Shown piece by piece: positions 1-32,000 of a DNA stretch of 32,000 nt (positions within the stretch are counted from its first letter, which is position 1; the number at the start of each line of letters is the position of its first letter). The stretch comes from Candidatus Electrothrix sp. GW3-4. Lineage in GTDB: Bacteria; Desulfobacterota; Desulfobulbia; Desulfobulbales; Desulfobulbaceae. Made by a program: the position numbers and the translations under genes. The notes beneath the pieces are model-generated. The model saw nothing but the letters and a program-made list of their open reading frames with translations. It searched no databases and was not told where the DNA came from. The stretch covers positions 4,170,001 through 4,202,000 of the forward strand of contig NZ_CP147990.1 of the NCBI RefSeq assembly GCF_037902255.1. Direction: 5' to 3'.

Positions 1-1
1 T

Positions 2-952
2 CTGACCTGGGGCTACCATCTGGTCCACTCTAAGATTGAGGTCATCGAGACCTCGCGGGGCTGTACTCGTTCATGCAATTTCTGTTCAATGAAACATATG
101 TACGGGCGGAGCTTCAGGACCTTCCCCATTGAACGCGTCTTGCAGGACATTGATGCTATCTATTTTCAGAAAAAAACACGCTGCATCTTTATCACGGACG
201 ATAATATCGTCCTGGATCAGGCCCGACTTATGGAGCTCTGCGACGCGATCATAGCCAAGGGGTATAAAGGGTTAAAACTCTTTGTCCAGGCCGATTGTAT
301 CAGCATAGCCAAGAACGAGGCAATGGTGGCCAAGATGGCAACAGCAGGCTTTGCTTCGATCTTTCTCGGCATTGAAAATGTCTCCCGGCAAAATTTGAGC
401 ACGGCCTGTAAGGGGGATATTATTGCGCCAGCAAAAAAGGCCGTTGAAAACTGTCATAAATATGGGATAATGGTTATTGGTGGCCTGATCTTCGGCTTTC
501 CTGGGGATACCGAGATATCTATTAAAGAAAATTACGAATTTTTTAAAAATCTTCAGTGCGATGCCGCCTATTGTCAAATTCTGACCCCATATCCAAAGAC
601 CGGGATGCGTGAACACCTTCTTGAGCAAGGCTTGGTCACCAACCCAACGGATTACAAAAAATACAATGGCCTATGGGCAAATGTACGAACAAAGTACTTA
701 GATTCCGCCCAGCTCCATTACCAATTTTGGTATCAGCGCCAGGTTGTGCTGGGCTGGTGGAATCCCTCATCACAAACAGGGAAACAGGGGCGGCTCTGGA
801 TATTCATCTGGCGCTTCCTTTTTAAACCCTTTTTGAAGCTCCGCTACGCCCTGCATTTTAAAAAAGACGACTGGCCAGCCCGTTATCAACAGGAGATCGA
901 CCGCCTGAACAAGATGAACAGGTTTACTGATCTTGAAGAGTTCGGAGAATAA
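2..952 (+). CDS. Radical SAM enzyme, 5' end outside window (probably cobalamin-binding class B type)
   Basis: The frame of listed ORF 89..952 stays open back to nt 2. The upstream codons read LTWGYHLVHSKIEVIETSRGCTRSCNFCS, which puts the CxxxCxxC radical-SAM cluster motif at Cys codons 62-64, 74-76 and 83-85. From memory, the ETSRGC..C.FC context is typical of B12-binding radical SAM proteins, whose B12 domain would lie upstream of the window. Stop TAA 950-952 overlaps the next ATG at 952-954. Confidence 0.8.
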   Translation: MTWGYHLVHSKIEVIETSRGCTRSCNFCSMKHMYGRSFRTFPIERVLQDIDAIYFQKKTRCIFITDDNIVLDQARLMELCDAIIAKGYKGLKLFVQADCISIAKNEAMVAKMATAGFASIFLGIENVSRQNLSTACKGDIIAPAKKAVENCHKYGIMVIGGLIFGFPGDTEISIKENYEFFKNLQCDAAYCQILTPYPKTGMREHLLEQGLVTNPTDYKKYNGLWANVRTKYLDSAQLHYQFWYQRQVVLGWWNPSSQTGKQGRLWIFIWRFLFKPFLKLRYALHFKKDDWPARYQQEIDRLNKMNRFTDLEEFGE

Positions 953-1992
953 TGCAAAAGACGTACAACCTTGAATTTACAGAGCAGGAGATTCGCGAGG
1001 CAGTTGCTGCCGACCAACTGCTCTCTATAGAAATTGAGTTCAGTCGGGTCTGTAATTTCCGTTGCTCCTACTGTTATGTTGAGGGGCAGGAGACATGGAA
1101 GAATGAACTCTCTCGGGAAGAGATTAAGGACGTTATCCTCCAGGCCAAGGCCTTGGGTGCCCGAAAAATTATTATCCTGGGCGGTGAGCCTTCTATCTAT
1201 CCCCAGCTCCCGGAAATACTCCATTTCATCGGTCAGGAAGGCCTGGAAATAGAGATGTTCACCAATGGCTCCGGGATTACTCAGGAGCTTGCTGATGTTC
1301 TTGCTCAGGAAAAGGTTCGGGTTGCCCTGAAACTCAATTCCCAGAACGAGGAGCTTCAGGATACGCTTGCCGGTAAACAAGGTGCCTACCAGGCTATCCA
1401 ACGAGCCTTGGGCTGCTTGCGCGAGGCAGGATATCCTGGTAAAGGACTCTACCTGGCCATGAGCACGGTCATTTGCCAACAGAATATTGAAGAGCTCCCG
1501 GCAATCTGGCAATGGCTGCGAGAGCAGGCAATTGAGCCGCTCTTTGAAGTCCTCACCCCCCAGGCCAATGCCTCAGAAAATACCTGGCTTGGGGTGAGTC
1601 CTGAAGAATTGAAAACGCTCTTTACCCAGCTCGCTGACCTTGATCGGAAAAAATTCGGCCGCGATTGGGAGCCTCAGCCTCCGCTGGTGGGTAACAGATG
1701 CATGCGGCACCAGGTTTCCTGCCTGGTGACCTCGAACGGCGATATTATGCCTTGCGTTGGGGTGACCATTCCCCTGGGGAATATCCGTAACAACACCCTT
1801 GCCCATATTCTCCATAATAGTGAAGAGATACAGAATTTAAAGAATTATCGGGAGACCATAAAGGGGGCCTGTCGAACCTGCGAAAAGGCTGAAGAATGTT
1901 ACGGCTGCCGGGGCGCAGCCTATCAGCTCACTGGAGACTACCTTGCCTCCGACCCAACCTGTTGGCGTAACGCCACATTGACAAAATGTTAA
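952..1992 (+). CDS. Radical SAM enzyme with C-terminal SPASM/twitch-type cysteine cluster
   Basis: The N-terminus has FSRVCNFRCSYCYV (CxxxCxxC). IILGGEPSIY is the glycine-rich SAM-binding motif. The C-terminus has CRTCEKAEECYGCRG (CxxCx5CxxC) plus upstream CMRH..SC..PCVG and downstream DPTCW cysteines, as in SPASM auxiliary-cluster domains. Confidence 0.85.
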   Translation: MQKTYNLEFTEQEIREAVAADQLLSIEIEFSRVCNFRCSYCYVEGQETWKNELSREEIKDVILQAKALGARKIIILGGEPSIYPQLPEILHFIGQEGLEIEMFTNGSGITQELADVLAQEKVRVALKLNSQNEELQDTLAGKQGAYQAIQRALGCLREAGYPGKGLYLAMSTVICQQNIEELPAIWQWLREQAIEPLFEVLTPQANASENTWLGVSPEELKTLFTQLADLDRKKFGRDWEPQPPLVGNRCMRHQVSCLVTSNGDIMPCVGVTIPLGNIRNNTLAHILHNSEEIQNLKNYRETIKGACRTCEKAEECYGCRGAAYQLTGDYLASDPTCWRNATLTKC

Positions 1993-2017
1993 GACTGAGT
2001 AATATTGATCTCATCTG

Positions 2018-2326
2018 ATGGATACAATCGTGCAAAAATCCATACAGGTTGCCGACGACTCTCCGTGGTTCTCCGGCCATTTTCCTGATAATCCCATCCT
2101 GCCTGGGGTCGCCCAGCTGGAAATGATCGTCACGCTTCTTTCTGAGACAACAGGAATGCCTCTAAAACTGACCGGGATGAGCAGGGTAAAATTCAGAAAA
2201 ATCGTGCGCCCAGGTGATCTCCTGGATATTCAGGTTGCACCGGGTACGAAAAAAGACCAATATACCTTTAAGATTATCGGGGATAATGAAGATGTCTGCT
2301 CCGGCAGTATTTTTCTTGCGCAGTAG
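2018..2326 (+). CDS. FabZ/FabA-like 3-hydroxyacyl-ACP dehydratase (short single hotdog)
   Basis: FSGHFPDNPILPGVAQLEMI matches the FabZ active-site signature HFP..P..PGV..E. At 102 aa it is shorter than canonical FabZ. Confidence 0.75.
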   Translation: MDTIVQKSIQVADDSPWFSGHFPDNPILPGVAQLEMIVTLLSETTGMPLKLTGMSRVKFRKIVRPGDLLDIQVAPGTKKDQYTFKIIGDNEDVCSGSIFLAQ

Positions 2327-2445
2327 TGCCCCATCTTGGCCCCCTCTTCTTATGCTGAGGCCGGGGAACAAAAAATAAAAACTGGCTGGAAACCTTGGTC
2401 AGCCGCGCTGACCATTTTCATATAAATAAATGAAATAGCGGATGC

Positions 2446-2712
2446 ATGAGTAACGATCGTAATACAACCGTCCTTCGGGTTGCTGAAATAATTATTAACG
2501 AACTCAAGCTTGAGGACGTCACCCCTGAAACCTTTGACGCTGATCTGGATCTGGTGGATGAGGTGGGTATTGATTCGATGGATCTGGCCACTGTTGCCTT
2601 GGTGCTGCGGGATGAATACGGGATACGGATTGATGAAGACGATTACCCCAAACTGACCACCGTGCGCATCATTGCCCAATACATCATTGATAAGCTGAAC
2701 AGCGACGAATAG
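2446..2712 (+). CDS. Acyl carrier protein (dedicated, cluster-specific)
   Basis: 88 aa and acidic. VGIDSMDLATVALVL contains the DS(M/L)D phosphopantetheine-attachment serine motif, and the length fits a four-helix ACP. Stop TAG 2710-2712 abuts the next ATG at 2713. Confidence 0.85.
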   Translation: MSNDRNTTVLRVAEIIINELKLEDVTPETFDADLDLVDEVGIDSMDLATVALVLRDEYGIRIDEDDYPKLTTVRIIAQYIIDKLNSDE

Positions 2713-3780
2713 ATGGCTGCCCGACCGGAGTATAAACAGGAGTATACATTCTCTGCTATCATAGCGGACCCGGCCATCAGAGAACGCTGGGAAAAGGTGC
2801 GCAAATATTTCTTTCTCCGCGAATCCACCTATGATATGACTAACCGCTGCAATGTGCGCTGCGAGGGCTGTTATTATTATAACGGAGAGAAACAGTTTGC
2901 CCAGGAAGTGCGGGATGAGCAGGCCTGGCTCCAGCTTTTTGCAGCGGAAAAGGAACGGGGTATCACCTTTGTGGTCCTGGCCGGAGCTGAACCCTCTCTG
3001 GTACCGGAACTCTGCGCTGCTGCCTACAAGGTTATTCCACACGGTGCCATTGCCAGCAACGGGCTCAAGCCGCTCCCCAAGGAGATTGACTACCGCATCC
3101 ATATTTCCGTCTGGGGCAATGATCAGACCAGCCTGGCGGTACGTAAGGCCCCGGATATGCTGGCCCGCCAGATGGCAAACTATGCCGATGATCCCAGAGC
3201 GGTCTTTGTCTACACCTTTACCTCGGAAAACATCAACGATGCCAGGGAAGTGACCGAGTTGCTGGCAAAGAATAAGCAGCAGATCACTTTTAATATGTTC
3301 TCTGCTCCTGTAGGCTATAATGGTCCTCTTCGTCATAGCGCTGCAAGCCTGGAAAAGACCCGCAAGGTCATGCTGGACTTGCTGACGGAATATCCCGAGA
3401 CTGTCCTCTTTTCCCCCTATAATATCGTTGCCCACACCCATGAACAGGGGCTCCATGCTCTGTTTTCCTGTCCCTATCCCCGAATGAACCCCTCCACCGA
3501 TATCGGTTTGGGGCGTTCTTTCCGGCAATATCGGACAGACCTGCAATGGGATCGTGAGGCGGCCTGCTGCGTTCCGGATACAGATTGCGCCGACTGCCGC
3601 CATTATGCAGCGGGTAGCGCTGTGGTCACGGCCAGGATGTATCGCCATGCCACCGATCCAAGCACCTTCTCGGCCTGGCTCGATTATGTGGACACCTATC
3701 TCAGCGTTTGGGTCAGGGGCTATGAGAAAGGAACAAATCTCTGCACAAGCCTTAGTAATCCGCCTTCAAATACTCAGTAA
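2713..3780 (+). CDS. Radical SAM enzyme (paralog A of a tandem pair)
   Basis: YDMTNRCNVRCEGCYYY carries CxxxCxxC. VVLAGAEPSL is the SAM glycine motif. The C-terminal cysteine motif is ACCVPDTDCADCRHY. It aligns by eye with the next gene. Confidence 0.8.
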   Translation: MAARPEYKQEYTFSAIIADPAIRERWEKVRKYFFLRESTYDMTNRCNVRCEGCYYYNGEKQFAQEVRDEQAWLQLFAAEKERGITFVVLAGAEPSLVPELCAAAYKVIPHGAIASNGLKPLPKEIDYRIHISVWGNDQTSLAVRKAPDMLARQMANYADDPRAVFVYTFTSENINDAREVTELLAKNKQQITFNMFSAPVGYNGPLRHSAASLEKTRKVMLDLLTEYPETVLFSPYNIVAHTHEQGLHALFSCPYPRMNPSTDIGLGRSFRQYRTDLQWDREAACCVPDTDCADCRHYAAGSAVVTARMYRHATDPSTFSAWLDYVDTYLSVWVRGYEKGTNLCTSLSNPPSNTQ

Positions 3781-3791
3781 AATTCTCCATT

Positions 3792-4790
3792 ATGAAAACT
3801 GTCAGTTCCCTGCTGGATGACCATTGGTACGAGCGGTATAAGAAGATCTCCAAGCTGAATTTCCGCAGTTCCATTTACGATGTGACCAACCGCTGCAACC
3901 TGCGCTGCAAAGGTTGCTTTTTCTTTTCCTCTGGTGAGCATGAGGCGGCAGCTGAGGAAAATGACATCGAAAAGTGGCATGCCTTTGTGGAAAAGGAGAT
4001 GGAGCGTGGGGTAAATCTGGCCATTCTCATCGGTGGAGAGCCCACCCTCTGCCTGGATAGGATTGAGGCCTTTTATAAACGCATGCCCACCTTTTGCGCC
4101 ACCAATGGCCTAATCAAGGTGCCCAGGGATCGTTTCCCGGACATGATGGTTGGGCTCTCCCTTTGGGGGACCCCCGAGGATGAGGCAACCCTGCGCGGCA
4201 AGGACACCTTTAAGATCTCCAGTGCTAACTACGCGGGTGACCCCCATACCTATTATCTCTATACCATCACCCCAAAGCAGTTGGGCAAGACCGAAGAGAT
4301 CATCCGCAAAATCAAAGATGTTGGCCTGAAGGTCCATATGCAACTTCTCTCCAATGACGAGGGCGTTGATGGATTTTCCTGGAAGCCCGAGGAACTGATC
4401 GCGATCCGGGACGAGATGGATGCTATGCTGGATGCCTATCCAGAAACGGTGATTTCCTGCAAATATTACCATGAGATCATCACCACCGGCCAAATGCTGG
4501 GCCGTCCCTTTGGCTGGCTGGAATGCCCGTCCGTGACCATTGCCAAAGATAATCGGGAGCCCCAGCCCAAGCGTCTGATCAACTTCATCCGCTGGTCCTC
4601 AGATCTCCAGACCATGCACCGTTGCTGCACCTCGGAAACCAGGGATTGCTCCACCTGTAAGGACGGCGCGGCCCATATGAGTTGGGTCATGGTCAATAAG
4701 CGTGCCCACATGCGAAGTACCAAGGACTTCCAGAACTGGATCGAAGTCTACGAGATGTTCGCCAAACTCTACCAGTTCATCCCCTGGTAA
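3792..4790 (+). CDS. Radical SAM enzyme (paralog B of a tandem pair)
   Basis: YDVTNRCNLRCKGCFFF carries CxxxCxxC. AILIGGEPTL is the SAM glycine motif. The C-terminal cysteine motif is RCCTSETRDCSTCKDG. The motifs are collinear with 2713..3780. Confidence 0.8.
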   Translation: MKTVSSLLDDHWYERYKKISKLNFRSSIYDVTNRCNLRCKGCFFFSSGEHEAAAEENDIEKWHAFVEKEMERGVNLAILIGGEPTLCLDRIEAFYKRMPTFCATNGLIKVPRDRFPDMMVGLSLWGTPEDEATLRGKDTFKISSANYAGDPHTYYLYTITPKQLGKTEEIIRKIKDVGLKVHMQLLSNDEGVDGFSWKPEELIAIRDEMDAMLDAYPETVISCKYYHEIITTGQMLGRPFGWLECPSVTIAKDNREPQPKRLINFIRWSSDLQTMHRCCTSETRDCSTCKDGAAHMSWVMVNKRAHMRSTKDFQNWIEVYEMFAKLYQFIPW

Positions 4791-4797
4791 GCTGTTG

Positions 4798-6048
4798 ATG
4801 GGGGCGAAAGATGCCGTCATTATAGGCTGTGATGCCGTCTCTCCCTTGGGGATTGAGCTGGATGAGCAATGGCAGCGCGCCTTGGCGGGCCGAAGCGGCG
4901 TTGGTCCGCTCACCCGCTTTGCCCTGCCAGAGGACTTCCCGGTCCGCATTGCCGGTCAGGTGCCGGATATTGACCATCTGGACTATCCCTTTCTCACTGC
5001 CCGCCATCAGGCAGCCTGGAGTTCACCGGTCTTTAAATATTCCCTGCTCACCGTAATTCGCGCCTTGAAGCGCAGCGGTATTGAACTGACCGCAGAGCTG
5101 GCGCCGCGCACAGCTGTGACCTATAGCTCAGCCATTGGTGGCTTGGATGCCGTCCTCAGGTCAGACAGACGCCTGCAGGCCGAGAACAAGCTTCCCCATC
5201 CCTATGCCAATCCCAACTCCTGCATCAATATGATCGGCGGCAAGATCGCCATTGCCACTGGTGCCCAGGGACCGATTACCTCCACCATTACCGCCTGTGC
5301 CACTGGCCTGACCTCCATGCTCATCGCGGCCCTGTTCATGGCCCAAGGCCGAGCTGATCTGGCCATCTGTGGAGCAGTGGATTTTGCCCTGGTTGAGCCC
5401 ATTGTAGCCGGTTTTCATACCATGAATGGGGCCTATAACCCCAAAGAGGGCCGGGAAGGAGATCCCCCGGAAAGCGCCAGCAGGCCCTTCTCCATTGATC
5501 GGCGGGGCTTTGTTATCTCTGAAGGGGCTGGCGCGGTGATCCTGGCGACCAGGGAATTTGCCGATGCCCACGGTTTACCTTACGCTGCCCGCCTGGCTGG
5601 CTGGGGGATGACCTCAGATGCCCACCATTTTGTGGCCCCGCATCTAGCCACGGTCAGGCAATGTATGGAGGATGCCTTGGCTGATGCCAAGGTTTCCCCC
5701 CAGGATATTGCTATGGTCAATGCCCATGCCGCCTCCACCAAGGTGGGTGATAGGGTGGAATACGAGGCCCTGCGCGCCGTCTTTGGCGAGAAGATGCCAC
5801 CAATTACCGCCAATAAATCCCTGATCGGACATGCGATGGGGGCCTCCAGCGTCATTGAAACCATCTTTTCCCTCCAGGGCATACAGGACAGCCTGCTGCC
5901 GCCCACCATCAACTATACCCCTGATCCTGAACTGGAACTGGACTGCGTGTCTGAAGGCAGCCGCTCACTTGAGCAGGAGTATATCCTGAAAAACTCCTTC
6001 GGCTTTGGCGGCTGTAATGCCTGCGCCGTTCTCCAGAAGGTCGCCTAA
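4798..6048 (+). CDS. Beta-ketoacyl-ACP synthase (KAS I/II, FabF/FabB-like), complete Cys-His-His triad
   Basis: Motifs present: ITACATGLTS (active Cys), SDAHHFVAP, VNAHAASTKVGD, NKSLIGHAMGASS and a C-terminal NSFGFGGCNA. I chose the ATG at 4798 (MGAKDAVIIG..) over the listed 4702 start. The first 32 codons from 4702 overlap the upstream gene and look non-protein-like. Confidence 0.9.
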   Translation: MGAKDAVIIGCDAVSPLGIELDEQWQRALAGRSGVGPLTRFALPEDFPVRIAGQVPDIDHLDYPFLTARHQAAWSSPVFKYSLLTVIRALKRSGIELTAELAPRTAVTYSSAIGGLDAVLRSDRRLQAENKLPHPYANPNSCINMIGGKIAIATGAQGPITSTITACATGLTSMLIAALFMAQGRADLAICGAVDFALVEPIVAGFHTMNGAYNPKEGREGDPPESASRPFSIDRRGFVISEGAGAVILATREFADAHGLPYAARLAGWGMTSDAHHFVAPHLATVRQCMEDALADAKVSPQDIAMVNAHAASTKVGDRVEYEALRAVFGEKMPPITANKSLIGHAMGASSVIETIFSLQGIQDSLLPPTINYTPDPELELDCVSEGSRSLEQEYILKNSFGFGGCNACAVLQKVA

Positions 6049-6051
6049 TCC

Positions 6052-7317
6052 ATGAAGGCTCCCAAGAACAGACGTGTTTTTGTGGTCGGCTATGATGCGG
6101 CCACCGCCTTGGGTAATACCTTTACCGCAACCTGGCAGGCCGCTATCGAAGGCCAGGCAGGCTTCCGCAGGGTTACCCGCTGCGCGACCGCCAGCCGCAG
6201 CAATGTGGTGGGGGAAATCCCGGACTGGGACCCCAGCCAGCTCCCCTATGTGGACCGGAAAGAGGCCTCGCTCTGGAATGCCGCCTATGTCTTCCTGACC
6301 ATGGAGGTCTGTCGCCGGGCCCTGGAACATGCCGGGCTGGAAATGAATGAGGAAACCGGTCCACGGACCGGCTGCCTGATCGGTTCGGCCCTGAACGGGA
6401 CTGATGCCTACCGAATTGCGACAGAGAACTATCGGGTCGGCGGCCCCTTTAAGGTCAGCCCCTATCTTCTGCCCAATGTCTGCGCCAACCTGCCCGGCGG
6501 CAAGGCGGGCATGCTCACCGGCTTTACCGGACCTATCTTCTCTCCCCAAGGGGCCTGCGCCTCAGGGAATCATGCCATTGCCCTAGGCGCCAGGATGATC
6601 CGGGATGGGGACTGTGATTTCATGCTGGCAGGCGGGGTGGAGACCTGCCTGGTCCCGGAAATTATCCAGGGGTTTTCCAATATGCTGGCCAGCATCAAGG
6701 TGGGGGAAAAGGACCGGGCCTTTAAGGATCCAACCCAGGCCTCTCGCCCCTTCAGTCTGGATCGCAAGGGCTTTGTCCTGGCCGAAGGAGCAGCCGTGCT
6801 GGTGCTGGCCGCAGAAGAGGCAGTGCAGGCCCTGGGACTCCAGCCAAAGGCAGAGGTTTTAGGGATAGGCTGGAACTCAGATGCCCACCATTTTACCCGG
6901 CCCAACGCAACTACCATAATTCGGGCCATCCATGATGCCTTGGATGATGCGGAGATCAGCGCCGAGGACATCGGCTCCATCAATGCCCACGGCACCTCTA
7001 CCCCCACCGGAGATGCAACTGAGGTGGAATGCCTGCGCAGGGTCTTTGGCGAGGCCCTGTCCGGCATACCGATCTCAGCCAATAAATCCCAGGTCGGGCA
7101 TTCCCTGGGGGCCTCAGCGGCCATCGAAGCATCCCTCTCTATCGAGGCCATGAATAAAGGCTTGGTTCTACCCACGGTGAATCATATCCCGGATCCCGCC
7201 TTTGCTGACCTGGATGTGGTGCCCAATGTGGTACGTAATCATAGTTATGAATATGTCCTGTCCAACTCCTTTGGTTTTGGTGGAACCAACTGCTGTCTCG
7301 TGTTCCGAGGTATCTGA
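6052..7317 (+). CDS. Beta-ketoacyl-ACP synthase (KAS II/FabF-like), complete Cys-His-His triad
   Basis: Motifs present: PQGACASGNHAIA, SDAHHFTRP, INAHGTSTPTGD, NKSQVGHSLGASA and NSFGFGGTNC. It starts 4 nt after the previous stop. Confidence 0.9.
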   Translation: MKAPKNRRVFVVGYDAATALGNTFTATWQAAIEGQAGFRRVTRCATASRSNVVGEIPDWDPSQLPYVDRKEASLWNAAYVFLTMEVCRRALEHAGLEMNEETGPRTGCLIGSALNGTDAYRIATENYRVGGPFKVSPYLLPNVCANLPGGKAGMLTGFTGPIFSPQGACASGNHAIALGARMIRDGDCDFMLAGGVETCLVPEIIQGFSNMLASIKVGEKDRAFKDPTQASRPFSLDRKGFVLAEGAAVLVLAAEEAVQALGLQPKAEVLGIGWNSDAHHFTRPNATTIIRAIHDALDDAEISAEDIGSINAHGTSTPTGDATEVECLRRVFGEALSGIPISANKSQVGHSLGASAAIEASLSIEAMNKGLVLPTVNHIPDPAFADLDVVPNVVRNHSYEYVLSNSFGFGGTNCCLVFRGI

Positions 7318-7796
7318 TGCGACCTAAACCCTTTCGTCCTCAGCCCTTAGAAAATCCCTCCTTTGTCCGCGATACTACCAGCGGCCTGGTCTGGTTTCGC
7401 TGCGAAATGCGGACCCTGTACATTGACACTGATCGTTCCCAGGTGGTCTATCATTCCAATTACCTCAAGTATTTCGAATTTGCCAGGGCTTCCCTGATGC
7501 GGGAGACCAAGTACCCGTATAAGCAGATAGAGGAGGACGGCTTTGTCTATCCCATCATCAAGACCGAGCTGAACTATTATTCGCCGCTCTTTTATGATGA
7601 TCTGATGTACATCCACATCCGTCCCGGAAAACTCGAACGCGTCAGGCTTCAGTTTGAGTACCTGATCACCAAGGCGGAGCAGGGCGAGATCTCCTGCACC
7701 GGCTTTACCCGCCATTGCGCAATAAATGAAAAGGGGGTACCGGTGGAGATTGATCCACAGACCCTGCGCCTCTGGCAGGAATTTCCTGATTCATGA
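7317..7796 (+). CDS. 4HBT/YbgC-type hotdog acyl thioesterase
   Basis: YIDTDRSQVVYHSNYLKYFEFARASLMRE matches the D..(G)VV(Y)H..Y..YFE.AR signature of 4-hydroxybenzoyl-CoA thioesterase-family enzymes. The start overlaps the previous stop (TGATG, 7315-7319). Confidence 0.75.
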   Translation: MRPKPFRPQPLENPSFVRDTTSGLVWFRCEMRTLYIDTDRSQVVYHSNYLKYFEFARASLMRETKYPYKQIEEDGFVYPIIKTELNYYSPLFYDDLMYIHIRPGKLERVRLQFEYLITKAEQGEISCTGFTRHCAINEKGVPVEIDPQTLRLWQEFPDS

Positions 7797-8605
7797 GCAA
7801 CGAACGCCTTCCTGTCACGCTCCCTGTTCAACCTTGGTTCCAGGACCATTCCTTTGCCGGTAAAATCGTTCTCCCTGCGGTGGAAAGTCTCCAGCTGCTC
7901 GCAGCGCACGTTGCCGAAGCCTTTCCCGGCGCAGATATCTCTGTTATGGAGGACATGCGCTTTGCTAAGTTTCTTGAAATCCCGCCTGAGGCCACGGAGA
8001 TGGATGTTCTGGTTGAATTCGCTCCTGCTGGGGAGAGGGTAGGGGCTCAGCTCCTCACCCGGAAGGCATGCGGGAAGATGAGCAGGATCAAGGAACACAG
8101 CCAAGTCTTTTTTCCCCTGGCGGCGGGAGAACGCCCGCCTTCCCAGCTTGATCCAACCCTGCCTGCAAACGCGCTGCAAAAAATTCCTGTTGAACAGCTC
8201 TATCGTGAATTAGTGCCTTTCGGCCCGCAGTACCAGACTCTTCAGGAGAGGTTGTTTTTGTATGAGGACAGTGCCTGGGGCGTTCTGAAAGCACCTTTGC
8301 TTCCCTTGGTCTCTACGGTTCAGGAACAGATCGGTTCACCTTTTCCCTTGGATGGTGCCATGCATGCGGCCAGTGTTTTGGGGCAGCAGAAGGTGGACTT
8401 TACCCCCTTACCGATTGGTATTGATCAACGGATTATCCTGCTTCCGACCCAGCCTAGTGGTGAATACCTGACTAAGGTGTCCGCTGTCGCGCTGTCAGAG
8501 AAGGAGCTGGTGTTCGATTTGGTGATTCTTGATAGGGCTGGGCAGGTTTATGAGGTGGTGAAGGGTTTGAGGATGCGGGATGTGCGTGGGGGGATGAGGA
8601 TATAG
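7793..8605 (+). CDS. Stand-alone polyketide-synthase-type (double hotdog) dehydratase
   Basis: QDHSFAGKIVLP fits the PKS DH motif HxxxGxxxxP. A second-half motif, PLDGAMHAA, fits DxxxH/Q. The 270-aa length fits a double hotdog fold. There is an ATGA overlap with the upstream gene (7793-7796). Confidence 0.7.
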   Translation: MSNERLPVTLPVQPWFQDHSFAGKIVLPAVESLQLLAAHVAEAFPGADISVMEDMRFAKFLEIPPEATEMDVLVEFAPAGERVGAQLLTRKACGKMSRIKEHSQVFFPLAAGERPPSQLDPTLPANALQKIPVEQLYRELVPFGPQYQTLQERLFLYEDSAWGVLKAPLLPLVSTVQEQIGSPFPLDGAMHAASVLGQQKVDFTPLPIGIDQRIILLPTQPSGEYLTKVSAVALSEKELVFDLVILDRAGQVYEVVKGLRMRDVRGGMRI

Positions 8606-8802
8606 GCTTTTTTTCGTGTTTATTGATGAGTTCACATAAAACAACTAACAAACAGTACTGATAACGGAAATCTGGGCAGAATGAAAACCTTAAACGTTGA
8701 TGACCTGGTAAAAAGTCAGAAATTAGCAAATCGCTAACGACAACTCAGTAAGTTACAATACGAAATATCGCGAAATCGGACTTTTTACGAATCCATCAAA
8801 CG

Positions 8803-9639
8803 TTATTCTTCAGAGAAAGGAGATACAACTTTTTTCCCAAGAGCTGAAACTATTGGTTCGTGATCTTTAAGGTTTGTTGTGAGTAGTTCAGCATCATTTG
8901 GACATAAAAAAGCAAAGACAGCGTCACCAAGCCATCTGCAATCCCTGTCATTTAAATCGCAACGAGGATGTTTTAATATTCTTTTTATTACTTTTAGTCT
9001 GTTCGTATTTTCTCGTTTTTCAGAATCATTTTCGATGGCATCCTTGATCAGTTCCAAGTGCTTTAAGTTTCCTAACATCATTTTTTTAACACTGCAATCA
9101 TTACTATTATCACATTTAACAGGCTTGTCTTGAATGAGTCCTGTTGATTCTTCAAATGGATCTTTCTCGCTATAGCAATTCAAAGGAAAGATCACATCTG
9201 TAGCAATCTTTCTTCTTCTTTTCCAAGCCTTAAAAATTATAACTTTTAAGGCCAATCTTGATTCGTCATATATAATTTTATCCATTTCAGGAGCAGGATC
9301 TCCATACTTGGAAAGTAAATCTTGAGGGGTTAGCTTTGCAATTGAATTGTCATGAGCAACTTTTAGTGCTTCAAGAGCCGTTGAAGTTTTGTAACGTTGA
9401 GGGGTTCTTGAAAGTTTCTGTATAGCATCAATAGTTTCACTATAGGACTCTGTTGAGACTAACTTGTTATGTGCATATACATAATTTCTTAACGGTCCCG
9501 CTTTAAACTCTTTGATCGCATAAACAGGGAGAAGGGTGGTTTCATAGTTAGCAAGAGCCTTTTTAGCTAAATTATGCTGTTTGCCTGATTTTACAAGTAG
9601 ATCGGTTAAAATGGTTGTGTCGATAAATGCCTTACTCAT
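8803..9639 (-). CDS. Split PIN-like nuclease-domain protein with inserted Cys-pair region (third gene of AT-rich operon)
   Basis: The N-terminus MSKAFIDTTILTDLL looks like a PIN first strand with its acidic residue, followed by YAIKEF. The C-terminus WLGDAVFAF..AELLTTNLKDHEPI resembles the PIN distal D...A and T.(D/N)..D(F/H) motifs. The roughly 180-aa insert carries KCDNSNDC and RCDLNDRDC. The start overlaps the upstream stop (ATGAGTAA, 9632-9639). The domain call rests on motif recollection, not a search. Confidence 0.55.
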   Translation of the reverse strand: MSKAFIDTTILTDLLVKSGKQHNLAKKALANYETTLLPVYAIKEFKAGPLRNYVYAHNKLVSTESYSETIDAIQKLSRTPQRYKTSTALEALKVAHDNSIAKLTPQDLLSKYGDPAPEMDKIIYDESRLALKVIIFKAWKRRRKIATDVIFPLNCYSEKDPFEESTGLIQDKPVKCDNSNDCSVKKMMLGNLKHLELIKDAIENDSEKRENTNRLKVIKRILKHPRCDLNDRDCRWLGDAVFAFLCPNDAELLTTNLKDHEPIVSALGKKVVSPFSEE

Positions 9640-10279
9640 TAAAGCCAGCCATCATTTGGTCAACATGAGCTGGATTAATATTAAATTCAAGATCTTCTAA
9701 ATCCATTATCATGTCTATTGATTCTTCAAATTGAATAAACGGCTCTTCCTGTATTTTTCTCAAGATAGAAGCGATCTGATTAATCTGAGTCTCTGTGGTT
9801 AAAGCTCCATGGTCACGGTTGGCTAACGCATGGAAAAGAGCACTAACTACCGCACCAAATCCATCCCCGAGACTTCTGCAGCAAAAAAGTTCTGCCAATA
9901 TTTTTGCAAGATGAAGCATGGCGTTATCTTGCCCGATGAAATCATCATTTTTTAGTGACTCTCGAGCCTCTGTAATTTCTTCGATGGCTTTGTCTAACAA
10001 CAGCAAAGCTTTGTTAAATAATGGGGTTATTGACTCCTGGCAAGGATATAACGCTCTGGTTTTTATCTTCTCTACATAATCACGAGAATAATAGGCTTCA
10101 TCGTCTATAATTTTAATCGAGTCTTTTGCAATTTTAGAATTTAAAGTACCAGTTAAGGGATCTGTATCTAATTGAATGCTAATGTCATCAGCAGAAACAC
10201 AATCTGATGTTTCATCTGATTGGATTTCAATAGGGAAAATAGACTCACCGGTTTCTTTTAAATTATAATCACTATTCAT
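9632..10279 (-). CDS. Hypothetical protein, acidic N-terminal tail and helical C-terminal half (second gene of AT-rich operon)
   Basis: 215-aa ORF, overlapped at both ends by its neighbours (ATGA at 10276-10279). The N-terminal ~45 aa are rich in D/E/S. I recognised no motif. Confidence 0.65.
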   Translation of the reverse strand: MNSDYNLKETGESIFPIEIQSDETSDCVSADDISIQLDTDPLTGTLNSKIAKDSIKIIDDEAYYSRDYVEKIKTRALYPCQESITPLFNKALLLLDKAIEEITEARESLKNDDFIGQDNAMLHLAKILAELFCCRSLGDGFGAVVSALFHALANRDHGALTTETQINQIASILRKIQEEPFIQFEESIDMIMDLEDLEFNINPAHVDQMMAGFNE

Positions 10280-10977
10280 TTGAGATCTCCCAGGACCATT
10301 TTACTATCTCGCTTAATAAGGTGATGCACTTGCGAAACCCATTCAGCTACATTTAATTGACTTGGTTTTACAGGTAATCTTGTGTAATAATCAACATCAT
10401 AATTAAGTATAATATTTTTTAAAGATTGGCTTTCTAATTCATCAAGACCAATCGGCTTTTCAAAAGCATACTGCTTTATTGCTACTTTAAACGTTTGAGA
10501 CACACCTAAATTGTCATCTTCAATTCTGAAAGAAAAAGAAGGCTCTTTTATCTTTCCCTCAATATTAAAAAAATTCCCGTCTGGAATCTTTAATTTCTGG
10601 GTATTTAAAATTAAATCGGCAGCATGATCTTGATCATCGCATTTTTTTTCGTAAAAAAAACGGGATCCAACACGTATAAAAAGTTTAATATCAAGAATGT
10701 TACGAACTAACTTGATAAATTTCTCTTGCTCTTTAATTATTTCTTTTATCCCAGAGTGATAAACTATTACAAAAGCCTTATTGATATCGACTTGAAGGCT
10801 AATTTTATCTTTAACTCTAAATGATTGTCTATTTGGATCAACAGCTTGAGGGATAATGTCTGGCCAAATTTTAGCCGCCTCTGTCCACAATTCACCGGTT
10901 TTGTCCCACAGGCTATAAGCATTGTCATATCGTATTTCACAAGTAACTCGATTAAGACTAAAATCCGAAATGTGCAT
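10276..10977 (-). CDS. Hypothetical protein, possibly TIGR04255-family-like (first gene of AT-rich operon)
   Basis: I chose the ATG at 10977 (MHISDFSLNRV..) because AAGGA lies 5 nt upstream (complement of tcctt at 10983-10987); the listed 11013 start has no such site. The N-terminus LNRVTCEIRYDNAYSLWDKTGELWTEAAKIWPD resembles, from memory, the start of the uncharacterised TIGR04255 family. Confidence 0.6.
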   Translation of the reverse strand: MHISDFSLNRVTCEIRYDNAYSLWDKTGELWTEAAKIWPDIIPQAVDPNRQSFRVKDKISLQVDINKAFVIVYHSGIKEIIKEQEKFIKLVRNILDIKLFIRVGSRFFYEKKCDDQDHAADLILNTQKLKIPDGNFFNIEGKIKEPSFSFRIEDDNLGVSQTFKVAIKQYAFEKPIGLDELESQSLKNIILNYDVDYYTRLPVKPSQLNVAEWVSQVHHLIKRDSKMVLGDLK

Positions 10978-11404
10978 ATATATCCTTATTGATAAATAAT
11001 TTAAGCAGAACAACAGGAAGATGAATAGAATTGTTCAATTCTGTAGGCTAATTTAATGTTACACATGAATATCTTACAGGGCAAGAAAGAAAAGAACAGA
11101 AAAATTAAAATTTATCCCCATTGAGGGCTAACGTTAGTAAAGAAACTCATTTTGTTAGCAAAGACCGAGAGTGTCTTTGATTTACTCTCGCAATCGACCT
11201 GCGGAGAGGTGCTGGGAACAGGGTGGGGCTCACGTTCGAATTTCACAGCTAGGACAAAAACGGGTCACATGCAACGCCCGCCTGACAAACAGAAAAGGAA
11301 CAAGGAAGCTGGCACATCGTGGGAATTTATTGTAAGTGTATAAGAAATACATAAGAGGTGAATATATCCTTCCAATATAACTATTCATTACGAGGCCAAA
11401 AACA

Positions 11405-12775
11405 ATGAAATATATCGTACTGTTCTGCGCCCTCCTCCTCTCCACATCCTGCCTATCACAAAGCGCAGCAGGAAGTCCTCTTCATCCCATTCTTAATACA
11501 CAACGCCCAGAACCTGCTACGCAGGACTATTTTGACCAGACCGTGCACAACAATCTCCAGGTGGCCAAAGAGAAAGCACTGAGCCTAATTGACCTGCATT
11601 TTCATGATACGGGAAAAAGACTTTTCGTTCCTGGACAATACAAGACCATCCAGTCGGCCATTAATGCCGCAACAGCGGGTGATTCCGTGGTCGTTATGGA
11701 AGGGATCTATTATGAACAACTGGTCATGAAGGATGGGGTGAAGCTTATTTCAGATGCCTCCAACGATGGTGATGTACTCGTTCCCGTCGATCAGGCAATT
11801 TTACAGCTGCCCCGCAGGACCTTGCGGACGATTATCGACGGCTCCAAGGCCTCCCCATCCCATCACGGTATGTTTGACTTCACCGAGGGACTCGGCTCCA
11901 CCACCATTATTGATGGCTTCACGATCCAGAATCTGCCCAAGCAGAACCACCACGATCCAGGCCATGCCCATGCTATCAATATGCGAGGGGCAAGTGCTGT
12001 GGTCATGAACTGCCTTATCCGCAAGAATGGTTCCACCGGCATTGGCAACCACGTCTTTTTCAAGGATCAAAAACAGCCCATATCCACCCGTGATTTTCGT
12101 TGGCAGAATATCCGGACCAGATCTTCCGCAGTGCTCTATCACAATATTATCAGCGATAATTTTGGCTTAGGTATTGGATGCAACCATTTTTCCACCCCCT
12201 GGGTCTTGGGAAATGAAATTTTTGGCAACGATGATGCAGAACTCACCGGAATCCCCTCACCAGGGATTGGCGTGAAACACGGGGCAGCGCCTAACATTCT
12301 CGGCAATCTCGTGCATGATAACCCCGGTGGCGGCATTCTGACCAAGAAAGGGGAGCCCCAAGGAAAACAGCAGATCGACAAGCCGACCGCTCCCCTGATT
12401 GCACAAAATATCGTCTTCAGCAATGGCAAGGACAAACCGGGCATAGGTAATGAGGCTGCCGGTTCAATAGCGCTTCCCGTCAGAATCCTTAAAAATCTTG
12501 TGACAAGAGAACGCGCTGTCGGGATTGGCTTAATGAGCGGGGGCGTGAGTATTGTGGAGGAAAATCGTGTTGACCAGACCGGATCAGTGGGGATAGCCGT
12601 TAATAACAGCACGGTCCTGAAACTGAACCGGAACCGCATAACAAAGACTGGTGCGCCAGGTATTGTTCTTGTCTCCGATTCAAAGGTTCATGAGATGAAA
12701 GATAATAGCATGACCAATACCCGTGGGCCAAAGTTTATAATAGAAGATAGTCAGGTTTCCTCTCCCATGTTATAA
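11405..12775 (+). CDS. Secreted (possibly lipoprotein) right-handed parallel beta-helix repeat protein
   Basis: Signal peptide MKYIVLFCALLLSTSCLSQSAAG. A recurring ~22-25 aa periodicity with G(I/V)G(N/C/V/L) and N-x-I/V turns (DGFTIQN, GIGN, GIGC, GIGV, GIGL, GIAV, GIVL) is typical of PbH1/pectate-lyase-fold repeats. Confidence 0.75.
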   Translation: MKYIVLFCALLLSTSCLSQSAAGSPLHPILNTQRPEPATQDYFDQTVHNNLQVAKEKALSLIDLHFHDTGKRLFVPGQYKTIQSAINAATAGDSVVVMEGIYYEQLVMKDGVKLISDASNDGDVLVPVDQAILQLPRRTLRTIIDGSKASPSHHGMFDFTEGLGSTTIIDGFTIQNLPKQNHHDPGHAHAINMRGASAVVMNCLIRKNGSTGIGNHVFFKDQKQPISTRDFRWQNIRTRSSAVLYHNIISDNFGLGIGCNHFSTPWVLGNEIFGNDDAELTGIPSPGIGVKHGAAPNILGNLVHDNPGGGILTKKGEPQGKQQIDKPTAPLIAQNIVFSNGKDKPGIGNEAAGSIALPVRILKNLVTRERAVGIGLMSGGVSIVEENRVDQTGSVGIAVNNSTVLKLNRNRITKTGAPGIVLVSDSKVHEMKDNSMTNTRGPKFIIEDSQVSSPML

Positions 12776-12907
12776 TGATATCAACGTATTAGACCTTAAA
12801 TGGAAACACAAAGCCCGTCGATTTCTTCTTGTAAGCTGATTATTTTTACAAGAAGAGAAAGCCTGAGGATGGCTCAGGAGGGAAAAAAATGAAGAGAAAA
12901 CAAAAAA

Positions 12908-12939
12908 AACCGGGTCATGCGCTCAGCACAGACCCGGTT
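12908..12939 (-). terminator. Rho-independent terminator for the small secreted-protein gene
   Basis: AACCGGGTC (12908-12916) pairs with GACCCGGTT (12931-12939). On the minus strand the hairpin is followed by a U-run (complement of the A8 run at 12902-12909). It lies about 50 nt downstream of the stop at 12987. Confidence 0.6.
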
Positions 12940-12986
12940 ACATATCAATTTTTCTCCCCACCAGGGAAGAAGAAATGATTTACCTG

Positions 12987-13334
12987 CTAGAATTTCGGGG
13001 CAATTTTCTGCGCCATCTCATTCTGCAGCCCAGCCATCTTCTCAGGAAGGATCATTTCCTTCACAACAGGCATCATGGCGGTCTCAATTTTAGGCATCAA
13101 GTCGCTGATCAGCGGCTTGGAGTTAAGTTTTTCCCCCATAACCTGATCTCTTTTTTCTATCATCACGTTCTTAATAACCGGTGATGACAGAACCTCACTC
13201 ATAGCATTGTTTACCTGAGAGCTTCCTGTCCCTGCCGGTATATCTACCGCAGAAGCCGTATTGGCCGAAAATGCAAACGCAGCCAATGATAACAACAATG
13301 CTGACTTAATAGCCATTGATTTCACTCCAGACAT
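12987..13334 (-). CDS. Small secreted Met-rich protein, unknown function
   Basis: I chose the ATG at 13334, preceded by AAAGGAGG (complement of 13341-13348). Signal peptide MSGVKSMAIKSALLLSLAAFAFSANTASA. The mature ~86 aa contains 9 Met. The listed longer start (13421) lacks an RBS. Confidence 0.75.
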   Translation of the reverse strand: MSGVKSMAIKSALLLSLAAFAFSANTASAVDIPAGTGSSQVNNAMSEVLSSPVIKNVMIEKRDQVMGEKLNSKPLISDLMPKIETAMMPVVKEMILPEKMAGLQNEMAQKIAPKF

Positions 13335-13657
13335 TTTTTCCTCCTTTTTATGATAAAAACTGTACCACGATGTGCGGCACAACAACTTTACTTTATTATT
13401 CTGAAAATCCCAAAAAGTCAATTTTTTTTACTCTCACTTTAAATAAGATGGTCTGGTAAAAAGTCAAAAAATAGCAAATCTGCTCAGGATGAGTAAAAAA
13501 GATACACAACCATATCATAAAAAAAATGCCGAGGTCCGAGGAAAAGGAAGATTAAGAGGAGCGTATTGGATAATGACGCAACGACAATATTTGCTTTCGA
13601 AAACTCAGTGTAATGATCACGGAGGAGGGGATACACTGTTGAAGGAAACATGTAAAA

Positions 13658-13686
13658 GCCATCTCCGTAAGCGATACGGAGATGGC
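13658..13686 (-). terminator. Rho-independent terminator downstream of DAHP synthase
   Basis: A perfect 12-bp stem, GCCATCTCCGTA (13658-13669) with TACGGAGATGGC (13675-13686), and an AGCGA loop. On the minus strand it is followed by TTTTACATGTTT. Confidence 0.65.
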
Positions 13687-13721
13687 TACATCGAAACGTA
13701 TTGAGACTGTGGGGAGTCCCC

Positions 13722-15068
13722 TTAGCTCTTCATCATCTCTGCGATCTGAAAGGCCATCTCTAAAGACTGTTCCGCATTCAGTCGGGGATCACAGGTGGTC
13801 AGATAATTCTGCCCCAGCTGCTCATCTGCCAGCTGACGAGCACCACCGGTACATTCAGTGACATCGGCACCGGTCAGTTCAAAATGCACACCGCCTGGGA
13901 TTGTTCCTTCCGCCCAATGTAACTCGAAAAACTGACGCAGCTCAGACAGGATATCATCAAAACTCCGGGTCTTATGCCCGGCGTCTGTTTTGCGAATATT
14001 GGCATGCATAGGATCGCAGCTCCAGAGGACGTTCATGCCCTCTTTTTTCATAGCCCTGAGCAATGCTGGCAGATGTTTCTCTATATCCTTTGCCCCAAAA
14101 CGGGTAATCAAGGTTATCCTGCCTGCTTCGTTGTGCGGATTCAGCTTCTCAATAATGGCGAGGAGATCATCAATATCATGCTTCGGCCCCACTTTCATCC
14201 CCAGGGGGTTAAGAACACCACGGAGAAATTCGATATGGGCACCGTCAATCTGGCGGGTCCGGTCACCGATCCAGAGCATATGGCCGGAGCAATCATACCA
14301 GCCCCCTTCAAGAGAATCCTCACGAGTAAGGGCCTCTTCATAGCCGAGAAAGAGCGCCTCATGGGAGGTATAAAACTCAACCTCCTTTAACTGAGGGGTA
14401 TTCGTATCAAAGCCGACATTTTGCATGAACTTCATGGCCCGACTGATCTGCTTGGCCAAGCGCTCATAGGAGCGTCCCATGGGAGATTTTTTGACAAACT
14501 CCTGATTCCAGGCCTGCACCTTATCCAAGGCCCCAAAACCACCTCGGGTAAAGGCGCGGAGCAGGTTCAGACTGGCAGCGGCCATATTATACCCCTGTAA
14601 CAGGCGTCCCGGATCAGGAATACGGGCCTCAGGATCGGGTGCTTCCGAATTGCACATATCACCCCGGTAACTGGGCAGTTCCACGCCATCAATTATCTCT
14701 GTATCACTGGAGCGGGGTTTGGCATACTGACCGGCAATCCGCCCCACCTTGATCACCGGTTTTTCACCGGCATAGGTCAGGGTAACCGCCATCTGCAACA
14801 GCACCTTCAAGGTGTCTCTGATGTTTGGGGCGGTGCAGCGACAGAATTCTTCCGAGCAATCGCCTCCCTGGAGCAAAAAAGCTTCTCCCCGGACAGCCCG
14901 TGCTAACTTCGTTTTTAAGTCGCGTATTTCACCGGCAAAAACCAATGGAGGCAGAGCTGAGATCGTTTGCAGAATACTGTCCAATTCTTTTTTATCTGGC
15001 CAGTTCGGTTGTTGCAAAACCGGAAAATTTTGCCAGGATGATTTTGTCCAATTCTTTGTCGTTGTCAT
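13722..15068 (-). CDS. 3-deoxy-7-phosphoheptulonate (DAHP) synthase, class II
   Basis: 448 aa. The N-terminus WQNFPVLQQPNWPD...LPPLVFAGEIRDLKTKLA..GEAFLLQGGDCSEEF, together with RIAGQYAKPRS and the C-terminal GGVHFELTG, are hallmarks of class II (plant-type) DAHP synthases. Confidence 0.9.
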   Translation of the reverse strand: MTTTKNWTKSSWQNFPVLQQPNWPDKKELDSILQTISALPPLVFAGEIRDLKTKLARAVRGEAFLLQGGDCSEEFCRCTAPNIRDTLKVLLQMAVTLTYAGEKPVIKVGRIAGQYAKPRSSDTEIIDGVELPSYRGDMCNSEAPDPEARIPDPGRLLQGYNMAAASLNLLRAFTRGGFGALDKVQAWNQEFVKKSPMGRSYERLAKQISRAMKFMQNVGFDTNTPQLKEVEFYTSHEALFLGYEEALTREDSLEGGWYDCSGHMLWIGDRTRQIDGAHIEFLRGVLNPLGMKVGPKHDIDDLLAIIEKLNPHNEAGRITLITRFGAKDIEKHLPALLRAMKKEGMNVLWSCDPMHANIRKTDAGHKTRSFDDILSELRQFFELHWAEGTIPGGVHFELTGADVTECTGGARQLADEQLGQNYLTTCDPRLNAEQSLEMAFQIAEMMKS

Positions 15069-15442
15069 ATTTTTTCGAGGAAAGTTGACGTGATAATGAT
15101 ATTTTTTTATTGCGAACTCAACTTTCTGATCAGATCTATCATGTCGAGTTGACTCTGGTAACTGGCCTTAATACTCATGCATTATTCATTACAGCAATAG
15201 GACTAATCTAATTGTTTAATGGAAAAATGCAATCCTCTCCAAGAGATTTTTTTTCTGACAAAGAGACGAAGAGTCTTTTTCATTAAGAAATCAAAATATT
15301 GATTATCCAGCAACCAGGGAGAGGAAAAGTCTGACATCCGCCAGCACAGGGCTAGAGAAGATACAAGAGAAGAGGAAGTTTTTTTGAAAGGGCATCTTTT
15401 GCAAAAAAATGCCCTTTTTTCTCTTTGAAAAAGAGAGGTCTT

Positions 15443-16339
15443 TTACAGATCCAACCAGGATTCAGAAAAGATAGCCTGACCGGAAAGACAACGGAAGGTC
15501 TTGTAATGCTCAAGTGCGGCCCCTTCCAGGGTAGCCGGATCAGGCATATCACCGTCCATCATACCGTGAACCAGATCCACCAGGTCCTGACGCTCGCCTT
15601 TGCAGATGGCCATCAAGTCGTTATCGTAAGAGTTAACAATAGCGGTACTGATACCGTATTTCATCAGCATGATGAGATAGGTGCGATCCAGGTATTTCCG
15701 CAGATGCTCAGCCACGCCATTGGATACATTGGATAGTCCAACAGTGGAACCGGCCCCAGGAGCGATATCCGGCAGCATCATCATGAACTCCAGGCCAGAG
15801 GCAATCTGATCAGCACCCAAGGTCATAGGGGTTCCAATGGGATCGAACAGGATCTTTTCATTGGGAATCCCTGCCTCGTTCATAGCCATCATAAGGTCGA
15901 CAGCCATGGCAGCACGCTCATTAGAGTCACGGGGCATACCATCCGGTCCCCAAAGCAGGGCGATAACATTACAGTTGGCCTCGGCAGCCACCGGGATCAG
16001 GGCCTCCATCCGCTCTGGCTGAGCAGAGATGGAGTTCATGATAGCGTTTTCTTTGTTCTTAACGGCCTTGAAACCGGCAATCATGGCGTCGGTGTTGGTG
16101 GTGTCCAGACAGAGCGGAGTATCAATAACCTCTTCCACGGTTTGTACAACCCAAGGCAACAACTCGGTGCCATCCTTGCGCGCCGGTCCGATATTCAGGT
16201 CAAGATAGGAGCCTCCGGCAGCCGTCTCTTCTTTTGCCATCTCCTGGATGGGTCCTGGAATACGTTCTTTCATGGCTGAACCGCTTCGAGTCCCCATGAT
16301 ATTGATGCTTTCGGCGATACCTTTTACTGTCATTGCCAT
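15443..16339 (-). CDS. Pterin-binding methyltransferase (methyltetrahydrofolate:corrinoid methyltransferase, AcsE/MetH-domain-like)
   Basis: GGSYLDLNIGP, PLCLDTTN and GLSNVSNG match the DHPS-like pterin-binding barrel of methyl-THF-dependent methyltransferases. AAGGAG lies upstream of the ATG at 16339. Confidence 0.7.
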   Translation of the reverse strand: MAMTVKGIAESINIMGTRSGSAMKERIPGPIQEMAKEETAAGGSYLDLNIGPARKDGTELLPWVVQTVEEVIDTPLCLDTTNTDAMIAGFKAVKNKENAIMNSISAQPERMEALIPVAAEANCNVIALLWGPDGMPRDSNERAAMAVDLMMAMNEAGIPNEKILFDPIGTPMTLGADQIASGLEFMMMLPDIAPGAGSTVGLSNVSNGVAEHLRKYLDRTYLIMLMKYGISTAIVNSYDNDLMAICKGERQDLVDLVHGMMDGDMPDPATLEGAALEHYKTFRCLSGQAIFSESWLDL

Positions 16340-16740
16340 TTGCGTTCTCCTTTGATTAAATTAATTCGAAAAAGAATGAGCTCGATAATGTCATTTTTAT
16401 AATTTTATTCACACAAAGATGTTTTTCTATATATTTATAACTCTAACCCGAAGGAATTGTTGCACGGGAAACATGGGCGTACAGTTGAAGAGAAAAACGT
16501 AAATTTGATAATTAATCGCATTTTAAGGCATTTGTCAATCAACAAATTTCTTCAATTCCTTTTTGTAGGAGAGATCAAGAAGGCATTTTTTTCTTCTCTC
16601 CCTGTTTGGAAAGAGAATTTTTTCCCCAGTAGCTCCTTTCTCTTCTGAGAAAAAAATGCTTTTTTTGTAAAAAAATATCAAAACGGGCCAATCCCGCTGT
16701 TGACAGGTCTATAATATATTTATTTTTTTAATATTATTAA

Positions 16741-16766
16741 CTCCCTTGCCATCTATAGCAAGGGAG
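16741..16766 (-). terminator. Possible terminator hairpin downstream of dnaN
   Basis: CTCCCTTGC (16741-16749) pairs with GCAAGGGAG (16758-16766), with an 8-nt loop. On the minus strand it is followed by the A/T-rich TTAATAATATT rather than a clean U-run. Confidence 0.35.
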
Positions 16767-16816
16767 AAAAGAGAAGAGCCGTAGGGACCCTTCTCTCTTG
16801 TGAGCGACGCAGGAAG

Positions 16817-17947
16817 TTAATTGAGCTTCATTGGCATAATTATCCCCAAAAAGCCTTCATCTTCTTCTGAAGTAATGAGGCATGGACTTTCATTGGAACT
16901 GATCGAAGCCTGGATGCTTTCTCCCTCCATAACCTGAAGCGCCTCCATAAAATACCGACAATTGAATCCCATGGACAATTTTTCTCCGGTATATTCGATA
17001 GCTATTTCATCTCTTGCCGAACCGAAATCAGCATGTTCTGAGGTCAACACCAGCTGATTATTATTTAGCTCAAATTTGATGGCATGGAAGATATCTTCAG
17101 TAAAGAGATTGATCCTCTTTAAGGACTCGAGAAAGAGGATTTTGTTGATAAAAATATTACTCTCTTTTGGGATGAAACTGAGGATATTCTCAAAATCGGG
17201 AAATTCTCCTTCCATCAACCTGATTACAAGCAGAGCGTCATCACTTTTCAAGACAATCTTTTTCTTTTCAATCCCCAATTGAAAGGTATCCTGCTCCTCT
17301 CCGAATTTTCGTATCTGCTGGATCCCTCGCCGTGGAATCAAAATAAATTTATCAAAATTGGGCAAAGACGCCCCCTCAATCTCTCTGCGCATAATACTGA
17401 GCCGATGGCCATCTGACGTGACCATGCGGAAGATTGTTTTTTCGTCTTCAATAACCTGCTGAAAAAGCGCAGCATTAAGACTATACATATTTTCTTTTTC
17501 TGTCGCGATAGAAAATACGGTTTTGTCGATGAGATCACAAAGAATTTCTCCCTCGGTTTCCACCAATTCCTCTTCATTATACTGCTCGAATTGGGGAAAT
17601 TCCTCTGTCACCATACCGGCAAGTTTATAGGTACTGCTGCCTGCGGTGATATTGATCCAATTTTTTTCACCTTCTTTAAAGTTCAATGTCGGTGACCCTG
17701 ATTCCCGAGCCAACTCAAAAAGTTTTTTCGAGGGAACAGTCAGGCTGCCTGTCTCAAAGACTTCTGCTGGAACGGTCTGTCTGAGGCTGATCTCCAAATC
17801 CGTTGCGGTAAAAACAATTTCATTATTTTTTACCTCCATCAGAACGTTTGCCAGGATGGCAAGGGTTCCTTTTTTATTCGTAATCTGTTGTTGCGTACCT
17901 ATTGCTTTGAGAAGATCTTCTCGGGCTATATTAAAATGGAACGACAT
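16817..17947 (-). CDS. dnaN: DNA polymerase III beta sliding clamp
   Basis: 376 aa. The N-terminus MSFHFNIAREDLLKAIGTQQQITNKKGTLAILANVLMEV and the overall three-domain length are typical of DnaN. AAGGAG lies upstream of the ATG at 17947. Confidence 0.95.
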   Translation of the reverse strand: MSFHFNIAREDLLKAIGTQQQITNKKGTLAILANVLMEVKNNEIVFTATDLEISLRQTVPAEVFETGSLTVPSKKLFELARESGSPTLNFKEGEKNWINITAGSSTYKLAGMVTEEFPQFEQYNEEELVETEGEILCDLIDKTVFSIATEKENMYSLNAALFQQVIEDEKTIFRMVTSDGHRLSIMRREIEGASLPNFDKFILIPRRGIQQIRKFGEEQDTFQLGIEKKKIVLKSDDALLVIRLMEGEFPDFENILSFIPKESNIFINKILFLESLKRINLFTEDIFHAIKFELNNNQLVLTSEHADFGSARDEIAIEYTGEKLSMGFNCRYFMEALQVMEGESIQASISSNESPCLITSEEDEGFLGIIMPMKLN

Positions 17948-18107
17948 AGTAATTACTCCTTCTTTTTATATATAAAAGCTTATTATTAATATTAGGGACG
18001 TTAGTTTGTGGAAAAAGAGATTATCAGCTTGTTTTTTTGGGTCAAAATATGTGAACAAAAAACGTTTAGTGTCTGGAAATGGATTGTGTATATATTAGAT
18101 TTGATTG

Positions 18108-18162
18108 TTATCAACAATGTTTTAAGATGATTGTCAACAAGTTGCTAACAAGTTTTTCAACA
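18108..18162 (+). promoter_or_regulatory. Phased DnaA-box-like direct repeats (TTnTCAACA) in the dnaN/cobO intergenic region
   Basis: TTATCAACA (18108-18116), TTGTCAACA (18131-18139) and TTTTCAACA (18154-18162) are spaced exactly 23 nt apart. A degenerate TTGCTAACA lies at 18142-18150. Each differs from the TTATCCACA consensus by 1-2 positions. TGTGGAAAA (18007-18015) has 1 mismatch to TGTGGATAA on the other strand. Confidence 0.3.
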
Positions 18163-18194
18163 TTTTTTTCTGACGAGATTTCAAAGGGAATATT

Positions 18195-18719
18195 ATGCGC
18201 CAAAAAGGATTGATCCTTCTCTTCACCGGGCATGGCAAGGGGAAGACAACTGCTGCCCTCGGTATGACCATGCGGGCAGCAGGCCATGGGATGAAAACCT
18301 GTTTTCTTCAGTTCATTAAGGGGAGCTGGAAATACGGAGAGATGGAGGCAATGGCCCGTTTCAGGGAGGAGATTGATTTTTATGTTATGGGAAGAGGGTT
18401 TACCTGGAAATCAGATGATCTGGAAAAAGATAAGGCCGTGGCCCGGGAGGCCTGGGAAAAGGCCAAAGAGGTTATTATGTCAGGAAAGTATCATACCGTG
18501 GTGCTTGATGAGTTCACCTATCTGCTGAGGTACGGTATGATCGAAAAAGAGGAGGCCCTGGAGGTCCTTCGCAGGAAGCCGGAAGATCTCCATATCTGCA
18601 TCACCGGTCGTGATGCGGCGGAGGAACTCGTTGCACTTGCTGACCTGGTGACTGAAATGCAGCCGATCAAGCATCCGTATCAGCAAGGAATAAGGGCCCA
18701 GAAGGGGGTGGAATTTTAA
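18195..18719 (+). CDS. cobO: Cob(I)yrinic acid a,c-diamide / cob(I)alamin adenosyltransferase
   Basis: GLILLFTGHGKGKTTAALGMTMRAAGHGMKTCFLQFIKG carries the P-loop-like GxGKGKT(T/S)AA motif. With the ~175-aa size, this is characteristic of CobA/CobO/BtuR. Confidence 0.9.
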   Translation: MRQKGLILLFTGHGKGKTTAALGMTMRAAGHGMKTCFLQFIKGSWKYGEMEAMARFREEIDFYVMGRGFTWKSDDLEKDKAVAREAWEKAKEVIMSGKYHTVVLDEFTYLLRYGMIEKEEALEVLRRKPEDLHICITGRDAAEELVALADLVTEMQPIKHPYQQGIRAQKGVEF

Positions 18720-18754
18720 CAGGTTATTCGCTTCCTGAGAGATATCTTTTTTGT

Positions 18755-19132
18755 TTACAGAATTTTCCAGTTATATACAAGAGGATTGCTTGCATCCGGT
18801 TGCTTGCACCAATGGGTGTTGTTTTGATACAAGAGGATCTCCTGGAGAAATAAAAAGCTGTCTGGTTGCATAGAGGTAAACCGTAACGCCAGGCCATCAT
18901 TATCCTGCCTGACAACGGCGCAAACAGCCTTAATATACATTTGCGGATCACTTTCAGAGAAAGATAATTTTATATCACAGATATCACCTGCCTGTTGTTT
19001 AAACCACCCTTGCACATAGATTCCACCAAGGCTGAAATTGGTGGCAGAGCATGTATATTTATTCTTACCGAAATCTAGGGTAACAGGGCGAGGGAATTTA
19101 ATGCGGGAAAATTGACGTCTATTATACTTCAT
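18755..19132 (-). CDS. PilZ domain protein (c-di-GMP binding type)
   Basis: RRQFSR (RxxxR) and NFSLGG (D/NxSxxG) are the PilZ motifs. I prefer the ATG at 19132 (MKYNRRQF..), preceded by AAGGTGA, over the listed GTG at 19141. Confidence 0.8.
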   Translation of the reverse strand: MKYNRRQFSRIKFPRPVTLDFGKNKYTCSATNFSLGGIYVQGWFKQQAGDICDIKLSFSESDPQMYIKAVCAVVRQDNDGLALRFTSMQPDSFLFLQEILLYQNNTHWCKQPDASNPLVYNWKIL

Positions 19133-19554
19133 AGTGATCACCTTTGAAGAAGCAAGGAGTCCGCCAGAAGGAAATTGGTGGACAGAGACAAGGTCAATTT
19201 AAGTGCGAGTATAAAAAAAACTTCCATTTTTCATGAGGTTCTTGCTTTACACAAACAAAGCATCTCTTTGCTTCCTTGAAAGAGCAAATACTGCTCATTG
19301 GATGCATGGTCATCCAACGCTATGCATCGATCAATGTCCATAAAGAAAAGAGGCATTTTTTCTTTATGCCTATTCAAACAACATAACGGAAGAAAGGAAT
19401 TTTTCCAATACAAGATTTTGATTTCGGGAATGGGTTTTTCAACTCCTGCTTGGGAAGCTTGATTGCCAATGAATGGAATTCGCTGCCCTGTCTTTGATGC
19501 CGAAGATCAGCTTCTTTTTTTTTGCTAAGGCTGGCAATTGGTGCTGCAAACAGC

Positions 19555-19600
19555 GTCCCAGGGGGACAGCCGGTAATAGCCCCGTGATGTATCGCGGGGC
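19555..19600 (+). repeat. 46-nt hairpin-containing intergenic repeat, copy 1
   Basis: GTCCCAGGGGGACAGCCGGTAATAGCCCCGTGATGTATCGCGGGGC is about 40/46 identical to 30659-30704 in the same orientation. It contains the hairpin CCCCGTGAT..ATCGCGGGG. Confidence 0.6.
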
Positions 19601-19756
19601 TTCGTTCATGTTGAAAAGTCGGGTCCCTTACAGGTCGAGAAACGGGTTGACATTCCAGGCAAAGTGGAAAATATTCGGGCATACGTTGGATAGCTCTCTG
19701 CATACCGGCCCTGCTGGCGCAGGGAAACAGTTCATCCTGAACAGAGGAACAGAACC

Positions 19757-20806
19757 ATGAACATCACAGGTTTTGACAAGATTGCCCCGTATCTCACCCA
19801 CCCGCTGGTGCTGGTGGGCTTTGTCATGCTGTTGGTTTATGGAATACACTGGCAGCTGATGCGCTCCGGGCTGTTATCCCAGGTGAGCAAAAAGGACAGC
19901 GGCCTGATCATCAGGCTCTTTCTCCGTTACGGTTTTTGGCTGGCCTTGGTGTTGCTGCTTGCGGGCTTCGGGTTGCAGTTCTCAGGGATTGGCCTGTCCG
20001 CTTGGAACAAGTGGATGGACAAGGAGAAGGCTTATGTGTACTTTAATGTTGGGCAATTTTATATACATCACGACAAACCCGACCGGGCAGAGAAGTTATA
20101 CAGGAAGGCATTGGCATTTGATCACACCGAGGAGACAAGGGAAATCATGGCGGGTGCTTTCGGCGATCTGGGCCTTATGTACAGGAAAAGCGGTAAGCTT
20201 GATCGGGCGGAGGAAATGCACCTGAAGGCCCTGGAGTTTCATGAAGCTCTGGGCAACAAAGAGGGCATGGCTGATAATTACGCCAATCTGGGTATTATCT
20301 ATTATAGAAGCTATAAGCTGGATCAGGCGGAAGATATGTACCGGAAAGCTTTGTCCCTTGATGAAACTCTTGATTGTAAGCAAGGTATGGCGAATGCTTA
20401 CACCAGTCTGGGCCTTATATACGGGAGACACGGTGAGCTTGATCGGGCGGAAGAGATGCACCTAAAGGCCCTTGAACTTGATGAGGCTCTGGATAGAAAA
20501 GAAGACATGGCAATCAATTACGGCAATCTGGGCCTTTTATACAAGACACGCGGGGAACTGGAACAGGCGGAAAATATGTACCTGAAGGCCCTGGATCTGA
20601 ATGAAGTCTTGGGCAGAAAGGAAGGAATGGCAGATAATTACGATAATCTAGGTAACGTGTATTGGATACGCGGTGACCTGGATAAGGCGGAAGAGCTGTG
20701 GCAGAAGAGCCTGCACCTGTATGAAATAATGGGGCACCCGCTTGCCGAAAAAGTAAAGCATTTACTGAGAGAGCTGGCCGAAGCCCGCAGCACCTCCACC
20801 CGATAA
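19757..20806 (+). CDS. Membrane-anchored tetratricopeptide (TPR) repeat protein
   Basis: Two N-terminal hydrophobic helices (LVLVGFVMLLVYGIHW, GFWLALVLLLAGFGLQF) are followed by about six 40-aa repeats of the form LD(R/Q)AE(E/D)M(H/Y)LKAL.L.EALG.KEGMA.NY.NLG.(I/L)Y. Confidence 0.85.
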   Translation: MNITGFDKIAPYLTHPLVLVGFVMLLVYGIHWQLMRSGLLSQVSKKDSGLIIRLFLRYGFWLALVLLLAGFGLQFSGIGLSAWNKWMDKEKAYVYFNVGQFYIHHDKPDRAEKLYRKALAFDHTEETREIMAGAFGDLGLMYRKSGKLDRAEEMHLKALEFHEALGNKEGMADNYANLGIIYYRSYKLDQAEDMYRKALSLDETLDCKQGMANAYTSLGLIYGRHGELDRAEEMHLKALELDEALDRKEDMAINYGNLGLLYKTRGELEQAENMYLKALDLNEVLGRKEGMADNYDNLGNVYWIRGDLDKAEELWQKSLHLYEIMGHPLAEKVKHLLRELAEARSTSTR

Positions 20807-20866
20807 TCGCAGGCCGTTCGGCCCGTTATCCCGTCTTCTTTCCCTCCCTCACCAAAGCAGACCTTG

Positions 20867-20976
20867 CCCGATAGTATAATCGGGACAAGCTCGATCACTC
20901 GATCGGGGAAAGCCGGATCGTACGATCGGGACAGGCTCGACCACTCGATCGGGATAAACCGGATCATATGATCCGG
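20867..20976. repeat. Three 18-bp palindromes at 46-bp phasing with a GATC cluster (candidate operator array upstream of recB)
   Basis: CCCGATAGTATAATCGGG (20867-20884), CCGGATCGTACGATCGGG (20913-20930) and CCGGATCATATGATCCGG (20959-20976, perfect palindrome). The intervening 46-nt units are near-identical (GGGACA[A/G]GCTCGA[T/C]CACTCGATCGGG..). There are seven GATC sites within 20893-20973. Confidence 0.5.
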
Positions 20977-21158
20977 TTCCATGCCCTCCTGTTTTCGCGC
21001 CTATCTCCCTTTTACCTGAGCAAGGCCGGAGTGCTTCTCTCCTCTTCCCTTTGCCTTGTTGCCGCCGCTATGGTACCTTGTTTTTTTCAGCTGCATAAGC
21101 CCTCTGTTATAGGGAACAACGCAAGGTTCCACAACCTCAAGCACCCATCATCCCACGC

Positions 21159-24100
21159 ATGCGCCCACTCCATCCCCTGACCCTCAACCTGCACGGCCAG
21201 ATCCTCATAGAAGCCAGTGCCGGTACCGGCAAGACCTACACCATCGCCCTCCTCTTTCTCCGCCTGCTCCTGGAACAGGGCCTGAGCGTGGACGAGATCC
21301 TGGTGGTCACCTTTACCAAGGCCGCCACCGAGGAGCTGCGTGGTCGTATCCGCCAACGTATCCGCGATGCCCTGGATGTGCTGGAGGGCCAGGGACCGGA
21401 CGACCCCCTGTTGCGGGAGCTGCTGGATAAGACCACGGCAGCCATTGCAGAGGATCGGGCCAGGATCCTGCTCGGCGATGCCCTGACTCGCATGGACGAG
21501 GCCGCCATCTATACCATCCACGGCTTCTGTCAGCGCATGCTCCAGGATCATGCCTTTGAATCAGGCGCCCCCTTTGCCCTGGAGTTTCTGGAGAGCGAAC
21601 AGCTCCTGCGCAAGCGGATTATGGAGGATTTCTGGCGCAAGCGCTTCTACCCTGCCTCTGAGGCGGAGGCGACCTGGGTGGCCTCGCTCTGGCAGACACC
21701 CGAGGAGCTTCTGGCTGGATTAGGAGGCCATTTGGGGCGTCAAGACCTGGAGTGTATCCCTGCGGTCAGCGAGGAGGCAGTAGCGGAGCAGGAGGAATCT
21801 CTGGCCTCACTCTTCAGCAGGGTGCAGGAGCAATGGCAGGCAGATGGGGAGGTTATTGCTGAGCTCTTGCGGGAGAATAAACGGCTCTCTCGCGATAAAA
21901 CCAAGGGCTACGGCCTGCCCCGCCTGGACGCGGCCTTGGAGGCCCTGAATGAATTCCTTGCTGCCGAGCAGATGCCTTGGATGATGAAGGCCGAGCTGGA
22001 GCTGTTCACCGAGAGTAAGATTGAGTCCTCCTTAAAGAAGACGGGTAAGGCGGAAGCGCCCGATCATCCCTTTTTCGCCCTGTTCGAGGAGTTCTACCAG
22101 GCCCACCAACAACTCAGTCAGGCCCGTCGCATCCTTGTCCTACTGGAAGCCAGAACATGGTTGCATGATGAGCTGGCCCGCCGCAAACAGGCTCAGGACC
22201 AACTCTCCTTTGATGATCTGCTCACCCGGCTGGAGGCAGCCCTGCAAGGGGAAGGTGGACAGCGGCTGGCCCGGAGCATCAGCAGGCGCTTCCCAGTCAT
22301 CATGGTAGATGAGTTTCAGGATACCGATCCCCTCCAGTACCGTATCTTTGCTGCGGTGCATCGGGCTACGGAAAAAGTTGTAGATAAAGGTGGAGAGACA
22401 GGCGCACAGGCAGAGCAAAAACGCGCTGGCCTCTTCCTCATCGGTGATCCCAAGCAGGCTATCTACAGCTTTCGTGGGGCAGACATCTTTACCTATATCC
22501 AGGCCCGGCAGGATACCTTGCCGGAGAATCGCCTGACCATGACCACCAATTACCGCTCGGCCACCCCGATGGTTGCAGCGGTTAATCGCCTGTTTCGCCA
22601 TGAGGCCCCCTTTCTCTTTGCCAAAGACGAGATTGATTTCCCGGAGGTAGAGGCGGCAGGGTTGGCAGACAAGGCTCCGCTTGTCCTGGAGGAGAAAGGT
22701 AGGGGCGAATCCCCGTGTTCGCCCTTGCAAACCGGTCAGCGTAGGGGCGAATCCCTGTGTTCGCCCAGTCATACCGGGCAGACACGCAGGTCTACCCTTA
22801 CAACCTGTATCGCGCCTGTCCCCCTGACCTGTCTCCTCCTGCCCGAGGGAGATAAGGGCAAGGCCTTATCTAAAGGTGCTGCCGAGGAGCTGGCAGCCCG
22901 GTTCTGCGCCTATGAGATAGCGGATCTGCTGGCAGCGGGCCAGGGCAACAAGGCCCGGCTTGGCGACCAGCCGCTGAGCGCCGGTGATATTGCCGTCCTG
23001 GTGCGTACCCATGCTGAGGCGGATCTTGTCCGCAAGGAGCTAAGTACGCTCTCTATCACCTCGGTCTCCTTGAGCCAACAATCGGTTTTTTCCGGCAAAG
23101 AGGCCCGGCAGCTCCTCACGGTCATGACAGCTCTGAATGATCTCTCCGATGCAGCCCTGGTACGCACCGCTCTGGTCACCGAGCTGTTTGGTTATACTGC
23201 GGAGCACCTGGATCGGCTCCGTAATGATGAGCAGGAGTGGGAAGAGGTCATGCAGGGTATGATTGAGTATCGCCGGATCTGGCAGCAACAGGGGGTGATT
23301 CCCATGCTGCAAAAGCTGCTCAAGAAGCAACAGACGGTCAGTCGTCTCCATGCCGCCCCCACTGGGGAGAGGATGCTGACCAATTTCCTCCATCTTGCCG
23401 AGCTGCTTCAGGCGGAATCCCGTCATCGTAGCGGAGCACATGGGGCTAATGCCCTGCTGCGTTGGTTCAGTGATCAGATGCAATCCCCGGAAAAGCACGC
23501 AGAAAACCAGCAGCTCCGCCTGGAGAGCGATGAGAACCTGGTCAAGATCGTTACCATCCATAAATCCAAGGGCATGGAGTACCCGGTGGTCTTTCTTCCC
23601 TTCCTCTGGGCGGCCCGGCCCTGTTCGCCCAAAAGGCCTTTGGCCTTTCATCGGCCTGACCAACCGGATCAACTCTGTCTGGATCTGGGGAGCGGCAAGG
23701 AGGAGCATTTTGCCCTGGCAGAAAAGGAGAGACTGGCCGAGGACCTGCGCCTGCTCTATGTGGCCATGACCAGGGCTCGGGCCTGTTGCTTTTTTTGCTG
23801 GGGCCGGGTGAGCAAGATGGAGGACTCTGCCCTCTGCTATCTCCTCCACAATGGTCTGCCCGATGCTGAGCAGCAGCTCATGCCTGAACTGGAACGCCTG
23901 AATGAAGAAAACAATCTGCTGGCTTTGAAGCCCTTTCCTGAGCGTTTCCTGCCAGTAACGCTTTATGCGACAGAGAGTGAGACCCAGCTGGTCAGCGCGG
24001 CCTTCACAGGGCAGATTGATACCCGTTGGCAGCTCACCAGCTACTCTGGTCTCATTGCCTCTGTCCATGACGCACCAGAGCTTGCCCGGCCAGAGCCGGA

Positions 24101-24920
24101 ACGCCCTGATTATGATGAGGCCACGGTCAATGACTTGGCCAAGGAAAGCGGGCAGGCTGATCCCCCGGTTCAGGATGCCTTTACCTTTCCCAAGGGCGCA
24201 GCTGCGGGCACCTGTCTCCACGCCATCCTGGAGCAGATCAGCTTTACCGATCCCCGTACGCATGAGGCGGTGATTGCAGCCGAGCTGAACCGAGCCGGGT
24301 TTGACCAGAGCTGGGTCCCTGTGGTGGCTGAGTGGATGGGAGATGTGCTTCAGACTCCTTTCACGGTGGGCGAGGAAGGAGAATTCTCCTCGCTCTCTAC
24401 TCTTGAGGAGCAGGACAGAGTCAATGAGATGGCCTTTTACTTTCCTCTTTCCGGGATGCGCTTAGGCCGCTTTAATCAGGTCCTGGAGGGGTTTTCCTAC
24501 CCGCCTCTGCCCAATCAGCATGAGGTCCTGGAAGGCCTGATGGTGGGTTTTATCGATCTGGTCTTCTCGGTTGCTGGCCGCTATTATCTGGCAGACTATA
24601 AGTCCAATTATCTCGGCGACCAACCTGCTGATTACCAGCAAGAACAACTCCAGCAAGCCATGCTTGAGCACCGCTATGACCTGCAATATCTCCTCTACAC
24701 CCTGGCCCTGCATCGCTTTCTCCGAGGGCGAATTAAGGGGTATGCCTATGACCGGCATTTCGGTGGGGCTGTGTACTTCTTTCTCCGTGGGATGCACCCT
24801 GGGTATGCACCGGGTACTGGTGTCTTTGCTGCCCGTCCTCCCCTGGCGCTCATTGAGGCCCTGGATCAGGTTATGAAAAACAGAAAAAGGGGGACAGATT
24901 TATTTTTCGTTAAATTTTAG
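21159..24920 (+). CDS. recB: Exodeoxyribonuclease V beta subunit (RecB helicase-nuclease)
   Basis: 1253 aa. Walker A is IEASAGTGKTYTI. UvrD-type helicase motifs are present (VDEFQDTD, IGDPKQAIYSFRGAD, TIHKSKGMEYPVVFLP, LLYVAMTRAR). The C-terminal PD-(D/E)XK region is GFIDLVF....YYLADYKSN. Confidence 0.95.
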   Translation: MRPLHPLTLNLHGQILIEASAGTGKTYTIALLFLRLLLEQGLSVDEILVVTFTKAATEELRGRIRQRIRDALDVLEGQGPDDPLLRELLDKTTAAIAEDRARILLGDALTRMDEAAIYTIHGFCQRMLQDHAFESGAPFALEFLESEQLLRKRIMEDFWRKRFYPASEAEATWVASLWQTPEELLAGLGGHLGRQDLECIPAVSEEAVAEQEESLASLFSRVQEQWQADGEVIAELLRENKRLSRDKTKGYGLPRLDAALEALNEFLAAEQMPWMMKAELELFTESKIESSLKKTGKAEAPDHPFFALFEEFYQAHQQLSQARRILVLLEARTWLHDELARRKQAQDQLSFDDLLTRLEAALQGEGGQRLARSISRRFPVIMVDEFQDTDPLQYRIFAAVHRATEKVVDKGGETGAQAEQKRAGLFLIGDPKQAIYSFRGADIFTYIQARQDTLPENRLTMTTNYRSATPMVAAVNRLFRHEAPFLFAKDEIDFPEVEAAGLADKAPLVLEEKGRGESPCSPLQTGQRRGESLCSPSHTGQTRRSTLTTCIAPVPLTCLLLPEGDKGKALSKGAAEELAARFCAYEIADLLAAGQGNKARLGDQPLSAGDIAVLVRTHAEADLVRKELSTLSITSVSLSQQSVFSGKEARQLLTVMTALNDLSDAALVRTALVTELFGYTAEHLDRLRNDEQEWEEVMQGMIEYRRIWQQQGVIPMLQKLLKKQQTVSRLHAAPTGERMLTNFLHLAELLQAESRHRSGAHGANALLRWFSDQMQSPEKHAENQQLRLESDENLVKIVTIHKSKGMEYPVVFLPFLWAARPCSPKRPLAFHRPDQPDQLCLDLGSGKEEHFALAEKERLAEDLRLLYVAMTRARACCFFCWGRVSKMEDSALCYLLHNGLPDAEQQLMPELERLNEENNLLALKPFPERFLPVTLYATESETQLVSAAFTGQIDTRWQLTSYSGLIASVHDAPELARPEPERPDYDEATVNDLAKESGQADPPVQDAFTFPKGAAAGTCLHAILEQISFTDPRTHEAVIAAELNRAGFDQSWVPVVAEWMGDVLQTPFTVGEEGEFSSLSTLEEQDRVNEMAFYFPLSGMRLGRFNQVLEGFSYPPLPNQHEVLEGLMVGFIDLVFSVAGRYYLADYKSNYLGDQPADYQQEQLQQAMLEHRYDLQYLLYTLALHRFLRGRIKGYAYDRHFGGAVYFFLRGMHPGYAPGTGVFAARPPLALIEALDQVMKNRKRGTDLFFVKF
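22698..22801 (+). repeat. REP-like GC-rich hairpin repeats embedded in-frame in recB
   Basis: GGTAGGGGCGAATCCCCGTGTTCGCCC (22698-22724) recurs as CGTAGGGGCGAATCCCTGTGTTCGCCC (22740-22766), an offset of 42 nt. Each forms GGGCGAA..TTCGCCC. They are followed by GGGCAGACACGCAGGTCTACCC (22776-22797). The translation is GRGESPCSPLQTGQRRGESLCSPSHTGQTRRSTLTT. Confidence 0.7.
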
Positions 24921-24966
24921 TCTGATCTGTGTGGTTGCGTTTAAAATAAATCTGTCCCCTTTTTTC
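24884..24966. repeat. 83-nt inverted-repeat (MITE/REP-like) element, copy 1, spanning the recB / Fe-S gene convergent junction
   Basis: The arms GGGGACAGATTTATTTT (24890-24906) and AAAATAAATCTGTCCCC (24943-24959) are perfect 17-nt inverted repeats. The 34-nt core resembles that of copy 2. The element supplies the last codons and stop of recB (..KRGTDLFFVKF*) and of the minus-strand gene (..KKGTDLF*). Confidence 0.7.
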
Positions 24967-26118
24967 TCTTTTTTCTTAGACGCCGCTTGAGAAGCAGCCG
25001 ATTGAGATAGGTACGCGGGGCACGAGCAATCTTTACTCTTCCTTCAAGCGTAGCTTCTGGGGCAAAGAGCAGGTCGAGCAGATGCACGATCTGCATCCGG
25101 GTCTTGAGGAAATCCACACAGCCTGCACAATAGGTGACCGTAAGAGGCACAGCGACCTGTTCTTCCACCTCCTTTCTACGCAGATCACCCCAGTGTTGGG
25201 CAAGGTCCTTACGGACAAAGGGCACTGCCCCGCCCTCCCCACAGCACAACGTCTTCCCCCATGATGGGGCATGTCCTCCATCTTTAAGCCCGCCGCCTTG
25301 AGGAGTTTCCGCACAGCAAGATGTACCTGTGGATCCTGCCGTGTTGTGCAGGGATCCTGCACCGTGATGTTCTCGAGCCCGGCCTTCCCTATACGGTGGT
25401 GCGTATCCTGCTCCGGTAAGGGCTGTTCAGCAAGAACACTGTACACATACTCTGTGTGCAACGGGGAGCCGTATTGTTTAAAAACCGCATGGCAGCTGGG
25501 GCAGAGCACCAGGACCCGACGTACTCCCTGGGCCATGAGAGCCTGCCGCAGTTCTCCGAATCTGCTATGAAAAAAATCACTTCGCCCAAGGTCATGGGAG
25601 GGCTTGGTGCAACAGCCTAAGACCATACCCAGGGTAGGAATGTCTTGGCGAAGGTGTTCGAAGAGCTCCAGGAGACGGGCAGGGCGGGTGCCAGCAAAGG
25701 CACAGCCGGGAAAGAGGACGGTGTCGCAACGTTCGGGCAGGGCAAAGCAGGAAAAAAGGGACGAGGTACCACGCTTTTCGTAAGCAATGAGCCGTTTATG
25801 TTCCGGGAAGGGAGCCACCCCGTTGGCCACCACCTGTTGGCGCATTGCCAGAAACATAGCTCTCGGGTCAAGCCCGACCTTGGGCGGACAGACCGCTGTG
25901 CAGAGGCCGCAGAGATTACAGGCAAAGGGGAGCTGCTGGCCGGCTTTGCTGTCTGGTCGCCAGGAAGAAGCTATGGCCCTGGGTGAGCCATACTCCTGCA
26001 AAAAACTGCATTCCCGAACACAGAGACCGCATTCAATGCAGTTTGCTACATGGCGCTCGGGAAAGGGGACGGATTTGTTTTTCATCAAACTGTAAGCTGA
26101 TCTGGGCTTCTGTATCAA
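24941..26118 (-). pseudogene. CCG-domain (Fe-S)-binding oxidoreductase subunit (HdrD/GlcF/LutA-like), interrupted by a 1-nt frameshift (or assembly indel)
   Basis: Two ferredoxin-type motifs, CIECGLCVRECS and CNLCGLCTAVCP, and the CCG motifs GCCTKPSHDLG and (second frame) LCCGEGGAV. ORF 25033..26118 turns into non-protein-like sequence after ..MEDMPHHG. The plausible C-terminus continues in ORF 24941..25249. The junction is the C5 run at 25256-25260 (G5 on the coding strand). The start is uncertain: TTG 26118 or ATG 26085, both inside repeat copy 2. Confidence 0.7.
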
Positions 26119-26141
26119 AAATAAATCCGTCTCCTTTCCCC
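26059..26141. repeat. 83-nt inverted-repeat (MITE/REP-like) element, copy 2
   Basis: GGGAAAGGGGACGGATTTGTTTTT (26059-26082) pairs with AAAAATAAATCCGTCTCCTTTCCC(C) (26117-26141): 24-nt arms with 2 mismatches. It has the same length, orientation and core (..AAA.T.TA..CTGATCTG.G..) as copy 1. Confidence 0.7.
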
Positions 26142-26154
26142 TGGCAGGTCTTTT

Positions 26155-26550
26155 TCAGGAAGGGATATTCTTGATGTCAACGATAGGCGTACCGTGGAGA
26201 ATATCCAGGCCGGAAACCTCGATTCGGCAGCCGTCTACGGCCAGGACTTTGAGCTCGGAAATGGCAATGGGATTAGGCCGCATGGGGCTACGGGTGGCGA
26301 ACACACCGCGCAGTCCTTTGGATTTATCTCCCCGTGGATAGACCTGGAGGGCATTGCGGTCCGCCTGATGGAACCAGCAGAGGACAACGATGGTCTGGCC
26401 TACGGCGATGCCCTTCAGGCCGTCCTGGTACTGGGGATAGATCTCCAGGGTCCCGGTGCGGTCTGATTCGGCATGGAATTTCGGCGCATCCTTGGTGTTG
26501 TGGATATCGCTGTGGACCTTGCCGATGAAATGGAGTTCTGGGAGGTGCAT
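26155..26550 (-). CDS. trmO: tRNA (t6A37-N6)-methyltransferase TrmO / TsaA-family protein
   Basis: IGKVHS...DAPKF, LEIYPQYQDGLKGI, VLCWFHQA, GVFATRSPMRPNPIAIS and LDILHGTPIVDIK match the TsaA/YaeB (UPF0066) N-terminal domain signature. Confidence 0.85.
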   Translation of the reverse strand: MHLPELHFIGKVHSDIHNTKDAPKFHAESDRTGTLEIYPQYQDGLKGIAVGQTIVVLCWFHQADRNALQVYPRGDKSKGLRGVFATRSPMRPNPIAISELKVLAVDGCRIEVSGLDILHGTPIVDIKNIPS

Positions 26551-26577
26551 AGAGGAGTTCGTCGTTAACGAGCCGAA

Positions 26578-27006
26578 TCATCTACCTTTTGCAATCACTT
26601 GGTCGAAATTGACAAGGCCTCTATCGTTTATCTTGCCAATAATGATCTCCCAGGCATTAGAAGGCAGATGGGCAACGTTTTTCATTGCCGTGCTAAAGAA
26701 GGGAGCAGATTTAGGAAGATCCATATATCTAGCCGGATCTGTATTTACCAGCTTTACTAATTCTGGCATATAGCATTGCAAGTCACTTTGATCGTTGTTT
26801 GTTAGCCCGTCCCAGTCATCTCTACTTATGTAGAGAATCACTGACGGAGTTTTGGTTCCATATCCTGTGATGATTGGCCCGATATCTCGAAGAGAAGAAA
26901 GCTGCATATACACCATCTTTCCACTCACGGAACAATCAGCTGCAAACAGGTTCTCACAGTTCAAGCTGAGTATCACCAACAGCAGGACAACAAAACGCTT
27001 AAGCAT
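26578..27006 (-). CDS. Small secreted hypothetical protein (lower-GC ORFan)
   Basis: The ATG at 27006 is preceded by GAGGAGAG. Signal peptide MLKRFVVLLLVILSLNCENLFAA. I recognised no motifs. The gene is visibly more AT-rich than its neighbours. Confidence 0.65.
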   Translation of the reverse strand: MLKRFVVLLLVILSLNCENLFAADCSVSGKMVYMQLSSLRDIGPIITGYGTKTPSVILYISRDDWDGLTNNDQSDLQCYMPELVKLVNTDPARYMDLPKSAPFFSTAMKNVAHLPSNAWEIIIGKINDRGLVNFDQVIAKGR

Positions 27007-27083
27007 TTACGTCTCTCCTCGGAATCATTTGGATGCCGCCGTATTTTACGGCAGCATCCTGAAAAACAACTACAAGTTAGGAC

Positions 27084-28082
27084 TTAACTACAAGCCTGCT
27101 CCATCGCAACGGCCACCGCAACAGAGGCCCCAACCATCGGGTTATTCCCCATGCCGATGAAACCCATCATTTCCACATGGGCCGGAACCGAGGAAGACCC
27201 GGCAAACTGGGCATCGCAATGCATTCTACCCATCGTGTCGGTCATACCATAGGAAGCCGGTCCTGCTGCCATGTTATCCGGGTGCAGAGTACGACCGGTA
27301 CCACCGCCAGAGGCAACAGAGAAATACTTTCTGCCCTGCTCCAGGCATTCCTTTTTATAGGTACCAGCGACCGGATGCTGGAAGCGGGTCGGGTTGGTGG
27401 AGTTACCCGTGATGGAGACATCAACCCCCTCATGGTGGTTAATCGCCACACCTTCACGCACATCATCTGCACCAAAGCAGCGGACCTTGGCCCGTTCGCC
27501 GTCGGAGAAGGGCTTTTCTGAAACAATATTCAGGGTACCGCCAGCATAATCAAACTGGGTCCGTACATAGGTGAAGCCGTTGATTCGGGAAATGATATAG
27601 GCTGCATCCTTGCCCAAACCGTTGAGGATAACCCGCAGGGGTTCAGTGCGAACCCGGTTGGCAGATTTTGCAAGACCGATGGCACCTTCTGCGGCAGCAA
27701 AGGACTCATGCCCGGCCAGAAAGGCAAAGCAGCGGGTGTTTTCGTTGAGCAACATGGCGGCCAGGTTCCCGTGCCCGATACCTACCTTGCGGTTTTCCGC
27801 CACCGAGCCGGGGATGCAAAAGGCCTGGAGACCGATGCCCAGGGTTGCTGCGATATCCACCGCCTTGGTCTGGCCTTTTTTCAAGGCCACAGCCGCGCCA
27901 GCAATATAGGCCCAGCAGGCATTTTCAAAACAGATTGGCTGGACCTCTTTGACGATGGAGTATATATCCAGGCCAGCATCTTTGCTCATCTGTTGGGCTT
28001 CTTCAAGATCCGTAATACCGTGCTCGGCCAGAGCCGCATTGATCTTGTCAATTCTTCGTTCGTATCCTTCAAATAAGGCCAT
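27084..28082 (-). CDS. GGGtGRT-family protein (uncharacterised)
   Basis: It contains the eponymous motif SVASGGGTGRTLHPDNM. It is 332 aa and lies immediately downstream (5-nt gap) of a NifU-like gene. Confidence 0.8.
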   Translation of the reverse strand: MALFEGYERRIDKINAALAEHGITDLEEAQQMSKDAGLDIYSIVKEVQPICFENACWAYIAGAAVALKKGQTKAVDIAATLGIGLQAFCIPGSVAENRKVGIGHGNLAAMLLNENTRCFAFLAGHESFAAAEGAIGLAKSANRVRTEPLRVILNGLGKDAAYIISRINGFTYVRTQFDYAGGTLNIVSEKPFSDGERAKVRCFGADDVREGVAINHHEGVDVSITGNSTNPTRFQHPVAGTYKKECLEQGRKYFSVASGGGTGRTLHPDNMAAGPASYGMTDTMGRMHCDAQFAGSSSVPAHVEMMGFIGMGNNPMVGASVAVAVAMEQACS

Positions 28083-28087
28083 GATCT

Positions 28088-28780
28088 CTACTCCTGCCGA
28101 GGGTCAATAGTTTTCACGGCATCGGCAAACCTGCCGTAGGTGCCGGTTGCCTCTTCCATCGCCTGTGCCGGATCAACCCCTTTCTTGATGGCGTCCAGCA
28201 TCGGTCCCATCTTGACGAACTTATAGCCGATGATCTCGTCATCCTTGTCCAGGCCCAGCTCCACCACGTAGCCTTCAGCCACTTCCAGGTAACGGGGGCC
28301 CTTGAGCTTGGTGCCGTAGGTGGTGCCGGTGACGGAACGCAGACCCTTGCCCAGATCCTCCAGGCCAGCGCCGATGGGCAGGCCGCCTTCAGAGAATGCT
28401 GACTGACTGCGACCGTAGCTGATCTGCTTGAACAGCTCGCGCATGGCCACGTTGATCGCATCACAGACCAGATCGGTGTTCAGGGCCTCCAGGATGGTCT
28501 TGCCGGGCAGAATCTCTGAGGCCATAGCCGCAGAATGGGTCATGCCGGTGCAACCGATGGTCTCAATCAGGGCCTCTTCGATGATTCCTTCTTTGATGTT
28601 GAGGGTCAGCTTGCAGGCTCCCTGATGGGGGGCACACCAGCCCACGCCATGGGTGAGTCCGCTAATATCTCCAATCTGACGCACTTGATTCCACTGTCCC
28701 TCCTGGGGGATGGGCGCAGGCCCGTGGTTTGTCCCCTGGACAACGCAGTGCATCTCCTTTACTTCAGAAGAGTAGTTCAT
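28088..28780 (-). CDS. NifU/IscU-N-terminal-like Fe-S scaffold-domain protein
   Basis: GVGWCAPHQGACKLTLNIKEGIIEEALIETIGCTGMTHSAAMASEIL resembles the IscU/NifU N-domain arrangement (Cys..Cys, then GC....A). The C-terminal extension is of unknown function. Confidence 0.6.
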   Translation of the reverse strand: MNYSSEVKEMHCVVQGTNHGPAPIPQEGQWNQVRQIGDISGLTHGVGWCAPHQGACKLTLNIKEGIIEEALIETIGCTGMTHSAAMASEILPGKTILEALNTDLVCDAINVAMRELFKQISYGRSQSAFSEGGLPIGAGLEDLGKGLRSVTGTTYGTKLKGPRYLEVAEGYVVELGLDKDDEIIGYKFVKMGPMLDAIKKGVDPAQAMEEATGTYGRFADAVKTIDPRQE

Positions 28781-29027
28781 AATGGGTCTCCACTGTGAAT
28801 GAATAATAATCGGGAGTGAATGATACTATAACCGGGCAAAAATACCATGGCAAAAATGCTGGCCGTGATTCGGAAGGGGATTGGAAGGTCCGTCGCCTCC
28901 TTCCTTTTGAGAACGAGAAGAAAGAGCTCTTGCATTTCTTGGCCCCTATGGTTACTTGTTGTTCCGATCCTTTTCCAAATAATGTATTTGAACCGAAGAC
29001 GAGGCACTTCCCTAAGAGGAAAGAGTT

Positions 29028-29738
29028 ATGCACCTCCCTCCCATTCGCCAGCAGGGCATCCTGATCCGGCGCTATAAACGCTTTCTTGCGGATATTTCTC
29101 TTGCCGATGGCACAGAGCTGACCGTGCATTGTCCCAATTCCGGCGCCATGCGCGGCTGCTCTGCCCCTGGCAGTCCGGTAGTGATCTCTAAGTCAAATAA
29201 TGCCAAACGGAGATACGCCTGGACTCTGGAGATGGTGCAGGAGAACGGGGTCTGGATCGGGGTAAATACCGGTCTGACCAATAAGTTGGTCCATGAGGCC
29301 CTGCGCAACGGGGTGATTGCTGCCTTTGGTCCCATCCAATCGATACAGCCCGAGGTCAAGGTTTCGGACCAGAGCCGCCTGGATTTTCTCCTCCAAACAG
29401 AGGGCGGTCCGGTGTATGTTGAGGCGAAGAACTGTTCCTTGGTGGAAGGGGGCAGGGTCCTCTTCCCGGATGCGGTGACTACCAGAGGCACCAGGCATCT
29501 CCATGAGCTTGCCCGGTTGATCGATCAGGAGACACGGGCTGCGGTCCTGTTTTGTGTCCAGCGGGCAGATGGCCGCTGCTTTGCCCCGGCCCGCCGTATT
29601 GATCCCTTATACGCAGCAACCTTGGCCGAGGTGCGAAGGCAGGGCGTGCAGGTCCTGGCCTACCGGGCAGTCGTCAACCCGGATGAAATCCGCATCGTTT
29701 CGTCTGTGAGGATCTGTCCCAGCCGCCCGGAAGCATAA
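29028..29738 (+). CDS. sfsA: Sugar fermentation stimulation protein A (SfsA, nuclease-fold DNA-binding protein)
   Basis: GILIRRYKRFLADISLADGTELTVHCPNSGAM, VEAKNCSL and AVTTRGTRHLHEL match the conserved SfsA blocks (RYKRF.AD, H..N.G.M, VEVK, RG.KHL.EL). Confidence 0.9.
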   Translation: MHLPPIRQQGILIRRYKRFLADISLADGTELTVHCPNSGAMRGCSAPGSPVVISKSNNAKRRYAWTLEMVQENGVWIGVNTGLTNKLVHEALRNGVIAAFGPIQSIQPEVKVSDQSRLDFLLQTEGGPVYVEAKNCSLVEGGRVLFPDAVTTRGTRHLHELARLIDQETRAAVLFCVQRADGRCFAPARRIDPLYAATLAEVRRQGVQVLAYRAVVNPDEIRIVSSVRICPSRPEA

Positions 29739-29880
29739 TACGGAGAGAAACGAGGAACAGGAAGAACTCTTCCCCGCTCCTTAGGACGGGGAGAGTGATA
29801 ATGAATGATGGATAATGAAGGAATAAGAAAAGGGTTACTGTTACACCGCAAGCAGCGGGGAGCAGGCCCGGAGCTTCACA

Positions 29881-30576
29881 ATGAACAGACAACGAAAGAA
29901 AGCAGTTATTCTCCTCAGTGGCGGCCTGGACTCCACAACCGTCTTGGCCATTGCTCGCTCCAGGGGCTTTCAATGCCATTGCCTCAGCTTTCGCTACGGG
30001 CAAAAGCAGGATATAGAACTCCAGCGGGCAGCAGCCATTGCCCAGCAAATGGAGGCGGCAGAGCATCTGGTCCTGCGCCTGGACTTAGGAATGATCGGTG
30101 GTTCTGCCCTGACCTCGGACATTGCCGTGCCCAAGGACCGGGAGGTGGAGGAGATGGAGCAGGATATCCCGGTGACCTATGTCCCGGCCCGCAATATCAT
30201 CTTTCTCTCCCATGCCCTGGCCTGGGCTGAGGTCATCGGGGCCACTGATATCTTTCTTGGTATCAATGCGGTGGACTATAGCGGCTATCCCGATTGCCGG
30301 CCTGAGTTCCTCAAGTCCTTTGAGCAGACCGCCAACCTAGGGACCAAGGAAGGCAGTACCGGCCACCCCTTCAAGCTCCATGCACCGTTGATTGAGCTGA
30401 GTAAAAAGGAGATCATCGAGGTGGGCAACCAGCTGGGGTGGATTACTCCGGGACCCACAGCTGCTACGACCCGGTGGATGGCCTTGCCTGCGGTCATTGC
30501 GATGCCTGCATCCTGCGGCTGCGCGGCTTTGCTGAGGCCGGGTTGGAAGATCCTGCGCCTTATGTTGGGTAAGTAG
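29881..30576 (+). CDS. queC: 7-cyano-7-deazaguanine synthase QueC, C-terminal Zn-Cys region out of frame (1-nt indel at a G-run)
   Basis: [13 protein letters not shown] (PP-loop), YVPARN and [12 protein letters not shown] are present. After ..EVGNQLG the listed frame gives [11 protein letters not shown].., but the adjacent frame reads [45 protein letters not shown] (stop 30570-30572), the canonical QueC Cys cluster. The junction is the G4 run at 30435-30438; G5 would restore the frame. Confidence 0.9.
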
Positions 30577-30598
30577 GACTGCAAGCGCAGCCCTGAAG

Positions 30599-30620
30599 GC
30601 CCAGGATTAAAATCCTGGGC
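30599..30620 (+). other. Palindromic hairpin downstream of queC (weak terminator candidate)
   Basis: GCCCAGGATT (30599-30608) and AATCCTGGGC (30611-30620) form a perfect palindrome. No U-run follows it. Confidence 0.3.
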
Positions 30621-30658
30621 TATGTCGAATGTCCCTCCGAGACGGCCTTTCCCTCCCT

Positions 30659-30704
30659 GTCCTGGAGGGACAACCGATAATAGCCCCGTGATTTATCGCG
30701 GGGT
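30659..30704 (+). repeat. 46-nt hairpin-containing intergenic repeat, copy 2
   Basis: GTCCTGGAGGGACAACCGATAATAGCCCCGTGATTTATCGCGGGGT is about 40/46 identical to 19555-19600. It is preceded by GTCCCTCC (30631-30638), which pairs with GGAGGGAC (30664-30671). Confidence 0.6.
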
Positions 30705-30719
30705 GTGCTTTACACCCTT

Positions 30720-30818
30720 TTACGTGGCCTTCACCTCCAACACATCCACCAGCCTGCCCGAGTAATGGTTTCGGATCATCTTGACCAAATCGGAATTCCT
30801 TTTTGAACGGGCTAGATC
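30720..30818 (-). pseudogene. Remnant of a gene 3' end paralogous to the C-terminus of CDS 31569..32000
   Basis: A 32-codon open stretch between stops reads DLARSKRNSDLVKMIRNHYSGRLVDVLEVKAT*, versus ..NDYAALKELIRNSYGGRLVDVLEVKQA* for the gene at 31569. An identical 18-nt core, CACATCCACCAGCCTGCC, sits at the same offset (+21) from each stop (30741-30758 and 31590-31607). Confidence 0.5.
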
Positions 30819-31545
30819 TCAACCATAGCCTTTTCATCCCAGTCTGGATTTAACCTATCGGCATCAAGGTACCCGTAGGGGTTACTGAGCACCCTGGTTT
30901 TTCCCAGCAGATAGTCGTTGGAAGGCTGGTGGATATGACCGTGGACCCAGACTGTGGGCTGATACTCCATGATAATATCAGCCCAATGGTTGGCGTAACA
31001 GTCGTTCTTCAACCGCCATGCTTCGGAAGGGAAAAACTTTTCCAGCTGGGCGCATGATGGCTGATACAGACGACCCGATCCTCGGTGGCCCGGAGCAGGG
31101 TATCCACAAAAAACTGTCCGTCCTTTCTTCCCCATTCACTCCCGTAATCGGCCTGATAGATATCGTGGATCTGATCAAAATCATTTATAAGCAATCGCGC
31201 CATAGTAGAAGCCTGTTCCCACCAGCCCGTGGCACCGATAAAGAGGACATCGCAGATGCGGGTCGTTGACCGGTTCAGGACACGCACATTGGAGTATCGC
31301 TGCTCTGCCAGCTCCTTGTCCAGTGTTTCTTTGCGGGTTCCATAATACTCGTGATTGCCGGGAACAAAGAGGAACGGGCAATGGGTCAGGTCGTCCAGCA
31401 GGTGCAGATAGCGGACCACCTTACCCGAGGGCTTCAAGTCCCCAGCGCAGATAATCACGTCCGCATCCCTGTTGCCCGCCAGTTGCTTGGCGAGTTCTCC
31501 GCTGCCGAACTCGACATGGAGATCTGAAAAATAGTGGATCAACAT
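30812..31545 (-). pseudogene. Calcineurin-like metallophosphoesterase, split by a 1-nt frameshift (or assembly indel)
   Basis: ORF 31009..31545 carries the motifs FSDLHVEF (DxH), CAGDL (GD), VPGNHEYYG (GNHE) and ISHHAP. ORF 30812..31135, in the -1 frame, carries the distal VWVHGHIHQP (GHxH). The frames switch between ISHHAPS and FFPSEAW, a stretch made of G3/A5/T4/G3 runs (31029-31050). Confidence 0.8.
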
Positions 31546-31568
31546 ACAGAGCGTATAGTATCCATCTC

Positions 31569-32000
31569 TTATGCTTGCTTTACTTCCAGCACATCCACCA
31601 GCCTGCCACCGTAGCTGTTGCGGATAAGCTCCTTGAGCGCGGCATAGTCATTAACCCGGACCGTCAGGCTGCTGACTGCCGAGCCGCTGAAGCCCTGCAA
31701 GGTCTGGTCCCCGTCTGCACTGACGGTCACTGCCGCGCCTGTTTGTCCGTCCTTGTGCATATTCAGGAGGTTAAAGAGGAGCAGGTCCTGCCGTACGTCC
31801 AGCACAGCTTGGATACGCAGGGTCTCATCAGCCGTGACACTGCCCCCGGTGACCGAGACATAGGGGGCAGCCGCATTGCCAGTGAGAATGCCGATATTGA
31901 TTGGCGGGCCGCCACCGCCTGTAAGCGAAACAGTCAGGGGCGTGCGCAGTAGCCGTTTGTAGATGCCGGTACGCGGGGTGCCGTGCTCAGTGTAGTGGGT
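31569..32000 (-). CDS. Hypothetical protein, 5' end outside window
   Basis: The minus-strand frame is open from the window edge (THYTEHGTPRTGIYKRLLRTPLTVSLTGGGGPPINIGILTGN...) to TAA at 31569-31571. The listed ORF 31569..31805 is only its GTG-initiated tail. I recognised no motif. Confidence 0.6.
   Translation of the reverse strand, partial: THYTEHGTPRTGIYKRLLRTPLTVSLTGGGGPPINIGILTGNAAAPYVSVTGGSVTADETLRIQAVLDVRQDLLLFNLLNMHKDGQTGAAVTVSADGDQTLQGFSGSAVSSLTVRVNDYAALKELIRNSYGGRLVDVLEVKQA

What the first reader, a model, noticed from the sequence alone, without database searches (positions are those of the whole stretch)
1..8605. Coupled operon joining four radical-SAM enzymes to a private ACP / KS / KS / DH / TE set: candidate pathway for an unusual lipid
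Seen in sequence: ten same-strand genes with abutting or overlapping junctions (taATG 950-954, TAG-ATG 2710-2715, TGATG 7315-7319, ATGA 7793-7796). The set has one probable B12-type radical-SAM enzyme (truncated at the edge), one SPASM-type, and two paralogous radical-SAM enzymes. It also has an ACP, a short FabZ-like dehydratase and two ketosynthases that both keep Cys-His-His, so they are not a KS/CLF pair. A 4HBT thioesterase and a stand-alone PKS-type DH with HxxxGxxxxP and DxxxH complete the set. No ketoreductase, enoyl reductase or acyltransferase is visible in the window; they may lie upstream. Established knowledge: radical-SAM enzymes acting on acyl chains catalyse C-C coupling, methylation and cyclisation. 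Radical-SAM-rich FAS-like clusters were proposed, but not proven, for ladderane synthesis in anammox bacteria (Rattray et al. 2009, Biology Direct). Inference: the operon builds and then radically modifies (branches, cyclises, cross-links or desaturates) an acyl chain on its own ACP. I cannot name the product.
Basis: partly seen in the sequence, partly recalled or inferred. Interest (0 to 1): 0.8.

Follow-up and report, generated by a model that had tools for sequence, protein, structure and literature searches.

The report
Radical-SAM fatty-acid-like lipid gene cluster
This is a real gene cluster for making an unusual lipid, shared by most relatives of cable bacteria and partly by the anammox "ladderane" candidate clusters; the cluster type was already reported in 2009, its product is still unknown, and the "four radical-SAM" set is two separable modules.

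Summary
Window 1-8605 carries ten same-strand, tightly coupled genes with the stated domains and motifs. An identical public contig shows they are the last ten genes of a 14-gene block.

The block is modular:
- **Core (g3-g10):** ApeI-like dehydratase, ACP, two paralogous radical-SAM enzymes, two intact ketosynthases, thioesterase and PS-DH. All eight genes are present in order in 54 of 55 Desulfobulbales loci with enough flank.
- **Upstream module (g1-g2 and four genes before them):** B12 and SPASM radical-SAM enzymes, present in only 10-13 of 86 loci. About 33 loci instead carry ACP, a KS-CLF fusion and a TIGR04072 B12 radical-SAM enzyme.

Comparison with Kuenenia sequences from a paper supplement:
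- g2 matches kuste3343 (47% identity, E 1.5e-113).
- g1 is not the kuste3342 type.
- The conserved pair g5/g6 matches none of the four Kuenenia radical-SAM candidates. It belongs to an unmodelled family that sits next to an ACP in six of seven more distant loci examined.

The overall architecture is aryl-polyene-like. Rattray et al. (2009) already described this synteny for Desulfotalea, which makes no ladderanes.

My best reading is a private-ACP acyl chain modified by oxygen-independent radical chemistry and then released or attached to a lipid. This is inferred, not shown. Verdict: new member of a known but uncharacterised kind; interest 0.5.

The parts
2..952 (+). g1: C-terminal 316 aa of a 498-aa cobalamin-type (class B) radical-SAM enzyme. 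Part of the variable upstream module.
   Evidence: Pfam Radical_SAM 64.8 bits. The full-length protein on the identical contig L081 and on L001 has B12-binding plus Radical_SAM. Best NCBIfam hit is BchE at 166.6 bits against a cut-off of 481; TIGR04072 scores 97.6 against 360. 23% identical to kuste3342.
952..1992 (+). g2: SPASM-type radical-SAM enzyme, the counterpart of Kuenenia kuste3343. Part of the variable upstream module.
   Evidence: Pfam Radical_SAM 91.4 bits and SPASM 39.9 bits. Below every NCBIfam cut-off. 47% identity over 340 aa to kuste3343, E 1.5e-113. Found in 13 of 86 loci.
1978..2005 (+). Promoter-like site (TTGACA, 16 nt, TAATAT) at the boundary between the upstream module and the core.
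   Evidence: Consensus scan, 10 of 12 matches. This is a pattern match only, not evidence of function.
2018..2326 (+). g3: short ApeI/FabZ-like hotdog dehydratase. First gene of the conserved core.
   Evidence: Pfam FabA 35.2 bits and ApeI-like 30.7 bits (cut-off 28.5). Best solved relatives are 3esi and 6qsr, ahead of the FabZ entries. The HFPxxPxxPGV motif and a Glu are readable in the translation.
2396..2414 (+). GC-rich hairpin followed by a T run, inside the 119-nt g3-g4 spacer.
   Evidence: Terminator-like scan, 8 pairs of which 5 are G-C. The unaligned gap here is 118 nt in the window against 30 nt in L001, about 88 nt longer.
2446..2712 (+). g4: private acyl carrier protein of the core.
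   Evidence: Pfam PP-binding 36.7 bits. A DSM serine motif is readable. Median 83% identity across the loci.
2713..3780 (+). g5: radical-SAM enzyme of an unmodelled family found next to ACP genes, with a conserved C-terminal Cys motif.
   Evidence: CNVRCEGC motif. Invariant C46/C50/C53, G91/E93 and C285/C292/C295 in an 88-sequence alignment. AlphaFold model pLDDT 95.9. Nearest solved structure is SkfB, TM 0.54, 15% identity. An ACP gene is adjacent in six of seven more distant loci examined.
3792..4790 (+). g6: paralogue of g5 and the most conserved gene of the cluster.
   Evidence: 29% identity to g5, E 2e-40. CNLRCKGC and CC..DC..C motifs. Median 85% identity, range 81-95%.
4798..6048 (+). 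g7: FabF-like ketosynthase with intact active-site residues. The ketosynthase that goes with the g5-type enzyme in other phyla.
   Evidence: Pfam ketoacyl-synt N and C domains. fabF model 337 bits, below the cut-off of 493.75. Cys, His and Lys motifs present. g7-like ketosynthases lie beside ACP and a g5-like gene in L085, L088 and L089.
6052..7317 (+). g8: second FabF-like ketosynthase, also with intact active-site residues. Not a chain-length factor.
   Evidence: Best solved relatives are canonical FabF enzymes (1j3n, 273.7 bits).
7317..7796 (+). g9: YbgC/FadM-type 4HBT thioesterase.
   Evidence: TIGR00051 83.2 bits, above its cut-off of 68.7. Pfam 4HBT_2 and 4HBT.
7793..8605 (+). g10: stand-alone double-hotdog PKS-type dehydratase. 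Last gene of the core.
   Evidence: Pfam PS-DH 33.2 bits and PKS_DH_N 30.8 bits. HxxxGxxxxP and DxxxH readable. Weak matches to PKS dehydratase domains 7zmf, 6obt and 3kg6. Its homologue is fused to a PPTase domain in L086.

Best explanation
The region is the 3' ten genes of a 14-gene block in a Candidatus Electrothrix-like member of the Desulfobulbaceae. It is one arrangement of a modular, aryl-polyene-like type II fatty-acid-synthase-like cluster found across the Desulfobulbales.

**What is shown.**
- There is an almost universal eight-gene core: ApeI-like dehydratase, ACP, two paralogous radical-SAM enzymes with a C-terminal Cys motif, two catalytically intact FabF-like ketosynthases, a YbgC-type thioesterase and a PS-DH dehydratase.
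- There is an exchangeable upstream module. Here it is a hotdog protein, ACP, ketosynthase, PlsC-type acyltransferase, a class-B radical-SAM enzyme and a SPASM radical-SAM enzyme. The last is the counterpart of Kuenenia kuste3343.

**What is inferred about how it works.**
- An acyl chain is grown on the private ACP by the ketosynthases.
- Keto groups are reduced by a borrowed ketoreductase and dehydrated by the two hotdog dehydratases. No dedicated enoyl reductase acts, so the chain stays unsaturated.
- The radical-SAM enzymes act on the ACP-tethered chain. They abstract hydrogen without oxygen and, through their auxiliary cluster, oxidise the radical to a double bond or a new C-C bond. The B12 enzyme may methylate.
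- The thioesterase frees the product, or the PlsC-type acyltransferase places it on a glycerolipid.
- In sister genomes LolA-like and MMPL proteins carry it to the envelope.

The product is unknown and is very unlikely to be a ladderane.
For: - **Domains and catalytic motifs:**
- **Operon extension:** a contig 100% identical over 8726 bases extends the block upstream.
- **Core conservation:** the core is intact and in order in 54 of 55 loci.
- **Alternative upstream modules and the downstream GT/MMPL-methyltransferase/deacetylase module:**
- **Link to anammox:** g2 is 47% identical to kuste3343, and the TIGR04072 enzyme of sister loci is 35% identical to kuste3342.
- **Aryl-polyene kinship:**
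  - ApeI-like Pfam hit, with 3esi and 6qsr as best structures for g3.
  - 6qsp as best structure for the KS-CLF fusion.
  - KR, LolA-like protein and a weak ApeP-like hit in sister loci.
- **ACP partnership of the g5 type:** an ACP gene lies beside it in other Desulfobacterota, a Pyrinomonadaceae MAG, a Polyangiaceae MAG, a contig carrying the protein named for Reinekea, and an unnamed metagenome contig.
- **Fold:** g5 models confidently as a radical-SAM barrel with a conserved CC-x5-C-x2-C tail. It is closest to SkfB, SuiB, BlsE and anSME, enzymes that use auxiliary clusters.
- **Constraint:** g4, g5, g6 and g8 have medians of 77-85% identity across the order, against 48-51% for g3 and g10.
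Against: - No product, transcript or enzyme activity was examined.
- No KR, ER or malonyl transferase lies in this type of locus, so chain building depends on unseen housekeeping enzymes.
- The ketosynthases are FabF-like rather than ApeO-like, so a saturated chain made with help from FabI is not excluded.
- The nearest structural relatives of g5 mostly act on peptides, nucleotides or sugars, not lipids.
- Some g5 relatives lie in polysaccharide clusters with no ketosynthase, so the family's chemistry need not concern long acyl chains.
- Export genes are absent next to the window's copy.
Confidence: 0.6

Rival explanations
1. A type II, oxygen-independent route to polyunsaturated acyl chains that feed the C31:8/C31:9 hydrocarbons seen in Desulfotalea psychrophila. 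This is Rattray's hypothesis, and it is a specific-product version of the best explanation.
For: - Desulfotalea has the syntenic clusters, has C31:8 and C31:9 hydrocarbons at 5% of lipid, and was reported to lack a Pfa-type synthase.
- The window's cluster has ketosynthases, two dehydratases and a thioesterase but no enoyl reductase.
Against: - I could not check whether Desulfotalea or this organism has ole or pfa genes.
- No lipid data exist for Electrothrix-like bacteria in what I read.
- Rattray's synteny rested on kuste3342/3343 homologues. In my loci only a minority carry a kuste3343-type gene (13 of 86), and the kuste3342 type is absent from the window.
Confidence: 0.15
2. An aryl-polyene-like pigment or polyene lipid anchored in the outer membrane for protection against oxidants, with radical-SAM tailoring.
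For: - ApeI-like dehydratase, 4HBT thioesterase and PlsC-type acyltransferase are present here.
- Sister loci add a KS-CLF fusion closest to 6qsp, a KR, a LolA-like protein, an MMPL-methyltransferase fusion and a weak ApeP-like hit.
Against: - No aryl-acid ligase, ammonia lyase or KR lies in window-type loci.
- The core ketosynthases are closest to canonical FabF.
- Export genes are missing beside the window's copy.
Confidence: 0.15
3. Two functionally separate operons that merely abut: the upstream module (g1, g2 and the four genes before them) makes one thing and the core (g3-g10) makes another.
For: - g1/g2 are present in only 10-13 of 86 loci.
- They are separated from the core by inserted minus-strand genes in L083 and by several kb in L039 and L055.
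- A good promoter-like site lies just before g3.
Against: - The ACP-KS-PlsC part recurs on the same strand upstream of the core in most of the 18 loci that have it; L035 is the exception, with it downstream and inverted.
- It is mutually exclusive with the alternative module, which also carries ACP, a ketosynthase and a B12 radical-SAM enzyme. This suggests the two fill the same slot.
- Only 25 bases separate g2 from g3 here.
Confidence: 0.15
4. The core makes a primary metabolite or cofactor precursor on ACP, such as a dicarboxylate or a modified short acyl unit, rather than a membrane lipid.
For: - The ACP and the radical-SAM pair are very highly conserved (83%, 77%, 85% medians) and near-universal in the order.
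- A minimal ACP-rSAM-rSAM-KS form exists.
- Relatives occur with an ACP but no ketosynthase.
Against: Envelope-export, glycosyltransferase-like and lipid acyltransferase genes travel with the core in most genomes. Two ketosynthases, two dehydratases and a thioesterase suggest repeated chain extension.
Confidence: 0.07
5. A ladderane (fused cyclobutane) lipid pathway like that proposed for anammox bacteria.
For: g2 is 47% identical to kuste3343. antiSMASH labels similar Desulfobacterota clusters 'ladderane'.
Against: - No ladderanes were found in Desulfotalea, which carries the syntenic clusters.
- The window lacks the kuste3342/TIGR04072 enzyme, a KS/CLF pair and a phytoene-dehydrogenase-like gene.
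- g5/g6 have no counterpart among the Kuenenia candidates.
Confidence: 0.03

Closest known systems
FASII-like clusters of Desulfotalea psychrophila that are syntenic with Kuenenia stuttgartiensis kuste3335-3352 (Rattray et al. 2009, PMC2649909)
   Same: - Same bacterial order.
- Same idea: extra ACPs, several FabF paralogues and radical-SAM enzymes.
- g2 matches kuste3343 at 47% identity.
- Sister loci carry the kuste3342-type (TIGR04072) B12 enzyme, a kuste3340-like ACP, a kuste3341-like KR, a polysaccharide-deacetylase-like gene and a phytoene-dehydrogenase-like gene.
   Different: - The window has a different B12 enzyme (g1).
- It has no KR, no phenylacetyl-CoA-ligase-like gene, no phytoene-dehydrogenase-like gene, no methyltransferase and no mutated ketosynthase.
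- Its most conserved genes, g5/g6, have no counterpart among the four Kuenenia radical-SAM candidates.
- I could not read Desulfotalea sequences directly.
Anammox Cluster I (kuste3603-3608: amxACP, amxFabZ, amxFabF2/amxFabFmut, PDH, B12 radical-SAM enzyme; Dietl 2023; Granatino 2026 preprint)
   Same: Private ACP, a dedicated dehydratase, paired ketosynthases and a cobalamin radical-SAM enzyme. In sister loci the KS-CLF fusion scores 203.5 bits against 9s5h_B, above canonical FabF. I take 9s5h_B to be a recently deposited anammox FabF homologue, but the entry name does not say so.
   Different: - Here all three ketosynthases keep the catalytic residues, so there is no KS/CLF pair.
- g3 is closer to ApeI-like proteins than to the solved FabZ entries.
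- kuste3608 is only about 25% identical to g1.
Aryl polyene (APE) type II PKS clusters (ApeA-R)
   Same: - ApeI-like dehydratase, 4HBT thioesterase and PlsC/LPLAT-type acyltransferase.
- Best NCBIfam hits for the ACPs and ketosynthases are PRK09184/PRK09116/PRK09185-type models. From memory these come from APE-type clusters.
- In sister loci: a KS-CLF fusion closest to 6qsp, a KR, a LolA-like protein and an MMPL transporter fused to a methyltransferase.
   Different: - No aryl starter machinery.
- Radical-SAM enzymes are not part of described APE clusters (from memory).
- The core ketosynthases are FabF-like.
Jaw5/C10P radical-SAM cyclopropanase acting on a carrier-bound polyketide chain
   Same: A radical-SAM enzyme proposed or shown to modify a ketoacyl chain during assembly. 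The 2026 review names this and ladderanes as the only such cases.
   Different: From memory, Jaw5 is a HemN-like enzyme working with an iterative type I PKS. g5/g6 are SkfB/anSME-like in fold and sit in a type II system.

Membership tests
Anammox-type candidate 'ladderane' clusters (Rattray 2009) | kuste3343-type SPASM radical-SAM enzyme | tested here: met
   g2 against kuste3343: 47% identity over 340 aa, E 1.5e-113.
Anammox-type candidate 'ladderane' clusters (Rattray 2009) | kuste3342-type B12 radical-SAM enzyme (NCBIfam TIGR04072) | tested here: not met
   Full-length g1 scores 97.6 bits against a cut-off of 360 and is 23% identical to kuste3342. The feature is met in sister loci: L002 scores 389.2 bits and is 35% identical.
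Anammox-type candidate 'ladderane' clusters (Rattray 2009) | Ketosynthase paralogue with a mutated active site (KS/CLF-like pair) | tested here: not met
   g7, g8 and the upstream ketosynthase all keep the active-site Cys, His and Lys. A KS-CLF fusion occurs only in sister loci.
Anammox-type candidate 'ladderane' clusters (Rattray 2009) | Phytoene-dehydrogenase-like flavoprotein | tested here: not met
   No hit in the window, L081 or L001. Present in L002, with a weak hit in L004.
Anammox-type candidate 'ladderane' clusters (Rattray 2009) | Ladderane lipids as product | not testable with these tools
   The literature reports none in Desulfotalea psychrophila.
Aryl polyene (APE) clusters | ApeI-type dehydratase | tested here: met
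   PF22818 scores 30.7 bits against a cut-off of 28.5. The best solved relatives are 3esi and 6qsr.
Aryl polyene (APE) clusters | ApeO/ApeC ketosynthase/chain-length-factor pair | tested here: not met
   The core ketosynthases are closest to canonical FabF and both are catalytically intact.
Aryl polyene (APE) clusters | Dedicated ketoreductase (ApeQ) and aryl-acid activating ligase (ApeH) | tested here: not met
   No SDR or AMP-binding gene in L081 or L083. tblastn with kuste3341 and kuste3344 fragments finds a KR only in loci with the alternative module.
Aryl polyene (APE) clusters | Lipid acyltransferase, thioesterase and LolA/MMPL export set | tested here: inconclusive
   The PlsC-type acyltransferase and the 4HBT thioesterase are present. 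LolA-like and MMPL genes occur only in sister loci and not beside the window's copy.
Class B (cobalamin-binding) radical-SAM enzymes | N-terminal B12-binding domain plus CxxxCxxC radical-SAM core | tested here: met
   PF02310 plus PF04055 are listed for the full-length g1 product on the identical contig L081. Its 90%-identical L001 homologue scores 63.9 and 62.3 bits. The motif CTRSCNFC is readable at the window edge.
SPASM/twitch radical-SAM enzymes | C-terminal auxiliary Fe-S cluster domain | tested here: met
   For g2, PF13186 scores 39.9 bits against a cut-off of 21.5.
SPASM/twitch radical-SAM enzymes | The same domain in g5/g6 | tested here: inconclusive
   No SPASM Pfam hit. Against that, C285, C292 and C295 are invariant and C286 nearly so, and the nearest structures are SkfB, SuiB and anSME at TM 0.46-0.54. 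Metal content is not testable here.
FabF (TIGR03150 equivalog) | Score above the curated cut-off | tested here: not met
   g7 scores 337.4 and g8 367.0 bits against a cut-off of 493.75. They are divergent paralogues, not the housekeeping FabF.
Pfa-type PUFA synthase | Multidomain PfaA-like protein | tested here: not met
   TIGR02813 scores only about 59-60 bits against a cut-off of 1010. All proteins are discrete.

The most novel reading that the evidence does not exclude
The ACP plus g5-type radical-SAM enzyme, often with a g7-type ketosynthase, is an unrecognised enzyme unit found in several phyla. It would perform oxygen-independent C-H functionalisation (desaturation, ring closure or cross-linking) of carrier-protein-bound acyl groups.

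In Desulfobulbales, cable-bacteria relatives included, the duplicated and very strongly conserved pair would make a core envelope lipid or a hydrocarbon precursor. That product would be distinct from anything in the anammox candidate set.
Probability: 0.2. Interest if true: 0.8.

Novelty: new member of a known kind. Interest (0 to 1): 0.5.

Why it matters
A 2026 review names only two cases in which radical-SAM enzymes are proposed to modify ketoacyl (fatty-acid-type) chains: ladderanes and the Jaw5 product. For ladderanes, nothing has been shown experimentally.

Anammox bacteria cannot be manipulated genetically, and their radical-SAM candidates failed to express in E. coli. This cluster offers two ways forward:

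- **Cultured hosts for an anammox candidate.** A close counterpart of kuste3343 sits in some members of an order that includes cultured sulfate reducers, for example Desulfogranum japonicum (L055).
- **A second, unstudied enzyme pair.** g5/g6 is a much more widespread radical-SAM pair, present in cultured genera (Desulfopila, Desulfofustis, Desulfogranum) and sitting next to an ACP gene in most loci examined. No curated family or paper I found describes it.

Splitting the cluster into a universal core and exchangeable modules shows which genes to delete or reconstitute first. If the product is a major envelope lipid of Desulfobulbales, it could also become a biomarker for that group, including cable bacteria.

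Tried and rejected
- **Curated families for the radical-SAM genes.** All NCBIfam hits are far below their cut-offs, so "housekeeping family" is rejected.
- **g5/g6 as the kuste3342/3343 pair.** I first assumed this from gene order. Sequences recovered from the Javidpour supplement disproved it. kuste3342 is a B12 enzyme of the TIGR04072 type, kuste3343 matches g2, and g5/g6 match neither.
- **Anammox homologues of g5.** I looked through three large protein searches and three cluster look-ups. None of the roughly 360 listed proteins is named as anammox. Each search shows only the best 120, so absence is not proven.
- **N-terminal fragments of the other Kuenenia genes (about 128 aa each).** They gave only weak or generic matches apart from the ACP and the deacetylase.
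- **PDB comparison of the methyltransferase domain from sister loci.** It did not single out the anammox methyltransferase.
- **Literature searches.** I searched for an assigned product, for Desulfobulbales "ladderane" clusters, for radical-SAM acyl-ACP desaturation, and for an ole/PUFA explanation of the Desulfotalea hydrocarbons. Nothing was found beyond Rattray 2009.
- **Membrane-spanning-lipid synthase paper.** It had no bearing on this family.
- **PADLOC and Pfam on the three low-GC genes downstream.** No hits.

Full report
**1. Observation**

The ORF list and translations show ten + strand genes between 1 and 8605.

- The first gene has no stop upstream and begins inside a CTRSCNFC radical-SAM motif, so it is cut by the window edge.
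- The other gaps are 3-25 bases, except a 119-base spacer between g3 and g4.

Pfam confirms every domain call:

| Gene | Pfam result |
|---|---|
| g1 | Radical_SAM |
| g2 | Radical_SAM + SPASM |
| g3 | FabA/ApeI-like |
| g4 | PP-binding |
| g5, g6 | weak Radical_SAM |
| g7, g8 | ketosynthase N and C domains |
| g9 | 4HBT |
| g10 | PS-DH |

- g5 and g6 are paralogues, 29% identical, E 2e-40.
- g7 and g8 are 38% identical and both keep the catalytic Cys, His, Lys and His.
- The HxxxGxxxxP and DxxxH motifs of g10, the DSM serine of the ACP and the YbgC-type Asp of g9 are readable.
- The likely start of g7 is the ATG at 4798, not the GTG at 4702.

**2. Source and true extent**

- An exact look-up of g5 found a Logan contig (L081) that is 100% identical to window 1-8726 and reaches 7.3 kb further upstream.
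- After a ribonucleotide reductase gene, L081 carries a 136-aa protein, an 85-aa ACP, a 410-aa ketosynthase, a 247-aa PlsC-type acyltransferase and then the full 498-aa g1 with B12-binding and Radical_SAM domains. The 136-aa protein has a homologue in L083 that is a 4HBT_2 hotdog.
- The block therefore has 14 genes.
- No ketoreductase, enoyl reductase or malonyl transferase lies in it.
- The closest named relatives are Candidatus Electrothrix: 94% for the g5 protein and 84% nucleotide identity to L001.

**3. Conservation and modularity**

The best 80 are nearly all labelled Desulfobulbales or unclassified delta-/proteobacterial MAGs.

*Core.* tblastn with the ten window proteins shows g3-g10 in the same order in 54 of 55 loci with enough flank. 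Median identities are:

| Gene | g3 | g4 | g5 | g6 | g7 | g8 | g9 | g10 |
|---|---|---|---|---|---|---|---|---|
| Median identity (%) | 51 | 83 | 77 | 85 | 74 | 79 | 72 | 48 |

*Upstream modules.* g1 and g2 behave differently.

- ACP-KS-PlsC lies near the core in 18 loci, on the same strand upstream in most (L035 has it downstream and inverted).
- The B12 enzyme is present in 10 loci and the SPASM enzyme in 13.
- About 33 loci instead have ACP, a 722-aa KS-CLF fusion and a B12 enzyme that passes the NCBIfam TIGR04072 equivalog cut-off (389.2 against 360).
- The two modules do not co-occur as whole modules. L062 mixes the alternative module's ACP and KS-CLF with an inverted g2-type gene.

*Other genes in sister loci.*

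- Loci with the alternative module also have a divergent operon with a weak ApeP-like dehydratase hit, a FabG-like KR, a LolA-like protein and an unknown gene.
- L002 adds a phytoene-dehydrogenase-like flavoprotein, with a weak hit in L004.
- About 40 loci carry a downstream set: a 121-aa gene, a GT25-like gene, an MMPL-methyltransferase fusion and a polysaccharide deacetylase.
- That downstream set is absent beside the window's copy and beside L001.

*Internal signals.* A promoter-like TTGACA/TAATAT site lies just before g3, and a hairpin lies in the g3-g4 spacer. Both are pattern matches only.

**4. Relation to the anammox clusters**

Rattray et al. 2009 reported striking synteny between Kuenenia FASII-like clusters and Desulfotalea psychrophila. 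They named kuste3343/DP1855 and kuste3342/DP1853. They found no ladderanes in Desulfotalea, but did find C31:8 and C31:9 hydrocarbons.

The supplements of Javidpour et al. 2016 hold Kuenenia sequences. Local BLAST against them gave:

| Kuenenia protein | Compared with | Result |
|---|---|---|
| kuste3343 (full length) | g2 | 47% over 340 aa, E 1.5e-113 |
| kuste3342 (first 400 aa, a B12 enzyme) | TIGR04072 enzyme of L002 | 35%, E 4e-83 |
| kuste3342 (first 400 aa) | g1 | 23% |
| kuste2803 and kuste3608 | g1 | 23-25% |
| all four | g5, g6 | only a 58-residue match around the cluster motif |

Fragments of other Kuenenia genes link kuste3340 to the alternative module's ACP (37%, E 9e-13) and kuste3351 to the deacetylase (E 4e-9). 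They link kuste3337 and kuste3338 only weakly to the MMPL-methyltransferase fusion.

So the anammox parallel is real for g2 and for genes that this window lacks. It does not cover the conserved pair g5/g6.

**5. The g5/g6 family**

- No Pfam or NCBIfam model is specific to it.
- An exhaustive search of 1.84 billion cluster representatives found only 445 clusters at E up to 0.001.
- Alignments show invariant C46, C50, C53, G91, E93, N116, G117 and R144. They also show C285, C292 and C295, with C286 nearly invariant.
- A profile search of solved structures gives SkfB at E 4.9e-17, then 8wm2 (AbmM), then the tetraether synthase 7tol at E 1e-5.
- The AlphaFold model is confident (pLDDT 95.9, pTM 0.93).
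- Its nearest structures are SkfB, SuiB, BlsE, viperins and anSME, at TM 0.41-0.54 and 11-17% identity.

Gene neighbourhoods of relatives:

| Locus | Source | Neighbourhood |
|---|---|---|
| L085 | another Desulfobacterota | ACP, g5, g6 and g7 orthologues only |
| L086 | unnamed contig with core orthologues | full core, with g10 fused to a PPTase domain |
| L088 | Pyrinomonadaceae MAG | KS, ACP, g5-like, B12 enzyme, ligase, KSIII |
| L089 | Polyangiaceae MAG | KS, ACP, g5-like |
| L087, L090 | contig carrying the protein named for Reinekea; a metagenome contig | g5-like plus ACP, inside polysaccharide/sulfotransferase clusters |
| L084 | Methylorubrum (more distant relative) | alone, among glycosyltransferases |

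An ACP gene is therefore the recurring neighbour, in six of these seven loci. That is the main evidence that these enzymes act on a carrier-bound substrate.

**6. Kinship with aryl-polyene clusters**

- g3 passes the ApeI-like Pfam cut-off. Its best solved relatives are 3esi and 6qsr, ahead of the FabZ entries.
- The KS-CLF fusion of sister loci is closest to 6qsp and to 9s5h_B, ahead of canonical FabF. From memory 6qsp is ApeO. I take 9s5h_B to be an anammox FabF homologue, but the entry name does not say so.
- KR, a LolA-like protein, MMPL, a methyltransferase, a PlsC-type acyltransferase and a 4HBT thioesterase complete the resemblance, with a weak ApeP-like hit.
- The core ketosynthases, by contrast, are closest to canonical FabF, though below the fabF cut-off.

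**7. Mechanism**

Shown: the parts list, intact catalytic motifs, modular conservation and the ACP partnership.

Inferred:

- The chain grows on the private ACP.
- The two dehydratases act and no dedicated enoyl reductase does, so the chain stays unsaturated.
- The radical-SAM enzymes abstract hydrogen without oxygen and oxidise the radical through an auxiliary cluster. This is the usual role of such clusters in the SPASM/twitch group (established knowledge).
- The B12 enzyme may methylate.
- The product is released by the thioesterase or transferred to a lipid by the PlsC-type enzyme.

I put 0.6 on this general scheme and much less on any specific product.

**8. Novelty and literature**

- Papers up to 2026 give no function for these Desulfobacterota clusters. 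antiSMASH "ladderane" hits in Desulfobacterota are noted as unexplained.
- Other searches found nothing further.
- The cluster type has been known since 2009, so this is a new member of a known, uncharacterised kind.

What this analysis adds:

- the split into a core and exchangeable modules;
- the assignment of g2 to kuste3343;
- the finding that g5/g6 match none of the four Kuenenia radical-SAM candidates and usually sit next to an ACP gene.

**9. Limits**

- I had no Desulfotalea sequences or whole anammox proteomes.
- I had only the first 400 residues of three of the Kuenenia enzymes.
- Taxon names for many homologues are missing.

Noticed in passing
window 8803-11013 (minus strand): Three consecutive ORFs (278, 215 and 245 aa) lie in a stretch of 32-37% GC, against 47-61% in the cluster. 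They have no Pfam or PADLOC hit. They sit where sister genomes carry the GT/MMPL-methyltransferase/deacetylase genes, so this may be an inserted island.
   Followed up: partly
window 2327-2445: The unaligned g3-g4 gap is about 88 nt longer than in the Electrothrix locus L001 (118 nt against 30 nt). It holds a GC-rich hairpin (2396-2414) followed by a T run. It could be an attenuator, an RNA stability element or a small repeat insertion.
   Followed up: partly
window 16817-18719: dnaN lies on the minus strand (16817-17947), and no dnaA-sized ORF follows it in the ORF list of at least 120 aa. The cumulative GC skew reaches its minimum at about 17-18 kb, so the replication origin may be near here.
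   Followed up: no
window 15443-16339 and 18195-18719: A pterin-binding/MtrH-like methyltransferase gene and a CobO corrinoid adenosyltransferase gene lie about 7-10 kb from a cluster that encodes a cobalamin-type radical-SAM enzyme. No link was tested.
   Followed up: no
window 21159-24920: A 1253-aa UvrD-type helicase with a C-terminal PD-(D/E)XK nuclease domain (AddA-like).
   Followed up: no
L012 13383-18391: In this Desulfocapsaceae MAG about 5 kb is inserted between the two core ketosynthase genes g7 and g8. In the other loci these two genes are adjacent.
   Followed up: no
L086 15228-16727: The g10-type PS-DH dehydratase is fused to a 4'-phosphopantetheinyl transferase (ACPS) domain in a 499-aa protein. 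This is an unusual fusion and ties the dehydratase to carrier-protein chemistry.
   Followed up: partly
L087 10001-11285 and L090 10001-11255: A g5-type radical-SAM gene and an ACP gene sit with no ketosynthase inside sulfotransferase- and glycosyltransferase-rich polysaccharide clusters. L087 carries the protein that NCBI names for Reinekea marinisedimentorum. This hints at an ACP-borne acyl decoration of a sugar polymer.
   Followed up: partly
L088 7164-19065: A Pyrinomonadaceae (Acidobacteriota) locus combines a MaoC dehydratase, a ketosynthase, an ACP, a g5-like radical-SAM enzyme, a B12 radical-SAM enzyme, an AMP ligase, a KSIII, a SnoaL-like protein, a fatty-acid desaturase and another ketosynthase. 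It is a different radical-SAM lipid-like cluster worth its own look.
   Followed up: no

Follow-up and report, generated by a model that had tools for sequence, protein, structure and literature searches.

A low-GC three-gene operon

The DNA examined was a 32,000 nt stretch of the Candidatus Electrothrix sp. GW3-4 genome (referred to throughout as the window), and three consecutive genes, designated A, B and C, were found on its minus strand (Table 1). The genes overlap by 4 nt (A/B) and 8 nt (B/C), and the overlapping stop/start codons described in an earlier note made from the sequence alone, namely ATGA at 10276-10279 and ATGAGTAA at 9632-9639, were both present in the sequence. The frame of gene A is open as far as a TTG at 11013. 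However, the ATG at 10977 was taken as the start because AAGGA lies 5 nt upstream of it and the deposited protein of 233 aa agrees with this choice.

Table 1. Positions in the window of genes and other features at the A-B-C locus
Feature	Position	Strand	Description	Basis
Gene A	10276-10977	minus	233 aa from ATG	ORF listing and sequence
Gene B	9632-10279	minus	215 aa	ORF listing and sequence
Gene C	8803-9639	minus	278 aa	ORF listing and sequence
Shine-Dalgarno sequence AAGGA	10983-10987	minus	5 nt 5' of gene A ATG	Read from sequence
Conserved 42-nt block	11056-11097	minus	Upstream of gene A	Pairwise alignment of two Electrothrix copies
Transferred cassette	8829-11115	minus	Three genes and about 140 nt upstream of A	blastn against ATG2

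The GC content over positions 8501-11000 was 0.32-0.39, compared with 0.53-0.62 on the lipid-operon side of the trio and about 0.50 in the beta-helix gene, and the abrupt change in composition that had been estimated earlier from hand counts of G+C is therefore genuine. The genes that flank the low-GC trio in the window are housekeeping genes.

A 42-nt block upstream of A, which includes the sequence TTGCCC-17 nt-TAACAT, was identical at 41 of 42 positions in two Electrothrix copies of the locus, a level of conservation exceeding that of the coding DNA. The block is a candidate promoter or operator, but the assignment is weak because no more than 8 of the 12 hexamer positions agree and the site was not called in the consensus scan. 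Promoter and terminator scans gave results no better than those for shuffled sequence. No Rfam family was found within 8500-11500, no tRNA was found in the window, and direct or inverted repeats flanking the cassette were not found at its boundaries.

Predicted properties of the A, B and C proteins

None of the three proteins has a match above threshold in Pfam or NCBIfam, or any match at E<=1 in PADLOC v2.0.0, and no published description of the A-B-C trio was found in the literature. The view that the locus corresponds to no named system was thus upheld.

The structure of C was modelled with AF2 (pLDDT 94.9, pTM 0.91), and the predicted order of secondary structure elements (beta1-alpha-alpha-beta2-alpha, insert, alpha-beta-alpha-beta) agrees with that of a PIN core. 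In the model, the core is formed by residues 1-63 and 229-278 together with a strand at 148-150, and it is interrupted by a mostly helical insert (roughly residues 64-229) of ~165 aa, rather than the about 180 aa given previously. When the model was compared with 350,542 PDB chains using Foldseek, the matches ranked 1-5 were all PIN/VapC proteins (2fe1, 5wzf, 5wz4, 5x3t) and PIN/VapC chains made up 13 of the top 34 matches, though with E-values of only 0.1-4. The target-normalised TM score for 3zvk_B was 0.52.

An alignment of 46 sequences of the C family revealed that E44, D239, N256, D259, C155, C176 and C182 are invariant, and that conservation of D7 and C234 is 90% or higher. D7, E44, D239 and D259 make up an acidic tetrad at the canonical PIN topological positions, with the canonical spacing of ~20 residues between the third and fourth. 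The C motifs IDTT, KEF, GDAVFAF and LTTNxxDH could be aligned by eye with LDTN, AEL, NDLHIAG and LVSNNxxEF in a PF01850 protein, with the acidic residues of C in register with D7, E42, D98 and N115-E119 of that protein. The conserved cysteines are C155, C176, C182 and C234, the last of which is situated five residues ahead of D239; hence the two Cys pairs assigned to the insert in the earlier note were only partly correct, as RCDLNDRDC supplies one conserved Cys and C155 had been missed. Two members of the C family carry the JGI annotation 'predicted nucleic acid-binding protein'.

Comparisons at the sequence level did not identify C as a PIN protein. C from the window matches no PIN-clan profile at the Pfam gathering threshold, and the 46 family members produced only sub-threshold Pfam matches, to PIN_3 in two (E 0.02) and to PIN in one (E 0.052). 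An hhalign comparison of C with the PF01850 protein was not significant, the C family profile had no match among PDB sequences, and a 'core-only' profile from which the insert had been excised detected nothing significant in PDB or Pfam. As none of these tests was significant, the PIN call depends on the fold ranking and the conserved residues, and the assignment lacks statistical security. The earlier description of C as a split PIN-like nuclease is supported by the fold ranking and the acidic tetrad; the sequence-profile tests were not significant. On the model and the conserved residues, C is a probable metal-dependent PIN-like nuclease with a core split by a helical insert, and the candidate effector or toxin.

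In the family alignment, the N-terminal ~70 residues of B are acidic and variable, and a helical, conserved C-terminal domain includes the motifs LYP, PELFCCRxLGDGFG and EPF. The C-terminal half had been correctly described as helical, but the acidic part is at the N-terminal end and not in the tail. The median pI of B is 4.5, versus 9.4 for the basic C protein. Among 76 loci, the stop codon of B overlaps the start of C in 74, and in 39 the overlap measures exactly 8 nt. Every intact C gene with room upstream was found to have B beside it, and in no such case was B wholly absent. An apparent frameshift within B was detected next to an intact C in two unrelated loci (L017 and L049), and represents either an assembly error or a sign that full-length B is dispensable. 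Searches with B revealed nothing significant in Pfam, NCBIfam, PADLOC or PDB, nor was a DNA-binding domain recognised in Pfam, NCBIfam or PDB. Sub-threshold matches to FliS (3 of 16 B members) and YfdX were treated as noise. B is a candidate for the cognate inhibitor (antitoxin) of C.

A is a near-neutral alpha/beta protein, modelled by AF2 with pLDDT 85 and pTM 0.80, and has the predicted topology beta-alpha-beta4-alpha followed by beta-alpha-beta3-alpha. Conservation is complete or almost complete at E14, R16, R102, G104, R106, D194 and D196. The A family, which includes 307 representatives at E<=1e-30, is related to TIGR04255, as the model for this family was matched by 22 of 150 A-family representatives (best E 3.8e-9), with no other family recurring, and by 5 of 18 A orthologues (best E 1.7e-4). 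However, A from the window is below the curated cut-off of TIGR04255 (NCBIfam) and has no match to it at E<=1, so that the likeness to TIGR04255 suggested in the earlier note holds as distant homology of the family but not for the window protein itself. The two families have a similar length and a sporadic distribution, and as A from the window is unmatched and most members are beyond the reach of the TIGR04255 model, the A family represents a separate, distant branch. To our knowledge, no function has been assigned to TIGR04255 (NCBIfam 'sporadTIGR04255'), and the literature search yielded no paper that mentions it.

The best match for the A model in a Foldseek search of PDB was to AdoMetDC/prozyme (E 8e-5, TM about 0.35). 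TBP was detected at a probability of about 0.5 only, the matches to TBP and VETF being weak, and RnlA and RNase HIII were not within the top 50 structural matches. A viral protein, A0A515MGR4, was matched with an E-value of 1e-8 (TM 0.51/0.57). The assignment of the fold is loose; the modelled fold is possibly TBP-like, but the mixture of acidic and basic residues on the conserved face is easier to reconcile with a ligand or enzyme site than with a simple saddle for nucleic acid. The strand motifs ExR, RxGxR and DxD, which alternate, had led to consideration of a CYTH/triphosphate-tunnel enzyme, but this was dropped because the top 50 PDB matches include neither a CYTH nor a TTM protein and the sheet is open with helices.

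A was found to be absent or disrupted, with the catalytic residues of C retained, in three lineages (L033-36 with L007; L013/L031; and L001, in which A is split by an IS). Loss of A is tolerated. In other variants A is replaced, as in the PDH-E1alpha-B fusion.

Distribution, transfer and genomic neighbourhoods

Of 44 metagenome loci that extend at least 1.5 kb upstream, 42 retain the order A-B-C on one strand, and B was present in all 16 further loci with room for B alone. Nearly all genome loci, and the viral loci, showed the same order, even where identity in C fell to 29%. Overall, the trio was found together in more than 60 independent loci in at least four bacterial phyla, with hosts in Desulfobacterota, Syntrophia, Acidobacteriota, Alphaproteobacteria and Bacteroidota, so that synteny of the three genes in other genomes is strongly supported. 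Between the two Electrothrix genomes, dN/dS was 0.30, 0.30 and 0.19 for the three genes, indicating purifying selection.

The closest relative is Ca. Electrothrix sp. ATG2 (locus L032, contig QYLD01000085), and blastn of this locus against the window returned a single HSP of 2293 nt with 84.5% identity. This segment, listed in Table 1 as the transferred cassette, is the only similarity between the two loci. The flanking sequences are unrelated, and the ATG2 copy is in a different insertion site, flanked by a CI/S24 repressor gene and an integrase gene. In all 19 loci compared, the trio was more AT-rich than the flanking DNA (p = 4e-6), with a GC content consistently about 10 points under that of the host. 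Together with the confinement of the ATG2 similarity to the cassette, this confirms the earlier suggestion that the trio is on compositionally foreign DNA.

C from a Bacteroidales copy shares more identity with C from the window (57%) than does C from a Desulfobacter copy (51%). Decayed copies were found, with pseudogenisation or disruption by an IS frequent, and the distribution is sporadic, as one peptide pattern had only 21 matches among 185,579 species representatives. A tblastn search of sequenced phages and plasmids using C, the divergent C of L028 and the A of L028 detected nothing. The trio is a conserved, horizontally mobile unit, and the presence of the cassette in Electrothrix genomes records a recent transfer of genes from mobile elements.

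Mobile or defence genes were found in 10 of the 15 neighbourhoods annotated using Pfam or PADLOC (a plain count rather than an enrichment), and the remaining five, including that in the window, contain only housekeeping genes. One copy is in the accessory slot of the tail module of a Mu-like prophage, together with a Schlafen/AlbA_2 gene, and in another the genes immediately upstream make up a complete type I R-M system. One further context contains NACHT, PRTase and DprA-like genes, a second combines HipA with a PIN toxin-antitoxin pair and an IS, a third has SIR2, TIR, nSTAND and IS110 genes, and a fourth has an integrase with E1/E2/JAB genes. IS110, an EcoEI_R_C fragment and an Mrr-like gene were each seen in single contexts.

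Possible function and relation to known systems

It is proposed, with a probability of about 0.55, that the three components form a small mobile conflict cassette of the toxin-antitoxin or abortive-infection type. For such a cassette we infer nuclease activity and a metal site in C, binding of C by B, a role for A and the resulting phenotype, as follows. C would be the effector, a Mg2+/Mn2+-dependent PIN-like nuclease and most likely an RNase, in which a Cys4 metal site, probably holding a structural zinc, would tie the helical insert to the active-site helix. B would be made in step with C via translational coupling, and would most likely hold C inactive by binding it through the conserved C-terminal domain. 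A, with its large antiparallel sheet and conserved charged face, would be an accessory subunit without which C can still be kept harmless. Its probable ligand is a nucleic acid or a small molecule, and it probably either targets C or senses the signal for the release of C by B. Release of the nuclease when a phage infects the cell, or when the element is lost, would then lead to abortive-infection defence, stabilisation of the element, or both.

More tentatively, it is possible that the trio is the founding example of a widespread three-component anti-phage family of uncultured soil and sediment bacteria, in which A is the sensor and C is released from B. A, as a TIGR04255-related, TBP-like sensor, would recognise a phage nucleic acid or metabolite and trigger the release of C, a split PIN nuclease bearing a metal cluster, from the acidic B, which may be a nucleic-acid mimic. 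Variants of the PDH-E1alpha-B fusion type would point to swappable sensor modules.

A related but somewhat doubtful explanation is a pure addiction module (post-segregational killing) of the omega-epsilon-zeta type, in which A would be a DNA-binding regulator, B the antitoxin and C the toxin, forming selfish cargo that stabilises integrative elements without a dedicated anti-phage role. The regulator-antitoxin-toxin order is that of omega-epsilon-zeta, a separate regulator would be sensible where B has no DNA-binding domain, A may have a TBP-like fold that binds DNA, and the near-invariant upstream block could serve as an operator. Integrases, IS elements and a prophage repressor adjoin copies of the trio, and many copies are solitary amid housekeeping genes, as is often the case for TA loci. 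However, five acidic positions (E14, D25, E153, D194 and D196) are among the most conserved in A, a composition seldom expected of a surface that binds DNA, A has been lost in some lineages that retain B and C, and neighbours such as the prophage accessory slot and R-M, TIR, STAND and SIR2 genes are more typical of defence cargo. As TA and abortive-infection functions are not exclusive, this explanation overlaps heavily with the conflict cassette proposed above.

Some PIN-like enzymes, among them Nob1, PRORP and HARP, have zinc modules and serve housekeeping functions as processing nucleases, and this, together with the purely housekeeping contexts (5 of 15) and the purifying selection on all three genes, would be compatible with a patchily distributed, non-toxic complex for RNA or DNA processing, for example a nuclease specialised in maturation or repair and assisted by two cofactor subunits. 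Such a role is improbable given the sporadic occurrence of the peptide pattern, the evident transfer across phyla, the low GC content relative to the host, the different insertion sites in the two Electrothrix genomes, the frequent pseudogenised or IS-disrupted copies and the association with prophage and defence-island genes. A translationally coupled acidic inhibitor and basic nuclease are also typical of toxin-immunity pairs. It is likewise unlikely that the resemblance of C to PIN proteins is superficial and that C is a redox or Fe-S enzyme or a binding scaffold. The insignificant profile tests, the Foldseek E-values of 0.1 or worse and the four conserved Cys, which could hold an Fe-S cluster in place of zinc in hosts of which many are anaerobes, would allow this, but the leading ranks of PIN/VapC chains among the PDB matches, the agreement in secondary-structure order, the position and spacing of the four acidic residues and the JGI label argue against it.

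If confirmed, the conflict cassette would be a new nuclease-based module made up of three protein families outside the Pfam, PADLOC and NCBIfam thresholds, and, if true, would provide the first functional context for the orphan TIGR04255 superfamily. In C, the proposed tie between the large insert and the active-site helix via Cys4 could act as a regulatory or redox switch. The hosts are almost exclusively uncultured Acidobacteriota, Desulfobacterota, Syntrophia, Alphaproteobacteria and Bacteroidota, hence functional screens based on E. coli or Bacillus would miss the trio.

The toxin-antitoxin-chaperone (TAC) arrangement suggested in the earlier note was rejected, as neither A nor B matches SecB or any other chaperone family and the fold matches of A are AdoMetDC-like or TBP-like and not to SecB. 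In addition, A is located upstream and not downstream, and some lineages can do without it.

The B-C pair resembles VapBC in that an upstream gene for an acidic partner overlaps the gene for a basic, PIN-like nuclease with a four-residue acidic signature and DTT, E, DAxxA and TTNxxD motifs, in the mobile, patchy and often decayed nature of the trio, and in the identity of the best structural matches of C, which are VapC proteins. As in type II TA systems, B and C are adjacent, co-oriented and overlapping and co-occur (with B interrupted in L017 and L049). However, C is twice the size of VapC, owing to the ~165-aa helical insert, has the conserved Cys4 site and matches no Pfam PIN model above threshold, and B has no RHH, AbrB, HTH or Phd-type domain, its conserved part being C-terminal, unlike that of typical antitoxins. 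The B-C pair is also preceded by an additional conserved gene, A.

Three co-transcribed genes, of which the first is not an antitoxin and the last two are an antitoxin-toxin pair, are known from omega-epsilon-zeta and paaR2-paaA2-parE2, and the first gene of three-component TA operons may be lost or replaced, just as A can be lost from the trio. However, the protein families are unrelated, and A is a 233-aa alpha/beta protein and not a small RHH/HTH repressor.

RnlA, the RNase toxin of an anti-phage TA system, requires its tandem TBP-like domains to bind the RNA substrate, and in RnlAB and LsoAB a dedicated antitoxin restrains the toxin in abortive-infection-type phage defence (PMC8266594). 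The duplicated beta-alpha-beta(n)-alpha topology of A and its weak TBP and VETF matches recall these domains. However, the TBP-like domains of RnlA are fused to a HEPN RNase, whereas A is separate and C is PIN-like, and there is no sequence similarity between these systems and the trio. As RnlA is missing from the top 50 structural matches of A, the likeness is one of architecture only.

Among the PIN- or NYN-containing defence candidates HEC-03 (ABC ATPase and PIN) and HEC-09 (Payne et al. 2024 preprint, 10.1101/2024.01.29.577857), the partners are unrelated to those in the trio, with an ABC ATPase in theirs, but these candidates, like the trio, couple a PIN-like effector to non-antitoxin partners in phage-defence contexts.

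The cassette in the window

Three overlapping minus-strand genes had been proposed in the genome of this cable bacterium, and the ORF listing and the sequence place genes A, B and C at exactly those positions (table). Genes A and C are 100% identical to WGN25_18520 and WGN25_18510 of Ca. Electrothrix sp. GW3-4, respectively. The stop codon of A overlaps the start codon of B in the form ATGA, and the stop of B overlaps the start of C in ATGAGTAA. The abrupt change in composition that had also been claimed was found, with the GC content falling to 0.32–0.39 at 8501–11000; the lipid/PKS-like genes upstream have 0.53–0.62, and the beta-helix gene has about 0.50.

The genes surrounding the trio are housekeeping genes (KAS, thioesterase, PKS-type dehydratase, beta-helix protein, DAHP synthase, dnaN-like and cobO), and no tRNA, integrase or repeat bounding the cassette was found in the window. 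The arms of the imperfect inverted repeat (24 nt, 79% complementary) are 55 nt apart, and the terminator consensus scan did not mark it. The 144-aa ORF, which lies in a GC patch of 0.40–0.44, has a hydrophobic, signal-peptide-like N-terminal segment and no Pfam match. The dnaN-like gene has a GC content of 0.37–0.41, well under the window average, inside a low-GC stretch (16501–19500), and could represent either a diverged extra copy or a further stretch of foreign DNA.

Coordinates of features in the window and in related loci (L-numbers)
Feature	Locus	Coordinates	Strand	Basis or remark
Gene A, 233 aa	window	10276–10977	-	ORF listing and sequence
Gene B, 215 aa	window	9632–10279	-	ORF listing and sequence
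Gene C, 278 aa	window	8803–9639	-	ORF listing and sequence
AAGGA ribosome-binding site	window	5 nt upstream of A's ATG at 10977		read from sequence
Imperfect inverted repeat	window	8697–8799		follows closely on C's stop codon; not part of the stretch shared with ATG2
144-aa ORF	window	12987–13421	-	between beta-helix gene and DAHP synthase
dnaN-like gene (DNA polymerase III beta-clamp)	window	16817–17947	-	Pfam matches only moderate (E about 1e-24 for each domain)
B with apparent frameshift	L017	7437–8002
B with apparent frameshift	L049	5506–5999
Divergent trio, C 29% identical	L028	6317–11577		IMG/VR UViG_2852783553_000005; Mu-like prophage tail module
In-frame fusion upstream of C	L031	8362–10014		Acidobacteriota MAG JAFAZX010000036; contig common to L013 and L055
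Remnant of second C	L090	1903–2328		HMM positions 164–221; directly upstream of intact A-B-C
Trio-bearing island	L118	7892–10390		fragmented SIR2_2, TIR_2 and nSTAND1 between IS110 and MULE transposases
Trio-bearing island	L119	8154–10363		Prok-JAB with Prok-E2_B/ThiF (ubiquitin-like conjugation module) beside integrase

Conservation, mobility and genomic context

Genes A, B and C are one conserved, mobile unit. In tblastn and HMM searches of 21 genome loci spanning Acidobacteriota, Syntrophia, Desulfobacterota, Alphaproteobacteria and Bacteroidota, they lay side by side with their order unchanged wherever the contig was long enough to tell, and the whole trio was present on two IMG/VR contigs, even with C at only 29% identity. 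A metagenome survey covered 80 loci, and A-B-C was present in 42 of the 44 with at least 1.5 kb of upstream sequence, and B in all 16 with space for B only; the trio is thus co-conserved in unrelated genomes. It was not found in sequenced plasmids and phages. Of 76 loci, 74 have the stop of B overlapping the start of C, and in 39 of these the overlap is exactly 8 nt long (ATGnnTAA/TGA/TAG), and A–B junctions likewise overlap or lie within a few nt. At least 343 relatives of C (90% clustering) were found, which are all 270–300 aa long and lack Pfam domains, and the A family has 877 representatives at E≤1e-3 and 307 at E≤1e-30 (50% clustering). The dN/dS values for the window's cassette and its closest relative, the cassette of Ca. 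Electrothrix sp. ATG2, were 0.30 for both A and B, and 0.19 for C.

The claim that the DNA is foreign was borne out, as nucleotide similarity to ATG2 is confined to window positions 8829–11115 and at every one of 19 loci compared the trio has a higher AT content than the DNA on either side (mean difference 10 GC points; Wilcoxon p = 4e-6). The ATG2 cassette adjoins a CI/peptidase-S24 repressor and an integrase fragment, and a Bacteroidales copy of C is closer to that of the window (57% identity) than a Desulfobacter copy is (51%). Some copies are decayed: an IS interrupts A in L001, L022 and L024 have frameshifts, and only remnants are left in L023 and L090. The C remnant in L090 suggests that cassettes were inserted in tandem, or replaced one another, at a single site.

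Mobility or defence genes were found in 10 of 15 annotated neighbourhoods, a count taken without a background rate and hence an association rather than a measured enrichment; the other five, the window among them, are housekeeping. A complete type I R-M system is located directly upstream of one trio on the same strand. Others of the ten contain HipA with an IS and a PIN toxin-antitoxin pair; NACHT, PRTase and DprA-like genes; SIR2, TIR, nSTAND and IS110 genes; E1/E2/JAB genes alongside an integrase; IS110; an EcoEI_R_C fragment; or an Mrr-like gene. The L028 trio sits between a DNA-circularisation (gp43-like) gene and the gp46/baseplate-J/gp48 genes, in a slot that also holds two small ORFs and an oppositely oriented 495-aa Schlafen/AlbA_2 protein, and the site looks like an accessory-gene or defence slot.

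Predicted properties of the three proteins

The AF2 model of C is very confident (pLDDT 94.9, pTM 0.91), with predicted N-terminal elements beta1(3–6)-alpha-alpha-beta2(34–38)-alpha, a long helical insert with a strand at 148–150, then alpha(231–245)-beta(250–253)-alpha-beta(270–272). When this model was searched with Foldseek against 350,542 PDB chains, PIN/VapC structures took ranks 1–5 and 13 of the top 34, with E-values of only 0.1–4, and 3zvk_B aligned across the insert with a target-normalised TM of 0.52. By direct reading, FIDTT, AIKEF, LGDAVFAF and LLTTNLKDH of C align with MLDTN, LAELL, NDLHIAG and LILVSNNIREF of a Pfam PIN (PF01850) protein encoded in L001, and in both the third acidic residue is 17 residues from the Asn. 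An alignment of 46 sequences showed E44, D239, N256, D259, C155, C176, C182, T8, K46, G48, W139, Y156, E210 and G238 to be invariant, and D7 and C234 at least 90% conserved. The earlier note's split PIN-like nuclease is therefore supported by structural rank and motifs, but no sequence-profile test (Pfam, PDB, hhalign or an artificial insert-excised profile) was significant; C is probably a divergent PIN-like metal-dependent nuclease outside the reach of curated PIN models. The conserved cysteines are spaced C-x20-C-x5-C-x51-C with the last five residues before D239, suggesting a putative metal site that ties the insert to the active-site helix.

B had no significant match in Pfam, NCBIfam, PADLOC or the PDB. 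The first ~70 residues differ among family members in both length and sequence, and the C-terminal ~140 residues are conserved (motifs LYP, PELFCCRxLGDGFG and EPF). All B proteins are acidic (pI 4.2–5.2, median 4.5) and all C proteins basic (median pI 9.4).

The predicted fold of A (pLDDT 85, pTM 0.80; beta-alpha-beta4-alpha then beta-alpha-beta3-alpha) is a large antiparallel sheet with helical backing, possibly TBP-like. In the PDB, AdoMetDC/prozyme matched with E 8e-5 and probability 1.0, yet a TM of about 0.35, followed by McsB, TBP (probability about 0.5) and the class II aaRS core; a viral library gave several VETF-like large subunits from giant viruses and an unnamed protein (E 1e-8, TM 0.51/0.57). 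A TBP-like domain forms part of VETF. These matches point to no specific family. The suggested resemblance to TIGR04255 holds for the family, as 22 of 150 A representatives (best E 3.8e-9, no competing family) and 5 of 18 orthologues match that model, but not for the window protein, which gave no match; judged from these profiles the kinship is real but distant. Because the conserved residues of A (E14, R16, W24, D25, G28, R102, G104, R106, D194 and D196) alternate along strands, they should share one face of the modelled sheet.

A candidate toxin-immunity cassette and its relation to known systems

The most economical model is a toxin-antitoxin-like B-C core with accessory A, in which the acidic B would inhibit the basic, PIN-like C, translational coupling would keep the two in a fixed ratio, and A would be a subunit added to the core. 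The reading of the trio as a mobile conflict cassette, in which C would be the nuclease effector and B would inhibit it, is favoured at a probability of roughly 0.55. A is thus not what would restrain C: two lineages lack A and in a third an IS interrupts it, yet the catalytic residues of C persist in each. Among loci with space upstream, none has an intact C without any B. An A-less lineage recurring on several contigs (L033–L036 and L007; Deltaproteobacteria MAGs SESB01000336 and SERZ01000953) has a short B of 151 aa, the C-terminal domain only, followed by C and preceded by a 127-aa type I restriction enzyme R subunit fragment (EcoEI_R_C), with no A anywhere in the locus; the minimal unit is thus the C-terminal domain of B plus C. 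In the A-less L031, the fusion joins B's conserved C-terminal domain to a full pyruvate-dehydrogenase E1-alpha-like domain (residues 64–382; human PDHA1 matches at E 8e-88), with no adjacent E1-beta gene and with NACHT, DprA-like and PRTase genes nearby. It could have arisen by insertion, or it could be a variant that has another module in place of A. Against B as inhibitor, B has an apparent frameshift beside intact A and C at the unrelated loci L017 and L049, at a similar position just after an ALxNRxGxPL motif. However, one falls in a G5 run and the other in an AT-rich run of metagenome assemblies, so these frameshifts may be assembly errors or real events.

For A, a plausible role by analogy would be that of an operon regulator, as in the toxin-antitoxin system omega-epsilon-zeta. 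It could also plausibly be a substrate- or trigger-binding module; as a precedent, RnlA, an RNase that serves as toxin in an anti-phage TA system, needs its tandem TBP-like domains to bind its RNA substrate (PMC8266594). Acidic and basic residues are mixed on the conserved face, which speaks more for a catalytic or ligand site than for a plain DNA saddle. The pay-off may be phage defence, element stabilisation or both, with the location in a prophage accessory slot and near R-M and TIR/STAND genes tilting the balance to defence; a specifically anti-phage system with A as the sensor is a tentative and rather unlikely refinement.

The trio is genuine, and the overall reading of the earlier note holds as far as computation reaches, including that no named system fits: PADLOC v2.0.0 gave no match for A, B or C, no curated family takes them in (C is below the Pfam PIN thresholds, A below the TIGR04255 cut-off, and B matches none), and no paper describing A-B-C was found in the literature searched. 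Many candidate nuclease-based modules of this general type exist, so the trio is conceptually unsurprising. As a candidate it is clean, clearly bounded and conserved over a wide range of bacteria, and it is ready for experiments. As a predicted PIN-nuclease toxin-immunity cassette it would work like VapBC-type or three-component TA modules and would, like RnlAB, combine an RNase toxin with TBP-like domains; its unusual points are the split, Cys4-bearing effector and the TIGR04255-related third component.
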